DNA of 64,000 nt, taken from IMG/VR virus record IMGVR_UViG_3300047323_000676; one strand, given 5' to 3'. How positions within the stretch are numbered: the first letter of the stretch is position 1; every line of letters starts with the position of its first letter. The notes below the pieces were generated by a model. That model searched no databases, was not told the origin of the DNA, and saw only the letters and a program-made list of their open reading frames with translations. Origin of the DNA: an uncultured virus (IMG/VR IMGVR_UViG_3300047323_000676). Taxonomy: Duplodnaviria; Heunggongvirae; Uroviricota; Caudoviricetes. Of the stretch, positions 1-64,000 are shown piece after piece. The translations under genes were made by a program, and so were the position numbers.

Positions 1-810
1 ATGAAAGATAAAAAATTAGAAGCTTCTATTATTTTAAAAGAATGGGAAAAATATGTCTATTATGTGAATATTAAATATCGAGAAATAGTAGATGAAAGAC
101 CAACTATACATCAAGAATTAGCTGCACTAATAAAGAAAGATCTGTTTAATGACAAAAGATTAGTCCAAGAAATATGTAAACAGGGGCAAAGTTTTATTGT
201 AACAAATGATATATTATTAGCTGATTTTTGCAATGATGAATTAAAGAATGATTATAATACGGCTTTAGACCTTGTAAAAACACATAGAGAAAATTTTATG
301 TTAGTTAACAGCAAGTTTAGAGATGATAAAATGTTTATATTGGAAGCACTTAACGATGCAAATGTGCTACAATATGTCAGTAGTAGATTAAAAGATGATT
401 CTGAGATAGTACATTTATCATTAAAGAAACACCCTTATACCATAAAATTTGCACCAAATAAGTTTAAAACTGATAAGAAACTTTTACTTGAGTTAATAAA
501 AGAAAGAAATTCTGTTATTCAATTTATACCATCAGAGTTAGATAATGATATTGATTTTTTGTTTGATTGTTGGAAGATTTTAGAATCAGATAGTATTTCT
601 GATGTATTTATTCGGAATTATGGTTCCGCATTGGTAAATAGAATGAATAAAAGTTTACAACCATTATTTTCACAAGTTGTTTTCAATGAAGATGGAGATA
701 CAATAAAAAAGCAAATGAATGCCTGCTTCAATAAATACATGCTAAATCAAGAATTAAATTTGGAATTAAATCATTTAACAACAATAATGGCTAAAAAATT
801 GAAGGTGTAA
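1..810 (+). CDS. DUF4116-repeat protein with conserved C-terminal tail
   Basis: Repeats such as DDKMFILEAL...LQYVSSRLKDDSEIV match the DUF4116 pattern; ends LNQELNLEL...KKLKV. Starts at window edge. Confidence 0.7.
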   Translation: MKDKKLEASIILKEWEKYVYYVNIKYREIVDERPTIHQELAALIKKDLFNDKRLVQEICKQGQSFIVTNDILLADFCNDELKNDYNTALDLVKTHRENFMLVNSKFRDDKMFILEALNDANVLQYVSSRLKDDSEIVHLSLKKHPYTIKFAPNKFKTDKKLLLELIKERNSVIQFIPSELDNDIDFLFDCWKILESDSISDVFIRNYGSALVNRMNKSLQPLFSQVVFNEDGDTIKKQMNACFNKYMLNQELNLELNHLTTIMAKKLKV

Positions 811-812
811 AA

Positions 813-1604
813 ATGGATTACAAAAAAGAAGCTGAGAATTTATTAATATCTTGGAATGAATATTTATATAAGATCGGTTTCAAGCATAAAAAAGCAGGAT
901 ATAATGCTCATAAAGATATAAAAAGGTTAATCAAAGAACCAATTAATGATAAAGAGTTAATCAAAGAATTATGTGAGCAAGCAATTGATTTTTTCTTTTT
1001 AACTAAAGTAAGAATATTAGATTTTTGTTCTGAAGAATTAAAAAATGATCGTGAAATAATATTAACTGTATTACAAGCATATGGTGATAATTTGGCTTTA
1101 TTAAGCCCAAAATTACAAGATGATACAGAAATTGTTTTAGCAGCAGTAGGTTCTACAGATGCATTGCAATATGCAAGTGAACGATTAAGAGATGATGATA
1201 TTGTTGTCATTTTATCTTTAATTACTGATCCGGAAACTATTGAATTTGCATCAGATAGATTTAGGAATGATAGAGAGCTTTCACTCCAATTAGTAAAAAA
1301 ACATCATTATATGTTTGATAAAATTAGTATTGAATTTAAAAATGATCCAACTTTTATATCAGAATATTGGGAACACATCAAAGAATGTTATTCAAGTAGT
1401 ATACAGATGGATAACTATATATTAAGAATATTGAATAATATTGGGGATAAGTTAAAGCCATACTTTAAAGATATTAACTTAAATGATGGAAGTGCTAATT
1501 TGGTTAAGGAATTTGAGACTTATCTTAATTTAGCTGTATTAAATAAAGAATTGAATAATGAACAGAGTATTTCTAAGAAAAAAAATAAAAAACCTAAGCT
1601 TTAA
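813..1604 (+). CDS. DUF4116-repeat protein, paralog of 1..810
   Basis: NDREIILTVL...LQDDTEIVLAAV...ALQYASERLRDD repeats; ends LNKELNNE...KKPKL. Confidence 0.75.
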   Translation: MDYKKEAENLLISWNEYLYKIGFKHKKAGYNAHKDIKRLIKEPINDKELIKELCEQAIDFFFLTKVRILDFCSEELKNDREIILTVLQAYGDNLALLSPKLQDDTEIVLAAVGSTDALQYASERLRDDDIVVILSLITDPETIEFASDRFRNDRELSLQLVKKHHYMFDKISIEFKNDPTFISEYWEHIKECYSSSIQMDNYILRILNNIGDKLKPYFKDINLNDGSANLVKEFETYLNLAVLNKELNNEQSISKKKNKKPKL

Positions 1605-1623
1605 TAATTTTCTACTCAATAAG

Positions 1624-1644
1624 AAAAGCCCCAGAAGGGGCTTA
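1624..1644. terminator. Intrinsic terminator between convergent genes
   Basis: aaaagcccc-agaa-ggggctt hairpin. Confidence 0.7.
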
Positions 1645-1648
1645 AATT

Positions 1649-3163
1649 TTAAGGTTGTACTTTAGCTTTTTTCTCAACAACCTGATCAAGTTCTACTGAT
1701 TGATTTAATATTGCTTCAAATTCTTCAATTATCATTTTCTGTTTTTTCTCATCAAATGGTGGAAGAATTTCTTCAAGTTTTTTATGCTTTTCTAAAGAGT
1801 CTAAAACCATAGCAACTAATGCTGATGGTATTTGTAAATCCTTTGCAATGCTTAATGTTATTTTATCGTAAGTTTGAACTTCATTTTCATTTTCGTCCCT
1901 ACTTATTCTAAACATAAATTTTAATGGCCTCTCATCATAAAAATCATCTTTATTATTTATTGCATTATTAAATCTTTTTTGTAACCATTCTAATTTTTGA
2001 TTTTTTAGATTAGGCTCAATGCCAGCAGCTAAAAAATCTTTTATTATGACAGTAAAATCTTTAATTTTATTAAGGAACTCTTCTTTAAAAATTTCTTCAT
2101 TAGGTTCAAGATCTTTTAATAAGCCATCTTTCATTTTAGCTTTTGTTGCATAATAAGCAGCTTTTTTACAGCATTCTATTCCTAGACCCATCATGCCACC
2201 GTATAGAGTTCCATCTCTATCATTAGATGTATTTAATGACTTTAAAGGTATTTTATGTGTTTTTATAATTTCTAAAAATAATTTTTTATTTTTAGTATTT
2301 ATAGAAAAATCTTCATTATATGAACTAAAAACTTTACCTTTTAAATCAGATTTTGAAGGAGAATAAAAATTTTTCATATCTAAATCAAATTTATTATTTT
2401 TAATTAAATCCATACCTAAATCATAAATTTGTTCTGATAAAGGATTTGAATGAACACATTTAGATAATACAATATGTGAATATAATTTATTAGTTTGTTC
2501 TTCTGACAAAAGATCTTTTTTATTACTTAAAAAATTTTGAACAATGTCTAAAGGTAACATAGATAAATACATAGTAAAATTATTTGTTTTATTTACAATA
2601 TTACTCCATACTTTTTTCTTTTCTTTTTCGTTGTCATAACCTTTTTCAATAAATTGCTCTAATATATTAAATATAATATCTACCTCATTATTTTTACAAC
2701 CATGAAAAGTATTTATTATTTTATAAACAATATGTTCTTTATTAAAAGTTTTTTTACTTTCTGATTGAATAAGTTTTTGTGATGACAAATTAATAAAATT
2801 AGAAACAGCAGGAATATCTATATAATAACCAAAAATGCGTTCGCATAATCCTTCGTAAAGAGTGAACCCATCTTTATCAGTTTTCAACAAATCAATATTA
2901 TGTTTTTGTGCGAATTCAAGAAAATAATTAACATCGTTTTTATCAGAATATGTAAGCTCAGCTACATATTTGCTCCAATCAGGCTGATATTTTTCATTTA
3001 AGAATTCCAATAATGGAATAACTCCACTATCTTTAGGAATATTTTTTAAAAAATGATGCACTTTAAAATTATCAGCAACAAGAGCTTTGCCTTCATCAAC
3101 TTTACCATCTTTAAATAAATTTGAGATCGTTCTTATTTGTTCCCATATTCTATCATTACTCAT
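1649..3163 (-). CDS. Hypothetical helical protein, 504 aa
   Basis: Long ORF with GGAG SD; variant basic tail (EKKAKVQP). Confidence 0.7.
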   Translation of the reverse strand: MSNDRIWEQIRTISNLFKDGKVDEGKALVADNFKVHHFLKNIPKDSGVIPLLEFLNEKYQPDWSKYVAELTYSDKNDVNYFLEFAQKHNIDLLKTDKDGFTLYEGLCERIFGYYIDIPAVSNFINLSSQKLIQSESKKTFNKEHIVYKIINTFHGCKNNEVDIIFNILEQFIEKGYDNEKEKKKVWSNIVNKTNNFTMYLSMLPLDIVQNFLSNKKDLLSEEQTNKLYSHIVLSKCVHSNPLSEQIYDLGMDLIKNNKFDLDMKNFYSPSKSDLKGKVFSSYNEDFSINTKNKKLFLEIIKTHKIPLKSLNTSNDRDGTLYGGMMGLGIECCKKAAYYATKAKMKDGLLKDLEPNEEIFKEEFLNKIKDFTVIIKDFLAAGIEPNLKNQKLEWLQKRFNNAINNKDDFYDERPLKFMFRISRDENENEVQTYDKITLSIAKDLQIPSALVAMVLDSLEKHKKLEEILPPFDEKKQKMIIEEFEAILNQSVELDQVVEKKAKVQP

Positions 3164-3290
3164 ATCATCTCCGATTAAAGTTTATTAAATTATAACATAC
3201 ATAATAATTAAATCTACAATGAAATATAAAATAAATTATTTACATAAATTATACAATAATGGTAAAATGAGCTTCATTCAAAAATTTATC

Positions 3291-3863
3291 ATGAAAAAAA
3301 TCATAGTTATTTTAACAAGCTTTATTGTTTTAAACGGATGTAAAACAATTAAATTTGCAGAACGACCTGAGGATATTAATGAGTCCTTAAATGTCATTGC
3401 AGAAGTTTGCACAATAGATCCTGATGATCATCTTTTTGGTCGTAACACACAAAGAAATACAGTTATAATTTCTTCAAATCCATATACTCTTAATTTACAT
3501 GGTTCTACTGTTGATAATATGAGTTTATTTATTGGCAATGTAGGAATGGTTCAGGAGCTTACTTATGTAACTTTCCTAACAAGGAATGACTCATTGGCTT
3601 TATTTAAAAGAGACTTTACTAAATATAAGTTAGGTCAATGGAGTGTTTGGGAAAATCCTGATTATTTAGTAAAAAATGGGGACTCTGCTGAAACAAGTTT
3701 CTTTTGGCTTTCGACAAGATCAAAAGATAGACTAAATGAATTAAAAAAAGTTCAATCATCTCAAGTTATTAAAGTTAGGTTTAAGCTAATGAAATTGAAA
3801 GATTATTTTGGCATTACTAATGTAAGTAAAGATATTGAAAAAGATATGCCTAGTTGTTTATAG
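3291..3863 (+). CDS. Putative lipoprotein
   Basis: Internal ATG at 3291 gives MKKIIVILTSFIVLNGC, a signal peptide with lipobox. Confidence 0.65.
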   Translation: MKKIIVILTSFIVLNGCKTIKFAERPEDINESLNVIAEVCTIDPDDHLFGRNTQRNTVIISSNPYTLNLHGSTVDNMSLFIGNVGMVQELTYVTFLTRNDSLALFKRDFTKYKLGQWSVWENPDYLVKNGDSAETSFFWLSTRSKDRLNELKKVQSSQVIKVRFKLMKLKDYFGITNVSKDIEKDMPSCL

Positions 3864-3916
3864 ATAAATAAGTTAAATTTATAGTATAATAATCAGCTAT
3901 TGAATATAGGATTAAT

Positions 3917-4738
3917 ATGTCTAAATATAATTTTTTTAAACTGTTAAATGACCAAGATTTAAGTGCCGAAAAATTGGGTTGTTTCTTTTTACAGTTAGAG
4001 AAAACTGAACAAATTTTATTGATAAAAGAATACTTTGCTACTTTTCGTATTGGAGCAAGCAAAGAATTTAATATTGATAATACCTTAGCGCCAATCCAAA
4101 AATTAAATCAAAAACTAAAATTATATGAAATTATCAATCAAACCCCTGGTTTAGCTTATAATATTTTATCGAATTGTGACACATTAGAGTATTTGCAATG
4201 GGTTGTGGAAAAGATGCACATAAATCCATTAGCAACATCAGAAAGCAGAAAAATATATGTTAGAACTGGTTCTACTAATATTACTAATCCAAGATATATG
4301 TCAGGTAAGTATATGAGTGTTTTGTCAATAAACACAGGTAATGATTCATCATTTCTACTGTCACCAACAACGGCTCCTGATTCCAAACATTTAAGTGCAA
4401 TTAAAGAAGAGATTATTTATAAATATATTGGCAAAAAAAATAAGAAAGATTTAGTAGTGTACTTGTTAAGTGTTGGCTGTGCCAAAGATGTTTTGGATAA
4501 AAAAATTACAACTTCTGATAAAATTAAAAATATTTCAAAGGATGCTTTTTTAGGAACAACTCAACTATCGATTTTAGGTCTACTAATTTGTTATTTTTTC
4601 TTTAGTTTTGATAGCGGAAATATTTTTTCTACTATTTCTATAGCAATAGTTATTTCTTTATTAGCTTCATGGCATCATACTTATACAATTTCTAAGCAAT
4701 TTTCGCATGTAAAAAAATACTTACTAAATATTAAATAA
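3917..4738 (+). CDS. Hypothetical membrane protein
   Basis: 273-aa ORF with two C-terminal hydrophobic segments. Confidence 0.6.
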   Translation: MSKYNFFKLLNDQDLSAEKLGCFFLQLEKTEQILLIKEYFATFRIGASKEFNIDNTLAPIQKLNQKLKLYEIINQTPGLAYNILSNCDTLEYLQWVVEKMHINPLATSESRKIYVRTGSTNITNPRYMSGKYMSVLSINTGNDSSFLLSPTTAPDSKHLSAIKEEIIYKYIGKKNKKDLVVYLLSVGCAKDVLDKKITTSDKIKNISKDAFLGTTQLSILGLLICYFFFSFDSGNIFSTISIAIVISLLASWHHTYTISKQFSHVKKYLLNIK

Positions 4739-4776
4739 TTCGTATGAATAAAAGAATCACCGTTCATAAAGAAGGC

Positions 4777-5163
4777 TTAAATATTTTTTAATTGAGTACA
4801 AAATTTATCTAACTCTTTAATCCATGAGCTTTGAAGTCTATCATTCATTATCTTCTCGTCATTTTTCACACCTAAAATAAGATATTCCATAAAAATATTA
4901 TTATAGTTTGTGTTTCTTATTCGAGCCTTATTCATAATAAAATCATCAAGTCTAGTAGGTACAGCTATAGACTTAGAAGGAGGATTTCTGGGAAAACCCC
5001 TTATTCTAGAATCTTTATTTGCTTCACCTAAACCTAAAATAGCATACCTTGCTACTATATCTTCAAAAGATATAATATTATCAAATTTTTCTAACCTCAA
5101 AATTTGATAAAGTTCATCAGGTATATATAAAAAACGCAAAATTGGTATATATTCTTTTTTCAT
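4777..5163 (-). CDS. Hypothetical protein, possibly ribbon-helix-helix DNA-binding
   Basis: KSIAVPTRLDDFIMNKARIRNTNYNNIFMEYLILG resembles an RHH pattern; weak. Confidence 0.4.
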   Translation of the reverse strand: MKKEYIPILRFLYIPDELYQILRLEKFDNIISFEDIVARYAILGLGEANKDSRIRGFPRNPPSKSIAVPTRLDDFIMNKARIRNTNYNNIFMEYLILGVKNDEKIMNDRLQSSWIKELDKFCTQLKNI

Positions 5164-5269
5164 ATATTGAATCTATAGATTAATTAGTTGAGTATAGCTT
5201 AGGCAATTAAATAAGTAAATAAATGTTCGGTTTGTTGATTTTTAATTAATATTTTATTAACTATTTAAT

Positions 5270-5632
5270 ATGAAAAAATTAATTCTACTAACTTTACTCT
5301 TTAATCCGATAGCTTACGCACAAGAATCACTTCAATTAGCTTGTGTGAAGAACAATATTAATAAAATAAAAAAAGAATCACAGTGCCAAACTTATAGTGA
5401 ACAATTAAATTCATTAAAAAAACCTAATTGTCTATATGCTTCAACAATATCTGATACAGTTAAAATAATGAAAGAAGCTCAAAATAGTAAATGTATAATT
5501 GAGACACCGACACCACCAAAAATTGTTAAAAATGGCAGAGGAGCAGTAAAAGTTTTTAATTATAAATCAGAAGCTGATATTGGAAGATTAATACAATATA
5601 TTGAAGCTTATAATGATTTAGAAGCTAACTAA
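5270..5632 (+). CDS. Secreted hypothetical protein
   Basis: Signal peptide MKKLILLTLLFNPIAYA. Confidence 0.6.
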   Translation: MKKLILLTLLFNPIAYAQESLQLACVKNNINKIKKESQCQTYSEQLNSLKKPNCLYASTISDTVKIMKEAQNSKCIIETPTPPKIVKNGRGAVKVFNYKSEADIGRLIQYIEAYNDLEAN

Positions 5633-5638
5633 TTATAA

Positions 5639-6280
5639 TTATAATTTTAATTTTTTATTTGAATCATATTTATCATCCAATTCATGTTCAAGTTCTCTAT
5701 TGAGATGATAAATATCAATAGCTTTGTTTCTCTCAGCCTGCTCTTGATAATAAGCCCAAAATGGTGGTTCAACTATAGATATATGGAAAACAGTTGCGTA
5801 TCCATTTAACTTATAAGGTTTCCAATTAGTTAAATCACCTTCAAATTGTGCATCTGAAAACATAAATCCCATATCAATTACATTTGAAACATTCCACTGT
5901 GAAATGTCACCTTTAAATTTAGATTTATAAAACATTTCTCGCATGTTTATAACACTAGAAGTATCCCACTTGGAAATATCTCCATTAAATTTTGATCTGG
6001 TGAATAAACTAGACATATCCTTAACCTTAGATACATTCCATTTAGAGATATCACCATTAAAATTTGAACCGTTAAACATAGCACTCATAAATTCTACATT
6101 AGAAGTATCCCACTGAGATATATCTCCATTGAATCCAATATTAGTGAAAAGTGAGCTCATATCTGTAACTTTACTTATATCTATATGGTTTAAATCACAA
6201 TGGTTTCCATGTAAAGTAATTTCTTTTTCAATTAAATTTCTGAGATGTTTTTTATTATTGGCAATGATTATAGGCTTCAT
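5639..6280 (-). CDS. DUF285/BspA-like leucine-rich repeat protein
   Basis: FNGDISxWDxSxVxxMxxMF repeats; shared N-terminal CDLNHID; conserved tail. Confidence 0.85.
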
Positions 6281-6987
6281 ATTTTTAATTTTTTTGTATG
6301 GTTTATATACGGAATACTTAATTCCTTATCTAGTTCTTTAACAAGAATATACTTATCAATAGCATTAACTCGTTCTTGGTTATCTTCTATTTGTGCCCAA
6401 TATGGAATAGCTAAAGTAGAAAAAGCATTATATAAACTTTCTAATTTATATGGTTTCCAATCAGATAAATCATTATTGAATGAAGAATTTAAAAACATTA
6501 GATTCATATTTTCAACCTTGGAAACATTCCATTTGCTAATATCACCGTTAAACTTAGATTTTGTAAACATTGCATTCATTAATTTAACCTTGGATGTATT
6601 CCAATTAGAAATATCACCATTAAATTCAGAATTACTAAACATACTTATCATTCCCTCCACTTTAGAGGTTTTCCATTTAGAGATATCGCCATTAAATATG
6701 GAATATGAGAACATATTATTCATATGTTTAACCTTAGAGGTTTTCCATTGGGAAATATCGCCATTAAACTTAGAGTTATTAAACATGCCAGTCATAAACT
6801 CAACATTTGAAGTATTCCATTTTGAGATATTTCCATTAAATTTAGAATTTTCAAAAACATAACTTAAGTCAGTTATTTTAATTATATCAATATGATTTAA
6901 ATCACATTCAAATCCATTAAGTTCAATTTCTTGTTTAATCAATTCTTTTAAATGTTTTTTATCTATAGCAGTAATTATAGGCTTCAT
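6277..6987 (-). CDS. DUF285/BspA-like repeat protein
   Basis: FNGDISKW repeats; ATGA overlap with next gene. Confidence 0.85.
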
Positions 6988-7105
6988 AATATTTGTCTTT
7001 GTAGTAGATACATTTTATCAAATGAAATTTAATTAACAATATAAAAAATATCTTGATTTATTAATTAACAAGAGTAAAATTAGGCTACTTTATGAAAGAT
7101 AAAAT

Positions 7106-7918
7106 ATGTCACTAACTTCAGAGCTAAAACAAGCAAACTCAGCAGTTTCACAATTTTTTAATTATTTTAATTTTAATGATTTAATTAAGAGTGAGAATCT
7201 TCAACTGAGAAATAGTGAAACATTACTTCCTGAGAACCAAGAAGCATATCCTTGGTCTTTAGTTGGTCATGTTACAGAATATCTTATTGATTTATATCTT
7301 GGTGTAAGTATTGAAACTCTTTTTCCAATGCGATATTACTCTAATAAAAGAGATAGCTTTTATTTAAATACTGTAAGCCAATACTCTCAGAATAAATTGA
7401 AAGATTTGCCAAAAATTATTAATATCTTATTTCAACTAGCTCAAGTTGAAGCTGCACTAAGAAGTAAGCAGCCAACTCCTCAATTTAAAAATGCTTCTGA
7501 TATTGTAGTGAAAGATGTTTCTAAAATTTTTAATAAGGTTAAAGCTAATCCTTATTTAAATCCAAAAGTTTCTTACAAATACAATCCTTTATTTCAATTA
7601 GGTAATTTAGTTGGTGGTGCTGATGCAGATTTAATTAAGCAAGAACTTAACAATAACACTCTCATTGATTTTAAAACATCAAAAGAGGCCAAAATAAATA
7701 ATTCAATGATTCATCAATTATTAGGTTACTACTTTTTAGATAATCCTTCTCAATATCAATTAAAAAATCTTGCTATTTATTTAACTCGTCAGGATAGAGT
7801 TTTAACTTGGGATATTAAATCATTAATTTGTGATCATAGCCATTTTACTGATTTGAAGTCTGCTCGTAGTGAGTTCATAGCTAATCTATATTCACCAAAC
7901 AAATTAAAACCAAAATAA
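7106..7918 (+). CDS. PD-(D/E)xK nuclease-like protein
   Basis: GGADADLI...LIDFKTS...QLLGY motifs typical of RecB-like PD-(D/E)xK nucleases. Confidence 0.6.
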   Translation: MSLTSELKQANSAVSQFFNYFNFNDLIKSENLQLRNSETLLPENQEAYPWSLVGHVTEYLIDLYLGVSIETLFPMRYYSNKRDSFYLNTVSQYSQNKLKDLPKIINILFQLAQVEAALRSKQPTPQFKNASDIVVKDVSKIFNKVKANPYLNPKVSYKYNPLFQLGNLVGGADADLIKQELNNNTLIDFKTSKEAKINNSMIHQLLGYYFLDNPSQYQLKNLAIYLTRQDRVLTWDIKSLICDHSHFTDLKSARSEFIANLYSPNKLKPK

Positions 7919-8560
7919 TTATAATTTTATCTTTTTAGTTTCTTTAAGATTTTTATTTAATTCATTTTTTAGTTCTTTATTTAATTGGTAAGCAACAATA
8001 GCTTTATTTCTAGATTCGTTATCTTTATATTCTAACCAATAAGGTGTAGGAGCTAAACAATTAGAAAGTAGGTTTTCCATATATATTAATGAATATGGTT
8101 TCCAATTACTAATATCTTGACAAAATTTAGAATTATAGAACATATGCGACATATTTTTAACATTAGATACATCCCATTTAGATATGTCGCCATTAAAATC
8201 AGAAATTGAAAACATCTCATCCATTTCTTCTACACTAGATACATTCCATTGTGAAATATCACCATTAAATGGGCTTTCTAAGAAAAGGCAACCCATGCTT
8301 TTTACTTTTGAAACATTCCATTTAGAGATATCTCCATTAAACTTTGATTGGTAAAACATACCACTCATTTGTACAACATTAGAAACATCCCATTTTGAAA
8401 TATCCCCATTAAAATCTATTTGATAGAAAAGATTATCAAAACTTTTAATATTGGAAACATCAATGTGATTTAAATCACATTCTCTTCCATTTATCTCAAT
8501 TTCATTTTTAATTAAATGGTCTAGATGGTCCCTATTTTGAGCTATTATTTTAAGTTTCAT
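7919..8560 (-). CDS. DUF285/BspA-like repeat protein
   Basis: [13 protein letters not shown] repeats, conserved tail. Confidence 0.85.
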
Positions 8561-9408
8561 ATTTTAATTTTTTTAATCGTACTATTATTAACATTTAATT
8601 CCACATCTAATTTTTTATTTAATAAATAATTATTAATAGCTAAATCTCTCTTATCTTTATTTTCAATTAGTGCCCAATAAGGTATTGGTGCGGAACATCC
8701 TGTAAAAGTGTTATTTAAACTAACCAAACTATATGGTTTCCAATTGCTAATATCATGATTAAATTTAGCAAAAGAAAACATGTTATCTATTATTTCTAAT
8801 TTTTTTACATTCCATTTGGATATATCACCATCAAATTCTGACTCGGAAAACATATTTTCCATATTCGTTACATTAGATACATCCCACTTTGAAATGTCAC
8901 CATTAAAGACTGATCCTTTAAACATAAATCCCATCTCGTTAACCTTGCTAACTTGCCAATTTGATATATTTTGATTAAAAATAGAATCATTAAACATATA
9001 AAGCATATTTTTAACTTTTGATACATTCCACTTAGAAATGTCACTATTAAAAACTGACCCTTTAAACATAAAACACATATCTCTAACATTAGAAGTATTC
9101 CACTGTGAAATATCTCCATTAAACTGAGATTCGCTAAACATAGAATGCATATTTTTTACTTTAGATACATTCCACTTTGAAATGTCACCATTAAATTTTG
9201 ATTGAGTGAACATACTAGTCATATCTGTTACATTTGATACATCCCATTGCGATATATCTCCATTAAATTCCGTGCAACCAAATAAGTAACTCATATCTTT
9301 AATTTTTGACACATCAATATGATTTAAATCGCATTGATTACCTTTTAATTTAATTTCTTCACGAACTAAATCCCACAAATGATCTTTATTTTTTGCAATT
9401 ATCTTCAT
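8557..9408 (-). CDS. DUF285/BspA-like repeat protein
   Basis: Longest repeat tract of the family here. Confidence 0.85.
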
Positions 9409-10124
9409 ATTTTTACCTTTTTCATTAAAAAGTTGTTATCATTTTTCTTTAAATCAGTGCTTAATTCTTTTGTAAGCAAATAATTATTAATAGCCAAATT
9501 TCTATTATCTTTATCTGCAATTAAAGCCCAATAAGGTTTTGTTGTTGGGTTATCATAAAACATTCCAGTACAAACAAGAAGACTATATGGCTGCCAGTCA
9601 GATAAATCTTTATTAAATTTTGCTTCTTCAAACATTTGTCTCATATATTTTACATTAGAAACATCCCACCCTAAAATATCTCCGTTAAAAGAAGAATTTA
9701 AAAACATATAATCCATATCTTCAACCTGAGATATATTCCACTTAGATATGTCTCCTTCAAAATCTGAATAAGAAAACATATGACACATATTTTTTACCTG
9801 AGACACATCCCATTTTGAAATATCCGTATTAAACTTAGACCATGAAAATAAAGACTCCATATCAGTTACATTAGATGTATCCCATTTTGAAATATCACCG
9901 TTAAATTTACAACAATGGAACATAGCATGCATAACTTTTACATTAGAAACATCCCATTGTGATATTTCACCATTAAAATCAGTGCTATCGAATAATGCAG
10001 TCATATCTTTAACCCGACTAACATCTATATGATTAAGGTCACATTGGTTTCCATTTAATTCAATTTCTTGTCTAATTAAATCTTTTAAGTGATGATTATC
10101 TATAGCAATAATTTTTGACTTCAT
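9405..10124 (-). CDS. DUF285/BspA-like repeat protein
   Basis: Repeats plus tail [11 protein letters not shown]...KKVKI. Confidence 0.85.
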
Positions 10125-10834
10125 AATTTTATCTTTTTTGTTAAAATATCATTTTTCTTTAAATCAGTGCTTAATTCTTTATTTAACCAATAATTATCAA
10201 TGGCCATAACTCTTTTAATATCATTTTCAATTTCAGCCCAATAAGGTATTGGCGCTTCACAATCATAAAATATTCCTGCTAGAAAACCAAGACTATATGG
10301 CTTCCAATTAGATAAATTTTGATAAAAGTCTGAATCTGCAAACATTTCTCCCATATTTTCAACTTTAGAAACATCCCATTGTGAAATATCACCATTAAAA
10401 CAGGAACTTAAAAACATATACTCCATATCCTCAACTTCAGATGTAATCCATTTAGAAATATCCCCGTTGAAAATTGAATAAGAAAACATATGACACATGT
10501 TTTTTACTTTAGATACATTCCAGTTTGATATATCTAAATCAAATTTAGACCATGCAAATAAAGAATGCATATTAATAACATTAGATGTGTCCCATTTAGA
10601 AATATCACCGTTAAATCTAGAACTATGAAACATACTTTTCATATCTGTAACATTAGAAGTATTCCATTGTGATATGTCACCATTAAAATCAGTACGATAG
10701 AATAATTCAGTCATGTCTGTAACTTTGCTAACATCAATATGATTAAGATCACATTGGTTTCCATTTAATTGAATTTCTTGTCTAGTTAATTCTCTTAAAT
10801 GATAGTGATCTATAGCAATAATTTTTTGTTTCAT
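10121..10834 (-). CDS. DUF285/BspA-like repeat protein
   Basis: Close paralog of 9405..10124. Confidence 0.85.
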
Positions 10835-11610
10835 AATTTTATCTTTTTGTTTGATTTATTTTCATTAACTAACTTTTGTGTCAACTCTTTTTCTAACCAG
10901 TAATTATCAATAGCTATATTGCGCTTACCAATATCTTTAAATTCAAACCAATAAGGTAATGGTTCCTTTTGAAAGAGATTATCTTTGAAAAATAATTTAT
11001 ATGGTTTCCAATCACTTAAATCTTTATTAAAAGGAGATTTATAAAACATACTATTCATGTTTTCAACCTTAGAAACATTCCAATTATGGATGTCAGAATT
11101 AAACTTAGATTTATAAAACATACTTTGCATAGTCACAACATTTGATACATTCCATTGTGAGATATCACCATTAAACTCAGAATCAAAAAACATATAAGAC
11201 ATATTGGTAACATTTGATACATTCCATTGTGAAATATTACTATTAAATTTAGAATTATAAAACATATAACTCATATTTCTAACATTTGCTGTATTCCATT
11301 TTGAAATATCATTATTAAATTTAGAGCCATAAAATAAATCACTCATATCGTTAACATTAGATATATTCCAATTGCTTATATCTTTATTGAACATGGAAAA
11401 TTTAAACATTGCACTCATGTTTTTAACATTAAATGTGTCCCATTGAGAAATATCACCATTAAAATGAGAGTTCTTAAATAAATGACTCATATCTGTAATC
11501 TTAGACACATCAATATGATTTAAGTCACATTCGCTTCCATTTAATTCAATCTCTTTCTGAATTAAATCTGCTAAATGCATTTTACCTCTAGCAATAATTT
11601 TTTGTTTCAT
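10831..11610 (-). CDS. DUF285/BspA-like repeat protein
   Basis: Repeats plus tail; AAGGA SD. Confidence 0.85.
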
Positions 11611-11643
11611 AATTTATCCTTATTACCATATTTTATCATAATG

Positions 11644-11691
11644 AAAATAATTAACAATTATCTATTCAAACCTATTTACATTTTGGAATAT
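11644..11691. repeat. 48-bp duplicated divergent-promoter segment, copy 1
   Basis: 47/48 identical to 14201..14248. Confidence 0.8.
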
Positions 11692-11806
11692 TTATAACCC
11701 ACTCATGAAAAATTTAACTTATATTATTGGTAAAATGTAAGAACTAATTTTTATTTAAAAACTCTAATTTATTTAATTTTTTGTTTTACACACATAAGAG
11801 GATAAA

Positions 11807-13510
11807 ATGAATAATCACGAAATAATAAAGAATGAGTTAACTAGAATTATAACTGAAAGAATATATGATGTTTCCATATTAAAAGGAGAATGGGGGATTG
11901 GTAAAACTTTTCTATGGGAAACAGTGAAAAAAGGAATACTGAATAATCCACAGCTAAATAAAAATTACAGTAATGATTCATTTATTTATATATCACTCTT
12001 CGGTTTAAATTCAATTGATGAAGTTAAAAATAAATTAGTTTTTAGAACAGATTCTAAAAAAAAACTATTTGAAACATTTAAAAGTTTAAAAGAGTTAAAA
12101 CTATTAAATGGATTTTTGCCAGTTTCAGCACTAACTATACCAATAGGCTCAATATTTGAATACTTTATAGATAATTCATTAAAGAATAAAATTATTGTTT
12201 TTGATGATATTGAAAGAAAAAATAATAGTTTTGATATTTTATCTTTACTAGGATTGATAAATCAATTAAAAGCTATGGGTAGTCAGTTCTTAATTATGCT
12301 TAATGAAGAGAAAATAGATGATAATGTCGATAAAAATTGGCACTTATTTAAAGAAAAAATTATTGATATAGAATATAGATTAGATAGCAGTGAAAAATAC
12401 TGTTTTGATATTATTATTAACCATCTAAATAAGAAACAATATGATTTATTAACTCAAATTGAAAAAGAAATAATAGAGGCAGCAATTTTAAACTTAAAAA
12501 TAAAGAATATCCGTATAGGCAGTCTAATCTTTAGAAAATCTATAGAAATTTTAAAGGAATTAAAAAGTCTAATAAAAGAAGAAAATAAAGAATTTTTTTT
12601 CTCCATAATACAAAACATCACTAAAATATTTTATTTATATTACACAACAGAAAATAAAATTAATTTTAATGATATTAATAACTTTATTTCAAAATACTCA
12701 ACTTGGGATGATAGACAGCAAATAGAATACTTCAATAAAATTGATAGCCAGTCTTATCCATTATCTGATAATGATAAATTAGTAATAAACAAATTAGAAG
12801 AAATGAATTTTAGTTTAAATAAAAATATTACATTAATAGTATTAGATTATATTAAAAATGGAATTTTACAAAAAGAATTATTAAATAAGTCATTTTCAAA
12901 TATAGCTGCCGAAATAGATTTATTTAATAACGATTTTGAATTAAATGACTTCTTAATGCAATTATACTTTAATGCCAAAATAACAGAGGAAGACATTACG
13001 GAAAGAATTAATATTTTTTTAACTCTACCGTATAAAGACTATGGCTTACTGCATAAACTTTATATAGTCATGCAACAAATAAATTATGAAATAGAAAAAG
13101 TTATATTTAATAAATTGATAGATTTAATGAGAGAAAAAAAATGGGTTCCATCTGAAAAGATATTAAATGAAAATGCCCAATTTAGAATCCATTTTTTGGC
13201 TTATAATAATACTATTAATCCAATTTTAGAAAACTTAACTCTTAAAAAATTAATTAATGAACACCAGTTTAATTCGCATCAAGTAGAAACCATTTTAAAC
13301 TCTTTATCGGAAAATCAATTAAAAGATCTTTTGCTTAAAGAGGAAAATTTAAGAGAAATCTTAAATTTTATAAAATTTATTACGGATAATAAAAATTTAG
13401 CTAAGTTCAATAAAACATTTGATGACATATGTACATACTTTAAAAATTCAAGTAATCCAGATTACTTAAAAATGAAGCGAGTTTTATTATTATTTACCAT
13501 TAATAAATGA
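11807..13510 (+). CDS. KAP-family P-loop NTPase
   Basis: Walker A GEWGIGKT, YISLFG, Walker B IIVFDDIER. Confidence 0.8.
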   Translation: MNNHEIIKNELTRIITERIYDVSILKGEWGIGKTFLWETVKKGILNNPQLNKNYSNDSFIYISLFGLNSIDEVKNKLVFRTDSKKKLFETFKSLKELKLLNGFLPVSALTIPIGSIFEYFIDNSLKNKIIVFDDIERKNNSFDILSLLGLINQLKAMGSQFLIMLNEEKIDDNVDKNWHLFKEKIIDIEYRLDSSEKYCFDIIINHLNKKQYDLLTQIEKEIIEAAILNLKIKNIRIGSLIFRKSIEILKELKSLIKEENKEFFFSIIQNITKIFYLYYTTENKINFNDINNFISKYSTWDDRQQIEYFNKIDSQSYPLSDNDKLVINKLEEMNFSLNKNITLIVLDYIKNGILQKELLNKSFSNIAAEIDLFNNDFELNDFLMQLYFNAKITEEDITERINIFLTLPYKDYGLLHKLYIVMQQINYEIEKVIFNKLIDLMREKKWVPSEKILNENAQFRIHFLAYNNTINPILENLTLKKLINEHQFNSHQVETILNSLSENQLKDLLLKEENLREILNFIKFITDNKNLAKFNKTFDDICTYFKNSSNPDYLKMKRVLLLFTINK

Positions 13511-13520
13511 ATTTGTATTT

Positions 13521-14162
13521 CTATAATTTTATCTTTTTAATTGGTCTTGTGTTATCATTTAATTCTTTACTTAATTCCTTACTTAAATGATAACTATCAA
13601 TAGCCTTATTTCTAGTTTCCTTATTATCAAATTTAGACCAATAAGGACTAGAGGTATAGGTGCTTGGAACTATATATAAAAATGTTTCAAGATTATATGG
13701 CTTCCAATCGGATAAATCACAATCAACTGAAGAATTTACAAATGCTCGATCCATTGTTTTTACATTAGATATATTCCACTTGGATATATCACCATTAAAC
13801 TTAGAACCATAAAATATCCAATCCATATCCAGGACATTAGATACATCCCAATCCGAAATATTCTGATTGAATTTTGCTGAACAAAATAAACCCTGCATAT
13901 TTAATACTTTAGATACATCCCATTGAGAGATGTTCCCATTAAATTGAGATTCGTAAAACATATAAGAAATATTCTCAACTTTAGACATATTCCACTTAGA
14001 AATATCTCCATTAAATGGACTATGTTGAAATAACTCACTCATATCTGTAATTTCTGATACATTAATATGATTTAAATCACATTGACTGCCATTAAGCTCA
14101 ATTTCCTGTTTAATTAAATCTTTCAAATGGTTTTTATCTTTAGCTATAATCTTATTTTTCAT
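13521..14162 (-). CDS. DUF285/BspA-like repeat protein
   Basis: Repeats plus tail LSKELSKEL...KKIKL. Confidence 0.85.
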
Positions 14163-14200
14163 ATTAAAAATTTTTTGAATTACTATATTTTACTAAAATA

Positions 14201-14248
14201 AAAATAATTAACAATTATCTATTTAAACCTATTTACATTTTGGAATAT
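14201..14248. repeat. 48-bp duplicated divergent-promoter segment, copy 2
   Basis: 47/48 identical to 11644..11691; contains TTTACA followed 16 nt later by TATAAT. Confidence 0.8.
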
Positions 14249-14301
14249 CTGTATATAATCCGCCTACAAAAAAAATTAACCTATCATAGAAAGGAATTGT
14301 T

Positions 14302-14964
14302 ATGGCATATAATCCAACTATATTTCCAACATTAATTGGTAAAACTTGGGCAGAGGTAGATTTAGGTAGTCAGTCAATTAAAAATTTTCCGAGTATTGAG
14401 GGTCATAACAAACTTTTAGATGCTGAGTTTTGTGATAATTGGGTCAAAAAAATTGCTAATGATAATGGTGCAGATTTTACTTGGGGTGGACATTTTGAAG
14501 ATCGTAAGCACTTATGGAGAGGTTACTATGATAATTCAGAAAAAGTGACACACTTAGGAATTGATTATAATGTACCATCAGGAACACCTGTTGCTGCTCC
14601 TAGAGTTTGCGAAGTAGTTCACTCTTGGGCAGATGCTTCAATAAATAATGGTTGGGGTGGAAGATTAATATTAAAACTTGAAACTCCCTGGGAAGGAGCA
14701 GACTACCTAATATTAGGTCATCTAGCTCATGCAAATTTACCCAAAGAAGGAACTCGTTTTAATTTAGGCGAAATCATTACCGTAACAGGTGAACCACATG
14801 AAAATGGTGGTTGGTTTCCACACTTGCATGTTCAATGTGTTAGCCAAGAATTTTATCAACACCATATTGATAATTTAGAATTATTAGATGGATACTATCT
14901 AAAAGAAGGTAAGCCTTATGACTTAGCACCATCACCTAAATATTTAATAGGAATTGATGAATAA
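14302..14964 (+). CDS. M23-family metallopeptidase
   Basis: HLGIDY (HxxxD), GTPVAAP, HLHVQ (HxH) motifs. Confidence 0.8.
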   Translation: MAYNPTIFPTLIGKTWAEVDLGSQSIKNFPSIEGHNKLLDAEFCDNWVKKIANDNGADFTWGGHFEDRKHLWRGYYDNSEKVTHLGIDYNVPSGTPVAAPRVCEVVHSWADASINNGWGGRLILKLETPWEGADYLILGHLAHANLPKEGTRFNLGEIITVTGEPHENGGWFPHLHVQCVSQEFYQHHIDNLELLDGYYLKEGKPYDLAPSPKYLIGIDE

Positions 14965-14990
14965 AAAAAGCCCTATAAGGGCTTTTTTTT
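14964..14990 (+). terminator. Intrinsic terminator
   Basis: aaaaaagccct-ata-agggctttttttt. Confidence 0.8.
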
Positions 14991-15145
14991 AATACTGTTA
15001 GGCTTGTTTCATAATTCGATTTTCATCGTTTATTTAGGAATTTGCCAGAGTCCCACAAAATGAAATATTTCCTATTTTCTTTTTAGAGTATTATATATAA
15101 ATTAAGAAAAAAGATTACCAATAATTATTGCTTAATAATTTTCCA

Positions 15146-15799
15146 TTAAACATAAATCAAAAAATTAGAACCAATAATATCCGATAAATTTTTATGAAGT
15201 TCAGTCTCAACCAACTCCATAAGCTCTAATAGGTTTGCAGTAGGTATTTTATTTCCTATTGCAAATTTATAGTAATTATTTTCTAAATCTTTATCTAAAG
15301 TTATCAAGATATCAGTATCTAAGCTAATTTTGCCAATAGGATTACCTCCTAACATGCGAATGACAGGAAATAATCGCTTCTCTACACTCATCAACTTGTC
15401 ATTTAAACTTCTTAGTTCACCCGTAATAGCAACTTTTTTGCCTTTTACCCAATTTGTAGAAAAGTCTATTGGTAATTCTTTATTAGGCAAATAAACCTTA
15501 TTAGAAACTTGCTTTAACTCATCAATAAAATCAAAAAGTTCATCTCTATTAATCTTTCGTTCTACTTTTTTGAAATCTTTGAATCCAAAAACTGTGAGAG
15601 ATTTAACTCGTAGAACTCTAAGGTGTTTGGTCATTGAGTCTTCCCAATAGTCAAACACATAATGCTTTTTGTCATGATTGTAGCTAACAGAGTTAAGAAC
15701 AATCCTGACAGTTCTATCTTGCTGCATTGACTCTGAGAAATATGACAGGTCAGCAAGTAAGTTGTTCTTCAGCATATATTGTGTTGAGGACATATACAA
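15146..15799 (-). CDS. BRCT-domain protein
   Basis: C-terminal KGKKVAITG...LGG...TDILI...AI...IP pattern of BRCT. Confidence 0.6.
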   Translation of the reverse strand: MYMSSTQYMLKNNLLADLSYFSESMQQDRTVRIVLNSVSYNHDKKHYVFDYWEDSMTKHLRVLRVKSLTVFGFKDFKKVERKINRDELFDFIDELKQVSNKVYLPNKELPIDFSTNWVKGKKVAITGELRSLNDKLMSVEKRLFPVIRMLGGNPIGKISLDTDILITLDKDLENNYYKFAIGNKIPTANLLELMELVETELHKNLSDIIGSNFLIYV

Positions 15800-15979
15800 T
15801 CTCTATATTAGACTATTTTAGATGAGTTCATTATAGCATATTTGCAAGCAAACTACTATATATCCATACAGTAGTTTTGACTGCTTGCTGACCTAAGAAA
15901 CACTCGTATAGAAGATTATTGTTAGTTAGATAATGCCTTCACTCTAGATAAAAAAGCCAACTATGCTGGCTTCTAGCTT

Positions 15980-16498
15980 TTACACTTTACTTTCTAAATT
16001 GATGATAGTTTTATAACTTGCACTATACTTATTTATTATAGTGAAAATATCTTCTCTATCTTCTTCTTCCTCATAATCATCTTCTAAGGCATCAAGAAGA
16101 GCATGCACTTTGTTTGTTAATTTCCCAATTAATAAACTATTACTTGGTGTCGTTAATGGTAAATTATCAATAGTTATACTATATAAGCCAATCAGATCTT
16201 TTTTTAATTGTTCTACATTATTGGTATGAATTTTTTGAAGAGGTTCAATTTTTTTATCATAACGAGCAAAGGAATTAAAAAAGAAATAAATTATTATAAC
16301 CAAAGGAATAATAATAAATAAAAAGTTTATACCAGAAAAAGCTATGACTAATGCACTAATGAAAACAATCATAACCATGATACCAAGTAAAGCACCACCT
16401 TCAGATTGATAATTCTTTAAACTTTCATAATTTTTATTAGCTTCTGATAACTTGTCATAAAAAATCTTGCTTAATTCATCTATATTAACATTATTCAT
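15980..16498 (-). CDS. Two-TM membrane protein, paralog of 18646..19116
   Basis: FYDKLSEANKNY vs FYNKLDSANQNY; hydrophobic hairpin. Confidence 0.65.
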   Translation of the reverse strand: MNNVNIDELSKIFYDKLSEANKNYESLKNYQSEGGALLGIMVMIVFISALVIAFSGINFLFIIIPLVIIIYFFFNSFARYDKKIEPLQKIHTNNVEQLKKDLIGLYSITIDNLPLTTPSNSLLIGKLTNKVHALLDALEDDYEEEEDREDIFTIINKYSASYKTIINLESKV

Positions 16499-16573
16499 AC
16501 GATATCCTTAAATAAATTTTAGCCAGTATATCACTAATATTTTTTGATATCAATATTTTATTATTTACTGAAT

Positions 16574-17332
16574 TTATAGCTTTAACTTCTTACTAGAGCT
16601 ATTTTGAATTTCTATTTCTGACTGTAATTCCAAATATTGGCAATAACTAAGAATTTTCTTAATATTTGATTTATTTACATATTCAGGCTCATTGTTTAAT
16701 CTATTCAAAAATTCATATGGAGTTTCACCAGCATTATTTTTCTGATTCAAACCTTCAGGGTAATCATTTAATAAAGTTTTCACTTTCTCACAAACCGCAT
16801 TAAATATAGCATCAGTATTTTGTAAATTGGCAACAGCACTAAATAAAGTGTGCCAAATATTATAGCCTATTTGGTCAGTAGCCTTAAGTCCATCTGAATA
16901 TTCATCACTATACTTCTTTGCCCAATCAAATAACTGGAATGTATGATTGTCTATAAGAAAAAACTGTAACCATCCAATAGAATAACTAGTTTCTCTTTTA
17001 CCTGGAATAATGTTAGGATTAATAAAAATATTATTTTTTAAATTAAATTTATTAATAAAGCCTGACTCCTGCTCTTCTTTTTTTATTGCACCAAACTGAA
17101 AATTAGAGAAACTAAAATATAGCAAAGTCTGTATTTTTTTATTATCCTTATCAACAATACATTCAGGATGAGCTACTAATTTTGTAACACTATAATATTT
17201 GGTAACATCATCATATCTCTGTGTCAGCATATGCTCAATTAAAGAAACACCATTTTTACTAATATTAAGATCTCCCCCTTTATTAAGGTAGGCTCTAAGA
17301 GTATAATTTTTATTAAAAGGGGTTCGTTCCAT
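16574..17332 (-). CDS. Ankyrin-like hypothetical protein with conserved tail
   Basis: DQIGYNIWH, NQKNNAGETPY ankyrin-like motifs; ends LELQSEI...KKLKL. Confidence 0.6.
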   Translation of the reverse strand: MERTPFNKNYTLRAYLNKGGDLNISKNGVSLIEHMLTQRYDDVTKYYSVTKLVAHPECIVDKDNKKIQTLLYFSFSNFQFGAIKKEEQESGFINKFNLKNNIFINPNIIPGKRETSYSIGWLQFFLIDNHTFQLFDWAKKYSDEYSDGLKATDQIGYNIWHTLFSAVANLQNTDAIFNAVCEKVKTLLNDYPEGLNQKNNAGETPYEFLNRLNNEPEYVNKSNIKKILSYCQYLELQSEIEIQNSSSKKLKL

Positions 17333-17373
17333 AATATTTATATTTTTCTTTTAATTATAACAACCAAAAAATA

Positions 17374-17401
17374 AAAAACCACTATATGAAAATAGTGGTC
17401 T
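17374..17401 (-). terminator. Intrinsic terminator
   Basis: aaaaaaccactat-atgaaa-atagtggt. Confidence 0.7.
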
Positions 17402-17427
17402 TAAATATCATAATCAGTAAATAATAA

Positions 17428-17982
17428 TTACATCTTCAATACCTTCTTAGGTTGCTCTATTTTTAAAGTCTCTTTCATTTGGTTCAATAACTCTAGTAAA
17501 TGCTCATCCATTTTAACAACTCTGGGAGTTTCTTTAGTATTTAATTTCTCTGCCATTTCTTTTAATCTTTCAGTCTGAGAAATTAACTGATCTATAATGT
17601 GATGCTGTAAATAGTGTTCAATTGAAGTGCAATACTTTGATGACTCATCAATATTATAATTAATTGAAAAACTAATATTAATATCTTGAATAGAACCATT
17701 AGTTCCGACTACTTCATAAACAATACTATCTTTTATTTCTTGTGTCGTATTCTTAGCAGTTTCTTTAAATTCTGAAAATTTATATGAATCAAATTCCTTT
17801 TTTTTCAAACTTTTATTTTCTACAGAATTTTTTGCCCATCTTTCATCAAAACTTACAAAGTGGACTAAATTATCACTTATTTTTTTTATGAAATGCTTGT
17901 CCAAAAATTTAGCAATATCAGTATTTTTCTTTTTTAAATCAACTTGTGTATCAAATTTTAATTGAAAGCTTATTTTGGTCAT
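17428..17982 (-). CDS. Hypothetical protein
   Basis: 184-aa ORF, AAGGA SD, basic tail KKVLKM. Confidence 0.6.
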   Translation of the reverse strand: MTKISFQLKFDTQVDLKKKNTDIAKFLDKHFIKKISDNLVHFVSFDERWAKNSVENKSLKKKEFDSYKFSEFKETAKNTTQEIKDSIVYEVVGTNGSIQDINISFSINYNIDESSKYCTSIEHYLQHHIIDQLISQTERLKEMAEKLNTKETPRVVKMDEHLLELLNQMKETLKIEQPKKVLKM

Positions 17983-18034
17983 TTCTTATCCTTTAGATGT
18001 ATTTTATATAATTATAACATAAAGATAATAAAAT

Positions 18035-18063
18035 AAAAAACCACTATTTTCACATAGTGGTTT
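18035..18063 (-). terminator. Intrinsic terminator with the same stem as 17374..17401
   Basis: aaaaaaccactat-tttcac-atagtggttt. Confidence 0.7.
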
Positions 18064-18080
18064 CATTAAATCTGCTTATA

Positions 18081-18485
18081 TCAATGATGGTGATGATGCC
18101 AACCGTAGTGATGCCCTCTACCATAATAATTTCTTTCTACATATATAGTTGATGGCGCATAGTAGACTGGTGGAGGAGCATAATAAACAGGTTCAGGTCT
18201 AGCTTGGTATACAACAGTTTGTGGTCTATTGTCATAATAAACCTCTCTTTTAGGCTCCCTAACATAAACTACTTCGCGTCTTGAATTTTGGCGTGTAGCT
18301 TCACTTCCAATATATGCTCCAGTCAAACCACCGATAACTGCCCCATGAGTTCCACCAATATGATTTCCTACTGCTGCACCAATAACTCCACCAGCAATAG
18401 TGCTAGCAAATTGTGCATCTTGTGCATAAGAATTTGTGGCAAATAACGATGCAGCTAAAACTAATGATATACTTAATGCCTTCAT
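18081..18485 (-). CDS. Glycine-zipper 2TM / proline-rich exported protein
   Basis: ATG at 18485 with GGAGG SD; signal peptide; GGVIGAAVG...GAVIGGLTGAYIG; PVYYAPPPV repeats. Confidence 0.75.
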   Translation of the reverse strand: MKALSISLVLAASLFATNSYAQDAQFASTIAGGVIGAAVGNHIGGTHGAVIGGLTGAYIGSEATRQNSRREVVYVREPKREVYYDNRPQTVVYQARPEPVYYAPPPVYYAPSTIYVERNYYGRGHHYGWHHHHH

Positions 18486-18582
18486 ATGACCTCCAATTAG
18501 AATATATTTAAACAATAGCAGTATTAAATTTTGATTCAATCTTTTTTTACATATGGAAACATTATTTTCATAATATAACTTT

Positions 18583-18613
18583 TGAACTACCCCGCCTTAA
18601 AAGACGGGGATTC
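18583..18613 (+). mobile_element. Isolated IS200/IS605-type end hairpin (remnant)
   Basis: TGAACTACCCCGCCTTAAAAGACGGGGATTC resembles the GT(C/G)AACTACCCCGCCCT-AAAGG-CGGGGCTT ends of TnpB/IscB elements; no transposase nearby. Confidence 0.5.
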
Positions 18614-18645
18614 TCTGTTTTTAATAGCATAAATAAATCACTATA

Positions 18646-19116
18646 TTATGCACTAATAATCGCTTTAAAATTAGCAGTATAAATATTTACCAAATCTAAA
18701 TCACCTTCTTCATCTTCACAACCATCATCTAGCATATCTTTAAATTCTGCAAGATTGGCCTCTAACTTTTCTGACTTATCAGAAGGCAGATTATTAATTT
18801 TTAAATTATGTAATTCAACTAATTCCTTTTTTAATTCCTCAAGATTTTGCAAATGAACTTGTTCCAAAGGCTTCATCTCCTTTACAACCAAAAACCTTTT
18901 ATAAAAGCAATAAGCACAAATAGCTGCCATAGGAATAACTTTAAAGAAGTTTATTGGATCAGCATCAGTAGAATAAGCTAGGACACCCATTAACATCACA
19001 CCTAAAATAAGTCCAAAAATATCTGCTTTTTTTTCATTATCATCCAAAGCATAGTAATTTTGGTTTGCTGAATCTAATTTATTATAAAAATACTCACTTT
19101 TCTCAGTAATCGTCAT
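18646..19116 (-). CDS. Two-TM membrane protein, paralog of 15980..16498
   Basis: Shared N- and C-terminal motifs; AGGAGG SD. Confidence 0.65.
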   Translation of the reverse strand: MTITEKSEYFYNKLDSANQNYYALDDNEKKADIFGLILGVMLMGVLAYSTDADPINFFKVIPMAAICAYCFYKRFLVVKEMKPLEQVHLQNLEELKKELVELHNLKINNLPSDKSEKLEANLAEFKDMLDDGCEDEEGDLDLVNIYTANFKAIISA

Positions 19117-19244
19117 ATTAACCTCCTAGTTTAAAAATTATCGGAAGTATACCATAAGTTTGACTTATTCTTTCATTTTTTCATAATGTCTTTAGTTACA
19201 TAATTAAGATTGCATCACAATAAACCAAACTTAAAAGGATAATT

Positions 19245-19880
19245 ATGAAAAAATATCTTGTAATATTGTTTTCTTTAACCTGCATAAATGCCTTTGCACA
19301 ACAGCCCCAGCTTGATCCAGAAAAACAAAAAAGAATCCAAGAATTTTTAGCAAAAGAAATAGAAAAAATGCCTGATCCTATTGCTAGGGGTGAAGCAGAA
19401 TATAAAGATCGAATAGCACGCCAAAAAGCTTTGGAAGAACATAAAAAACATATGGAAAGTCCAGAGGTTAAAACGAAGATTGCTCAGATGGATATGTTTC
19501 AAAAAATGTTAAGATATTATAATAGCTTAGAAGGAAAAGCAAAAAATGACTATCATGAAGATATGTTTAAGCATGGTTTCGCTTTTTATGATGAAATGAA
19601 GAAAAAAGCACCAAATAATCCTGGAGTATTAACTCCATCAGGAGATTCTTCTAAATTTATTTTAACTTATACAGATAAATTAGATTATAATTTATCCGAC
19701 TCTCAGATTAACAGCCTTAGTGAGAATTTCTCTCGCATGGTATGTGAAAACCCTCAACTTTTATCTTTACTAGGAACTGATACACCAATTCAAGGTGTAT
19801 TTAATATTAATGGTAAAGTTGTCGGAAAAGTAGATATAAATAAGAAAGATTGCCGTTATATAGATTTTAAAATTAAGTAA
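19245..19880 (+). CDS. Secreted hypothetical protein
   Basis: Signal peptide MKKYLVILFSLTCINAFA. Confidence 0.65.
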   Translation: MKKYLVILFSLTCINAFAQQPQLDPEKQKRIQEFLAKEIEKMPDPIARGEAEYKDRIARQKALEEHKKHMESPEVKTKIAQMDMFQKMLRYYNSLEGKAKNDYHEDMFKHGFAFYDEMKKKAPNNPGVLTPSGDSSKFILTYTDKLDYNLSDSQINSLSENFSRMVCENPQLLSLLGTDTPIQGVFNINGKVVGKVDINKKDCRYIDFKIK

Positions 19881-19887
19881 TAAAAAT

Positions 19888-19910
19888 AAAACCCCATCAT
19901 TGGGGTTTTT
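19888..19910 (+). terminator. Intrinsic terminator
   Basis: aaaacccca-tcat-tggggttttt. Confidence 0.75.
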
Positions 19911-19980
19911 CTTATTAGAGTGTATATGTTTGATTTATTATTTCTTTTTTGTTATTATGCAAACAACTAAGGAATCACAT

Positions 19981-20760
19981 ATGCTAATTCAAGAAAACTT
20001 ACAATATAATACCAAGTTCAACTTCGAATTCTCCAATAATGAATTCAAGATTGTTGACTCTTATTTATTCCTTCTAAATGGGAATATTTGTGTTGTTTCT
20101 TTTGTAGATGGTGAACGATTCGTTAATGCTATTTATAATGAAAAGAAGGAACTAATTTCTTTTGATAACTATGCCAACCATGTCATTACTCTTAACAATA
20201 AAGGTATAGATCGATTTACTTCTTCAATATCAAAAGCATTAAGTGAAGCAGTAAAATCATCACCATTAGACAAAAGGTTAATTGATTTATTTGATTTAAC
20301 TACAGAAGAATTATCTATTGATAGAAACAATCTTCGTTTTTCACTAGAAAAAAACAAAGAATCTGATATAGCCAAAACAATTGAATTCATATCTAGTTAT
20401 GCTAAACAATTTAGTTCTAAAGGTTATTTAAAGTTGAACCTCTTAAAAACTGACAATATATTTTCTTATTGCATATCCAATCATTCAGATAAATCCATCT
20501 GCAAATTTATGTTTAAATTAGAAAGTCTTCCTAATAAAGATACTTTCCATTTAGTGCAGAGAGTAAATTATATACAAGAAGCCAAAGAAATTGACTTCAA
20601 TATTTTAAATAAAGAATTCAGCCAATTAAATAGCACTTCCGAACAGATGCATAAAGATTATAGCACTGAACCAATTAGTTCTTCAGATGCTAATCATTAC
20701 TCAATATTGTCAAAAATTTTTCATAACCGGAATATTATCCCACTTCCATTATCAATTTAA
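19981..20760 (+). CDS. Hypothetical protein
   Basis: Likely start ATG 19981 after AAGGA; the upstream TTG extension overlaps a terminator. Confidence 0.6.
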   Translation: MLIQENLQYNTKFNFEFSNNEFKIVDSYLFLLNGNICVVSFVDGERFVNAIYNEKKELISFDNYANHVITLNNKGIDRFTSSISKALSEAVKSSPLDKRLIDLFDLTTEELSIDRNNLRFSLEKNKESDIAKTIEFISSYAKQFSSKGYLKLNLLKTDNIFSYCISNHSDKSICKFMFKLESLPNKDTFHLVQRVNYIQEAKEIDFNILNKEFSQLNSTSEQMHKDYSTEPISSSDANHYSILSKIFHNRNIIPLPLSI

Positions 20761-20777
20761 TACTATATAATTGAGAG

Positions 20778-22076
20778 ATGAATTATGAAAAAAATCTGTT
20801 TCTCTCAATTAATCAGAATTTGAATAAATATATATTTTATTCAAATAGTAACTCCAATTTTAATTCAATATTAAGTCAGTTTAATAATTTAGGTCAGAAT
20901 TTTTCATCAGTATCATTTATTAATTTTATTAATTCTGATAAAGCTAACCTACTTGTAGAAGAAGAAAATTTAACAAAAATAAAAAGGTTTATGAATTTAC
21001 CTCATTCTGATAGAGATGAGTTCGCCTATAATGATTTATTAGATGATTTGAAAATCAATGAAAATTTTCTACCAAGTAACCCAACAATAATTGAACCAAT
21101 TAGAGATAATCTTCCCTTTAAGTCTTTTGATTCTATCGCAATTGATAAATCATTTATAAAAGATTTTGATAGTTCCACATATAAAGAGATAAGAAAACAG
21201 CTAAATCCTGTTGAAAACTTAATATACTCCTTACAACAAAAAAAAATATTTATACCTGGGATAAATATCATTTTTCACCATAGTAATGAGGAAGATCAGT
21301 TGGGATATAATGGCTACTTCAATAGAGATAAATTATTTGTAAGCTCTGAAAAATTAATATGCTCATCTTTTCATCATGAATACTTTCATGCAATGGATTG
21401 TGAACTTGCTAATATATTAAACTTAAATAGTAAAGATGCAGTTATCACATTCTCAGATATTAATAACTATCAAGGAAATGAATTAAAAGAATTTAGGAAT
21501 TTTTTATCAAGTTGTGATCAAAATAACTCAACACCACAACAAACAAAAGATAACTTAAATCTTTATTTTAAAAAGCATTTTTCTATCCAATTTAATCATC
21601 TTAATCTTGAGGATATTTCAGATAATTTTTTATATAATGAATTAGAAAACTTTAGAGGAGGTATTTATACTAACGGTAAAGGTAATAATAAATTTTCTGA
21701 GCGTGATGAAGTAATTAATGAACTAAGAGAACACATAAGCTACTCTTTAGGAAAAGGTGATAAGCCAGCCAAAACGATATTCTCTTCTTTCTTAAAAGCA
21801 GCAGACTTAAACCAATCCTATGACTACTATATAAAAAATAGTGAAAAATTAGCGAGAATTTATCAATCACAGTTTGAAACTGTAGAAAATTCTAGATATA
21901 AAAAGATCTTCCCAGAAGGCTCAGAGTATAACAAGCTAGTTCCTTCTCTAAACAAAATTATTGAAAAAGAATTCAAACCAATGATACAAAAGAAAACTGC
22001 TTTAAATAATATATCTCAATTGAAGAATAAATTATCTAAAGCAGAACCTCAAATTAATTCTTCTCATACAATTTAA
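20778..22076 (+). CDS. HExxH zincin-like / LPD1-like protein
   Basis: HHEYFHAMD and YYIKNSEKLAR resemble the HEWFHALD...YW..P.E..AR pattern of large polyvalent protein domains. Confidence 0.55.
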   Translation: MNYEKNLFLSINQNLNKYIFYSNSNSNFNSILSQFNNLGQNFSSVSFINFINSDKANLLVEEENLTKIKRFMNLPHSDRDEFAYNDLLDDLKINENFLPSNPTIIEPIRDNLPFKSFDSIAIDKSFIKDFDSSTYKEIRKQLNPVENLIYSLQQKKIFIPGINIIFHHSNEEDQLGYNGYFNRDKLFVSSEKLICSSFHHEYFHAMDCELANILNLNSKDAVITFSDINNYQGNELKEFRNFLSSCDQNNSTPQQTKDNLNLYFKKHFSIQFNHLNLEDISDNFLYNELENFRGGIYTNGKGNNKFSERDEVINELREHISYSLGKGDKPAKTIFSSFLKAADLNQSYDYYIKNSEKLARIYQSQFETVENSRYKKIFPEGSEYNKLVPSLNKIIEKEFKPMIQKKTALNNISQLKNKLSKAEPQINSSHTI

Positions 22077-22180
22077 TTGTTTTTGTTATCAATCCAATTT
22101 AAAAACTGTTGCTTACGAAAATTCCACTTATATTTCCATTGTCTAATTAAGACATATTCCCAACTTCTTTTTTCTCTCAT
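22073..22180 (-). CDS. Small ORF not in the track (35 aa, MREKRSWEYVLIRQWKYKWNFRKQQFLNWIDNKNN)
   Basis: GGAGA SD directly after the stop of 22192..23220. Confidence 0.4.
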   Translation of the reverse strand: MREKRSWEYVLIRQWKYKWNFRKQQFLNWIDNKNN

Positions 22181-22191
22181 TTTTAATCTCC

Positions 22192-23220
22192 TTATTTATT
22201 TTCATACAGTTTAATATAATCTTTCCCATATTTATCCACAGCATACTTAATAATAGGTTTCATGTCATCCTCATATAAAACTTTTATATCAGGATTATAG
22301 GCTAATTTTGCCTTCCATTTGTCACAATCATATCCTTTAATTTCAACTATATCCCCATTAACAAGAAAGTCAGGGATATACCATCTGTTTACTCCTTCAA
22401 ATATATATCTTCTTCTTTTTTTATTTCTTTGTATATCAATATTCTTTTCTAAGCAATATATAACATAAGCTAATTCCCATGAGCTATCACACTTAAAACC
22501 TTTATATGTACCTCTCTTGTATTGTTTATTAGGAATTAAACTTCCTGATAACATTCTGTCAGAAGCAATTTTTGAAAGTTTTTCTTTTACCTCAACAGTA
22601 TGGTGTTTTTTCTTTCTTTTATCGCCATGTAATGTAAAAGCCTTACTAATAGCTAATCCGTTTTTTGCAACAACATCTGATGTTTCTTTAGTTAACCCTT
22701 TATTGTGTGGATTTTTTCCTAACATTCCTTTTGGATGTTCTTTATTCTGCCAAGGATTAAGTCCAATTTTTTTTAATCTATCCGCTTCAACCTTAACAGG
22801 GCATTTTGCAGCAAATTTAGTACAATATGCTTTACCATTTTTATAAAAAAAATTAGGCATATTTCCACACCCCATGTCACAACTATTGGAAAAATTAGCA
22901 GGAATAAATTTTTTTGCTTCATTATTTCTTCTGGTTCCATTACCTACACAACTTAAAGCATGTTTTTCTCGCTGTGAATGAATACTTAAATTACATTTTT
23001 TACATATATATCTTAAACCATTAAGTTCATAATAATTGTTTAAATGATTTATATATATTTGGTTTTGAGATCTTTTTTCTAAACAAGAACATACAATATT
23101 ATATTTTTTCTTACCGCTATATATCTCACCATTACATTCTTTACATAGCCAAGTATCCTCTTTTCTAATATATTTTATGCCTATATCTTCAATCATTATT
23201 ATTCCTAAAAATATAGGCAT
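22192..23220 (-). CDS. Homing-endonuclease-like protein (Zn fingers, NUMOD3-like, PD-(D/E)xK domain)
   Basis: CxxC motifs, KKHHTVEVKEKLS, DSSWE...YIPDFLV...IVEIKGY. Confidence 0.7.
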   Translation of the reverse strand: MPIFLGIIMIEDIGIKYIRKEDTWLCKECNGEIYSGKKKYNIVCSCLEKRSQNQIYINHLNNYYELNGLRYICKKCNLSIHSQREKHALSCVGNGTRRNNEAKKFIPANFSNSCDMGCGNMPNFFYKNGKAYCTKFAAKCPVKVEADRLKKIGLNPWQNKEHPKGMLGKNPHNKGLTKETSDVVAKNGLAISKAFTLHGDKRKKKHHTVEVKEKLSKIASDRMLSGSLIPNKQYKRGTYKGFKCDSSWELAYVIYCLEKNIDIQRNKKRRRYIFEGVNRWYIPDFLVNGDIVEIKGYDCDKWKAKLAYNPDIKVLYEDDMKPIIKYAVDKYGKDYIKLYENK

Positions 23221-23273
23221 AATAATAGATTATAAGATGATTTTAAGCAAGTATTTTAATGATTTTATATAAT

Positions 23274-23298
23274 AAAAAAGGCCAACCGAAGTTAGCCT
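23274..23298 (-). terminator. Probable terminator ending the tRNA-Ser operon
   Basis: Minus strand aggctaac-ttcg-gttggcc-tttttt. Confidence 0.7.
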
Positions 23299-23320
23299 AA
23301 TTTATAGGAGAAAAACAAAT

Positions 23321-23641
23321 TTACATCTTAATTAAATCTTCTTTACCATACTGATTTTTATGTATAGCTGAACGAACTAGGCATTCTTCATAATCATTAC
23401 CGTATGATGAATGAACTGTCATTCCACCAGATACCTTTCTTTCTTGAGCTTTAGCTATATTTCTGCATTGATTTATTATTTCTGCACTTAATCCAGCCTC
23501 ATCATGCTCAAGTTCTTTTCTATTTAACTCAGAAATAAAATAAATAAAACTTGAATAAAAAACTAAAAAAAATATAACAAAACAAATACCAAAAATAGTT
23601 AATTTTTTATTGAGATGTTTCATATTTTCTTCTTGGGTCAT
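23321..23641 (-). CDS. Single-TM protein, paralog of 23652..23999
   Basis: Shared QCxxIAKxQERxVxGGMTVHSSY...QYGKED; GGAG SD. Confidence 0.7.
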   Translation of the reverse strand: MTQEENMKHLNKKLTIFGICFVIFFLVFYSSFIYFISELNRKELEHDEAGLSAEIINQCRNIAKAQERKVSGGMTVHSSYGNDYEECLVRSAIHKNQYGKEDLIKM

Positions 23642-23651
23642 CTCTATTCTC

Positions 23652-23999
23652 CTAATTTTGGATTATATCTTCTTTACCGTATTGCTCTTTATGTATGACA
23701 GAAGTTCTAATGCAATTTCTATAGTCACCCCAATATGAAGAATGCACTGTCATCCCACCAGCAACCGTTCTTTCTTGAGATTTAGCAATTTTCTTGCATT
23801 GATTAAGTATTGATTCACTTAGTTTTGCTTCTTCAGCCTCAAGTCTTTTTCGGGAAGACTCACCTATATGGTTTAGCATTGATAGATAAAGAGTCATAAA
23901 CAATGTTCCCATAATAAGGAATACAAGGATTTGCACTATTAAAGCTAATAGTTCATTATTTTCTTTTGATTCATTTTGGATTTTTACTTCTTCAGTCAT
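23652..23999 (-). CDS. Single-TM protein, paralog of 23321..23641
   Basis: As above; GGAGG SD. Confidence 0.7.
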   Translation of the reverse strand: MTEEVKIQNESKENNELLALIVQILVFLIMGTLFMTLYLSMLNHIGESSRKRLEAEEAKLSESILNQCKKIAKSQERTVAGGMTVHSSYWGDYRNCIRTSVIHKEQYGKEDIIQN

Positions 24000-24039
24000 G
24001 GCACTGCCTCCTTGTTATTAAAGTTAATTAAAAACATTT

Positions 24040-24131
24040 CGGAAGCAGTGAGATTTGAACTCACGCAGGCTTTTTAGTTCCCCTAACTGTGAAACACAGT
24101 TTCCCTTATGACCAGGCTTGGGTACACTTCC
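24040..24131 (-). pseudogene. Degenerate tRNA-Ser-like gene (anticodon loop UG-UUU-CA, no CCA)
   Basis: Cloverleaf closely related to 25037..25132 but G33/C37, self-pairing loop and no encoded CCA. Confidence 0.7.
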
Positions 24132-24138
24132 ATTAAAA

Positions 24139-24345
24139 CTATTTATTTTTTTTCTTAACGAAAAAATTTTTTACCGCAGGAGCATTAATTACAACCTGAA
24201 CAGTATTTTTATTTACTTCATTACTAGTATCAGTTATGGAATTTTGATTAGCTCTGTTTAATCTTTGCTTCAAAGTATATTCCAAAGCCTTAGAATTAGT
24301 AACACCTAATTCTTTTTTGTCTTTTCCATAAGTAATACGAGCCAT
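24139..24345 (-). CDS. Small basic hypothetical protein within the tRNA operon
   Basis: 68-aa ORF filling the space between tRNA genes. Confidence 0.5.
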   Translation of the reverse strand: MARITYGKDKKELGVTNSKALEYTLKQRLNRANQNSITDTSNEVNKNTVQVVINAPAVKNFFVKKKNK

Positions 24346-24375
24346 AATATATCTTTTTATTTTTATTATTTAATT

Positions 24376-24472
24376 TGGCGGAAGAGGTGGGATTCGAACC
24401 CACGCAGGATGGTTTATATCCTCTAACTGCTTTCGAGGCAGTCCCCTTATAACCAGGCTTGGGTACTCTTCC
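24376..24472 (-). tRNA. tRNA-Ser(CGA)
   Basis: GGAAGAG/CTCTTCC acceptor, ACTGC-CT-CGA-AA-GCAGT, long variable arm, TTCGAAT, G73-CCA. Confidence 0.92.
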
Positions 24473-24480
24473 TTATTCTT

Positions 24481-24633
24481 TTATCTAATTTTTTTCTTAC
24501 CACTTGGTTTCAGAATTTTAGCAGCCTCTTTAGATGACTTTGATGGTTGCCAACTAACAGGACGACCACATCCGATACAATAACGATCACCATGCCATAG
24601 GGTTTGTCCACAAATACAGGGCTTAGATTGCAT
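24481..24633 (-). CDS. Small zinc-ribbon protein not in the track (50 aa)
   Basis: MQSKPCICGQTLWHGDRYCIGCGRPVSW...; AAGGAGA SD. Confidence 0.65.
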   Translation of the reverse strand: MQSKPCICGQTLWHGDRYCIGCGRPVSWQPSKSSKEAAKILKPSGKKKIR

Positions 24634-24654
24634 AATTATATCTCCTTTTTATTA

Positions 24655-24745
24655 TGGCGGAAGCGGGGAGAGTCGAACTCCCAAGGCGCTATTAACACTC
24701 AACTGTTTTCAAGACAGGTACCGTCGCCAATCGGTTTGCGCTTCC
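24655..24745 (-). tRNA. tRNA-Ser(TGA)
   Basis: CTGT-CT-TGA-AA-ACAG, long variable arm, G73-CCA. Confidence 0.9.
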
Positions 24746-24780
24746 ATATTCTTTTTTAAATAAATTACCTACATCTAATC

Positions 24781-24872
24781 TGGCGGAAAAGGTGGGATTC
24801 GAACCCACGAGAGGGTATTAACCTCTGACGATTTAGTAGATCGTTGCTATAAGCCAGCTCTGCCACTTTTCC
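24781..24872 (-). tRNA. tRNA-Ser(ACT)
   Basis: ACGAT-CT-ACT-AA-ATCGT, long variable arm, G73-CCA. Confidence 0.9.
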
Positions 24873-24908
24873 ATATTCTTTTTAAAATCAACTATTTACA
24901 ACATATTT

Positions 24909-24998
24909 TGGCGGAGAGCCAGGGAGTCGAACCCTGTGACCATGTTTCCATAGTCTACTCATTAGCAGTGAGGCGCCTTACCGTCCGGCCCGCTCTCC
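24909..24998 (-). tRNA. tRNA-Ser(GCT)
   Basis: CTCA-CT-GCT-AA-TGAG, long variable arm, G73-CCA. Confidence 0.9.
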
Positions 24999-25036
24999 AA
25001 ATTCTTCCATAACTATTTACAACTATAAATTTAAAC

Positions 25037-25132
25037 TGGTGGAAGCGGTGAGATTCGAACTCACGCAGGCTTTTTAGGTCCCCTAGCTGCTTTCAAAACA
25101 GCCCCCTTATAGCCGGACTTGGGTACACTTCC
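25037..25132 (-). tRNA. tRNA-Ser(TGA) with A73 discriminator
   Basis: GCTGT-TT-TGA-AA-GCAGC; ends CGCTTCC-A-CCA. Confidence 0.85.
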
Positions 25133-25160
25133 ATAAATTTTTAAAAACTACATCATATAC

Positions 25161-25255
25161 TGGCGGTGAGTGTGGGATTCGAACCCACGGCCCTCTTTAT
25201 GGGAGAACGATTTCTTAGCAGGAAATTGCCTTAAACCTAACTCAGCCAACTCACC
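25161..25255 (-). tRNA. tRNA-Ser(GCT)
   Basis: ATTTC-CT-GCT-AA-GAAAT, long variable arm, G73-CCA. Confidence 0.92.
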
Positions 25256-25291
25256 AAATTCTTTTTTAAATAAACAACTTACATCTAAAAC

Positions 25292-25379
25292 TGGCGGAAA
25301 AGGTGAGATTCGAACTCACGGAGCCTTGCGACTCGACAGTTTTCTAGACTGTTCTCGTAAACCACTTGAGTACTTTTCC
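25292..25379 (-). tRNA. tRNA-Ser(AGA)
   Basis: ACAGT-CT-AGA-AA-ACTGT, long variable arm, G73-CCA. Confidence 0.9.
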
Positions 25380-25415
25380 TTTAAACCTTTTATTAACTAC
25401 ATTTACTTCATATCT

Positions 25416-25506
25416 TGGCGGAAGATACAGGATTCGAACCTGTGTACCCCTCACGGAGTTCCATCTTTCCAGGATGGCGCAATGGACCAGACTATGCGAA
25501 TCTTCC
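25416..25506 (-). tRNA. tRNA-Ser(GGA)
   Basis: CCATC-CT-GGA-AA-GATGG, long variable arm, G73-CCA. Confidence 0.92.
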
Positions 25507-25610
25507 AAAATTCTTTTAAATCTAATTAGTTAATGCAACAAAAACTTAACATTTCATACACTAACTGATTAAATCTATCTACTATTTCCCTACGGCAACA
25601 CTTACCAAAT

Positions 25611-25645
25611 AAAAAAGCACTCTGTTTTTACGAGAGTGCTTTTTT
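25611..25645 (-). terminator. Attenuator terminator upstream of the tRNA-Ser array
   Basis: Minus strand aaaaaagcactct-cgtaaaaac-agagtgctttttt. Confidence 0.85.
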
Positions 25646-25667
25646 ATAAAATCTCAACTATTTTCAG

Positions 25668-25742
25668 TTAAGCAGCAACACTCCCGTTCATTTCTGAACT
25701 AGATGAAGAACTACTGGATGAACTGAAAGATTTGTTAAACAT
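25668..25742 (-). CDS. Poly-serine leader peptide MFNKSFSSSSSSSSSSEMNGSVAA (24 aa)
   Basis: ATG TTT AAC AAA TCT TTC AGT TCA TCC AGT AGT TCT TCA TCT AGT TCA GAA ATG AAC GGG AGT GTT GCT GCT TAA; lies between promoter and terminator. Confidence 0.85.
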   Translation of the reverse strand: MFNKSFSSSSSSSSSSEMNGSVAA

Positions 25743-25776
25743 TTTTATTATCTCATAAGAATTAATTGATAAACAG

Positions 25777-25805
25777 ATTATTGCATGAAAAAATTCTGCT
25801 GTCAA
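25777..25805 (-). promoter_or_regulatory. Sigma70-type promoter for the leader/tRNA-Ser operon
   Basis: TTGACA-N17-AATAAT with TG extended -10. Confidence 0.75.
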
Positions 25806-25900
25806 CAAGATTTCATAAAAAATTTAAAATATTTCCAAATTTTTCCTTTGTTTCATTTAAACAACATTTACTATTGAGCAACTTATCCAACTAACTATAA

Positions 25901-26332
25901 TTATACTTTAATAAATTTTATATCTTCCAATTCATTTACTTCTAAACTTAAATTAAGCTCTTGATTTAATTTCCTAGAGTCAAACATTTTTCTTACTACC
26001 TCATCTGCACAAAACCAATTTTTTGCATCTGCTTCAGTTTCTTTACCAAGGGAGTTCGCTTCACTGATTTTATAATCAAAAATAAGGTAATTCAGAATTT
26101 CTTTGCAACTTCCCTCAAAATTAAAGCATCTGCAAGTATATTTAAATATTAATTCTTCTTTTTTAGCTAATGTGATATAAATGTAATTATTTGGGTTAAG
26201 CAAATTTTTAATAGAATTAATGTCATTTCTATTAACTTCCTGAATTACCAATAATCTAAAATTTAGCAATTGTGTAAAAGCACTAGACTTAGCTAATTCA
26301 TCTTTTATTCGTTGACGAAGATCTTTTTGCAT
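25901..26332 (-). CDS. Small helical paralog, family A
   Basis: YLIFDYKISE...MFDSRKLNQEL...IKV. Confidence 0.75.
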   Translation of the reverse strand: MQKDLRQRIKDELAKSSAFTQLLNFRLLVIQEVNRNDINSIKNLLNPNNYIYITLAKKEELIFKYTCRCFNFEGSCKEILNYLIFDYKISEANSLGKETEADAKNWFCADEVVRKMFDSRKLNQELNLSLEVNELEDIKFIKV

Positions 26333-26343
26333 AATTATACTTT

Positions 26344-26937
26344 ATGATTATTAGCTGTTATAATATCATATATTATGTAATTTTGATAATGATGAGTAAA
26401 AATAAAAGAAATCTAGAGTTATTGGATAAAAATACTATACGCAATATATTAATAGATGCTTGTAGAGACAATCGCTTATCTATGGTTAAATATATATTAA
26501 CCTCTCGCAAGGTATTTATTAAGCCTGATTCGCATGATGTCTACATGGGATTACTTTATGCAGCAGAACATGGTAATTTAAAGATAGTTGAGTATCTTTT
26601 ATTTAGTAAAGATTTGGAGAAAAATCCTAGCTTTAGCCATCGTGATTCGGCTTATGTAGAAGCGATAAGTAAACAAAACCAATTTCATGTATTAGATTTT
26701 TTGTTAGAAAAGAGGATTTTTGATCCAGAAATTGCATTTGTTGACTGTCACAAGTATGTAGAAGTTCCTACTCCATTGACTTATTATTTAGTTAATAAAT
26801 GTAATGTTACTATTAATGGAGCTATTCAAGAGATTATTGATAGAAATCCTCTTATTGGAAAACTATTTTTGAATAGGGAACTGAATAAAGAGTTAGCTAA
26901 TAAACTAGATGTGTGTAATAAAAAATTTAAGCTTTGA
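26344..26937 (+). CDS. Ankyrin-like paralog, family B
   Basis: DACRDNRLSMVKYILTS...AAEHGNLKIVEYLL; tail RELNKEL...KKFKL. Confidence 0.75.
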   Translation: MIISCYNIIYYVILIMMSKNKRNLELLDKNTIRNILIDACRDNRLSMVKYILTSRKVFIKPDSHDVYMGLLYAAEHGNLKIVEYLLFSKDLEKNPSFSHRDSAYVEAISKQNQFHVLDFLLEKRIFDPEIAFVDCHKYVEVPTPLTYYLVNKCNVTINGAIQEIIDRNPLIGKLFLNRELNKELANKLDVCNKKFKL

Positions 26938-26938
26938 A

Positions 26939-27322
26939 CTATAGTTTTGATTTTTTATGATGGTGGATGTCTGAATTATCTATTTCTAATTCTTTTTGTA
27001 ATTCATCATTTAATTTTCTTTGTGCAAACATTTCTTTTGCTTTTTCTACATCTACGAAATTATGGTTAACAGTATCAATAGAGTTTATTTCACTTATTCT
27101 ATAATCAAAAATTAAGTAATGTAAAAGTGGATAACTAGTTTTACGATAATTTAAGTAAGCAATTGCTTCTTGAAATATTAATCGTTCTTTTTTAGCTTGA
27201 TCCAAATATTTAAAATTAGTATTAAGCAAACATTCTTTAACTTTATCTATATTCTTATAATATTCCGATTCAGAAATTATATTTGATATTTGGGAAATCT
27301 CTTTTTCTTTTTCTATATTCAT
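26939..27322 (-). CDS. Small helical paralog, family A
   Basis: YLIFDYRISE; tail. Confidence 0.75.
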   Translation of the reverse strand: MNIEKEKEISQISNIISESEYYKNIDKVKECLLNTNFKYLDQAKKERLIFQEAIAYLNYRKTSYPLLHYLIFDYRISEINSIDTVNHNFVDVEKAKEMFAQRKLNDELQKELEIDNSDIHHHKKSKL

Positions 27323-27690
27323 ATCTTTAGTTTTTTATCTTGTTTACTTTCATCTTGATTTTCTGATAGTTCTGTTTTTAAACTTTTAGCAGCTAACATA
27401 CTTTCAATCCTTTTTTTGATATATCTATCATTGGGGAAGTTAATATTTTCTTGGCTTATAGCATAATCAAATACCAAAAAATTTAGTATTTTTTCACCTA
27501 ATCCATGATTGGATAAATGGTAACTTAAGTGCTTAAGAACTTCATTTTCTTTTTCATGTAATGGTAGATCATAATATTTTTTCTTTCCAAATAAAAATAT
27601 TATGCTATGAATATCATCTTTAGTAATTGCATCAGTAACATCTATAGAAAATCTTTTAAATCTAAATTCTTTATTTATATTAATGAACAC
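27319..27690 (-). CDS. Small helical paralog, family A
   Basis: FLVFDYAISQ; tail. Confidence 0.75.
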   Translation of the reverse strand: MFININKEFRFKRFSIDVTDAITKDDIHSIIFLFGKKKYYDLPLHEKENEVLKHLSYHLSNHGLGEKILNFLVFDYAISQENINFPNDRYIKKRIESMLAAKSLKTELSENQDESKQDKKLKI

Positions 27691-27692
27691 AT

Positions 27693-28070
27693 TTATACCT
27701 TTATCCTTGTAGTAGTTCCACTATTGATTGGTAATTCTTTATTTAATTCTTGATTTAATCGTCTAGTATTAAACATATCATCAACAGCTTTATTTCCATT
27801 AGGGTGAGCAATTTTAGTATAACATTCTTCGCTTATATTATATTCCAATATAAGATATTCTAAAAAAGTATTTGCTGATATATAAAATTTGGATAAACTT
27901 AAGGTTGTTTGTAAAATATAATCTTCTTTTTCCTTTGTACTTAAAAAGGAATAATTTTTTTCAAGCATTATATTAGTGAACAGAGTGCGATCAGAAGATT
28001 TTATGAGTTCGTTTACTCCTTGTCGAAATAAAGAGTGTTCATAATTATAATTAGAATCGTTTTTGTTCAT
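27693..28070 (-). CDS. Small helical paralog, family A
   Basis: YLILEYNISE; tail. Confidence 0.75.
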   Translation of the reverse strand: MNKNDSNYNYEHSLFRQGVNELIKSSDRTLFTNIMLEKNYSFLSTKEKEDYILQTTLSLSKFYISANTFLEYLILEYNISEECYTKIAHPNGNKAVDDMFNTRRLNQELNKELPINSGTTTRIKV

Positions 28071-28444
28071 ATTTTTTTTCTTTTATTATTTTCACTATTA
28101 ATTGGCAATTCTTTATTTAACTCTTGATTTAATCGTCTATTATTAAACATATCATCAATTAATTGATTCTTAAATTTACTATCTATACAAGAATAAACAT
28201 CTTCTCTTATATTGTAATCAAAAATCAAGTATTCAAATAATGATTCTTCCACAGTATCGATAAGCAACAAGCCAACACACAAATTAAATATCTGTTTTTC
28301 TTTTTCCTCTTTAGTAATGTCTGGATAAGCATTAGAAAGAATTATTTTTTTAATTTTTTTATGATTATTATCTCTTACTGCACGAATAACCGTTTTTTCA
28401 AATTTATTTGTAAAAAACATTTGGTCAATATCATCTTCAATCAT
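28067..28444 (-). CDS. Small helical paralog, family A
   Basis: YLIFDYNIRE; tail. Confidence 0.75.
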   Translation of the reverse strand: MIEDDIDQMFFTNKFEKTVIRAVRDNNHKKIKKIILSNAYPDITKEEKEKQIFNLCVGLLLIDTVEESLFEYLIFDYNIREDVYSCIDSKFKNQLIDDMFNNRRLNQELNKELPINSENNKRKKI

Positions 28445-28447
28445 ATT

Positions 28448-28855
28448 TTATACCTTTGTTCTTTTTTCAGAAGTAGTATTCAGAATATCTAATTCTTTTA
28501 TTAGCTCGGATTTGAGCTTTCTTTTTTCAAACATCTCTTTAACTTCATTTTGGAATTCATCAATTCCTAAAATTTGCATAGCTGAATAACTAATATTTTT
28601 ATAAGATTCAATAAAATAATGTTCTTTTATTTCGTATTCAAAAATAAGATAAGCTAATACTTCTGTATTAAGTAAGGTATAAGCAGAAATAAAAGTTTGG
28701 TTTTCTTTTTCTTCAAAACTTAGATTGGTATAAGTATCAGAAACAATCATATTTTTAATTTTGATCATATCATTATTTTTTATTGCATTCCCAATTTCTA
28801 AACAGAATTTAGAACTACGATTTCTATAACTTTGAAAATCTTCGGTTTCCGACAT
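28448..28855 (-). CDS. Small helical paralog, family A
   Basis: YLIFEYEIKE; tail. Confidence 0.75.
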   Translation of the reverse strand: MSETEDFQSYRNRSSKFCLEIGNAIKNNDMIKIKNMIVSDTYTNLSFEEKENQTFISAYTLLNTEVLAYLIFEYEIKEHYFIESYKNISYSAMQILGIDEFQNEVKEMFEKRKLKSELIKELDILNTTSEKRTKV

Positions 28856-28861
28856 TTTATT

Positions 28862-29248
28862 TTATACCTTTGTTTTATTATTCGATTTAATATAATTATA
28901 TTTCCCCTCATTTAATTCCAATCCTAATTCTTTTTTAATATTTCTAGACTCAAACATTTTAATAACTCTTTGGTCTATATCAGTATGTATTTTGATTAAG
29001 TGTTCCAAAGAATTATCTTCATGAATATTATAATCAAAAATTAAATATTTAATTGCATTATCCTGATGATCACGAATAAATGATGAATAAGCTGCTGAAA
29101 AAGTTTGTGCTTCTAATTCATTTTTGGGAATACCAGGAAAGGGTTTATCAGAAAGGATATAATCGATATCCTCCATGTTATTAGCTTTGATTGCATAATC
29201 TACTGTATTATTAATAAGTCTAGCAACTCTTTCTGTCATTTTTGTCAT
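28862..29248 (-). CDS. Small helical paralog, family A
   Basis: YLIFDYNIHE; tail. Confidence 0.75.
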   Translation of the reverse strand: MTKMTERVARLINNTVDYAIKANNMEDIDYILSDKPFPGIPKNELEAQTFSAAYSSFIRDHQDNAIKYLIFDYNIHEDNSLEHLIKIHTDIDQRVIKMFESRNIKKELGLELNEGKYNYIKSNNKTKV

Positions 29249-29269
29249 AATTTCCTAGTAAAGATTAAT

Positions 29270-29911
29270 TTAAATTTTTATTCTTTTAAGTTGTGTATCA
29301 TTAAGTTTTAGCTCTTGGTTTAAATCTGTTTTGATTTCTTTGTATAAATCTCGTTTTAAAAACATATCATGAAATTTTGATGGAATATAAATACCTTTAT
29401 TTATACCATATTCAAAAATAAGATAAGTGAAAATATCTGCACCTACTTCCGAATAAAAATAAATCTTATTAGCAGTCTTAAGCAGATATAATTCCTTTTC
29501 TTCCTGAGTTAAAAGAGGATAACAATCAGAGAGTAAAATTTCTTGTATTTCTTCTATGTTATTCTCATAACACGCTTTACGAACTCTTTGTTTTAAATCT
29601 CTAGCTTGAAATGAACTTTTAACTCTTGGGTCTATATCTATTTTTAAGGCAGCTAGTTGTTCAATAGAATTATCGACACTTATATTACAATTAAAAATAA
29701 TAAATCCAAGTAGTTTACATGTAATATTATTGTTATTATCTAAAAATTGAGAATAACATAAGGAAAAAATATATTTTTCTTTTTCGTCTTGCGGTATGCC
29801 ATGAAAATTTGGTGAGGAAATCATATCTTCAATAAGGTTCATATTATCATAAACCTTTGCAGTTTCAATAATTTTAGCTATAACTCCTTTTTGTTCGTAT
29901 GTCATTTCCAT
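29270..29911 (-). CDS. Family A paralog with two tandem domains
   Basis: FIIFNCNIS and YLIFEYGIN; single tail. Confidence 0.75.
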   Translation of the reverse strand: MEMTYEQKGVIAKIIETAKVYDNMNLIEDMISSPNFHGIPQDEKEKYIFSLCYSQFLDNNNNITCKLLGFIIFNCNISVDNSIEQLAALKIDIDPRVKSSFQARDLKQRVRKACYENNIEEIQEILLSDCYPLLTQEEKELYLLKTANKIYFYSEVGADIFTYLIFEYGINKGIYIPSKFHDMFLKRDLYKEIKTDLNQELKLNDTQLKRIKI

Positions 29912-29933
29912 AAATTTTTTCTTTAGAATTAAT

Positions 29934-30314
29934 TTAAATTTTTATTTTTTTAATTTGTGTATCATTAACCTTTAATTCTTTATTCATATCTTCATTCATT
30001 CTTCTAATCTCAAACATAGCTTCTAGAGCTTTATTTTCATATTTTTCCAATTTTTTATTGTAGACTTCCTCGTCTATTTTGTATTCAAAAACAATATAGT
30101 GAAAGAATTTTTCCACAACTTTAATTCCAGAAGCTCCCGCATAAAAAGATAAGGCTGAATCTAATATATGAAATTCTTTTTGCTCTTTGTTCAATAAAGA
30201 ATAATTTGTATTAAGCATTATTCGTTCAATGGTTTGACTATCATTAGTTCTTATAGCATTTCCAACCTCTTGTTTAAAATAAGTTACAACATTTTTCAAA
30301 TTATAATCATTCAT
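29934..30314 (-). CDS. Small helical paralog, family A
   Basis: YIVFEYKIDE; tail. Confidence 0.75.
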   Translation of the reverse strand: MNDYNLKNVVTYFKQEVGNAIRTNDSQTIERIMLNTNYSLLNKEQKEFHILDSALSFYAGASGIKVVEKFFHYIVFEYKIDEEVYNKKLEKYENKALEAMFEIRRMNEDMNKELKVNDTQIKKIKI

Positions 30315-30317
30315 ATA

Positions 30318-30695
30318 TTAAACCTTTAATTTTTTACCTATTTTATCGTTAGTATTTAGGTCTAAATTTAAATTTTCATTTAAGTTTCTAGATTCAAACA
30401 TATCTTCTACTACTTTGCTTTTATAAGCGTATTCCATTTTATTATAAATATCTTGGCTTACTTTATGTTCAAATATAAAATATTTAAAGAATTCTATACT
30501 TGTTAAATTGAAATAAAGATATGATAAAGCTAGTTCAAAAATTTTCTCTTCTTTTTGAATGATACTTAAATTCGGATAGCTTTCAGGAAGAAGGATAGTT
30601 TTAATCCTGTCATAATCATTGTTTTTAAGTGCCAAACCAATTTCAATATTCAAATAGCTTTCATCAATAAGATATTTTTCATCTTTTTTTGTCAT
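30318..30695 (-). CDS. Small helical paralog, family A
   Basis: YFIFEHKVSQ; tail LNTNDKIGKKLKV. Confidence 0.75.
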   Translation of the reverse strand: MTKKDEKYLIDESYLNIEIGLALKNNDYDRIKTILLPESYPNLSIIQKEEKIFELALSYLYFNLTSIEFFKYFIFEHKVSQDIYNKMEYAYKSKVVEDMFESRNLNENLNLDLNTNDKIGKKLKV

Positions 30696-30698
30696 ATA

Positions 30699-31100
30699 TT
30701 AAACCTTTAATTTTTTACCTATTTTATCGTTAGTATTTAACTCTACATTTAATTCCCTTATTTCAAACATTGCTTTAATTTTAGGATGTAACCTATTAGT
30801 AGTTTTATCAATAGAGTTGGCTGCACTTATATTGTAATCAAAGATGAGATATTCCAAAAAATTTTCTGCCATATTAAATGTAGAAAAAATATAATATAAT
30901 TTATTAAAAATTTTTAATTCCTTATCTTCTTTTGTTAAATTTGGAAGATAGTTAGGATTCATAATTTCGGTAATTATTTCAATATTATTAACCTTAACTG
31001 CATTTTCCAATTTTTGAAAAAGAACTATAACATCAAGTTGATGCATTACTCTATTGTATATTTCATCAGGATTTTGATTGTAGTTTATGCCTTCAATCAT
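30699..31100 (-). CDS. Small helical paralog, family A
   Basis: YLIFDYNISA; tail LNTNDKIGKKLKV. Confidence 0.75.
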   Translation of the reverse strand: MIEGINYNQNPDEIYNRVMHQLDVIVLFQKLENAVKVNNIEIITEIMNPNYLPNLTKEDKELKIFNKLYYIFSTFNMAENFLEYLIFDYNISAANSIDKTTNRLHPKIKAMFEIRELNVELNTNDKIGKKLKV

Positions 31101-31465
31101 ATTTTTCCTCTCTTTTTTATTAATTCATTATTAATTTTCAATTCTTCATTTAATTCTCTAGCTGAAAAAAATGGTAGAATAAATCTATCAATATAAGGTT
31201 TTGCAATCTTTAAATAAGAGTTTTTACTGATTTTATAATCAAATATAAGATAATTTATAAGACAAGTATCATCTACATTCATTGCAAGATGAAGAATAGC
31301 AAGATTTAACATTGCTATTTCCTTTTGTTCGTTATTTAACCTAGAATAATTCTCTGATAATAATACTTCTTTAATTTGGCTTAGATTGTTATTATTGATA
31401 ACTATATCAGATACAGCTTTTTGTAGTTCATAAGTAAGACTAATGGTTTCTAATGTATTTATCAT
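31097..31465 (-). CDS. Small helical paralog, family A
   Basis: YLIFDYKISK; tail. Confidence 0.75.
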   Translation of the reverse strand: MINTLETISLTYELQKAVSDIVINNNNLSQIKEVLLSENYSRLNNEQKEIAMLNLAILHLAMNVDDTCLINYLIFDYKISKNSYLKIAKPYIDRFILPFFSARELNEELKINNELIKKRGKI

Positions 31466-31827
31466 ATTTTTTTAGATATTTTAGTTACTTCATTAATTAA
31501 TAGGTTATTTTCCAAATCTTCTTTAAGTTTTCTTTTTTTGAACATATTATCAAATATTTCATTTTTATAGTTCTGTTTATTATAAATTTCTTCACTTGCT
31601 TTATGTTCAAATATAAAGAAATGTAAGAATTCTTCATTTATAGCACCTGTATAAAATAAAGATAAGGCCATTGTGAAAATACAATCTTGCTTTTTTTCTT
31701 GACTTAAAGCTGGGCAATTTTCAGGCAGCATTAATTTTTTGATTAAATTAACATCATTTTTTTTAACTGCTTTGGTAGCTTCTATACCAAACTTAATATA
31801 ATCAGTCATTTCTTTATCATTAACCAT
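31462..31827 (-). CDS. Small helical paralog, family A
   Basis: FFIFEHKASE; tail. Confidence 0.75.
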   Translation of the reverse strand: MVNDKEMTDYIKFGIEATKAVKKNDVNLIKKLMLPENCPALSQEKKQDCIFTMALSLFYTGAINEEFLHFFIFEHKASEEIYNKQNYKNEIFDNMFKKRKLKEDLENNLLINEVTKISKKI

Positions 31828-31828
31828 A

Positions 31829-32212
31829 TTAAACCTTTGGTAAATTTTTAGGTATTTCGTATTTTATTTTTAGTTCTGCATTTAATTCTTTATTTAAATC
31901 TCTTGATTCAAACATTTGTTTTACTCGTAGGTCTAGATCTGCACCATCTTTATACATTAATTCAATTGTATTATGTTTTCCGATATTATAATCAAAAATA
32001 AGATATTTTAGACCGATAACATTTGTGTAAAGAATAAATGCATCATAACAAGTTGAAAATGCAACTGATTCTCTTCTTTCTAATGATATGCCATGAAAGT
32101 TATTAGACAATAGCATTTCCTCAAGAGCTTGCAAGTTGTCGCTAACTATTGCATGAACAACATGATGCTTTATTGTATAAAATTCTTTTAATTGATTATC
32201 TATCTCTGACAT
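31829..32212 (-). CDS. Small helical paralog, family A
   Basis: YLIFDYNIGK; tail. Confidence 0.75.
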   Translation of the reverse strand: MSEIDNQLKEFYTIKHHVVHAIVSDNLQALEEMLLSNNFHGISLERRESVAFSTCYDAFILYTNVIGLKYLIFDYNIGKHNTIELMYKDGADLDLRVKQMFESRDLNKELNAELKIKYEIPKNLPKV

Positions 32213-32302
32213 AATAATAATATTTAATATATTGCTATATTATAACAAATATTTTTATATTATCACTACAGATATTAATTTTTATTGATATTATTTTATT
32301 AA

Positions 32303-32725
32303 CTATACTTTAGTTCGCTTTTTTTCTTCTTTAGTATTATTCATAGGAAGTTCTTTTTGTAAATCTCTCAAAATAAATAATTGTTCAATATAATTTTTTT
32401 GATCTTTTAAGTAATCATAATATTTATTATAAATTGATTTCAATATTGTTATTTCTATGTTTAAATCAACGATAAAAATCTGCAAGTATTTAGTTTTCAT
32501 TTCTTCATTAGAAATTATTGCAAATATTGCTTTAGTAAGTCTATCATATATCGGAATATCAATAAAAAAATTGGGAGATAATAATTTAATGAAATATTTT
32601 TGATTATCTTTGTGAAGGGCAAATGCAATTTCTATTTCAAAACGAAGATCTTCATCTGGCATACCATAAATTGATTCAAAGCTAAAATCTTCATCACAAT
32701 CATCAATTTTTAATATATTTTCCAT
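32303..32725 (-). CDS. Divergent family A paralog
   Basis: IFIVDLNIE...LFILRDLQKELP...KRTKV. Confidence 0.7.
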   Translation of the reverse strand: MENILKIDDCDEDFSFESIYGMPDEDLRFEIEIAFALHKDNQKYFIKLLSPNFFIDIPIYDRLTKAIFAIISNEEMKTKYLQIFIVDLNIEITILKSIYNKYYDYLKDQKNYIEQLFILRDLQKELPMNNTKEEKKRTKV

Positions 32726-32872
32726 ATGTTTATCAAAATAAATTTAAGAAAATATATTATGGTTTATTTATTTTAGCAAGTCATGATTAAAGTTATATTG
32801 AAAATATTATTTTTATGATCATATAGGGAAAATACTATAAGTTTTATAAAATAATTAGATAAAATTAGTTAT

Positions 32873-33247
32873 TTAAATTTTTGATTTTTTGCTTAAATTA
32901 TTAGGAGCTAAATCTTGTTTTAATTCATATTTAAGTTTTTTATTTAACTTTCTAGAATCAAACATTTTTTTAATGGCTTCATCTTCAGGGATTTTATCAA
33001 GAGAATTTTCTTCTTTTATATTATATTCAAAGATTAGATAATTCAGCATTTGGCGTGCAGAAAGTGTGGTATTAGCTTGAAAAATTTTATATACTGATAA
33101 AAAAACTTCTTGTTCTACTTCATCTTTTGGTGTGGGTGCATAAAAGTCTTTACTAAGAATTGAAATAATACCATTTATATCACCAACCATAATAGAACCC
33201 TCTACCTTATATCTTATAAGTTGGGCATCAGAAAACTGAAAACTCAT
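32873..33247 (-). CDS. Small helical paralog, family A
   Basis: YLIFEYNIKE; tail. Confidence 0.75.
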   Translation of the reverse strand: MSFQFSDAQLIRYKVEGSIMVGDINGIISILSKDFYAPTPKDEVEQEVFLSVYKIFQANTTLSARQMLNYLIFEYNIKEENSLDKIPEDEAIKKMFDSRKLNKKLKYELKQDLAPNNLSKKSKI

Positions 33248-33729
33248 ATTTTCACCTTTTTATTTAATTTATCATTAGAAAGTAAATTGGAATTTAAGTC
33301 TTTATTGAGTTCCCTCATTTCAAATAAGTTTTTGGCATAATTATCATCATCAAAGGAATCCATACTTTCTATTATATTTTGTGTTTTTTTTACATTCATA
33401 TCAATAATAAAAAATCTAATAAGTTCTTTATTTCCTGAGAATATTGCAGAATTAATTGCATTATCATTATCGATATGTATATCAGCTAACTCTTTAAGTT
33501 TTGGTGAAGTAGCTAAAAATTTTACAATATCATTGTTACCACTTCCCGATGCCACACATATACCAAAACATTGACTACTAGGCATGTTAATTTGTGCATT
33601 AAAAGGAAGATCTTTAGAGGTTAATAAAAATTCTACTTTTTCCAAATCATTATTTCTACAAGCTATAATAAATAGCTCATTAATAGCTTTTTGCGAATAA
33701 TTAATATATCTATCTTTTAGATGTTCCAT
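33244..33729 (-). CDS. Ankyrin-like paralog, family B
   Basis: IACRNNDLEKVEFLLTS...ADIHIDND; tail. Confidence 0.75.
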   Translation of the reverse strand: MEHLKDRYINYSQKAINELFIIACRNNDLEKVEFLLTSKDLPFNAQINMPSSQCFGICVASGSGNNDIVKFLATSPKLKELADIHIDNDNAINSAIFSGNKELIRFFIIDMNVKKTQNIIESMDSFDDDNYAKNLFEMRELNKDLNSNLLSNDKLNKKVKI

Positions 33730-33731
33730 AA

Positions 33732-34115
33732 TTATATTTTCATCTTTTTATTAGCTTGTTTTTTACTATCTAAATCAGAAGATAATTCTGATTTAAGGTT
33801 TCTAACTTCAAACATATGTTTAACTATAGGATTTATTTTTTTTATTAAATCAATAGATACTTCTTCTTTAATACCATAATCAAATATCAGGTATTTCAGC
33901 ATATCATTATTGAAATTATTATCTGTTCTAAAATAAGCAAAATTAAATGCCTTAAATTCTATTTCATTTCTAGGTAAAGCAGAGAAAGTGTTAGAAGACA
34001 TTAATTTTTTTAATCCATCAGTATCATGATAATTCATAATACGAGATAGACTTGTTATTAATAAATCTCTAGCTGAATATTCTCGCAGTAAATCCATTGA
34101 ATTTTTTTCGCTCAT
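33732..34115 (-). CDS. Small helical paralog, family A
   Basis: YLIFDYGIKE; tail. Confidence 0.75.
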   Translation of the reverse strand: MSEKNSMDLLREYSARDLLITSLSRIMNYHDTDGLKKLMSSNTFSALPRNEIEFKAFNFAYFRTDNNFNNDMLKYLIFDYGIKEEVSIDLIKKINPIVKHMFEVRNLKSELSSDLDSKKQANKKMKI

Positions 34116-34157
34116 ATTTTTATTTTCTTACTGACAATATCTTTAGTATTTATGCCA

Positions 34158-34535
34158 TTATACCTTTGGTTTTTTATTTTGATGTATGTTTGTAATTAGG
34201 TTCTGCTCTAGCTCTTCTTTAATGCTTCTTGATTCAAACATGTTTTTAACATCAATATTTAGATTACGAATATTTTTAATAGAATTATTCTCGCTTATTT
34301 TGTAGTCTAAAATGAGATATTTAAGAAATGAATCATCAGTAAGATTGCGAGCATATTTAGAATATATAGTTTTAAAGACTACTTCTTCTTTTTCTTCTTG
34401 ATTTAAAAAACTATAACAAGTAATGAAAAGAATATTTTTAATAACACCAAGGTTGTTACTAAGAATTGCTTGATTTACTGTAAAATCAATATCTTCACTT
34501 TTAAGGAATTTACCATATTTTTCAATGTCAATCAT
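34158..34535 (-). CDS. Small helical paralog, family A
   Basis: YLILDYKISE; tail. Confidence 0.75.
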   Translation of the reverse strand: MIDIEKYGKFLKSEDIDFTVNQAILSNNLGVIKNILFITCYSFLNQEEKEEVVFKTIYSKYARNLTDDSFLKYLILDYKISENNSIKNIRNLNIDVKNMFESRSIKEELEQNLITNIHQNKKPKV

Positions 34536-34537
34536 AT

Positions 34538-34954
34538 TTATACCTTTATTTTTTTATCCGATTTATCATTCTTTGGTAAATCTGAAATTAACTCTTTATT
34601 TAAGTCTCTAAGCTCAAACATAGCTTCAATCATATCAACAAAATTAGAACTGTTTATAGTTTTTTTACTAGTATATTTTTTAATAGAATTTTCCTTACTT
34701 ATATTGTATTGAAAAACTATATATTCCATAAAAGATTTACCTTGGTCAGAAAGAGCATAATGAGTATATATACAGTCAAAAATGTGTTGTTCTTTCTCAT
34801 CTTGTGTAAAAGTGCTACTATTATTTGCAGTTATTGTATGTATATTTTTAGTGAGAATTTTTTGAATTGATGTTATATCATTATTGTGAATTGCATCATC
34901 TACTATATGATCTAAATAAGTCAGTAAAATATTCTTTTTTGGGTTCATTGTCAC
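34538..34954 (-). CDS. Small helical paralog, family A
   Basis: YIVFQYNISK; tail. Confidence 0.75.
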   Translation of the reverse strand: MTMNPKKNILLTYLDHIVDDAIHNNDITSIQKILTKNIHTITANNSSTFTQDEKEQHIFDCIYTHYALSDQGKSFMEYIVFQYNISKENSIKKYTSKKTINSSNFVDMIEAMFELRDLNKELISDLPKNDKSDKKIKV

Positions 34955-35008
34955 ATCCTTATGTCTTTAATAATTGCCATTCTAACTGAGTTACAGATTC
35001 ATTGCCAA

Positions 35009-35389
35009 TTATATTTTAGCTTTCTTAGATATATTCGCTTGAATATTTAATTCAGAGTTTAATTCTACATTCAATTTTCTGTTTTCAAACATATTTTTAA
35101 CTGTATCATTTAAATCGGTAATATTATGAATAGAGTTTTCTTCACTTATATTATAATCAAAAATCATATATCTTAGAAAGTGTTCGTTTGTTTCATCTAA
35201 AAGATACTCTCTATACATAGCACAAAAAATTTGTTGTTCTTTTTCCTGTTGAGTTAATAAATTATAAGAGCTATTAGAGTTTGCAAAAAGAATATCTTTA
35301 ATAGGATTTATGTCATCATCAAGCATGATATTTAAGACATAAGAAACCATACTTCCAGTTTGATAATATTTTTTTACTTCATCATTCAT
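35009..35389 (-). CDS. Small helical paralog, family A
   Basis: YMIFDYNISE; tail. Confidence 0.75.
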   Translation of the reverse strand: MNDEVKKYYQTGSMVSYVLNIMLDDDINPIKDILFANSNSSYNLLTQQEKEQQIFCAMYREYLLDETNEHFLRYMIFDYNISEENSIHNITDLNDTVKNMFENRKLNVELNSELNIQANISKKAKI

Positions 35390-35424
35390 AGTTCATATCC
35401 TTTTCTTAAATTGCAACTTATATT

Positions 35425-35808
35425 TTATGCTTTTGGTTTTTTATTGCCTTTATGATTAATGTCTAATTCAGCTTTTATTTCTTTACTTAACTTTCTTACT
35501 TCAAACATTTTTAAAACTTCTACTTTAAGTTTTTGCAAATCTAAAATATTAATGGTCAGTTCATTCATTGTTAAAATCAATTCTAATGGGGCTTTTTCAT
35601 TTATATTGTAATCAAAAATAAAATAATTTAATAAATCTCTATTATGGCCTACATAAGCTGAAGTGAAAGCTTGAGTTTCCTTATATGTTAATGAGATTGC
35701 AGCATAAGTATCACTATTAATTAAATAAATTATTTGTTTTATATCAGTAATATTTATTGCTTGGCTTATATCACTACAAAACCTGCTATATAAAAAGTCA
35801 TTGTTCAT
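35425..35808 (-). CDS. Small helical paralog, family A
   Basis: YFIFDYNINE; tail ends KKPKA. Confidence 0.75.
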   Translation of the reverse strand: MNNDFLYSRFCSDISQAINITDIKQIIYLINSDTYAAISLTYKETQAFTSAYVGHNRDLLNYFIFDYNINEKAPLELILTMNELTINILDLQKLKVEVLKMFEVRKLSKEIKAELDINHKGNKKPKA

Positions 35809-35817
35809 AATTTTATA

Positions 35818-36195
35818 TTAAATTTTAATTGCTTTTTTTATTTTATTGTACTCAGATTTTAACTCTTGAATTAACTCAAATTTAATTTCTAATTTATTTC
35901 TAGTCCTAAACATATTATCAATTGTTGAGTCAATATATTTAGATGGCACATGCTTTATTGAGTTATCTTCATGTATTTTATAATTAAAAACTAAGTGTTC
36001 TATAATTTTTTTCGCATAGCTATAAATGGATGATAAATATACTGCTTCTGAAAAAATAGTTTTTTCTTTTAGATCTTTAGGCATATATGGTAGTTTTCTA
36101 TCAAAAAGAAAATTTTCAACTATCTTTATATCTCTTGATTGACATGAGGCATATACTGCTCGCATCATTTCTTGATTTTCATTTGAATAATTCAT
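35818..36195 (-). CDS. Small helical paralog, family A
   Basis: HLVFNYKIHE; tail. Confidence 0.75.
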   Translation of the reverse strand: MNYSNENQEMMRAVYASCQSRDIKIVENFLFDRKLPYMPKDLKEKTIFSEAVYLSSIYSYAKKIIEHLVFNYKIHEDNSIKHVPSKYIDSTIDNMFRTRNKLEIKFELIQELKSEYNKIKKAIKI

Positions 36196-36367
36196 AAGGA
36201 TTAATATATTATTTAATTAATTATACTAAAATGATGAAAAAAGAAAACATTATTAATTGCTATAAAGCATTTCCATTTTTTAATCCATCATTAAATCAAT
36301 TGTTAATATTTTGAAAAAATCTCTACCATGTTATAATAAAGTAGAAGAATAAGAATAATAATTAAAT

Positions 36368-36943
36368 ATGAATAAAAATATCATAGAAAAACTTAACAGT
36401 GCTAAATTTAATCAAGATATATGTAATGAAGTATTTATTGAGCTTTGCAAAATAGGCGATTTAGATAATATTAGGTATATGCTAACTTCAAAGGATTTTA
36501 ATGTTCTTCCTGATTTTGAGAGTGTTGATAATGATGGTAATGATGGGTTGACATCTGCTGCTGCTCATGGACATTTAAATGTAGTGGAATATCTTTTATT
36601 CAATCCAGAATTGGAGAAAAATGATTTTTTTCCACCATATATATTTGATTATTTACGAATTATCTGTGATAACGGGCATTTTCATATTGCAGATTTCTTG
36701 TTAAAAAATGAAGTATTTGATCCTGAACATGTTTTTGCCGAAGTACATTATTATGATCAAACAATTAATTCATTAACCTATTATTTAATTATAAATTGTA
36801 ATATTGAACCTATTTATGAAGTTAAAGAAATATTGGATAGAAGTTCGGAACTTGCAGAAATTTTCACTAGAAGAGATTTAAATAAAGAATTGAATGCCGA
36901 ACTTGGTATAGCTAAAGAAAACAATAAAAAACCTAAATTGTAA
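36368..36943 (+). CDS. Ankyrin-like paralog, family B
   Basis: GLTSAAAHGHLNVVEYLL; tail. Confidence 0.75.
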   Translation: MNKNIIEKLNSAKFNQDICNEVFIELCKIGDLDNIRYMLTSKDFNVLPDFESVDNDGNDGLTSAAAHGHLNVVEYLLFNPELEKNDFFPPYIFDYLRIICDNGHFHIADFLLKNEVFDPEHVFAEVHYYDQTINSLTYYLIINCNIEPIYEVKEILDRSSELAEIFTRRDLNKELNAELGIAKENNKKPKL

Positions 36944-36958
36944 CTATTAAAAATAAAT

Positions 36959-37522
36959 ATGAATAAACGATTTAAAAATATTGATGTGCTTGACCAAAAA
37001 GAGATAAATAAAAATTTTATAGATTGTTGTAGAAATGGAGATTTAGCTCAAATTAAATATATGTTCACATCTAAAGATTTATTTATTAAGCCTGACATAT
37101 ATCATACGGAAGAGAATTATGATGGGATAACTCATGCTGGAGCAAATGGTCACTTAGATGTAGTGAAATATCTTATGACTAGTAAAGACTTAGAAAAAAA
37201 TGCTCGGTTTAATATTTTTTACTATGACTATTTAAGTTTGATTTGTGAAGCTTCACAGTTTCATGTAGCGGATTATTTATTAAAGCAGAATGTTTTTGTT
37301 CCTGAGATAGCATTTATAAACACTCATGAGTATGCGACCAAGCCTAATTTGCTTTCTGAATATTTAATTATTAATTGTGACATTCCTATTACGCCATCAG
37401 TGAAAAAAATAATAGATAAAAGTCCCCTTATTGCGGAAATGTTTAATCGTAGAGAATTACATAAAGAATTGAATAATACTCTTGAAGTGTCGGATATATT
37501 AAAGAAAAAACCTAAATTATAA
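36959..37522 (+). CDS. Ankyrin-like paralog, family B
   Basis: GITHAGANGHLDVVKYLM; close to 26344..26937. Confidence 0.75.
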   Translation: MNKRFKNIDVLDQKEINKNFIDCCRNGDLAQIKYMFTSKDLFIKPDIYHTEENYDGITHAGANGHLDVVKYLMTSKDLEKNARFNIFYYDYLSLICEASQFHVADYLLKQNVFVPEIAFINTHEYATKPNLLSEYLIINCDIPITPSVKKIIDKSPLIAEMFNRRELHKELNNTLEVSDILKKKPKL

Positions 37523-37534
37523 ATATGAATTACA

Positions 37535-37900
37535 TTATATTTTAATTTTTTTAGTAATCTTATCATAAATATTTAATTCTGAACTTAATGATTGCTTTAT
37601 TTCCTCATTAAGTTTTCTTTTATCAAACATTTTCTTTATTTCATCATTTATATTAATACCTAAAAACTCAAGAGAATTTTCATATTTTATATTATATTCA
37701 AAAATAAGATAATTAAGGATATCTTCTCCATTTTTAAAAAAATGGAATGAAATATGAATGTTAGAAAAAACCTGCTGTTCTTTCTCATCTTGACTAAGTT
37801 TTGGATGATTTCCGGATAGTAATATCTCTTTAATTTTATTTATATCATTTACCTTTACAGCATCTAATACTTCATTATCTAAAATATCATAGTAACTCAT
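37535..37900 (-). CDS. Small helical paralog, family A
   Basis: YLIFEYNIKY; tail. Confidence 0.75.
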   Translation of the reverse strand: MSYYDILDNEVLDAVKVNDINKIKEILLSGNHPKLSQDEKEQQVFSNIHISFHFFKNGEDILNYLIFEYNIKYENSLEFLGININDEIKKMFDKRKLNEEIKQSLSSELNIYDKITKKIKI

Positions 37901-38295
37901 ACTTTAATCTTTTTATTTAATTTTTCTTTTTCATTTTGGTTTAGCTCAATTTTTAAATCATCATTCAAAATTTTAGAATTTAAAAATTTTTTAACAAATA
38001 ATTTATGTTGTTCATCATATATTTTGTCAATAGAAATATTTTCACTTGCATCATATTCTAAGAGTAAATATTTCAAAATATTCTGTGCTCTATTATTATG
38101 AATTAATGCAACATAGGCTGATATAAACAATCCACTTTCTCTTTCATTTTTACTTACATTAGTAAAGTTATCAAGACACAGAATATATTTAGCTTTTTCT
38201 ATATCATCAGAATAAATTGCTTCATTAATAGCTTCAGTTATTGAGTCTGTATTATCTTCATATTCAGGATAATATTGATATTCTTCATCGTCCAT
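37897..38295 (-). CDS. Small helical paralog, family A
   Basis: YLLLEYDASE; tail. Confidence 0.75.
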   Translation of the reverse strand: MDDEEYQYYPEYEDNTDSITEAINEAIYSDDIEKAKYILCLDNFTNVSKNERESGLFISAYVALIHNNRAQNILKYLLLEYDASENISIDKIYDEQHKLFVKKFLNSKILNDDLKIELNQNEKEKLNKKIKV

Positions 38296-38298
38296 TTA

Positions 38299-38694
38299 TC
38301 AGACCTTTATTTTTTTAATAGGAGATTGATTTATAGGAAGCTCTTTTTCAATATTAAGTGCTAGATTACGCATTTCAAATTTTTTATTAAGCCATTCATT
38401 TTTTATGGAGAAAGAGTCTGTAAATTCATTATTTACAATTTTATAATCAAAAATAAGGAAATCAATAAATTTATGATTAGGGTTGTGAAAGGCCATAACA
38501 AACATTGTTTTTTCTCTTGCAGTTGTTGACATTTCAGGATAATCAGAACATGTTAATAAATATCTTAGTTGTTCTAAATTTTCTTTTTTCATGGCCGTCT
38601 TCATGGCTTCAAAGAACGGGGTGCTATCTTTATTCGTAGGAGTATCCAAAATTTTAATAGCAGTAGAAATTTCTTTATTTTTTGAATTATTCAT
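38299..38694 (-). CDS. Small helical paralog, family A
   Basis: FLIFDYKIV; tail. Confidence 0.75.
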   Translation of the reverse strand: MNNSKNKEISTAIKILDTPTNKDSTPFFEAMKTAMKKENLEQLRYLLTCSDYPEMSTTAREKTMFVMAFHNPNHKFIDFLIFDYKIVNNEFTDSFSIKNEWLNKKFEMRNLALNIEKELPINQSPIKKIKV

Positions 38695-38699
38695 TTTAT

Positions 38700-39014
38700 T
38701 TAACTAAATTCTTTATTAAGCTTTCTTAGTGCAAACATATGTTCAATACTAGGGTTTTTAATTTGATATTTATTATTATATTCTTCGCTTAAATCATATT
38801 CAAAAATAAGATATTCAAGAATATTTTTTCCTTTTCCTAAAAAGCAAAATGAAAGTCGTACATTTTTAAATACTTCATCTTCTTTTTCATCTTGAGTTAA
38901 TTTATTATAACTATTTGATAGTAGGATATTTTTAATTAAATTAATATCGTTTTCTTTAATTGCTTTGTTAATTTTTTGGTTTAATTCGTTAATACATTCG
39001 GTTATGGTATTCAT
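38700..39014 (-). CDS. Family A paralog with truncated tail
   Basis: YLIFEYDLSE; ends RKLNKEFS without the basic terminus. Confidence 0.7.
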   Translation of the reverse strand: MNTITECINELNQKINKAIKENDINLIKNILLSNSYNKLTQDEKEDEVFKNVRLSFCFLGKGKNILEYLIFEYDLSEEYNNKYQIKNPSIEHMFALRKLNKEFS

Positions 39015-39016
39015 AC

Positions 39017-39373
39017 TTATATTTTCACTTTTTTAGATATAGCTTTTTTTACTTCCAATTCTTGCACTAATTCTTCTTGTAGTTGTCTAATTTTAAACAT
39101 TTCTATTAATTCTTGATCACAATCAGTTTTATTAAGAGAGTTAGCTTCACTTATTTTATATTCAAAAATTATATAATCAACTAGAATTTTACCTGTTCCA
39201 AATAAATTATAATAAGAACTTATGCCATCAAAAATAAATGTTTCTTTTTGCTCTAGAGTTAAGTTCTCGTACTTGGAGTTATTCATGATTTTATTAACAA
39301 TAGTTATATCATCTATTAAGATGGCCTCTTTAATTTCTTTATATAAACTCTCAATTAATAATCTTTCGTTCAT
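39017..39373 (-). CDS. Small helical paralog, family A
   Basis: YIIFEYKISE; tail. Confidence 0.75.
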   Translation of the reverse strand: MNERLLIESLYKEIKEAILIDDITIVNKIMNNSKYENLTLEQKETFIFDGISSYYNLFGTGKILVDYIIFEYKISEANSLNKTDCDQELIEMFKIRQLQEELVQELEVKKAISKKVKI

Positions 39374-39374
39374 C

Positions 39375-40013
39375 TTATATCTTTATTTTTCTTATATTAT
39401 TATCATTATTTTTTAATTCTGAACCTAGTTCTTTATTGATTCTACGCAAATCAAACATAGGCTCCAAATGATGCTTCAATCTAGAGTCTATAATATCTAA
39501 AGAATTTTCTTCACTGATGTTATATTTATAGATAAAATGTCTTAATAATTCATCACCTTTATTAAGAAGTATGAATTGGGTAGCCAAGGTTTCAAAAATA
39601 TATTTTTCTTTTTGTGAATGACTGATTTCGCAATAATTTTCAGGAGATAATATTCTATCAATACGGCTTAATTCATTTGTAAAAATCGCCATCTCAACTT
39701 GTCTTTGAAGGGCAAGAATTAAATCATTGTTTTTATTATTAGGCTTAGTTTTTTTTATATTCATATCTTTAATTTTTATGTATCCACTAATTATTTCATT
39801 AATAGCAATATTATAATCAAAAATAAAATAATTAAGAAATTTCTCATTTTTTGAATAATAAGCCGCAAGAAAAAATATTTCTTCTTTATCATTCTTACTT
39901 ATATTAGAAAACTCATCACAATTGATAAGATATTTGAACTGCTCAAAATCATCTGTATCAACTGTAGTGCGTATTGCAATAAAATATTTTTGATTATAAA
40001 GATTTTGTATCAT
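39375..40013 (-). CDS. Family A paralog with two tandem domains
   Basis: YFIFDYNIA and HFIYKYNISE. Confidence 0.75.
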   Translation of the reverse strand: MIQNLYNQKYFIAIRTTVDTDDFEQFKYLINCDEFSNISKNDKEEIFFLAAYYSKNEKFLNYFIFDYNIAINEIISGYIKIKDMNIKKTKPNNKNNDLILALQRQVEMAIFTNELSRIDRILSPENYCEISHSQKEKYIFETLATQFILLNKGDELLRHFIYKYNISEENSLDIIDSRLKHHLEPMFDLRRINKELGSELKNNDNNIRKIKI

Positions 40014-40015
40014 AT

Positions 40016-40354
40016 CTACATTTTTATAGATTTCTTTTTTACATTGTTAATTGGGAGATCTTTAACTATATCACGCATTTCAAACTTCTTTTGTATAATT
40101 TCGTTGATACTACAAAAAGCTTGAATAGTATCATGTTTTTCAATTTTATACTCAAATATCAAATAATCTAAACAAGCCTCAGAACCAACATATGCTGTTC
40201 TAAATGCAGTTTTTTCTTTTTCAATTTTATTATAATTAGAAAAATCTGAACTATTGAGTAAAATTTTGAATTTTTCTACATCATGTGCATCTACAGCAGA
40301 AGTAATACTTATATAAAAAATATTACGCTCTTCAATTTCTTTTTTTTCTGTCAT
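40016..40354 (-). CDS. Small helical paralog, family A
   Basis: YLIFEYKIEK; tail. Confidence 0.75.
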   Translation of the reverse strand: MTEKKEIEERNIFYISITSAVDAHDVEKFKILLNSSDFSNYNKIEKEKTAFRTAYVGSEACLDYLIFEYKIEKHDTIQAFCSINEIIQKKFEMRDIVKDLPINNVKKKSIKM

Positions 40355-40366
40355 ATTATATTCCGT

Positions 40367-40699
40367 TTATATCTTAACTTTATTTTTGATAGCTGAGTTT
40401 TTACTAATTTCCGCCATTAATTCTTGTAAAATAAATAATTTTTCTGAGGTAGTATTAATAATATCTTCTTCAACATCTGTTCGCTTAACTCCACGCTCTA
40501 TAATAAGATAATGTAAGTATTCGTATTTATCATCAACTAAAAATATTGATTTTGCATATTTATCATCATCAATTGAAGAAAATTTAGTATCCAATAAATT
40601 CTTAAATCCATCTAAATCATTTTTATTTATCATTTGGCATAATGTTCCCCAAAAAGTTAGAACATTAATCCCTGGTAGTGCGTTATCTTTTTTTTCCAT
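40367..40699 (-). CDS. Divergent family A paralog
   Basis: YLIIERGVKRT; tail. Confidence 0.7.
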   Translation of the reverse strand: MEKKDNALPGINVLTFWGTLCQMINKNDLDGFKNLLDTKFSSIDDDKYAKSIFLVDDKYEYLHYLIIERGVKRTDVEEDIINTTSEKLFILQELMAEISKNSAIKNKVKI

Positions 40700-40853
40700 A
40701 ATTATAATTTTTTTACATTAATTTAATTATAAACTATTTTTTATAACTTTAAAATTTTATTGGACTATGTAAAAAGTTACATTAAAACAATAGCTTAATT
40801 GATTAATTATACACTATTGATAAAATTAATATATAACAAATTTATGAACCACT

Positions 40854-41366
40854 ATGGATCTACAAAAAATTATTAATGAAGTTTCGAGAAATGATACATA
40901 TTTGAACTTATCTTCACATGCTCAGTTTGAAAATACAAAATTTATTACAGAATCATGGGAGGATAACAAAGGTAATCTTCATTACAAAACATATCATAAA
41001 GAATTAAAATATACTATGCATAGCAAAGAAGGAAGATTTCACAACATTCACGGTCCAGCAATTATAAAAGCAAATGGTGAACTTGAATGGTGGTATGAGG
41101 ATCAAAAAATTGCATCTGCATATGAAAAAAATGGAGTTTATAAGTTCTCAGATCTAACACCCGTAGATGAAGATATGATATATGGTCGTTTAGCTTCTTT
41201 AGAATTACTTACGATTTTAAGAGCAAGAGAAAGCTATGATAGAAAACTTTCAATAGAGGAAATACATTTTAGAGAGCATCACCAAAAACCTAATAATATA
41301 AAAGAAATTGTTGATAAAATGCGAGAGCAAAACTCAACAGAGAAAAAGAATTTCAAGCCTAAATGA
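40854..41366 (+). CDS. Hypothetical protein with H-x3-GPA motif
   Basis: GRFHNIHGPAIIKANGELEWW, a repeat unit common in phage proteins. Confidence 0.6.
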   Translation: MDLQKIINEVSRNDTYLNLSSHAQFENTKFITESWEDNKGNLHYKTYHKELKYTMHSKEGRFHNIHGPAIIKANGELEWWYEDQKIASAYEKNGVYKFSDLTPVDEDMIYGRLASLELLTILRARESYDRKLSIEEIHFREHHQKPNNIKEIVDKMREQNSTEKKNFKPK

Positions 41367-41386
41367 TGATTAAATTCTTTACAGTA

Positions 41387-41728
41387 TTAAATTTTTTCTA
41401 AAATATTATTTTTTTGATTCACAGCTAATGACTCCAACTCTATAACAATACTTCGTAAATTAAATAATTTTAACATATCCTCACTTAAAAAACGATTAAC
41501 TAATTCAGTTTTTTCAATTCTATAATCAAGGATAAGATATCGTATAAAACTTTCATTACTATCCATGTAAGCTGCTAAGAAAGCAGTATTAGATAGTTGT
41601 TTTCGGTCATAATGTGAATATTTTTGAGAAAACAACAATTCTTTAAAAAAGGGTAAATTATTTTCTTTACAAGCTTCAGCTAGTTTGTATTGTAAGCTTT
41701 GTTTAAACGATAAATCTTTGTTATTCAT
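41387..41728 (-). CDS. Family A/B intermediate paralog
   Basis: EACKENNL...YLILDYRIEKT; likely ATG at 41728. Confidence 0.7.
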   Translation of the reverse strand: MNNKDLSFKQSLQYKLAEACKENNLPFFKELLFSQKYSHYDRKQLSNTAFLAAYMDSNESFIRYLILDYRIEKTELVNRFLSEDMLKLFNLRSIVIELESLAVNQKNNILEKI

Positions 41729-41788
41729 AATGTGCAAAAGTTAATTTGCGGCAATATACCATAACAAATATATATGAGCAACAAATTA

Positions 41789-42238
41789 TTATAATTTCGT
41801 TTTTTTAGTTTTCATGTCTTCATTAAGAACAAGCTCTGAATTAAGCTCTCTAAGCATAAACATTGCAGCAACCTTTGGATCAGGATCTCGTTCTAACTCT
41901 TCAATGATTCGTGCTGTTTTCTCAATTTTCAAATCAAAAATGAGATAATTAAGTAGGTCATAATCTTTGTCAGCATAAATAGACCTAAATAAAAGATTAT
42001 TTTTATAATTGAGATCAGGTTTTTTAGAAAGATTTAGTGATGTTAAAAGATATTTCATTACATTAATTTTATTTATGAAATAAACCTCAATAACGGCTTG
42101 ATTAAGAATTCTGTTATCGGGATGAAATCTTGCTGTATTTGAATTTAATAAAGTAGTAGCTTTTTTTATATCCCCCTTAGTGCAAGCATTTAAAAAATCT
42201 TGATTAACGGAGTATTGAGTTACATGATAATTTGTCAT
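41789..42238 (-). CDS. Ankyrin-like paralog, family B
   Basis: FLNACTKGDI...YLIFDLKIEKT; tail. Confidence 0.75.
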   Translation of the reverse strand: MTNYHVTQYSVNQDFLNACTKGDIKKATTLLNSNTARFHPDNRILNQAVIEVYFINKINVMKYLLTSLNLSKKPDLNYKNNLLFRSIYADKDYDLLNYLIFDLKIEKTARIIEELERDPDPKVAAMFMLRELNSELVLNEDMKTKKTKL

Positions 42239-42338
42239 ATTTTTAAACGAGAAATTGATGTAACTAATATAGCATTTTAATTATTTATATTCAACAATAT
42301 TTATTATAGAGAGATCAATATAAAGAATCAATTATATT

Positions 42339-42794
42339 TTAAATTTTTACAAGCTTTTTTTCTTCTTTACAAACTGTTAAAATATTATTTAGTTCTTGAG
42401 CAAGAAGTAGTTTTTCTATAAAAGCATTCATGTATTGTTTTAGATGTTTTTCAACATTTTCGTTTCGTTCAATATTCATATCTTTTATGTAAAATGATAA
42501 AAGTTCATTATTGGAGTATATCAAAGCAAAGAAGAGAGGTAAGTCGTCCGCAGAATGAATGTTTGAATGCTCCTGCAAATCCGAGGAGCTTAATAAATAT
42601 TTCACTATTCTAGTATGATTATTCTTAGAAGCTGTAATAATGGCATCAATACCATCACTATCTTTATAATTAATTTGTGCATGAATAGGAAGCTGATTAG
42701 ATGTGAGTAAGAACTTTACTCGCTCTAAATCATTTAACTCACAAGCATTAATAAGTGCATCATTAAGCCGTCTTTGTAATAAATCCATTTCCAT
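42339..42794 (-). CDS. Ankyrin-like paralog, family B
   Basis: INACELNDLERVKFLLTS; tail. Confidence 0.75.
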   Translation of the reverse strand: MEMDLLQRRLNDALINACELNDLERVKFLLTSNQLPIHAQINYKDSDGIDAIITASKNNHTRIVKYLLSSSDLQEHSNIHSADDLPLFFALIYSNNELLSFYIKDMNIERNENVEKHLKQYMNAFIEKLLLAQELNNILTVCKEEKKLVKI

Positions 42795-42796
42795 AA

Positions 42797-43276
42797 TTAT
42801 AATTTTAGTCTGTTAGCATTCTTAAGGTTAGTATATAGGCCTTGATTCAATTCCCTAGCAGTAAATAATTTTTCAGCATAACTATCATCATCAAACATTT
42901 CAATTTTTTCTATAATAGATTTAGTTTTCACAATATTATATTCAAATATCAAAAAATGAATAAAATCCTTTTTTCCAGCCATTAAACAAAATGCAAAAGG
43001 TTTATCATCTTGAATATGAACATCAGCATGTTTTTTTAATTTCGGTGCAGACAATAAAAATTTTGCTACTGTATGACTAGAACTTGCTAAAGCCGCACAA
43101 AGACCAACTGAACCTTCTTCGGATTCTTTATTTATTTCAGCATTAAATTGTAATTGGTCAGAAGTTAAAAGATAATCGACTGTTTCTATATCATCTATTC
43201 TACATGCATCAATAAATATCTTATTTATTTCGTGTTGTGACAAATCTTTATAAATATCATATTTTGAATTTGGCAT
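42797..43276 (-). CDS. Ankyrin-like paralog, family B
   Basis: IDACRIDDIETVDYLLTS; close to 33244..33729. Confidence 0.75.
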   Translation of the reverse strand: MPNSKYDIYKDLSQHEINKIFIDACRIDDIETVDYLLTSDQLQFNAEINKESEEGSVGLCAALASSSHTVAKFLLSAPKLKKHADVHIQDDKPFAFCLMAGKKDFIHFLIFEYNIVKTKSIIEKIEMFDDDSYAEKLFTARELNQGLYTNLKNANRLKL

Positions 43277-43278
43277 AA

Positions 43279-43779
43279 TTAAACTTTTATAATTTCATTT
43301 TCTTCAATTATATCATTTTTTAATTCTAAGTTAAGATCTTCTTTTAATTCTCTACTTAAAAAAAGCTGTTCAGCATATCCACCTGCATAAAAAGTTACAA
43401 ACTTATGAACATATTTGGTTCTTTCTATATTCATATCAATAATTAAAAATCTTAACACCTCATCAAAGTGATGAGTAATAGCAATAATAAACAAAATATC
43501 TTCTTGCTCATGAATATCAGAATGTATTTTTAATTCAGAAGAAGATAGGAGATATTTAAATATTTTTAGATCTTCAAATCTAATTGCTTTAGTTGCAGGA
43601 CTATGACCGTTTTCGTTAACATAATTAATATCAGCTTTATAAAATAATTTCTTAGATGTTAAAAGATATTTTGTTGCATTAAAATCATTATTTGCACAGG
43701 CATCAATCAAAGCATCATTTATTTCTTGCTGATTTAAACCTTCGTATTTCTTATATTTTTTATGTTTTTTATAGTTCAT
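43279..43779 (-). CDS. Ankyrin-like paralog, family B
   Basis: IDACANNDFNATKYLLTS; likely ATG at 43779. Confidence 0.75.
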   Translation of the reverse strand: MNYKKHKKYKKYEGLNQQEINDALIDACANNDFNATKYLLTSKKLFYKADINYVNENGHSPATKAIRFEDLKIFKYLLSSSELKIHSDIHEQEDILFIIAITHHFDEVLRFLIIDMNIERTKYVHKFVTFYAGGYAEQLFLSRELKEDLNLELKNDIIEENEIIKV

Positions 43780-43863
43780 AATAAAAATTACTATTTTAAC
43801 AACATATAACGAATAGTTTTTTAATAGCAAGAAAGCTTAGAAATTATTCCATTGTAAACGAAT

Positions 43864-44331
43864 TTATATTTTTATTGATTTTTTTTGATTATTAGATTCA
43901 GGAAGCTCTTCAAAAAGGTCCCTTTGCAAAAATAGTTTTTCTGCATAAACATTTGGATAATTTTTTAGATAATCTATAATTTCAGCATTTTGTTGTAATT
44001 TCATTTCATTAATCAAAAATGAAATTTGTTCTTCTCTTTCATATAGGCAAGCAGTTTTAAAAATAATTTCATTACTTACATGAATATCAGCGTGAGTTTT
44101 AAGTAAAGGTGAGTTTAATATAAATTTCATTACTTCTAAATTATTATACAAACAGGCATTAATAAGACCTTGGTTTCTATCAGTGGACACATCTGCATTA
44201 AAGAGCAAATCTTCTGAGGTAAGTAAAAAATTAACAAGATTGATATTCCCTAACTTACATGCATTTACAAATTCTAAATTTATATCGTCTTGTGAAAAAT
44301 TTTTATATATTTTATTGTTTTCATTAATCAT
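43864..44331 (-). CDS. Ankyrin-like paralog, family B
   Basis: VNACKLGNINLVNFLLTS; tail. Confidence 0.75.
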   Translation of the reverse strand: MINENNKIYKNFSQDDINLEFVNACKLGNINLVNFLLTSEDLLFNADVSTDRNQGLINACLYNNLEVMKFILNSPLLKTHADIHVSNEIIFKTACLYEREEQISFLINEMKLQQNAEIIDYLKNYPNVYAEKLFLQRDLFEELPESNNQKKSIKI

Positions 44332-44384
44332 AGGGTTTCTAGATATATGTATTGTTTAATATACAACATTTAAGCAATAGTTGC

Positions 44385-44409
44385 AAAAAAAGCCTCTTAA
44401 TGAGGCTTT
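44385..44409 (-). terminator. Terminator after the tatA-like gene
   Basis: aaaaaaagcctc-ttaat-gaggcttt. Confidence 0.75.
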
Positions 44410-44412
44410 AGA

Positions 44413-44577
44413 TTATTTATCTTTTTCTTGATTAGGTTGTTCAGCTTTAACAGATTCTTTAAATCCCCTAATTGCTTCACCTAGTTCTTTACCTACATTT
44501 TTAAGTTTTCCGGTGCTAGCAACTAACAAAATGATAATCATTACAACTAGCCAGTGAGCAATACTCATTGTTCCCAT
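44413..44577 (-). CDS. tatA: TatA/TatE-family twin-arginine translocase subunit homolog (54 aa, not in track)
   Basis: MGTMSIAHWLVVMIIILLVASTGKLKNVGKELGEAIRGFKESV... aligns with proteobacterial TatA N-termini; GGAG SD. Confidence 0.8.
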   Translation of the reverse strand: MGTMSIAHWLVVMIIILLVASTGKLKNVGKELGEAIRGFKESVKAEQPNQEKDK

Positions 44578-44689
44578 AGTGTTCTCCAATAGTTAAATCA
44601 TGAATACATAATTACACATTCAACGAGGATGTCAACACTATAATTAAGGTAATTTTTCTTTTTCAATGATTAATCAGAAAAATCTTAAA

Positions 44690-44885
44690 GTTCCCACTTT
44701 ATTCACAAAGGTTAATCTATATCATTCTCACTTAAAATAAAGTAGGATAAACTTCATTCAAGAGTTAAATGTTTATAGAATAAATTCACAAATTCAAGTA
44801 AGTAGAATAACCCTGTGGATATCTTGTTAATATTTTAAGATATTTTATTGTGATGACACATATAGGCGAGTTTGTCCACCCCAAA
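44690..44885. other. Cluster of DnaA-box-like sites, possible replication origin
   Basis: TTATTCACA 44699, TGTGGATAT 44814, TTGTCCACC 44872, AAATTCACA 44782 in non-coding DNA. Confidence 0.35.
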
Positions 44886-45026
44886 ATTTTTAGGTAATAT
44901 CAAAAAGTGTCTCTAAAAATCAACAAAAAATGTTTCAAAAAAAATTTTTGTTTTTTTTCAGAAATTTGCTGTACATAAATAAATTTTAAGGTATAATGAT
45001 TACTCTAAACAGGGAGGTAACAAAAA

Positions 45027-45272
45027 ATGAACCAACACGATAAAGATAATCTGTATTTCCTGCTGTCTGCTTCACCAGAAGTTCTCAAAGATTGGTATGA
45101 TTCGGTTGACGAAGACGACCATCTTTATGCAAGTGAACTGCTTGCTGCATATAAGTTAGAATTAGCTGAAATCCAAGCTCAAAAAGAATTAGAAGATGGC
45201 TTTGAAGAACAAATCGCCGCCATGAACTCCTTCCCCCTAGTGCAATCCCTGTTGAGCAAGATGATTCATTAA
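45027..45272 (+). CDS. Small acidic phage-type hypothetical protein
   Basis: TATAAT upstream, GGGAGG SD, own terminator; codons visibly more C/G-ending than neighbours. Confidence 0.75.
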   Translation: MNQHDKDNLYFLLSASPEVLKDWYDSVDEDDHLYASELLAAYKLELAEIQAQKELEDGFEEQIAAMNSFPLVQSLLSKMIH

Positions 45273-45285
45273 TACCAAATAAAGA

Positions 45286-45313
45286 AAAAGTGACCCTTCG
45301 GGGTCATTTTTTT
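45286..45313 (+). terminator. Intrinsic terminator
   Basis: aaaagtgaccc-ttcg-gggtcatttttttt. Confidence 0.85.
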
Positions 45314-46204
45314 TATCTATCTTCTATAAAAAGACGAACAAAGACCTTAAAGAAATGCCTAAGCATCTTTAATTCAATAAATGGTGCTAATTAAATTTTA
45401 AAAAATAAGAATTGAATCGTAGAAGATTAACGATTCTGAAGAAGGCAATATATAAGTCAAATCCATCTATTGAAGAAGTGCAAAAATTGCTTAATTCTTC
45501 ACGAAATTCTATTTTATTAACTTACAACTTGTCTGTTGAAAAGATGCTAGGCAATGAATAATCAAGCATATATTTATTTATATACAATCTTTTTATATGT
45601 AAAAAATTATCAAATTATTCATAATCTGTTGCCGCTTACACTTCATGAAAAAGTTCTGTTATATAGATCATTCATGAAGGCAATAGGGATATTGTATAGC
45701 TAGGGTAAGCCACAGTCAAAGATATTGTTGATTGTCTGCAATAAGTGTTCGATATCTGCTGAAAAAGTTATATAGATACAAAGAAATTGTAGACTTACAG
45801 CAACACATCAGAAAATGACTTGGACACATTGCAACTTGTTACTAACGATTCAAGTTGAATCAGTTTCAATTATACATTCAAACATGATTTTCAGCAACTT
45901 TTCTAATGTAGATGATGATAAAGGACAACACTCATTTCCTACCTTCAATACAACTCTTTTTGCATTGTTTCATGTAGCAAAAAACTAATTTCATTTATTG
46001 CAATTATATTTTATTAATATTTAACTATAAACAACTAGTTAATACACCACTGTCACTTGTATTTATTTTTACTAAAGATACTAATAGTTTTAAAACAGTA
46101 GATCGATAAAGAATAGATAGATTTTAACTATTATAATTAAGTACAAAGTTAACTTTATTTTATATATTTAAATTTATCTATTGATCTTTATTATTGATTT
46201 TTAT

Positions 46205-46535
46205 ATGCCTTGAATGGCAAAGCTTTCCCTAAGAGAAAACTAAAAAAGCTTTCTGTGCTTCGCCATGCTGAAATGCCCCAGTAACGGCCTTGTTAAATTT
46301 AAGGTTCACAAGTCTCTAGTTCTAGCTCCTTAAAAGCTACACAGCCCGGTCTAGATTTAGCTTCGGTAATAGGTTGCTGTGATCCCATTGTACTATCTTC
46401 GGATTTTATTTATCCTTATTAACCATTAATTCCAACTTTTGCAATAAATAGCTATCTTTCACGATAGGTTGTCAGTTTTGTTTTGCTATTGCCTCAACAT
46501 CTGCATATTTGGTGGTTATCGTATCCCAATCGAGA
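46205..46535. ncRNA. Candidate structured non-coding RNA (family unidentified)
   Basis: ORF-free, locally GC-richer, several stems on the minus strand (CTATC-gtgaaa-GATAG; TAGCTT-ttaag-GAGCTA; TGGCGAAGC...GCTTTGCCA). Confidence 0.3.
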
Positions 46536-46766
46536 AAGAAAGAATAAAAACTAAAGTCTTATCTTTTTAATTGACGCATAAAATACGAAGGCGAGAATTT
46601 ACGGTGTTTTTTGTTCTGCGTCAATAATAATTTTTTGTGTAATCAAAATTTTAAAAAAATGTTTAAAGTGAACAACAATTTATGATTAAAAATATTTTTT
46701 AAATAAATTGAAATTAGGTTTATTTTTTGTATCTTATTAAATAGTTCATAAAAGGAAATTTAAAAA

Positions 46767-47912
46767 ATGATTGATTTAAACATATTAAAAGCTTTAGAAG
46801 AAGAGAAGAAAAGACAAGAATCTACAATTGAGTTAATTGCTAGTGAAAATTTTACAAGTCAGGATGTAATGTTTTTATGTGGTTCCGAATTTACAAATAA
46901 ATATGCAGAAGGACTACCTGGAAAAAGATATTATAATGGCTGTGAACATGTAGATGAAGTTGAAAATTTAGCGATTGATTATTTGACTAAATTATTTGGG
47001 TGTAAATTTGCAAATGTTCAACCACACAGCGGTGCTAATGCAAACTTCGCAGTATTTAAAGCTTTTTTAAAACCAGGTGATACAGTTGTAGGGATGGATT
47101 TAGCGAGTGGTGGGCATTTAAGCCACGGAGCACCTGTTAATGTCAGTGGTTCTTGGTTTAATTCTTTTAGTTATGGAGTAGATGCTAACGGATTATTAGA
47201 TTATGCAGCAATAGCTAAATTGGTTATAGAAAAAAAGCCTGTAATGTTAATTGCGGGTGCAAGTGCTTATAGCCAAGCAATTGATTGGAGAAGATTTAAA
47301 GAAATAGCGGATTTAGTTGGAGCATTACTAGTCGCTGATATTAGTCATTACAGTGGTTTAATTGTTGGCGGGGAGTATCCAAGCCCTTTTCCTTATGCAG
47401 ATGTAGTAACTAGCACAACACATAAAACTTTGAGAGGTCCTCGTGGTGGAGTAATTATGTGGAACAATGAAGGTTTTTCTAAAAAAATAAACAGTGCAGT
47501 ATTCCCTGGAACTCAAGGGGGGCCATTAATGCATATAATTGCCGGAAAAGCTCAATGTTTTTATGAAGCTCTACAGCCAGAGTTCAAAACATATGCGCAT
47601 CAAATAAAATTAAATGCACAAGCAATGGCAAAAGTTTTTAAAGAAAATAATGTTGATATTGTTAGTGGTGGAACAGCATCACATATGATGACAATAGACT
47701 TAAGAAAAGAAAAGTTTAGTGGTAGGGAATATGCAGACCTACTTGAAAAACATAACATTACAGTTAATAAGAATGGTGTTCCTAATGATCCAAGAAGTTT
47801 TGTTGAAACATCAGGAGTAAGAATAGGAGTTGCAGCAGAAACAACTAGAGGACACAAAGAAGATTGGTTTAAAGAATTAGCTCTTAAAATGGTAACACTT
47901 TTAAGGGAATAA
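46767..47912 (+). CDS. glyA: Serine hydroxymethyltransferase
   Basis: ELIASEN, NKYAEG, GGHLSHG, STTHKTLRGPRGG, FPGTQGGP. Confidence 0.95.
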   Translation: MIDLNILKALEEEKKRQESTIELIASENFTSQDVMFLCGSEFTNKYAEGLPGKRYYNGCEHVDEVENLAIDYLTKLFGCKFANVQPHSGANANFAVFKAFLKPGDTVVGMDLASGGHLSHGAPVNVSGSWFNSFSYGVDANGLLDYAAIAKLVIEKKPVMLIAGASAYSQAIDWRRFKEIADLVGALLVADISHYSGLIVGGEYPSPFPYADVVTSTTHKTLRGPRGGVIMWNNEGFSKKINSAVFPGTQGGPLMHIIAGKAQCFYEALQPEFKTYAHQIKLNAQAMAKVFKENNVDIVSGGTASHMMTIDLRKEKFSGREYADLLEKHNITVNKNGVPNDPRSFVETSGVRIGVAAETTRGHKEDWFKELALKMVTLLRE

Positions 47913-47915
47913 AAT

Positions 47916-47943
47916 AAAAAAGCCTCAAATGAGGCTTTTTTTT
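47916..47943. terminator. Bidirectional terminator
   Basis: aaaaaagcctc-aaat-gaggcttttttt. Confidence 0.85.
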
Positions 47944-48649
47944 ATAGAAACATTCCATTTATCTTAAGGTGTTTTAAACCTTCAGTGGCAGTCATTTTCA
48001 AACTTGTTCCCCAATATCTTTCATCAGTAAGCTCTGGGTTGATTTGAATATTTTGTCTTGAACCTACACGCCTTGATGGAATTATCATTTCTTCGCCAAT
48101 TACATTAAAAGATGTTCCAATTGCGATAATCGCATCATCAGCCATAACTGTCTTTCTCAAAATATGTAATTTCGCATATTCTGGTGCTTGTTCTTGGAAA
48201 AAGACAACATTAGGCTTGATAGCTCGCACACAACTACATCTCGGGCATTTTCTATGTTCGTTATAAAGTTCTAAACCAATATTCCAAATATGACCACAGC
48301 CATAACATTTCATCTCTTGAATATTTCCGTGTAGATGAATTACATTTTTACATCCTGCTCTTTCTAGTAAATCATCAATGTTTTGTGTATAAATAGCAAC
48401 TCTATCTATTCCTAAATCTTTCTGAATTTCAGCTATAATTTTGTGTGCTTCATTTGGTTGAGCATTCAGGATTTCTTTTTTTCTATTTGTATAGAAATCA
48501 AAAACTGCATCCAAGTTATTTTTATAAGTTAAAAAATTGCAAACCTGATTTAAATCATGATGCACCCAAGTTCCATCATTGCTATCTCGGAAAGTATTTA
48601 AACCACTTTCTTTAGATAGTCCTGCTCCAGTAAAAAAATAATATTTCAT
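47942..48649 (-). CDS. Sir2/CobB-family NAD-dependent deacylase
   Basis: TGAGLSKESG..TFR, TQNIDDLLERAG, HLHG, two CxxC, KPNVVFF, GTS. Confidence 0.9.
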   Translation of the reverse strand: MKYYFFTGAGLSKESGLNTFRDSNDGTWVHHDLNQVCNFLTYKNNLDAVFDFYTNRKKEILNAQPNEAHKIIAEIQKDLGIDRVAIYTQNIDDLLERAGCKNVIHLHGNIQEMKCYGCGHIWNIGLELYNEHRKCPRCSCVRAIKPNVVFFQEQAPEYAKLHILRKTVMADDAIIAIGTSFNVIGEEMIIPSRRVGSRQNIQINPELTDERYWGTSLKMTATEGLKHLKINGMFL

Positions 48650-48867
48650 AAGTTCCTTTGTAGAAATAGTGGTTGTTCCCTAAATTCTAAGGTTTGATTG
48701 TACTCGAAAATAACTAAAAAATCAATTTCTTGCCCATAAGAACTTTAAACTTAAAAGCATAAAATTTAGTTAAAATAGGATTATTTTAAGTCTAATGCTT
48801 CTTAAATAAATATATTAAAACCATTTAAAAATATAATATATTAAATAATTTTAATTAAAAAAGATGT

Positions 48868-48896
48868 TTGACAATAAATGGCATTTTGATTATTAT
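48868..48896 (+). promoter_or_regulatory. Sigma70-type promoter of nrdA
   Basis: TTGACA-N17-TATTAT. Confidence 0.65.
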
Positions 48897-48992
48897 TAAA
48901 AACCACCTTCCTAAAATTATTAAAATAAAACATTTTAGGAAAATCCTGTTAAATAAAATCCATTAACAGATGAACAAAATTAAGGAGTATTA

Positions 48993-51287
48993 ATGCAAAT
49001 TACTAAAAGAGATGGTACAAAACAAGAATTAGATTTAAATAAGATACATGCAGTATTAACTTGGGCATGTGAAGGACAAAATGATGATGCATTAAACCCA
49101 ATTAAAGGGGTTTCAATTTCCCAAATTGAAATGAATGCACAGTTACATTTTTATGATGGAATGCCAACAAAGCAAATTCATGAAACATTAATTAAGGCTG
49201 CTTCAGAATTAATATCAGAAGATTTCCCTAACTATGATCAGGTTGCTGCAAGATTGGTTTGGTTTGCAGTTCGTAAAGAAGCTTTCTCTAATAACCTCCC
49301 TCCACATCTTTCAAAAGTTATTCACACTAATATTGCTAATGGTGTTTATTCTAAAGATATTTTAGATCTATATACAGAAGAGGAATTAGATGAGTTAAAC
49401 GGCATGATTGATCATCGTCGTGATGATTTGTTTAAGTATGCTGGTGCTGAACAAATGAGAAAAAAATATTTAGTTCAGAATCGTAAAACAAAAAAGGTTT
49501 TCGAATCATTCCAATATCCTTACATAATGGTTGCAGCCTTGTTATTTGGTAAGTATCCAAAGAATACTCGTATGAAATATGTAAAGAAATATTACGATTT
49601 GATTTCTCAACATTATATTTCTTTACCAACTCCTATTATGGCTGGTTTAAGAACTAAAGTTAAACAGTTTAGTTCTTGCACATTAATTGAGGCTGGTGAT
49701 TCATTAAAATCCATTAATGCTGCTGCTGCTGCTATTGTTGATTATGCATCCCGCAAAGCAGGGATTGGATTAAATATCGGTAGTATTCGTGCTGAAGGTC
49801 AAAAAGTTCGTGGTGGTGATGCTGTTACCACAGGTATGATTCCTTTTGCTAAATATTTTAATGGTGCATTAAAGTCTTGTTCACAAGGTGCAGTTCGTGG
49901 AGCTTCAGCTACATTCAATTATCCTGTATGGCATTTGGAATTTGAGCGCTTGATCGAATTAAAGAATAATAAAGGTACAGAAGAAACTCGTCTAAGAACA
50001 GTTGACTATTGTGTTCACTTAAATAAATTATTCTATGAGCGTTTAGTTAAAAAAGGTGATATTACTTTCTTCAGTCCTGAAGAAGTACCTGATTTATACA
50101 AAGCTTTCTACTCAAGTGATTATAAAGAATTTGAAAGACTTTATAAACATTATGAAAAGAGTCCTAATGTATTTGTCACTAAGAAAACTATGCCTGCGGT
50201 AGAAGTTTTCACAAAGATTATGCAAGAGCGTTTTGAAACTGGTCGTATTTATATTATGAATGCTGACCATGTAAATACTCATGGTTCATTCTATGAAGCT
50301 ATTAAAATGACTAATCTTTGCACTGAAATTACATTACCTACTGAACCAGTAACCTATCCAGGTGATACTCAATATGCTGAAGAAGAAGGATTAATTGCAC
50401 TTTGCACTTTATCAGCAGTTAATTGGGGTAAATTTACACCATTTGGTGAGCTTGATCCTGAAAGCTCTACTCCACAGCGTCAAGAATCTAAATTAAAAGA
50501 TACCTGTGAAATGGCTGTTCGTGGTTTAGATGCTCTATTAGATTACCAGGATTATCCAGTTGAAGCTGCTCGTCGTCATAGTATGAGATACCGTCCATTA
50601 GGTATTGGTATTATTGGTTTTGCTCACTGGTTAGCTAAAGGTAGATTGTATTGGGGTGAAGAAAATACCTTAGCTGAAGTTGAAAAAATGATGGAAAAAA
50701 TGGCTTATTACTTAACTGAAGCTTCTATTGATTTAGCTGAAGAATTTGGAAGTATTCCTGTTAAAACTAAATATCATGATGGTGTTTTCCCAATTGATAC
50801 TTCAGTCCTTAAAGCTAAAACTCAAATGGATTGGGGCTTCTTAAAAGGTAGAGCTAAAAAGCATGGTATTCGTAATGCAACCTTAATGGCATTAATGCCT
50901 TCAGAGACTTCTTCACAGTTGTCAAATGAAACTAATGGTATTGAGCCACCAAGAGATATGGTTTCAATTAAAGGTTCTAAAGAAGGTGTTTTACCACAAA
51001 TCGTTCCTGAATATGCAAAATTAAATGCATTCTATCAAACATTGTGGCAAGTTCCTGCTCAAGATTATTTGAAAACTATTGCCGTTTTACAGAAGTATAT
51101 TGATCAAGCAATCAGCGTTAATACTTCTTATGATCCAAGTAAGGGTGAAATCAAAATGAGTCGTTTAATTGAAGACTTATTATTTGCTTATAAATTAGGT
51201 CATAAAACTCTTTATTACTCTAATACTCGTGATGGTAGTGGAGATGAAGAAGAAGATGATTGTGAATCTGGCGCATGTAAGATTTAA
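48993..51287 (+). CDS. nrdA: Class Ia ribonucleoside-diphosphate reductase alpha subunit
   Basis: ATP cone ITKRDG, QFSSC, TNLCTEI, KTLYY, C-terminal CESGACKI. Confidence 0.95.
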   Translation: MQITKRDGTKQELDLNKIHAVLTWACEGQNDDALNPIKGVSISQIEMNAQLHFYDGMPTKQIHETLIKAASELISEDFPNYDQVAARLVWFAVRKEAFSNNLPPHLSKVIHTNIANGVYSKDILDLYTEEELDELNGMIDHRRDDLFKYAGAEQMRKKYLVQNRKTKKVFESFQYPYIMVAALLFGKYPKNTRMKYVKKYYDLISQHYISLPTPIMAGLRTKVKQFSSCTLIEAGDSLKSINAAAAAIVDYASRKAGIGLNIGSIRAEGQKVRGGDAVTTGMIPFAKYFNGALKSCSQGAVRGASATFNYPVWHLEFERLIELKNNKGTEETRLRTVDYCVHLNKLFYERLVKKGDITFFSPEEVPDLYKAFYSSDYKEFERLYKHYEKSPNVFVTKKTMPAVEVFTKIMQERFETGRIYIMNADHVNTHGSFYEAIKMTNLCTEITLPTEPVTYPGDTQYAEEEGLIALCTLSAVNWGKFTPFGELDPESSTPQRQESKLKDTCEMAVRGLDALLDYQDYPVEAARRHSMRYRPLGIGIIGFAHWLAKGRLYWGEENTLAEVEKMMEKMAYYLTEASIDLAEEFGSIPVKTKYHDGVFPIDTSVLKAKTQMDWGFLKGRAKKHGIRNATLMALMPSETSSQLSNETNGIEPPRDMVSIKGSKEGVLPQIVPEYAKLNAFYQTLWQVPAQDYLKTIAVLQKYIDQAISVNTSYDPSKGEIKMSRLIEDLLFAYKLGHKTLYYSNTRDGSGDEEEDDCESGACKI

Positions 51288-51303
51288 ATACAATAAATTA
51301 AAT

Positions 51304-51325
51304 AAGCCCCATCATGGGGCTTTTT
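51304..51325 (+). terminator. Intrinsic terminator after nrdA
   Basis: aagcccca-tca-tggggcttttt. Confidence 0.8.
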
Positions 51326-51377
51326 CTTTTTTTATCTTCTGATATAATTAATTTATTAATATTTAGGAAATATAATT

Positions 51378-52334
51378 ATGGAAAAAGATGTTATTATTTC
51401 ACTCGCCAAATCATTTTTATCTGACCCTTATAGTGAAGATTTTTTAAAAAAACTTTCAGCAAAAAATCCTAAGAAGTTTTTTAATAATCTTTCTAAATTA
51501 GATGAAAGACAAATAGTAAAAATTTTAAATGAACATCCTGAATATGCTAATATGGAACATGATGGTTGGCATGCCTTACATTATGCTGCAACATTAAACG
51601 ATCATTTTATTGTTGAGAAATTTATAACCCTTGCAATTCGTCATGGATTGACTAGTTATCCAAGAACAGAAAAATTTAAAAAAGATATACCTTCAGGAAT
51701 GGGAGTATTAGAATTTTGTGCTGCAATGAACTGTGATAAATCCTTAGCTAAGTTTATTTCACATCTTGATAATCCTGAAAAACAAGATTACGGATATAGT
51801 ATGCAGTATGCCATGCTGTATAACAGTACCAAAACAATTAAATTTTTACAAAAAATTGTTGGTCAAGAAAAGTCACAAGAAGAAATGCTAGCTTTTTTTA
51901 ACAACAGAGCTAGAATAAATTATGGATATAATTCAAATTTTAATCAGATATTCGAAAAACACTTTAAATATAACCCAGAAAGACTTGAAGATTATGGTGT
52001 AGATATTAAATATGAAAAAGAAGGAATGTCTAATTATTTTTCATTAGTTCTTAAAGCTATGAGCTATCATAGTGAACAATTAAATGAAGCAGGAATGGAG
52101 AGGATTCAAAAATGTATTTCTTATTTTATTGATAAAGGTTTTTCTTTTGACAAACCTGATGGAAAAAATGAAAAGCCCCGTGATCATTTAAACGAATTTA
52201 TAAAAAACATAGAATATCATAGTAGTTATATCGCAGAAAAAATTGAAAATTTTATTAAAGAAATAGAGTATAAATCTTTAAATAACGAATTATCTCACAA
52301 TGTAATGACCCAACCTAAAAAAATTAAAATTTAA
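51378..52334 (+). CDS. Ankyrin-like protein with conserved tail
   Basis: DGWHALHYAA; ends LNNELSHN...KKIKI. Confidence 0.7.
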   Translation: MEKDVIISLAKSFLSDPYSEDFLKKLSAKNPKKFFNNLSKLDERQIVKILNEHPEYANMEHDGWHALHYAATLNDHFIVEKFITLAIRHGLTSYPRTEKFKKDIPSGMGVLEFCAAMNCDKSLAKFISHLDNPEKQDYGYSMQYAMLYNSTKTIKFLQKIVGQEKSQEEMLAFFNNRARINYGYNSNFNQIFEKHFKYNPERLEDYGVDIKYEKEGMSNYFSLVLKAMSYHSEQLNEAGMERIQKCISYFIDKGFSFDKPDGKNEKPRDHLNEFIKNIEYHSSYIAEKIENFIKEIEYKSLNNELSHNVMTQPKKIKI

Positions 52335-54103
52335 AGTTTTGTTGGCTTATTTATTTTTTTATGACTTGTACTTAAAGTTGAGTTTAATTCAACAGTATTT
52401 GCTATAGTCAGAAATATTTTTGCGGAATCATCATGCTCAGCAAATGGTTCCACATCTTTTTTTATATTTTCCCATTTCTCATCAAAAAAACTTGATTCAA
52501 TTTTTACATTATCATTTAAACAATCCTCCATAAAATATTTTGTAAATTTAAATGTATTGGATGGCTGTTTATAAAGAGTATTTAAGATATCTTGCTTATG
52601 TCTAGTAGAATTGGCAAAATCCCATATTTTAGACCATTCATTTTTTATTTCTAATAAAATTTGTGCTTTTTCAAAATGTGACAAGTTTTTATAAATATTT
52701 AATAAAACCCCATTTTCATTAGATAAATCACTAATTGAGATTCCATTAGTTAATTGCATGGTTACAATTATAGTATCTGTTATAAGATAGTTACCTGAAA
52801 TAGTTTTTTTAGACCAATTTATATTTTTATCACTTATCCAATTTATTAAATTAGAAAATGATTTATGTGAAATATTTGAAGATGAATTATATTCATCAAT
52901 ATCTATAAAGTGAAAAAAATCAGGCTTAATATCTTGCCAATAGCTTTTAGGTGCATTTAAATATTCTTTTTTTAAGGGCAAATAACATTTAATATCATAT
53001 AAGGCATTTGTATATTTTCTACCTTTAGTTTTGATAACTTCTTCTATTATTTTAGTATAATCAATTTCATTATCTAAATTATTTAAATATTGCTTTAAAA
53101 ATGCTTTTTTATTACTAATCAAATATGCTTTACTTGGAATGCAAGCAATAATTTGAGATAAATCAACATTAATATTCTTTTTCTTTTCAAATTTATTAAC
53201 TAATTTTATTTTGCCAAATTCTAATAATCTTTCTTTTAAAGTTTGTTCTTGCCCTTTAATATTATAGTCAATGCATTCTAAATTAATATTTTTTATATCT
53301 AAATCACGCAATAATTTTGAATAATTACTTTCATCATACATATGACAAGAAGAAAATACTAATCTACTTTTAAAGTCTATATTAGATGTTTTTTCAGTTG
53401 ATATAGTTTGTATTATAGATTTACCTGATAAAAGTATTTCTTTTCTTGCTTCAAAAGATGTTTTTTGCCGTTCAGTCAAATAAACATTTTCCATGTGTAA
53501 AACAAAAACAGGCCATAATGTTTCTATATCATTTTTTTTATTGATAACGCTCCAAGGTTCAATACTGAATATTTTAGCTAGTTGCCTCATTTGAGGAAAT
53601 GAACGAGTTCCTAGCATAAATTCATCTAATAATTCTTTATTATTGTTAATATCTAATCTTTCTCCAATTCGTAATAATATTTGATCTGAGGAAATGCTAG
53701 AGTTGAACATTTTTAAGGCCATATTTTTTAATTCATTTGGACTTTGTATAAATTCAGGCATGAAATGGTTTTCAAATGCAGGCTTTATTAAATTTTTAAA
53801 AGACATCATACTTAATTTAATAAATTTAATTTTTTTATTATTATCTTTTCGGCTACTAATTTCTATATTTTCTAAATTTTTCCATTTTAATCCTTTATAA
53901 AAAAGATGGCTAAATCCTTCTGCTAAAGAATCAACAATTTCTGTATCTAATTTATGATCCATAGCAAGGAATATTAAATCTTCTACTAATTGTGTAAAAT
54001 TATTTGGATCTTTATTTAAAGACTCATTAATTAAGTTTTTAACTAAATCAGCATCTATAATCTGACTAGAATCATTAAGTGGTTTTAATTTTTGATATAT
54101 CAT
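52331..54103 (-). CDS. Large hypothetical protein with conserved tail
   Basis: 590 aa; ends ELNSTL...KPTKL. Confidence 0.7.
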   Translation of the reverse strand: MIYQKLKPLNDSSQIIDADLVKNLINESLNKDPNNFTQLVEDLIFLAMDHKLDTEIVDSLAEGFSHLFYKGLKWKNLENIEISSRKDNNKKIKFIKLSMMSFKNLIKPAFENHFMPEFIQSPNELKNMALKMFNSSISSDQILLRIGERLDINNNKELLDEFMLGTRSFPQMRQLAKIFSIEPWSVINKKNDIETLWPVFVLHMENVYLTERQKTSFEARKEILLSGKSIIQTISTEKTSNIDFKSRLVFSSCHMYDESNYSKLLRDLDIKNINLECIDYNIKGQEQTLKERLLEFGKIKLVNKFEKKKNINVDLSQIIACIPSKAYLISNKKAFLKQYLNNLDNEIDYTKIIEEVIKTKGRKYTNALYDIKCYLPLKKEYLNAPKSYWQDIKPDFFHFIDIDEYNSSSNISHKSFSNLINWISDKNINWSKKTISGNYLITDTIIVTMQLTNGISISDLSNENGVLLNIYKNLSHFEKAQILLEIKNEWSKIWDFANSTRHKQDILNTLYKQPSNTFKFTKYFMEDCLNDNVKIESSFFDEKWENIKKDVEPFAEHDDSAKIFLTIANTVELNSTLSTSHKKINKPTKL

Positions 54104-54167
54104 AATTTTTCCTATATAATTTATGATATCAAACCTAAATTAAAAGTCTAACTGGAGGCAGTAATAG

Positions 54168-56075
54168 ATGCAATCGGAATTAATGAATAAAATAAATAAT
54201 TATAAAAATCCTTATATTGCCTTAGCTAATTCACTCAAAAATCAATATCATGAACAAGGCCAAGGTTTAATTGAATTAATAAGGTTTATTACTAAAAATG
54301 CTAAAGATGATATAAACGAAGTATTTTTTGATATCAGTAAAACTCATTATAAGGAAAATAATGAATATAAATCTTGTTATAAAATTAAAAGAATAAATAT
54401 TTTAGACATATTAGTGAATATTAAATATGATGAAGATTTTGGATGGGAAACAGGAAAACCTAAAGAATTATTTGTATTATTAGAAAAAGCCGGATTTAAT
54501 TTTACGAAAGATTCACCTACTTGGTTTATTAAAGAAAAAGATTATATTAAAATTAATAATATTGAAAATAAAGCAGAAATTTTAAATAACATAAAAGAAC
54601 TATCTTTTGCCAAGGAAGTAGATAATACTATATTCGGTTTAGAGAATAATCCCGAACATAAAAGCATAGCTTTATTAAGTCATGTATTTAGTCAAATGTT
54701 TCCTGAAGATTTTATTGAAAAAATTGCTAAATATAAAACCTTACATAATGCAGTCAAGTTTAGTCAGCATGAACTAATTGAATTTTTAGTAGAAGGTTGC
54801 AATGTAGATATTAATTTAAAAGATAATGAATCTTGCACACCTCTTTTTTATTGTGAAACTTTAGAAACATTAGAATTTATAAGCAAGTATAAGCTTGATT
54901 GGTTTAGTAAAAATACTCTTGGTAAAGAGTGTTTATCTTTTTTTGCAGGAGTAGAAGATAAGTTAGAAAGTAATAAAATGATTAGTTTTTCTCAAAAAAC
55001 TATTAATGCTGAAATGAAAGATAATCCTAATATTGATTTACCATCCAATTATTTACAAGAAAAAATTCGTAATAGTCTTCTAGAAATGGTTCAGGTCAAT
55101 AGAAATAAAAAGGATCTAGAAGAATTTATGAAAAGAAATAATGTAACTTCAGTATCTGATATTTTTGATGAGGATGGTAATTCTTTAGCTCAAATGTGTT
55201 TAATGCGTAATAATTGGGCAAGATATAGTATTTTTAAAGATCACTATCCTATGGATCACTTAAATAATAATGGAATAGGAAGCTTAGAAATAATATTTTC
55301 ATTGCGTAGGGTTTTAAATGAAGAAAAAGCTAAACAAGTATTTGATGAACTTTTATTAAATGGTTTACAATATAAGCATGGAAATTTTTCTTTAAATATT
55401 TTAAAAGAATATATGAGTAATTCTTCAACTTTTGATTTACCTAATTGGTATATGAATATTGAAAAGAATAAAAATGATGACTTTCAATCATTTGCTCAAT
55501 TATTAGTTGGTGAAGAATATGCTTACAAATTTGTAGATGATTATAAAAAAGCAAAGGAAACTTATTCTGAAGAAGAAAGAATAAAAGCAGTGGTTTATTT
55601 GCTTTTAACTCATACTGCAATGTATGTAGAAAATGTTAAATGTGATTTGCCAATAGATGAAATTTTTTATCAACATAAAGGTTATTATAAAAAAGATATT
55701 CAATTCAAAATTGAAAAACAAAAATTACAATATTTATTAAAAACACTCGATGTAATTGATCAAAACCAGCATTTACATAAAATTGATTACTCATTAGTTT
55801 GGAATAAATTTGAGAAAAATGCAGTCGAACATTTAGTTAAATCTTATCATGAGAATCAAGATAACATAACAGCTTTTATTAATGAGAATCAAACTTTAAT
55901 GAATGCATTAGTAGATAGAGATAGTAAATTATTTAAATCAATATTAAATGACGAATTTATAGAAAATATTAGGATAAATAAAGAACTTGGGATAAAATTA
56001 GAATATGCATTATTATCTCGTGAAACTAATGAAATAAATAATACGGCAAAAAATAAAAAAGCTAATAAAATTTAA
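54168..56075 (+). CDS. Large ankyrin-like protein with conserved tail
   Basis: TLHNAV...INLKDNESCTPLFY; ends LLSRETNE...KKANKI. Confidence 0.7.
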   Translation: MQSELMNKINNYKNPYIALANSLKNQYHEQGQGLIELIRFITKNAKDDINEVFFDISKTHYKENNEYKSCYKIKRINILDILVNIKYDEDFGWETGKPKELFVLLEKAGFNFTKDSPTWFIKEKDYIKINNIENKAEILNNIKELSFAKEVDNTIFGLENNPEHKSIALLSHVFSQMFPEDFIEKIAKYKTLHNAVKFSQHELIEFLVEGCNVDINLKDNESCTPLFYCETLETLEFISKYKLDWFSKNTLGKECLSFFAGVEDKLESNKMISFSQKTINAEMKDNPNIDLPSNYLQEKIRNSLLEMVQVNRNKKDLEEFMKRNNVTSVSDIFDEDGNSLAQMCLMRNNWARYSIFKDHYPMDHLNNNGIGSLEIIFSLRRVLNEEKAKQVFDELLLNGLQYKHGNFSLNILKEYMSNSSTFDLPNWYMNIEKNKNDDFQSFAQLLVGEEYAYKFVDDYKKAKETYSEEERIKAVVYLLLTHTAMYVENVKCDLPIDEIFYQHKGYYKKDIQFKIEKQKLQYLLKTLDVIDQNQHLHKIDYSLVWNKFEKNAVEHLVKSYHENQDNITAFINENQTLMNALVDRDSKLFKSILNDEFIENIRINKELGIKLEYALLSRETNEINNTAKNKKANKI

Positions 56076-56085
56076 GGAAAATTAT

Positions 56086-57252
56086 ATGACAGAAAAACAA
56101 AAAAAAGTAGAACTTACAAATGAACAAATTGCTTTAGCAGCAGAAAAACAAAGACAGTTAGAAAAAGTAGCTGAAGATAATTGTATCTTGCGAGTGGTAG
56201 CAGGATCTAACGCTTATGGAACAAATAATCCTTCAAGTGATTGGGATGAAAGAGGTATATTTGTAGATGAAATGCCTCGTATAATTCTACCATTTGAAAA
56301 AATTGAACAAGTAACTTTAACCCGTGATGATATTGTCCTTTATGAATTATCTAAGTATATGCCTTTGCTATTGGCACAAAATCCTAATGTAATTGAGCTT
56401 ATTTGGACTGAAGAAAATGACATTCTCCATAAAGATGAATTAGGTCAATTATTATTGGATAATAGAAAAGAATTTTTATCTAAACAAGTGAAGGATAGCT
56501 ATGTTGGATATGCTCAATCACAATTAAAGCGTATTAAAGGACATAATAAATGGATTAATAGTCCACAACCTGAAAAAGAACCTGAGAGAAAAGACTTCAC
56601 TTCTGTAGTTTGGAACAACACTGATATAAAAGAATTTAACAAAAAAGTTCCATTTGAAGGTTTCTTGGCTTTTGATTTAGGTGATTATCATTATGCATTA
56701 ATTTCTACCGAAAAATTACAAACTACTAGAAAACCTTGGATTGATAATAAGGGAAATATTAATCCTGTTATTAAAGCTGATGTATCTAAAGTTAACCCTA
56801 ATAATTTAAAACCAGATTTAATTGTTAAGTTAAATGCTAAATTATACGAAGAGCATCATACAAATTGGAAAGCATATTGGAATTGGAAAGAACATAGAAA
56901 TGAAAAACGCTCTGAATTAGAGGAGAAGTTTGGATATGATGTTAAGCATGCTATGCATTTAATTCGTTTATTAAGAAGTGGTTTAGATATATTAGAACAT
57001 GGAATTGTTCCAGTAAGAAGACCTGATAGAGAATACTTATTAGATATTCGTAATGGGAAATATACATATGAAGAAATTATTGCAGAAAGTGAAAAGCTTA
57101 CAAAACGAGTAGAAGAGATAAGTAAAAAATCTGCTTTACCTGATGAGCCAAATCATGCTTTAGCAAAACAAATTATGCTTGATATATATACAAAGCAATG
57201 GAATCTTTCTCCAAAAGAGGTTAATAAGGTAAAATCTGGTATTAAACCATAA
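56086..57252 (+). CDS. DNA polymerase beta-superfamily nucleotidyltransferase (phage-type)
   Basis: GSNAYG...SDWDERGIF, NPNVIE, GYDVKHAMHLIRL, LLDIRNGK. Confidence 0.85.
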   Translation: MTEKQKKVELTNEQIALAAEKQRQLEKVAEDNCILRVVAGSNAYGTNNPSSDWDERGIFVDEMPRIILPFEKIEQVTLTRDDIVLYELSKYMPLLLAQNPNVIELIWTEENDILHKDELGQLLLDNRKEFLSKQVKDSYVGYAQSQLKRIKGHNKWINSPQPEKEPERKDFTSVVWNNTDIKEFNKKVPFEGFLAFDLGDYHYALISTEKLQTTRKPWIDNKGNINPVIKADVSKVNPNNLKPDLIVKLNAKLYEEHHTNWKAYWNWKEHRNEKRSELEEKFGYDVKHAMHLIRLLRSGLDILEHGIVPVRRPDREYLLDIRNGKYTYEEIIAESEKLTKRVEEISKKSALPDEPNHALAKQIMLDIYTKQWNLSPKEVNKVKSGIKP

Positions 57253-57256
57253 AAAT

Positions 57257-57277
57257 AAGCCCTGGGAACAGGGCTTG
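57257..57277. terminator. Terminator between convergent genes
   Basis: aagccctg-ggaa-cagggctt. Confidence 0.7.
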
Positions 57278-57280
57278 TTT

Positions 57281-58831
57281 TTAATCATCAGAGTTGGATT
57301 TAATTAATTTTTCACCATTTTTTAATCTGGTAAAAAATTCTATTAAGCTGTCTTTGAATTGGAATACTTGTTTATCTACTCTATCAATTTCTTTTAACCA
57401 ATCTAAATAGTGCTCTAATTCATATTTTTCTTTTATTTTTTTATACTGAGCTTCTGTTAAGAAGGATCTCTCATTTAATGATAAATTTAATGTATCAATT
57501 CCAACTTTATTATTTCCATTATTAGATGCCCATTTGCCAAAACCAGATATAAAACTTGTTATATAAAGCTGGTCAGATAAAGAAACTTCCTTATTATTAA
57601 TTTTAATTAAATTATAAAGAAGGTTAGATACAAATACTTCAACATCTTTTAAATTTTTTTCATGATAGTCTTGGAATACATTTAATACTGAAAGAAATGA
57701 CTCGAAATCTATATCTTCATGAGTAATTGGTTTAGAGAAATCAGTAATTACACGCTTAAATGCATATAATGTTTTATTGATTTTACTAGGCCAATTAAAA
57801 TTATTTATTTCTTTGATTGCATCATCAAGATAATTTTTAATTTCTGCTCCAATTTCTATTTGTTTTAAAATTAATGTTTCAGATTGTCTCATATATCCTA
57901 CTGGACAAGAAACCATACGAGTTGTTCCGATAAACCCATCTACAGGTTTATGGAAGTGTCCATGAATCCAAATATCGGGTGAAAAATTATGCTCAAAAAA
58001 TTGATAAGCACTGTTTACATAAAAGCCCATCATTAAAATATCTTTTTCTGGTGGGATTTTTTGCTTAGAATATTCTTGGTAAACTGCCTTATTGTTAATG
58101 TAAGGTGCAGTAAGAATATGCTCGTGCATATTTTGCTTTTTCATCCAAAAATCAGGAATAGGTAAGTGATGAGTTACCACTACAGTTTTTCCATCAAATG
58201 GCTCAATAATCTTATTTTCAATAAAATCAACTGTAGCAGCATTTTCTTCCATTTGAATTAATGGATTAAAACTCTGATTCGCAATTAAGTTAGTTGCTTG
58301 TTCTGGATCAACACCGTTTTTTACTAGCAATTTAAACATTTCATCTACTTTTGCAGAATTTTGATAAAATTTTCTAGCTGTAATTTTTCTAAAATCAGCC
58401 ATTGAAAAGAAATGTTTAAGGATATAGTTACGCTTTGACCATGCCCAGCTTTCACCTAACTCTGTCCACATGGTAGCACCAAGAAATCGTACACCATGTA
58501 TTATAACTTCATCATTATGAAGAAAATGAACATGCTTATATTCTGGTTGCTGAACTTTTTCTCTTAAAGTATCTATAACTTCATAATAATCATGATTCCA
58601 AAACTCATGATTACCGCAAACATAAATTGTCTCTACATTAAATTGAGAAGCCCATTCAATGCCAGCATCATTTTCAGAAATATCCCCAGCACAAATTAGT
58701 ATAGGATTATTTCCTTCTTTTTTGCATGTATTAAGTTGTAAACTTAATTGTTCTGCAAATTGTTTTTGCATTTCTAATGGTCTGCCCTCTAGATGTAAGT
58801 CATCTACTAAAAATAAAATAACCTTACCCAT
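57281..58831 (-). CDS. Calcineurin-like metallophosphoesterase with C-terminal extension
   Basis: DLH, AGDI, GNHE, VTHH, HGHFH motifs. Confidence 0.85.
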   Translation of the reverse strand: MGKVILFLVDDLHLEGRPLEMQKQFAEQLSLQLNTCKKEGNNPILICAGDISENDAGIEWASQFNVETIYVCGNHEFWNHDYYEVIDTLREKVQQPEYKHVHFLHNDEVIIHGVRFLGATMWTELGESWAWSKRNYILKHFFSMADFRKITARKFYQNSAKVDEMFKLLVKNGVDPEQATNLIANQSFNPLIQMEENAATVDFIENKIIEPFDGKTVVVTHHLPIPDFWMKKQNMHEHILTAPYINNKAVYQEYSKQKIPPEKDILMMGFYVNSAYQFFEHNFSPDIWIHGHFHKPVDGFIGTTRMVSCPVGYMRQSETLILKQIEIGAEIKNYLDDAIKEINNFNWPSKINKTLYAFKRVITDFSKPITHEDIDFESFLSVLNVFQDYHEKNLKDVEVFVSNLLYNLIKINNKEVSLSDQLYITSFISGFGKWASNNGNNKVGIDTLNLSLNERSFLTEAQYKKIKEKYELEHYLDWLKEIDRVDKQVFQFKDSLIEFFTRLKNGEKLIKSNSDD

Positions 58832-58908
58832 ATGGTCCCTGAATGTAATTGTTGTGTAATATAAATTACATAACTTTTAAGCAAAGTCAAAAGAAATATA
58901 ATGATTTT

Positions 58909-59118
58909 TTATACAGAATTATCTTTTTTATGTAAAGATTGTTTAATAGCTGTTAATATTTCCAGTAAACCATCAATAACAGCAGGGTCTGTCTTAGAAT
59001 TAAATGTAGTATCTCCATACATTACAATATCGTTTAATCCATTTTCAAAAGTTATTCCGTTTCCATTTCCAACAGTCACAGATTGTGATTCATTTTCAAA
59101 AGGTTTAAAGTTATTCAT
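58909..59118 (-). CDS. Small hypothetical protein
   Basis: ATG at 59118 with AGGAG SD (MNNFKPFENESQS...). Confidence 0.6.
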   Translation of the reverse strand: MNNFKPFENESQSVTVGNGNGITFENGLNDIVMYGDTTFNSKTDPAVIDGLLEILTAIKQSLHKKDNSV

Positions 59119-59932
59119 TATGTACGCTCCTATCAACTTGTTTTGAAAAATAATTTTCATTCATAAATTTTAAATATGAAGCAAATCCCTTTTGAGCAAT
59201 AATTTCAACTGTCTCAAAATTTTTTAATTTACTATTATTACCCATGTATTCTAATAGAGTTGGCATAGAAAAGCCAGAACCATAAAAATTATTTATAGGA
59301 TGTTTATTGAAATTATCAATTCTCTTTTTACTTAATATTAAAATTGGTTGAAAATTTTTTTTGTTTTCTATTAGCCAGGATATTCCATAAATATCAGCAT
59401 ATATCTCATGATAAACTGCAATTGGTGGGGCAATCTTAAATGCGCATTTTTTACACTCTAAAGTATTGATGGATAAATCAGTTTGTATTTGTATCTGTTG
59501 ATTCAATAGTTTTAATTGCTCATCTTTAATAACCCAATTAAAATCATTTTTATAAAATATTTTTTTACCTAAAATACAATGGCCTACTTCATGTGCTAGA
59601 ATGAATTGAAAATCATCATTGAAATTATTCATTAGTAGAGGTGTTTTATCATGATAATTTATATTTATTTTACATTGTTCATTTTGAGCATCTGTATAAG
59701 AGCTAGTGTCATATTGTTCTCCTATATTAATATTTAACAATATGAAAGGAATATGACTACCATCTTTTGATATTATATTTTTTAATTCACTCTCAGCTAT
59801 GTCTTTAATTAGAGTATGATCATTTATGATATTATAATTAATAATAAATTTATCTTCGGCTAACCCAACAGAATGAAAAAAGGGGCAAACAGAGAAAGTA
59901 GCCCCTAAAATTATTTTTTTGATTAAATGCAT
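59111..59932 (-). CDS. Exported HExxH metalloprotease-like protein
   Basis: Likely ATG 59932, signal-like N-terminus, LAHEVGH...HEIYADIYG. Confidence 0.65.
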   Translation of the reverse strand: MHLIKKIILGATFSVCPFFHSVGLAEDKFIINYNIINDHTLIKDIAESELKNIISKDGSHIPFILLNINIGEQYDTSSYTDAQNEQCKININYHDKTPLLMNNFNDDFQFILAHEVGHCILGKKIFYKNDFNWVIKDEQLKLLNQQIQIQTDLSINTLECKKCAFKIAPPIAVYHEIYADIYGISWLIENKKNFQPILILSKKRIDNFNKHPINNFYGSGFSMPTLLEYMGNNSKLKNFETVEIIAQKGFASYLKFMNENYFSKQVDRSVHNE

Positions 59933-59936
59933 AAAT

Positions 59937-60950
59937 TTAATTTGAATTTTCCATTTCACGCTCTCTATTTTCAAGCTTATTTATTTCATTTGGATCTGAT
60001 TTAACTTTTACGGCATACTGTGGAGCTAAAGTTGGATAGAATTCTGTATTAATGATTCTTTCTACTTCCTTAATTTGAACTATGAAGTTTGATAAAGTGC
60101 AAGGTCCACCATTACATCTATATGCATTTTTGGGGTCATTCAATTTTTTAGTTTTATATGTATATATTTCTTGATTAGGAATAATATAGGCAACAGTTCC
60201 ATGTACATTTGGCTGAGTGATTACCTTATAAAAATGTGTAGGAATAGCCACACCTGATTTACCCAATTTTCCATTGGTTTTCCCATTTAGATAAATTGGG
60301 CCAGTAGTAACATATAATGCATCAGCTTTTAATAAATAGCCACGGACTTCATTTTCTAGGTCTGCCCAAATTGTATTTGCTAAATTTTCACGCACCATTG
60401 GAATAGTGTTACTAAAATTAAAATGTTGTTGAATAAATTTTAATGGTTCTGTTTTTAAATCTAAAGTTTTGTTATTATAAACACTTGCCATCTGAGCAGG
60501 AGTATAAATACTGTTTAAATAATCCTCAGGATATGCCAACATGCTAGAGGGTAAGTCAGCATCAGGTTGAAACTTAGCATCGAATTCATAGTTTTTAGAG
60601 ATAAATTTTTTTCCATATAAATTTAAATGCTCAGAAGTCCAAATTGGAACTTTCAATTTTGGATCATATTGATTGGCAAAATTTCCTCGACAAATAAAAA
60701 GAGATCTAGCCATAATAACTTCATCTTTTACTCTTGGCTCTCCCCAAGTATAGTGTTTACGACATTTATTAGGTGCTGTAAATTTATCAAGGTTTTTTCC
60801 TTCACTATTATCTACTGCTTTTGCTCCTGCTTTAGTGCCAAAAATGTCCATAATAGTATTTTTGGTATCTACTGCATAAGAGCTATTAGATAATCCTAAT
60901 AAACCACACAATAAAAGATAATTAATTTTTTTATAGGTTATTCTTGCCAT
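59937..60950 (-). CDS. Exported DNA/RNA non-specific endonuclease family protein (NucA/EndoG fold), degenerate active site
   Basis: YDPKLKVPIW, F.PD, SNTIPM...N..W..LE, VTTGPIY, VAIPTHFYKV; DRGH replaced by TPAQ. Confidence 0.8.
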   Translation of the reverse strand: MARITYKKINYLLLCGLLGLSNSSYAVDTKNTIMDIFGTKAGAKAVDNSEGKNLDKFTAPNKCRKHYTWGEPRVKDEVIMARSLFICRGNFANQYDPKLKVPIWTSEHLNLYGKKFISKNYEFDAKFQPDADLPSSMLAYPEDYLNSIYTPAQMASVYNNKTLDLKTEPLKFIQQHFNFSNTIPMVRENLANTIWADLENEVRGYLLKADALYVTTGPIYLNGKTNGKLGKSGVAIPTHFYKVITQPNVHGTVAYIIPNQEIYTYKTKKLNDPKNAYRCNGGPCTLSNFIVQIKEVERIINTEFYPTLAPQYAVKVKSDPNEINKLENREREMENSN

Positions 60951-61012
60951 TTCAATATTTTCCTTGTAATTTATTTAGAATAATAAAAAAATAATTTTTC
61001 GCAAGAGTTAAA

Positions 61013-61564
61013 ATGAGCAAGAAAGACCGTAATTGGAAAGTAATATTAAATACCAATAACTATCATAGTGTATTTATCAGAAATAATCAAAATGATGATG
61101 CATTAATGTTGCTCTATAAATATTGGGATGAAATATCTAGTATTGAAGATTATGTAATGTTGGTTCCTACACTTCAAGAAAGGAAGGAATATGACATAAG
61201 TAATTATCTTAAAAAATTTGCTCCAATATTAAAATCCTTTATTGATGATAAAAATAAAAGCACATTAATTGCAGAGGAAAGTGTTTTAAATGCATTGCTA
61301 AAACATGATAAGCGCGAAAATTTTTTTAAGTTTTTGATAAAACAAAAGAAAAATATTATATTATTTTGTAATTCAAACTACGAAGAATATATTATAAATA
61401 TACCAAAGCCATATAGTTGTCTTATTTTAGAATATGATGATTGGGTTAATAGTGTAGAAGTATTTGATCGTTTTTCCGATATTAAAGAAGCGGTTGCAAA
61501 GACCTATAACCCATTTAAGAACCCAAATTTAGCTTTTAAGAAATATATTGCCGAAAAAGATTAA
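61013..61564 (+). CDS. Hypothetical protein
   Basis: 183-aa ORF. Confidence 0.55.
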   Translation: MSKKDRNWKVILNTNNYHSVFIRNNQNDDALMLLYKYWDEISSIEDYVMLVPTLQERKEYDISNYLKKFAPILKSFIDDKNKSTLIAEESVLNALLKHDKRENFFKFLIKQKKNIILFCNSNYEEYIINIPKPYSCLILEYDDWVNSVEVFDRFSDIKEAVAKTYNPFKNPNLAFKKYIAEKD

Positions 61565-62025
61565 TCAATCCATTTATTGTCTGAGCCAACAGGAAGATTA
61601 ATTTTTCCATTTGAAATAAAGAAATTTGGTGATAAAGAAAAAACTTCATTCCAAATATTATGCTGTTGTTCAGAATAAATTCTGTAAAGAATTTTTACAC
61701 GGCCAATCATTTCGCCAAAGGCTTCAATAAAACCATGATTTTTAACTTTAGAAGCACGAGTTTTTGATGTCATGATCAAATCATATAATTCATTAGTAGG
61801 ATTCTCCAAATGTTCGTAAAATTCGAATTTTTGAATAATCATAGGAGAATCAATTTGTTTTTTAAATATAACAACTTTTAGATCAATAATAACCATGATG
61901 CTAAGAGTATCTTGCTTTACATCCAACATGACGATTGCACTATCTTCCTTTCGGGCTGCATCAATACTCTGATAAAATTCAGGATATATTTTCTTGGTGA
62001 AATAAAGTTTCTTCAAAATAAACAT
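61561..62025 (-). CDS. Hypothetical protein
   Basis: 154-aa ORF. Confidence 0.55.
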   Translation of the reverse strand: MFILKKLYFTKKIYPEFYQSIDAARKEDSAIVMLDVKQDTLSIMVIIDLKVVIFKKQIDSPMIIQKFEFYEHLENPTNELYDLIMTSKTRASKVKNHGFIEAFGEMIGRVKILYRIYSEQQHNIWNEVFSLSPNFFISNGKINLPVGSDNKWID

Positions 62026-62094
62026 AATGGATATACGATAATTTAATTAATTGAATTATATATCCAATAACATAATCAGTCAATTGAATTTTGT

Positions 62095-63627
62095 TTAATA
62101 TAATTTTTTCATAGCTGATGTATCACTATTTTTTTCTCTTAGTTTTTTCATTACCCTTAAGGTTTGATTAACCACCGTTGCATTCTCAAAATATTCCCTA
62201 TTACTATTCATAATCATTTCACTTTTATAAGAAAAACAACTATCTGTAAATTTATCTTTTTTCAAAATCATTTCTGCATCTGAATCATATTTCATTCTAT
62301 TTCTTAAATCAGAAATTTTCTTATTAATATCATCATTGTTGAGCATTGGTTCATCTTTTTTTATTAGAAGTTCTAATTCTTTTTGATATTCAAATGAAAG
62401 TGTGTTGAATTTTTGTTCATATTTCATCCAATTCTTCCAATTTTTTATACTTGTGTGATTAAACATAGTACTTATTCCATCATATTCTTTATAATAGTAA
62501 TCTATTTTATTTTTTAAGTTCATAGTATATCTAGCACTATCATGGAATTTTGTATTAAATTTGTTTATAATTACTTCTTTAAAATAAGTAAAAAGCTTAC
62601 CAAATGCAGGAATGTCTTCAAGTAATATCTTTTTTTCCAAATTAGCTTTTTTAGATTCATCATATGCAACATCTAGTAATTTATATATACTACCGCCTTT
62701 TCTATATCCCAATAAACCTACAAGTGGAATTGGATCATTACTATGATAAAACTGTGTTATACGACCATCCTTATTTGAGGGAATACTATTAGGGTTTATT
62801 GGAACATCAACCCCCCTTCCTAATGCATGGTAAGCTATTGTTGCAAATTTATGATACCATTTTTTTTCTGAACCAGGAGATCCAAAAGTAAATCCCTTTA
62901 TGATTGGTTCAAAATTCTCACTTGAATTATCTTTTAAAAATTCCTGAACCATTGCCCCACCTAAGCTATGACCATTTACATGTAATTCAGTAATCTTATT
63001 AAGAGGATTATTTACATACTCCCGAATATAGTTAATAAGAGGCTTAAAGTTCTCATAATAAGCACTCATATCAAGATATGGCCCTTTAATGTATTCCATT
63101 AATCTAGAAAATTCTGTTCCTCTAAAAGTTAAATGTAAAGTATAGCCAGGTTTTTCAAAATTTTTACTTCTTAAAACACATGCATGGGCTAGACCATTAG
63201 CTGCACTGTATTGTCCATCTCTATAAGAAAAACTAACCTCATAATTGTAAGAACTTGTTGAAACTCCCTTTGCAGGGATTTTTAGTTCATGATCAGGTAT
63301 TTTTTCACAAGTATTTTTAATAAAATTCCATACTTTTAAATAATACATTTGTCCGTTATTTTTTATTGCATCTTTAAAAAATTCACTCATTTCTGGTAAT
63401 GTGCTATTTATATTTTCTATAATCCATAAATTTTTTTCATATACAGCATTAGAAAGAATAGATCCTAACATTGCTTCATCTATTTTTTCCAATTTATTAA
63501 AAACTGATTGTATTTTTTCAGCAGAGTGTGTTTTCCAATTTAACTTTAAAGCATGCTTATGGTTTTGACCATTGTTAGAATTCATTAATTCGTTATTATC
63601 ATATTTGTAAGGTGTGATTATATTCAT
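62095..63627 (-). CDS. Class 3 lipase-like alpha/beta hydrolase
   Basis: LTFRGT, GHSLGG, TFGSPG, DPIP. Confidence 0.8.
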   Translation of the reverse strand: MNIITPYKYDNNELMNSNNGQNHKHALKLNWKTHSAEKIQSVFNKLEKIDEAMLGSILSNAVYEKNLWIIENINSTLPEMSEFFKDAIKNNGQMYYLKVWNFIKNTCEKIPDHELKIPAKGVSTSSYNYEVSFSYRDGQYSAANGLAHACVLRSKNFEKPGYTLHLTFRGTEFSRLMEYIKGPYLDMSAYYENFKPLINYIREYVNNPLNKITELHVNGHSLGGAMVQEFLKDNSSENFEPIIKGFTFGSPGSEKKWYHKFATIAYHALGRGVDVPINPNSIPSNKDGRITQFYHSNDPIPLVGLLGYRKGGSIYKLLDVAYDESKKANLEKKILLEDIPAFGKLFTYFKEVIINKFNTKFHDSARYTMNLKNKIDYYYKEYDGISTMFNHTSIKNWKNWMKYEQKFNTLSFEYQKELELLIKKDEPMLNNDDINKKISDLRNRMKYDSDAEMILKKDKFTDSCFSYKSEMIMNSNREYFENATVVNQTLRVMKKLREKNSDTSAMKKLY

Positions 63628-63759
63628 ATTATCTAGTATTCCATTTATTAATTAAATTCGACAATTCATTTTGTATTTAAATATTAATTATATCTTTTTA
63701 AATACAAAATGAATTGCATCCATCGTTTCAAGATATTTCTCCATTAATCTTTTAACTTT

Positions 63760-63924
63760 TTAAATATTTCTTTTATAGTGCCATATAGTATGTGTTCCTT
63801 AATATAGTCTATTAATCTTCAAAATTGTGTTTTTCTAAAGGGAGACATCATCATGATGATTTTTACTTTTCAAAACACATATATGTGCTAATCCATTAAC
63901 AATACTATATTGTCCATCTTTAAA
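63760..63924 (-). pseudogene. Decayed fragment of a lipase paralog
   Basis: FKDGQYSIVNGLAHICVLKSKN* matches YRDGQYSAANGLAHACVLRSKN of 62095..63627. Confidence 0.65.
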
Positions 63925-63930
63925 TTTTAT

Positions 63931-64000
63931 TTAATATGCTTTTTTCATAGTTGATGTATCATGTTCTATTTTTTGTAGTTCCCTGATTTTTTCTAAAGTT
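63931..64000 (-). CDS. 3' end of a probable lipase paralog (runs off the window)
   Basis: ...TLEKIRELQKIEHDTSTMKKAY* resembles KKLREKNSDTSAMKKLY*. Confidence 0.55.
   Translation of the reverse strand, partial: TLEKIRELQKIEHDTSTMKKAY

Follow-up and report, generated by a model that had tools for sequence, protein, structure and literature searches.

Eight intact tRNA-Ser genes, which together cover all six serine codons, lie downstream of an element that looks like a leader-peptide attenuator and whose regulatory codons would be serine codons, cognate to these same genes (Table 1). The locus was studied in the context of a window of 64 kb, i.e. the whole stretch of DNA that was analysed, and the evidence for an attenuator-gated operon comes from this one locus, in silico. 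With slightly better than even confidence, we explain it as a self-regulating, on-demand bacterial tRNA-Ser operon that would be gated by a leader peptide rich in serine codons, and in this best explanation the eight array genes would be functional tRNA-Ser genes.

Table 1. Features of the tRNA-Ser locus and its putative transcription unit, listed in the direction of transcription.
Feature	Position	Strand	Remarks
Sigma-70-type promoter	25777-25805	(-)	TTGACA, 17 nt, AATAAT; TG precedes second hexamer
Putative leader reading frame, 24 codons + stop, MFNKSFSSSSSSSSSSEMNGSVAA	25668-25742	(-)	Open reading frame and codon listing
Region 2, predicted antiterminator 5' arm, ACGGGAGUGUU	25677-25687	(-)	Leader codons 19-22
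Intrinsic terminator	25611-25645	(-)	A-tract, stem GCACUCU/AGAGUGC, 9-nt loop, then U6
tRNA-Ser(GGA)	25416-25506	(-)	ARAGORN, Rfam, structure check, masked-anticodon profile
tRNA-Ser(AGA)	25292-25379	(-)	A at wobble position; sister of ACT gene
tRNA-Ser(GCT), copy 1	25161-25255	(-)	ARAGORN, Rfam
tRNA-Ser(TGA), copy 1	25037-25132	(-)	Discriminator A73; 80% identity with CGA gene
tRNA-Ser(GCT), copy 2	24909-24998	(-)	63% identity with copy 1
tRNA-Ser(ACT)	24781-24872	(-)	A at wobble position; ACT-type relatives in L132 and L212, 76-78% identity
tRNA-Ser(TGA), copy 2	24655-24745	(-)	Phage-like lineage
50-codon ORF	24481-24633	(-)	CxC...CxxC (zinc-ribbon-like); AGGAG ribosome-binding site; between two tRNA genes
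tRNA-Ser(CGA)	24376-24472	(-)	ARAGORN, Rfam
68-codon ORF inside operon	24139-24345	(-)	Open reading frame
Decayed tRNA-Ser (pseudogene), ninth copy	24040-24131	(-)	77% identity with TGA copy 1
Two paralogous small ORFs, 115 and 106 aa	23321-23999	(-)	57% identical; last genes of transcription unit
Terminator-like hairpin	23269-23298	(-)	8 pairs (4 G-C), then T-run

ARAGORN and Rfam place the eight genes on the minus strand between 24376 and 25506 (eight genes in 1131 bp), and these are all the intact tRNA genes in the window. Their order, GGA, AGA, GCT, TGA, GCT, ACT, TGA, CGA, and the presence of all six anticodons had been given in a preliminary description of this DNA, and ARAGORN agrees on both. 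It found no tRNA of another isotype within the 64 kb, the scope to which the term serine-only refers. Each gene has a 7-bp acceptor stem, a 7-nt anticodon loop of the form Y32-U33-NNN-A37-A38, a standard T-loop, an encoded CCA, and a long variable arm with a stem of 3-7 bp. At 18 of 20 consensus pairs, pairing is kept through two-sided changes. The discriminator base is G73, a tRNA-Ser identity element known from the E. coli literature, in seven genes and A73 in the remaining one. Seven genes score 42.1-52.9 bits with the Rfam tRNA model (gathering score 29). The eighth, TGA copy 2, is listed by Rfam only as tRNA-Sec, with 45.3 bits (below the gathering score of 47), and its anticodon is UGA, not UCA; an 8/4 tRNA shape, considered because of this score, was rejected in view of the 7/5 fold obtained with ARAGORN. 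When the anticodon was masked, all eight sequences matched a serine profile best (30.7-58.6 bits, versus at most 14.9 for leucine and 22.5 for tyrosine, with uneven training sets of 145 Ser, 45 Leu and 14 Tyr sequences), and their earlier assignment to tRNA-Ser is upheld. The ninth copy has decayed: it reaches 28.9 bits (below the gathering score), its anticodon loop has collapsed, the T-loop reads TTCAAAT, and the CCA is lacking. The use of serine codons per 1000, counted over 18,408 codons, is 22.3 for TCT, 18.2 for TCA, 17.7 for AGT, 5.6 for AGC, 3.5 for TCC, and 1.5 for TCG. The two A34 genes (AGA and ACT) are Watson-Crick readers for TCT and AGT, the first and third most used of these codons. 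If A34 of the ACT tRNA were converted to inosine, AGA would be misread. The CGA and GGA genes match codons that are rare here, and codon supply thus does not explain the whole gene set.

The window most likely derives from the chromosome of an uncultured soil bacterium and not from a phage, because its proteins are found on one contig of 2,230,803 bp and because bacterial expression signals are present. A Shine-Dalgarno-like motif occurs at -18 to -4 in 34 of 86 genes, compared with 0-5 of 86 in three control windows, and a 4-nt overlap is seen for 11 of the 58 neighbours on the same strand. In addition, the contig carries tatA, glyA, and an E. coli-type nrdA. The phage framing of the preliminary description finds no support in these features, and neither Pfam searches of 64 window ORFs nor PHROGs searches of 30 ORFs detected a phage structural gene or an integrase. 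A giant virus was considered as well, prompted by the G+C content of 25%, ankyrin repeats, and tandem paralogs, and was rejected: tatA and the encoded CCA speak against it, as do the Shine-Dalgarno signal and the gene overlaps of 4 nt. With regard to the lineage, the relatives of the SHMT (53-61% identity) are distributed across many phyla, NrdA shares 51-55% identity with homologs in 47 of 401 sampled Pseudomonadota genomes and approximately 50% with NrdA of jumbo phages, and the Atlas points to Pseudomonadota. Logan contigs of sequencing run X1 reproduce positions 23000-26500 without differences; this run is probably from the same sample and thus not independent.

Pairwise identities among the eight array genes range from 52 to 80%, in line with the preliminary statement that they are not simple recent copies, and even genes with the same anticodon differ strongly in their bodies (67% identity in the TGA pair and 63% in the GCT pair). 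This diversity had been taken as a sign of diversifying selection. However, in a comparison with 177 tRNA-Ser genes from outside the array, six of the eight tRNAs have a closer relative outside than inside. Because of these outside relatives, the divergence of the bodies is for the most part old divergence of isoacceptor lineages, to which one or more duplications accompanied by a change of anticodon were added. The latter concerns the AGA and ACT genes, whose acceptor stems are identical, whose 3' halves are near-identical, and whose downstream spacers are ~80% identical; the earlier suggestion that anticodons have changed within a single isotype is borne out by this pair. As SerRS does not read the anticodon, such a switch keeps the amino acid. 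In the preferred explanation, the gene set goes back to isoacceptor lineages of old origin, in part phage-like, with local duplication and the AGA/ACT anticodon switch in addition.

TGA copy 2 is of a phage-like lineage; among the matches listed, it is 86% identical over ~99 nt to tRNA-Ser of Klebsiella phages (for example Sealy, IME260, and KpGranit). For four of the eight genes the top outside match lies in viral contigs, and a fifth is tied with a metagenome locus, in a sample that is biased. A nuclease gene lies 50 nt past the operon terminator, and a 57%-identical relative adjoins a tRNA-Ser gene in a viral contig (L026). Together with the pseudogene, these observations could mean that a phage or other mobile element brought the tRNA genes into the chromosome and that the block is what remains of it, with no role for the host. 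A mere remnant is very improbable, however, considering that eight of nine copies are intact and have compensatory stem changes, that promoter, leader, and terminator are intact, and that phage structural genes and integrases were absent from the ORFs searched. At the level of DNA, phage records gave only short matches to the window, located at tRNA genes and covering at most 5% of the query, among the matches listed.

The sequence elements upstream of the array resemble those of amino acid biosynthesis operons. The promoter was the top match of the scan (11 of 12 positions) and is situated in a 160-nt gap after an upstream ORF that ends at 25901. Of the 24 codons in the leader frame, 12 are serine codons (five AGT, three TCT, three TCA, and one TCC). 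Codon 5 and codons 7-16 make up a serine run at 25695-25730, in which ten consecutive positions are spelled with four different codons. Stop-free stretches with at least seven of eight identical residues occur five times in the six frames of the window, and the leader is the sole one that is placed between genes. The leader start codon is preceded by a weak GAGA ~12 nt upstream and not by the AGGA-type motif of 34 of 86 genes. The frame is followed by the terminator, whose 7-bp G+C-rich stem is located ~100 nt before the first tRNA gene. Its predicted energy is -9.7 kcal/mol for the core hairpin and -15.8 kcal/mol with the A/U tracts. A simple terminator scan missed this hairpin because the scan was limited to loops of 8 nt, whereas the loop here has 9 nt. 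The leader region as a whole folds with a z-score of -4.19, and the terminator is contained in the minimum-energy fold. No promoter-like site was detected by a consensus scan of the minus strand from the terminator to the first tRNA gene. The spacers of the array contain a conserved AT-rich motif, ending in AAGAAT, directly 5' of several tRNAs; AT-rich spacers of this kind could hide weak internal promoters that are invisible to a consensus scan.

Alternative pairings were observed when nascent transcripts were folded with a ribosome placed at different positions. With the A site on serine codon 7, 9, 11, 13, or 15, region 2 pairs with region 3, i.e. the 5' arm of the terminator (25630-25640), over 9-11 bp. 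When the ribosome was left out, or when its A site was set to codon 16 or to the stop codon, region 2 did not pair with region 3, and the terminator can therefore form. The antiterminator duplex has an energy of -16.4 kcal/mol, which is matched by one of 2000 dinucleotide shuffles and by one of 1318 window tiles. In the full-length transcript, the terminator wins thermodynamically in every constrained fold, and the model thus rests on co-transcriptional kinetics. Known attenuators likewise depend on such kinetics.

In Rfam searches, Thr_leader aligned over its full length at 25608-25732 (29.9 bits, E = 5.7e-4), as did Phe_leader (23.4 bits, E = 0.069). Since both scores are below the gathering score of 55, the leader is not a member of either family. 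These subthreshold matches are also in line with another explanation: the serine-rich frame could be an unrelated small gene and the hairpin its terminator, or the two could simply end transcription of the upstream genes, and the tRNAs could be transcribed constitutively from weak promoters that were missed. The block would then be an ordinary large isoacceptor cluster tuned to AT-rich codon use. The weak ribosome-binding site of the leader and the AAGAAT motif before several tRNA 5' ends are consistent with this possibility, as is the frequent occurrence elsewhere of two to four Ser isoacceptors in a row (30 of the 122 comparison loci that have a tRNA-Ser; 11 of 32 viral loci). We nevertheless consider a cluster without attenuation unlikely. 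Ten consecutive serine codons in four spellings are not expected from chance or from a simple repeat, and the complementarity between the end of the frame and the 5' arm of the terminator stands out at the level of ~1 in 1000. The placement of this complementarity fits the ribosome-footprint logic of known attenuators, and it would have to be a coincidence that the leader codons are cognate to the genes that follow.

Under the preferred reading, an attenuator-gated operon, a single sigma-70 promoter would drive the eight tRNA-Ser genes, two small ORFs, the dead tRNA copy, and two genes for small membrane proteins. From the arrangement of these elements we infer that the leader is translated, that its translation is coupled to transcription, and that the tRNA genes are controlled in this way, along the lines of the general model of leader-peptide transcription attenuation (PMC1183508). 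As long as charged tRNA-Ser species reading TCT, TCA, and AGT are plentiful, the ribosome would reach the leader stop codon and cover region 2. The terminator hairpin would then form, and RNA polymerase would halt before the first tRNA gene. If charged tRNA-Ser becomes scarce, the ribosome would stall in the run of serine codons, region 2 would pair with the terminator 5' arm, and the polymerase would go on to transcribe the array. Since the stall would be relieved by what the operon makes, the proposed circuit amounts to a negative-feedback supply of serine-decoding capacity. The predicted anatomy is that of amino acid attenuators in Proteobacteria such as the thr (RF00506) and phe (RF01859) leaders. 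The shared features are a promoter, a short frame in which regulatory codons follow one another, a hairpin of regions 1 and 2, a terminator flanked by A and U tracts, and an antiterminator incompatible with it, and the constrained folds reproduce the same logic of ribosome position. Unlike in the thr and phe leaders, the regulatory amino acid is serine and the regulated genes would be cognate tRNA genes instead of genes for biosynthetic enzymes.

Control of this kind would be unusual for tRNA genes. Descriptions of bacterial tRNA genes usually place them under growth-rate and stringent control and not under amino-acid-specific control. Parallels are found among the aminoacyl-tRNA synthetases: in E. 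coli, the pheM leader precedes the pheST operon encoding PheRS, and in Firmicutes, T-box leaders, which bind uncharged tRNA directly without a leader peptide, precede aaRS genes. Both, like the proposed system, respond in cis to failed decoding or charging of the tRNA of one amino acid by turning on genes for the translation apparatus. The difference is that the downstream genes are the tRNA genes themselves and not synthetase genes. Under plain serine starvation, extra tRNA would be of no help, which speaks against the feedback model.

Supernumerary tRNA genes whose expression responds to the state of translation have been described for the trn operon of Anabaena sp. PCC 7120, which is expressed weakly or not at all during normal growth and is induced by impaired translation (PMC8421152, also for what follows). 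That operon is transcribed as one RNA, contains some pseudogenes, and has a nuclease gene conserved alongside; its array comprises 26 genes of mixed isotypes, and long arrays contain up to 43. The authors called their stress-induced tRNA operon unprecedented and explained its control by a hypothetical repressor whose targets are direct repeats in the promoter, and the words leader, attenuat-, and terminator are absent from the text. The likeness to the present locus extends to a tRNA operon that is transcribed as one RNA and induced upon impaired translation (here, both are predicted from sequence), the pseudogene, and the nearby nuclease gene. Here, in contrast, one isotype is encoded and the predicted cis-acting sensor would be specific for that isotype. 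The tRNA clusters of large phages resemble the block in their dense genes, encoded CCA, and adjacent Ser isoacceptors, but they are of mixed isotypes, whereas a single isotype is found here, on a 2.23-Mb contig with bacterial housekeeping genes. tRNA array units have been defined by at least 20 tRNA genes and at least two per kb, and contain many isotypes (PMC4758250); the block, with eight genes and one pseudogene of one isotype, shares the density alone.

Phage tRNAs have been viewed as replacements for host tRNAs cut by defence nucleases (PMC10264068), and the locus could be seen in this light. The redundant and sequence-diverse tRNA-Ser set would then escape a sequence-specific nuclease or modifier, and the attenuator would be an alarm that switches on the spare set. 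Nucleases that cut Ser tRNAs at GA in the anticodons gga, tga, cga, and aga have been reported (PMC10264068, citing Winther 2016), and the predicted switch, which responds to stalling at serine codons, would fire in exactly the situation of tRNA-Ser destruction. An inducible spare set would suit such an escape, the TGA and GCT anticodons each occur twice on very different bodies, and the induction of a supernumerary tRNA operon by translational stress is known from Anabaena (PMC8421152). However, the GA cut by the cited nucleases is present in five of the eight anticodons. The anticodon-loop changes reported in nuclease-evading phage tRNAs (PMC10264068) do not occur either, the loops being canonical in all eight genes. 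The differences between the bodies are accounted for by old lineages, no nuclease, toxin, or defence gene was tied to the locus, and the element is most likely not a phage. Escape from a nuclease as the function of the array is therefore rather improbable.

A leader-peptide attenuator before tRNA genes, or a serine leader, did not turn up in searches of open-access literature. We suggest, tentatively, that a tRNA operon gated by an attenuator made of its own cognate codons, in which the decoding capacity for one amino acid is measured codon by codon, is a regulatory logic not described before. Among 233 loci with 651 tRNAs, a small and biased sample that is silent on rarity, the window alone has a same-isotype leader before tRNA genes. 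An anchored scan of viral contigs gave three matches and no leader, again in a small, biased sample that says nothing on rarity. Two candidates were rejected: a Leu-rich ORF (L023) is only 19 nt away from tRNA-Leu, with no room for a terminator, and a Ser-rich stretch (L234) is the tail of a 141-aa protein. The comparison material includes loci from a pattern scan of viral contigs (34 loci) and from a metagenome scan with an unspecific pattern (at least 118 loci, one match each, used for comparison only). None of the 34 comparison loci with at least five tRNAs is a single-isotype cluster, the longest Ser run comprises four genes, and no locus has more than four Ser anticodons. Direct relatives were sought via the neighbouring 432-aa and 342-aa proteins, and none was confirmed in viral contigs; an exact 46-mer of the CGA gene had no match in viral contigs, and plasmid records gave no match. 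The family of the paralogous ORFs was matched on JGI and Logan contigs.

If the model is correct, the oldest known attenuation mechanism extends from amino acid synthesis to the decoding machinery, and the supply of a single isotype is set by direct feedback from the ribosome. The operon could then act as a homeostat where, as in this AT-rich genome, translation relies on TCT, TCA, and AGT or, alternatively, could be an emergency replacement set for the event that a toxin destroys tRNA-Ser, in which case it would be a concrete route to deploy spare tRNAs against tRNA-cutting toxins. Should further blocks sorted by isotype, with leaders to match, be present on the 2.23-Mb contig or in relatives, this would represent a general control of tRNA supply. 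With a length of ~200 nt and E. coli-like signals, the element is amenable to a test with a simple reporter.

The 68-codon ORF inside the operon matched no Pfam family, and the two paralogous ORFs at the distal end had no significant Pfam match; each of the latter contains one hydrophobic helix, as judged by eye. The hairpin that follows them is the probable end of the operon. The 50-codon ORF nested among the tRNA genes shows a weak match to a Pfam zinc ribbon (E = 0.0084).

An array of eight intact tRNA-Ser genes, in the order GGA, AGA, GCT, TGA, GCT, ACT, TGA, and CGA, had been read from the sequence, and an ARAGORN search of the 64-kb window bears this out. All eight genes are located on the minus strand at 24376-25506, and no other tRNA gene was detected in the window by the same search. 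The Rfam tRNA model matches seven of them (42.1-52.9 bits); the only Rfam listing for the remaining one, TGA 24655-24745, which carries a UGA anticodon, is tRNA-Sec at 45.3 bits, below the family threshold of 47. All eight genes share a 7-bp acceptor stem, a 7-nt anticodon loop of the form Y32-U33-NNN-A37-A38, a long variable arm, and an encoded CCA end, and the discriminator is G73 in seven genes and A73 in one. Isotype profiles derived from 145 Ser, 45 Leu, and 14 Tyr tRNAs of the comparison loci assign all eight bodies, with anticodons masked, to Ser by a wide margin (30.7-58.6 bits vs at most 22.5 bits for the Leu and Tyr profiles). In an alignment of the eight genes, 18 of 20 consensus pairs are retained despite changes on both sides. 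Thus, the sequence differences among the genes respect the fold. The region 23000-26500 is reproduced without any difference in Logan contigs of one run, probably from the same sample.

Just outside the interval treated in the preliminary description lies a stronger feature that can be tested. Upstream of the array lies a short leader frame in which 12 of 24 codons, ten of them consecutive, specify Ser in the spellings TCT, AGT, TCA, and TCC. The intrinsic terminator that follows is separated from the first tRNA gene by approximately 100 nt, and a promoter scan detected nothing promoter-like on the minus strand between terminator and array. The last genes of the operon are probably two small paralogs encoding membrane proteins, followed by a terminator at 23298-23279.

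Features of the tRNA-Ser locus and its surroundings (window positions)
Feature	Position	Strand	Description
Promoter	25805-25777	minus	TTGACA, 17 nt, AATAAT with TG; best promoter-like site of the region
Leader frame	25742-25668	minus	24 codons, encodes MFNKSFSSSSSSSSSSEMNGSVAA
Intrinsic terminator	25645-25611	minus	A-tract, 7-bp stem, U6
Dead ninth tRNA-Ser copy	24040-24131		Collapsed anticodon loop, altered T-loop, no CCA
Nuclease-like gene	22192-23220		Just beyond the tRNA operon; N-terminal zinc ribbons, PD-(D/E)xK-like C-terminus

The leader region folds far better than shuffled sequences (z = -4.19). Folds of the nascent transcript were computed with the 3' arm of the terminator not yet emerged and a 30-nt ribosome footprint blocked. 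With the A site on Ser codon 7, 9, 11, 13, or 15, the segment ACGGGAGUGUU (codons 19-22) forms a 9-11-bp helix with the 5' arm of the terminator. In constrained folds without a ribosome, the Ser-codon region sequesters this segment in a hairpin, and a ribosome whose A site is at codon 16 or the stop codon covers it; in either case the terminator arm is free. The trp, thr, and his attenuators follow the same logic of region 1:2, 2:3, and 3:4 pairings. The elements and pairings themselves are shown by the sequence and the folds. In controls, one of 2000 dinucleotide-shuffled leaders and one of 1318 window tiles reach the energy of the antiterminator duplex (-16.4 kcal/mol), and the leader is the only intergenic one among five stop-free stretches with seven of eight identical residues in the six frames of the window. 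The Rfam models Thr_leader (29.9 bits, E = 5.7e-4) and Phe_leader (23.4 bits, E = 0.069) align to it end to end. Because both scores fall below the threshold of 55, the Ser leader is an architectural look-alike and not a member of either family. Alternatively, the Ser frame and the hairpin might be unrelated to the tRNA genes. This is rather unlikely, as both the match between the codons and their cognate tRNAs and the 1-in-1000 complementarity would then have to be coincidences.

On computational evidence from this one locus, we consider it somewhat probable that an attenuator gates the array. The leader would gauge the ability of the cell to read TCT, TCA, and AGT, the top Ser codons in the window (22.3, 18.2, and 17.7 per 1000, respectively; 18,408 codons). 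Slow reading of Ser codons would let the polymerase pass into the eight genes, whose products read these codons, and fast reading would stop transcription; the result would thus be negative feedback on serine-decoding capacity. The AGA and ACT tRNAs would serve as Watson-Crick readers of TCT and AGT, and the array also includes tRNAs for TCG and TCC, which are rare codons here. The array may be the sole Ser set of the genome or a spare one, and the natural signal could be codon demand or a toxin-driven loss of tRNA-Ser. We infer that the leader is translated, that its translation is coupled to transcription, and that the outcome affects tRNA levels.

Ribosome-mediated attenuation is known for the PheRS operon. 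It is also described for amino-acid biosynthetic operons (PMC1183508). The closest tRNA case found is the long tRNA array of Anabaena, which is induced 100-1000-fold by translational stress and whose control is ascribed to a hypothetical repressor; the words leader, attenuat-, and terminator are absent from the text of that paper (PMC8421152). Among the papers listed by full-text searches of the open-access literature, none described a leader-peptide attenuator in front of tRNA genes. We file the locus as a known switch on a new class of target, combined with an unusually complete single-isotype tRNA operon. Leu-rich short ORFs are frequent by chance and made up 63 of the 169 ORFs found in a screen for same-isotype leaders. 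One of these, a 26-codon ORF with LLLALLLL on the minus strand of a viral contig (L023), was rejected because it ends 19 nt before a tRNA-Leu(tag), a gap too small for a terminator. In a viral tRNA cluster (L234, 1138-1563), the gene for a 141-aa membrane protein ends 85 nt upstream of tRNA-Glu and tRNA-Ser(gct), and the last 20 or so residues of the protein are almost all Ser.

Neighbouring Ser isoacceptors are common in the comparison loci. This set is biased; it comprises the 34 viral-contig and 118 metagenome loci listed, each of at most 20 kb and picked by tRNA-Ser-end patterns. Among the 122 listed loci with tRNA-Ser, at most four Ser genes stand side by side (three loci), and none of the loci listed has more than four different Ser anticodons or a pure run of eight Ser genes with six anticodons. 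None of the 34 listed loci with five or more tRNAs is a single-isotype cluster. Anticodons with A34 are rare, not unique, among the outside Ser genes (ACT in 3 of 177, AGA in 1 of 177). Two comparison clusters consist solely of tRNAs with long variable arms: L185 (939-2188) has Leu, Tyr, three Leu, four Ser, and Leu, and L178 (9426-10292), on a 604-kb contig with 31% G+C, has Ser, Ser, Tyr, Tyr, Ser, and Ser(AGA).

The large differences between the tRNA bodies, from which selection for diversity had been proposed, are real (52-80% pairwise identity). However, six of the eight genes have a better match among the 177 outside Ser tRNAs than within the array. Most of the divergence is therefore old divergence of isoacceptor lineages and does not point to diversifying selection. 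It is improbable that the array is a sequence-diverse set for escape from a tRNA nuclease: such a role would be compatible with a Ser-codon switch, but nothing speaks positively for it, since all anticodon loops have the canonical form and the analysis tied no toxin or defence gene to the locus. Sequence comparison identifies AGA and ACT as sister copies, with the anticodon changed at two positions; their acceptor stems are identical, their 3' halves almost identical, and their downstream spacers about 80% identical. A second group, with 72-80% mutual identity, comprises TGA 25037, CGA 24376, and the pseudogene, and several spacers of the array are clearly homologous.

There are also signs of gene traffic with phages. 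With the tRNA-Ser of Klebsiella phages, e.g., Sealy and IME260, TGA 24655 shares 86% identity, and with tRNAs from Synechococcus, Streptomyces, and Vibrio phages it shares 79-82%; it seems to be a member of a tRNA-Ser lineage common to phages of very different hosts. The nuclease-like gene matches phrog_15427 (E = 8.6e-11) and, weakly, Phage_endo_I. A relative in viral contig L026 (4170-4811; 213 aa, 57% identical over 126 aa) abuts a tRNA-Ser(tga), and both may be homing-type nucleases travelling with tRNA-Ser genes. The phage-like tRNA and the adjoining nuclease would agree with an inert mobile remnant, a very improbable reading at odds with eight intact genes and an intact control region.

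The phage context assumed in the preliminary description is not supported, and we read the window as part of the chromosome of an uncultured bacterium. When the 125-aa paralog family was used in a profile search, the window's own proteins came back as part of one contig of 2,230,803 bp. Among the proteins encoded in the window are TatA, SHMT, a Sir2-type deacylase, and an NrdA of E. coli type (class Ia) that scores above the NCBI equivalog cut-off. Shine-Dalgarno-like motifs at -18 to -4 precede 34 of 86 genes (vs 0-5 of 86 in the three windows used as controls), 4-nt overlaps link 11 of 58 same-strand neighbours, and scans against Pfam (64 ORFs) and PHROGs (30 ORFs) found no phage structural genes or integrase in the window. 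Among 401 sampled Pseudomonadota genomes, the best matches to NrdA reach only 51-55% identity, and relatives of SHMT with 53-61% identity occur in many bacterial phyla. The G+C content of the genome is 25%, and the sole public run containing the stretch is labelled rhizosphere metagenome. The bacterium possibly lives with a eukaryotic host.

Tandem paralogs are abundant. Eight DUF285 (BspA-type repeat) proteins, 41-66% identical and several with 4-nt overlaps, are encoded at 5639-14162, and two DUF4116 repeat proteins at 1-1604. The 125-aa family has 38 members at 25901-44331, almost all of them encoded on the minus strand; most are about 125 aa long, and they are 23-48% identical. A YLIFDY core and the C-terminal motif LNxEL..N....KKxK[IV] are common to the family, and some longer members have ankyrin repeats. 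In 5.8 billion protein clusters, the profile search retrieved just seven matches to this family, four of them the window's own. At 44413-46766, where Rfam gave no gathering-level match, the gene for TatA (58 aa) precedes a stretch of about 2 kb that reaches to glyA and contains only short ORFs; its G+C is slightly higher, and it could represent decayed genes or an RNA element.

Follow-up and report, generated by a model that had tools for sequence, protein, structure and literature searches.

A candidate leader-peptide attenuator with a ten-serine run ahead of a tRNA-Ser operon

Introduction

Can a set of tRNA genes be switched on by slow decoding of the codons that these same tRNAs read? This question is raised by a locus in a 64,000-nt stretch of DNA (hereafter, the window), in which a short ORF with ten consecutive Ser codons lies between a promoter and an intrinsic terminator and is followed by eight tRNA-Ser genes. 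In leader-peptide attenuators such as hisL (likewise trpL, pheL, leuL, thrL, and ilvL), a short promoter-proximal ORF carries a series of control codons; behind it lie 1:2, 2:3, and 3:4 hairpins, which exclude one another, and an intrinsic terminator. In hisL, seven His codons stand in a row, and the position of the ribosome decides termination. The pheM leader of E. coli pheST is an attenuator of phenylalanyl-tRNA synthetase, which is cognate to its control codons. The T-box riboswitch binds uncharged tRNA directly, and translation is not needed. To our knowledge, all described cases of leader-peptide attenuation concern genes for amino-acid biosynthesis or for synthetases. An earlier sequence-only reading of the window proposed an attenuator of this layout and stated that no described leader-peptide attenuator senses serine or controls tRNA genes. 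Our full-text literature search agreed with this statement, as the excerpts that it returned contained neither leader-peptide attenuation of tRNA genes nor a serine-codon leader. In the present study, we analysed the anatomy of the locus, its predicted alternative folds, and its relatives in metagenomes.

Results

Nature of the DNA carrying the locus

The GC content of the window ranged from 23 to 36% in 2-kb windows and was about 25% outside the tRNA block, and one of the encoded proteins was located on a contig of 2,230,803 bases. Shine-Dalgarno-like 4-mers were observed at positions -18 to -4 of 34/86 ORFs, compared with 8% of random 15-mers, and at positions -48 to -34 of 2/86 ORFs. In addition, same-strand neighbouring genes overlapped by 1 or 4 nt in 11 of 58 cases. 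The Shine-Dalgarno usage and the gene overlaps therefore make coupled transcription and translation plausible. TatA (E = 3.6e-20), serine hydroxymethyltransferase, and Sir2 were encoded in the window, and the large subunit of ribonucleotide reductase (RNR) was E. coli NrdA-like, scoring 795 bits compared with about 206 bits for the eukaryotic enzymes. The window also contained many ankyrin, DUF285, and DUF4116 genes, as well as a series of tandem paralogs, most of them about 125 aa long within a range of about 105-215 aa, which ran from 44331 down to 25901 and ended just upstream of the leader. The best match of the serine hydroxymethyltransferase in species genomes reached 61%, and the RNRs of five such genomes were only 29-34% identical; metagenomic RNR relatives were 73-94% identical.

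No capsid, terminase, portal, integrase, or transposase was found among the proteins scanned (Pfam 38 + 29, PHROGs 29). A phage origin of the stretch was considered and rejected. A distant DNA search of phage records returned single tRNAs only, with no record covering 80% of the query. In viral contigs, the neighbouring proteins were without relatives, the RNR relatives were only 46-51% identical, and the exact terminator and the leader pattern were both absent. A GC content of 25%, ankyrin repeats, and numerous metagenomic relatives might point to a giant virus. This origin was set aside in view of the Shine-Dalgarno enrichment, the 4-nt overlaps, tatA, the CCA encoded in the tRNA genes, and the E. 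coli-type NrdA. Because of these prokaryotic signals, the bacterial proteins, and the absence of phage and mobile-element markers among the proteins scanned, we treated the window as part of an AT-rich, uncultured bacterial-type chromosome. The sequence-only reading had spoken of an "element" carrying its own tRNA-Ser set, and this label was dropped, as the DNA looks like a bacterial chromosome.

A ten-serine run ahead of eight tRNA-Ser genes

The features of the locus are listed in Table 1. The leader ORF contained twelve Ser codons (AGT x5, TCT x3, TCA x3, and TCC x1), ten of which were consecutive, and the length of the ORF and all codon counts given in the sequence-only reading were correct. 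This ten-Ser run was the sole single-amino-acid run of at least 8 residues across the six reading frames of the window, followed by two Leu runs of 7. According to trinucleotide frequencies, about 7e-7 Ser runs of at least 10 would be expected by chance, and 100 first-order Markov simulations of the window gave Ser runs of at most 7. The run sits 189 nt ahead of the only tRNA genes of the window, and 8/8 of these are tRNA-Ser. We propose that the ten Ser codons are the control codons and form region 1 of a switch. Like the leader ORFs of known attenuators, the ORF is short, has a start and a stop codon, and lies just 3' of its promoter. Its ribosome-binding motif was weak (GAG), and 52/86 ORFs of the window were likewise without a Shine-Dalgarno-like 4-mer. 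The possibility that the ORF encodes a RiPP precursor or takes part in tRNA-dependent peptide chemistry was rejected, as a maturase-like neighbour was not found (best score, 16.8 bits; cut-off, 600).

Table 1. Coordinates of the leader and of the tRNA-Ser array in the window, in the order of transcription. L081 is the related metagenome contig described below.
Feature	Position	Strand	Remarks
Promoter	25777..25805	(-)	-35 TTGACA 25805-25800, 17-nt spacer, TG 25785-25784, -10 AATAAT 25782-25777
Leader ORF	25668..25742	(-)	24 codons and stop; MFNKSFSSSSSSSSSSEMNGSVAA
Ten-Ser run	25695..25724	(-)	Codons 7-16; AGU x4, UCA x3, UCU x2, UCC x1
Small hairpin GUUCA-GAAA-UGAAC	25686..25699	(-)	Overlaps last Ser codon; identical in L081
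Antiterminator 5' strand (region 2)	25677..25687	(-)	Codons 19-22
8-bp hairpin holding the stop codon	25653..25672	(-)	Nested in antiterminator loop
Intrinsic terminator (regions 3 and 4)	25611..25645	(-)	Stem 25644-25612, including A-U pairs with the U run
Antiterminator 3' strand	25630..25640	(-)	Terminator 5' arm and three loop bases
Conserved stretch past the terminator	25556..25610	(-)	50/55 identical in L081; no promoter-like site
tRNA-like gene remnant	25530..25564	(-)	Two acceptor-stem halves left; L081 has 75 extra bases here
tRNA-Ser(GGA)	25416..25506	(-)	ARAGORN, Rfam
tRNA-Ser(AGA)	25292..25379	(-)	ARAGORN, Rfam; 98% identical to L081 copy
tRNA-Ser(GCU)	25161..25255	(-)	ARAGORN, Rfam
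tRNA-Ser(UGA)	25037..25132	(-)	ARAGORN, Rfam; A73
tRNA-Ser(GCU)	24909..24998	(-)	ARAGORN; absent at Rfam gathering score
tRNA-Ser(ACU)	24781..24872	(-)	ARAGORN, Rfam; 99% identical to L081 copy
tRNA-Ser(UGA)	24655..24745	(-)	ARAGORN; absent at Rfam gathering score
50-aa ORF	24481..24633	(-)	Inside array; two CxxC pairs, strong Shine-Dalgarno motif
tRNA-Ser(CGA)	24376..24472	(-)	ARAGORN, Rfam
68-aa ORF	24139..24345	(-)	Array end; homolog inside L081 array

All eight tRNA-Ser genes that had been read downstream of the terminator were recovered by ARAGORN, on the minus strand between 25506 and 24376. Their anticodons, in order, were GGA, AGA, GCU, UGA, GCU, ACU, UGA, and CGA, which together serve all six Ser codons. 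The identity rules used for tRNA-Ser were a long variable arm, a 7-bp acceptor stem, and the discriminator G73. It was observed that 8/8 genes had a 7-bp acceptor stem, a long variable arm, and an encoded CCA, and that G73 was present in seven, with A73 in the remaining one. The Rfam tRNA model recognised 6/8 genes at its gathering score. Judged by their cloverleaf and Ser anticodons, the array genes fit bacterial tRNA-Ser (type II), and they were 59-81% identical among themselves. The two small ORFs that accompany them had no family match in Pfam, PHROGs, NCBIfam, or PADLOC. The genes behind the leader are thus eight tRNA genes and two small ORFs, rather than biosynthesis or synthetase genes, and the control codons are cognate to them, with ten Ser codons ahead of eight tRNA-Ser genes.

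Promoter, terminator, and alternative pairing

The promoter described in the sequence-only reading was present. It agreed with the sigma-70-type consensus at 11/12 positions, carried a TG before the -10 hexamer, and ranked top among 16 promoter-like sites in a scan of 23900-26500. Such sites are frequent in AT-rich DNA, and the 16 observed sites compare with 10.2 +/- 2.6 in shuffles of this region. From the position of the promoter, we infer that the transcript starts at about 25770. A consensus scan of the minus strand from 25777 to 23900, which includes the stretch from the terminator to the end of the array, revealed no other promoter-like site of at least 9/12. A separate tRNA promoter past the terminator was thus not seen at this threshold, although weak promoters may lie inside the array.

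The intrinsic terminator folded at -17.7 kcal/mol, was followed by a U run, and lay between the leader ORF and the tRNA genes, as in known attenuators. A simple terminator scan with a loop limit of 8 missed it, since its loop has 9 nt. The sequence-only reading had also noted that leader codons 19-22 can pair with the 5' arm of this terminator, and we found this 11-bp pairing, including two G-U pairs, with a duplex energy of -17.1 kcal/mol. Only 2/5000 dinucleotide shuffles of the 93 nt upstream matched this complementarity. Among the 93-nt pieces of the window, 1/1376 reached it, which was the opposite strand of the terminator itself, and the other pieces gave 0/1375. The small GTTCA-GAAA-TGAAC hairpin of the earlier description was present as well and may act as a pause or spacer hairpin.

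Ribosome-masked folding

The nascent transcript was folded from the inferred start at 25770 to the end of the terminator 5' arm, and a ribosome was represented by masking a footprint of -15/+14 nt, counted from the first base of the A-site codon. With the transcript left unmasked, the Ser-codon region paired with the segment that surrounds the stop codon (25690-25668), an inner hairpin took up part of region 2, and the antiterminator was absent. When the A site was placed at Ser codon 7, 9, 11, 13, or 15, region 2 paired over 9-11 bp with 25640-25630. The antiterminator structure alone, with the hairpin 25672-25653 nested inside, reached -20.5 kcal/mol, compared with -17.7 kcal/mol for the terminator. 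When the A site was placed at codon 16, codon 17, or the stop codon, region 2 was covered and the antiterminator was absent. The masked folds thus predict an antiterminator that would exclude the terminator and would be freed only by a stall on the control codons, and this outcome depends on the assumed footprint of -15/+14 nt. As the antiterminator appeared only with a ribosome on Ser codons 7-15, the folds are consistent with the attenuator layout, in which stalling frees the antiterminator and a ribosome at the stop codon masks it. In full-length folds, the terminator won every time; therefore, the choice of the switch would be kinetic and settled while transcription is under way, as it is in classical attenuators.

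Relatives of the leader and the rival explanations

Four public runs contained the stretch or parts of it. One of these runs may be the source of the window, and contigs of the other three covered the leader at a likeness of at least 80%. The contig of run X2 corresponded to window 25405-25834 with 12 substitutions and 7 gaps, that of X3 to 25585-25740 with 9 substitutions (position listed for 1/9) and 0 gaps, and that of X4 to 25579-25786 with 12 substitutions and 3 gaps. Many of the differences, 85 in number, stand outside the listing; among the listed ones, the ORF was hit only at codon 5 (X2, X3, and X4) and codon 21 (X4). In addition, JGI metagenome contigs were scanned with a 23-nt leader pattern, which yielded one contig of 2348 nt (L081). 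This contig carried the same module as the window, namely promoter, leader, terminator, and tRNA genes. Its identity to the window was 65% upstream of the -35 hexamer, 30/33 in the 5' UTR, 72/75 in the leader ORF, 30/30 in the Ser run, 35/35 in the terminator, and 61% in the first tRNA gene. The start, stop, frame, and length of the ORF were kept, with the changes S5V and S21R. According to the listed differences, peptide positions 5 and 21 varied among Ser, Ala, Val, and Arg across the relatives, and the run and the RNA pairings were kept.

In L081, the -35 and -10 hexamers were each identical at 6/6 positions and the TG was kept; the spacer retained its length of 17 but was identical at 8/17 positions only. 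Hexamers that stay intact amid a diverged spacer and upstream region favour selection on the promoter and argue against mere recent copying of the entire block. This result bears on the explanation that the arrangement is due to chance, in which the terminator ends the upstream paralog array and the ORF and the promoter-like site are incidental in AT-rich DNA. The upstream gene (25901-26332) does lie on the same strand, with no terminator found in between by the scan with a loop limit of 8, and promoter-like matches are as frequent as stated above (16 versus 10.2 expected). However, a chance arrangement does not account for hexamers kept within diverged surroundings, for the conservation of the ORF and of a Ser run so rarely expected, or for an antiterminator beyond that of the shuffles, and we consider it highly improbable.

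The sequence-only reading had staked its proposal on the conservation of the Ser codons and of the pairing in relatives. For L081, the former held in full within the ten-Ser run, whereas the latter held in part, with a weaker duplex. The S21R change is a U to A at 25680, which breaks 1/11 antiterminator pairs and leaves 10/11. The best duplex in L081 consisted of 7 bp, a 3-nt bulge, and 4 bp at -13.6 kcal/mol, a value reached by 40/5000 shuffles. In masked folds of L081, region 2 paired with the terminator arm at codons 9-15, and this pairing was absent at codon 7. The same U-to-A change also lengthened the pairing of the Ser-codon region with region 2. When read by hand, the hairpin after the stop codon kept its 8 bp in L081 despite three one-sided substitutions and an added base in the loop, and the segment from the stop codon to the terminator differed by 3 substitutions in the stem, 1 base inserted into the loop, and the deletion of 1 U. 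A value of 13/22 identity for this segment was discarded as an artefact of ungapped alignment across the indel.

The tRNA array of L081 comprised a tRNA-like gene, then GGA, AGA, a homolog of the 68-aa ORF, ACU, GCU, and a cut GCU. The tRNA-like gene (858-966) scored 29.6 bits with the Rfam tRNA model and had a 51-nt insertion in place of the anticodon arm. All tRNA pairs within and between the arrays of the window and L081 were 41-81% identical, except AGA and ACU. As judged from these comparisons, the tRNA array is a mosaic that differs between relatives. The conservation of the leader could partly reflect a recently shared block. The comparative support for the leader appears real but thin, because it comes from one full relative and the Ser run shows zero synonymous changes.

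Conservation of this kind also bears on the explanation that the promoter, the Ser-rich ORF, and the terminator form an independent small gene, which makes a micropeptide or small RNA, and that the tRNAs are transcribed without codon control, either by read-through or from a separate weak promoter. The module possesses a strong promoter and a terminator that looks efficient, the leader is without a strong Shine-Dalgarno motif, and the whole block, including 55 nt past the terminator, is kept at the nucleotide level, as for an RNA gene. This explanation nevertheless leaves unexplained why a ten-Ser run stands ahead of eight tRNA-Ser genes and why the leader complements the terminator arm beyond shuffles. 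The absence of a promoter-like site downstream of the terminator in the consensus scan, and the variation of peptide positions 5 and 21 while the run and the RNA pairings stay, also stand against it. We therefore regard an independent small gene as unlikely.

The leader could also be a conditional terminator that is run by a leader-binding protein or tRNA, or by pairing of the 5' UTR, with the Ser codons being secondary. Indeed, 25758-25752 of the 5' UTR pairs with 25634-25628 of the terminator arm, a U-to-C change at 25755 strengthens this pairing in L081, X2, and X4, and the leader is conserved at the RNA level. On the other side, no T-box or riboswitch family matched at the gathering score or down to E = 10, the frame, start, and stop of the ORF are kept, and the position dependence of the masked folds fits a translating ribosome. 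Taken with this evidence, a conditional terminator of this type seems quite unlikely.

Comparison with curated leader families

At Rfam gathering scores, tRNAs alone matched in the window. A permissive scan of 25500-25900, which gave 16 matches up to E = 10, placed Thr_leader (RF00506) first and Phe_leader (RF01859) fourth. Thr_leader scored 29.9 bits (E = 0.00087) in the window and 27.4 bits in L081, and Phe_leader scored 23.4 bits, each below its gathering score of 55. We read these matches as a likeness of architecture and not as membership. The T-box was found neither at the gathering score nor among the 16 matches.

Discussion

The results point to a ribosome-mediated (leader-peptide) transcription attenuator as the probable function of the locus, one that gates the tRNA-Ser operon and raises transcription when Ser codons are decoded slowly. 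The anatomy and the alternative pairings are present in the DNA, and they are conserved in one relative. Leader translation, stalling, and regulated read-through are what we infer from them. In the proposed mechanism, transcription would begin at about 25770 at the strong promoter, and a ribosome would translate the 24-codon leader. When Ser decoding is fast, the ribosome at codons 16-24 or at the stop codon would cover region 2 (25687-25677). The terminator (25645-25611) would then form, and transcription would end ahead of the tRNA genes. If no ribosome is loaded, region 2 would be locked with the Ser-codon region, and the terminator would again form. When usable seryl-tRNA is scarce, the ribosome would stall on Ser codons 7-15 and leave region 2 free. 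Free region 2 would pair with 25640-25630, and the polymerase would enter the eight tRNA-Ser genes.

The leader probably works like hisL or pheM, as far as the folding model goes, and lies outside any curated leader family. It shares with hisL-type leaders the control-codon ORF, the exclusive hairpins, and the intrinsic terminator; those leaders control amino-acid biosynthesis genes, whereas tRNA genes and serine are concerned here. Like pheM, it would control a translation component cognate to its control codons. The target of pheM is a synthetase, so that read-through raises charging capacity, whereas the target here is a tRNA set. In common with the T-box, it would tie the state of a specific tRNA to terminator read-through by way of an antiterminator, but a conserved ORF takes the place of a T-box match. 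Elf and Ehrenberg (PMC1183508) describe classical leaders as favouring the single codon whose reader is the first to lose its charge, and state that many control codons lead to hypersensitivity. In contrast to that single-codon bias, many control codons are found here, in a mixture of AGU, UCA, UCU, and UCC. Within the literature excerpts searched, tRNA genes would constitute a new target class for leader-peptide attenuation.

What the leader would sense is a further question. The four Ser codons of the run come from both codon boxes, and it takes three anticodon classes of the array to read them. The mixture of codons from both Ser boxes would therefore have the leader report tRNA supply and not serine alone, which is a hint that the tRNAs themselves, rather than just the amino acid, are monitored. 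It also counts against the attenuator that extra tRNA would not relieve a shortage of serine. Taken with the mosaic, divergent tRNA set, the use of both Ser boxes suggests that tRNA integrity, and not serine, is what the leader would sense.

A possible, though rather doubtful, extension of the attenuator reading is a cellular reserve operon of divergent, fast-evolving tRNA-Ser, which would be induced on damage to, or depletion of, the tRNA-Ser pool. Agents that recognise tRNAs with a long variable arm, such as nucleases or modifying toxins, could cause such damage. According to excerpts of three papers, the extra tRNA sets of phages evade tRNA-targeting defences (PMC10264068, PMC11464382, PMC11555353). 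Those sets and the present array are both clusters of accessory divergent tRNA genes. Those excerpts made no mention of a codon-sensing leader, whereas the array described here stands behind a candidate one and serves a single amino acid, and the window shows no phage or mobile-element marker.

In PMC13056530, a paper on bacterial Schlafen, the title of one reference states that a eukaryotic Schlafen cleaves type II tRNAs. This may bear on why Ser tRNAs might be targeted.

If the attenuator reading is true, the speed at which codons are decoded would feed back directly on the genes of the tRNAs that read them, the supply of tRNA would be a regulated quantity and not just linked to growth rate, and serine would join the amino acids that are sensed by leader peptides. 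The module, with about 200 nt and an E. coli-like promoter, could serve as a compact sensor of tRNA-Ser function. The tRNA-integrity reading would link the locus to toxins and defence systems that target tRNAs. If the reserve operon also proves true, the locus would represent an inducible tRNA-replacement response, with the first tRNA genes regulated by the decoding of their own codons.

The 5′ Untranslated Region and the Sequence 3′ of the Terminator

Within the 5′ untranslated region of the Ser-rich leader, the segment 25752-25758, which includes the weak ribosome-binding GAG, was found to be complementary to 25628-25634, which lies in the 5′ arm and loop of the terminator. At position 25755, U is replaced by C in L081, a 2348-nt metagenome contig carrying the same leader, terminator and tRNA module, and in the contigs of two public runs that cover the leader (X2 and X4). 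This change converts a G-U pair into a G-C pair and shifts the energy of the duplex between the 5′ untranslated region and the terminator arm from -8.6 to -10.6 kcal/mol. The 55 nt located 3′ of the terminator (25556-25610) were identical to L081 at 50 of 55 positions, and no promoter-like site was found in them.

In L081, the leader is followed first by a tRNA-like gene, in which a 51-nt insertion replaces the anticodon arm and which is without CCA. In the window, only the acceptor halves of this gene are left, at 25530-25564. The coordinates of the features are collected in the table.

Features of the window and of the related contig L081
Feature	Location	Strand	Remarks
tRNA-like sequence	L081 858-966		first gene behind the L081 leader; 29.6 bits
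tRNA-Ser with A at position 34, anticodon AGA or ACU	window 25292-25379, 24781-24872		
tRNA-Ser with A at position 34, anticodon AGA or ACU	L081 631-718, 238-330		
50-aa ORF	window 24481-24633		two CxxC pairs, strong Shine-Dalgarno motif
68-aa ORF	window 24139-24345		homolog located inside the L081 tRNA array
Block of tandem paralogous genes	window 25901-44331	minus	~105-215 aa each, mostly ~125 aa
tatA	window 44413-44589		adjoins ~2.2-kb stretch 44600-46760
RNR large subunit	window 48993-51287		many metagenomic relatives, 59-94% identity
567-aa protein	window 11807-13510		matches PHROG 4740 (1.4e-33)

Unusual tRNA-Ser Genes and Small ORFs

Two tRNA-Ser genes in the window and two in L081 have A at position 34, which is unusual for bacteria. 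When the window was compared with L081, the best-conserved tRNAs were tRNA-Ser AGA (98%) and ACU (99%). The predicted tRNA-Ser(UGA) at 25037-25132 has discriminator A73, and the other seven genes of the array have G73. A small ORF of 50 aa is located inside the array and another of 68 aa at its end; no family match was found for either.

Paralogous Genes and Other Loci

Upstream of the leader lies the block of tandem paralogs, many of which overlap by 4 nt and some of which contain ankyrin repeats. Two distant members shared 26% identity, and the 30-nt upstream regions of 29934-30314 and 30318-30695 were identical. The C-terminal motif of the family is also present in the gene immediately upstream of the leader (25901-26332).

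In the stretch adjoining tatA, neither an ORF longer than 81 aa nor an Rfam match at gathering scores was found. Intein domains occur in several metagenomic relatives of the RNR large subunit, and the window's own protein has none. Eight DUF285 genes are located at 5639-11610 and 13521-14162; five of them are consecutive, with 4-nt overlaps. A Pfam scan that excluded the tandem members at 9405-10834 confirmed seven of the eight. The 567-aa protein also matches the candidate defence family PDC-S49 (2.3e-18), and its relatives contain a KAP NTPase domain.
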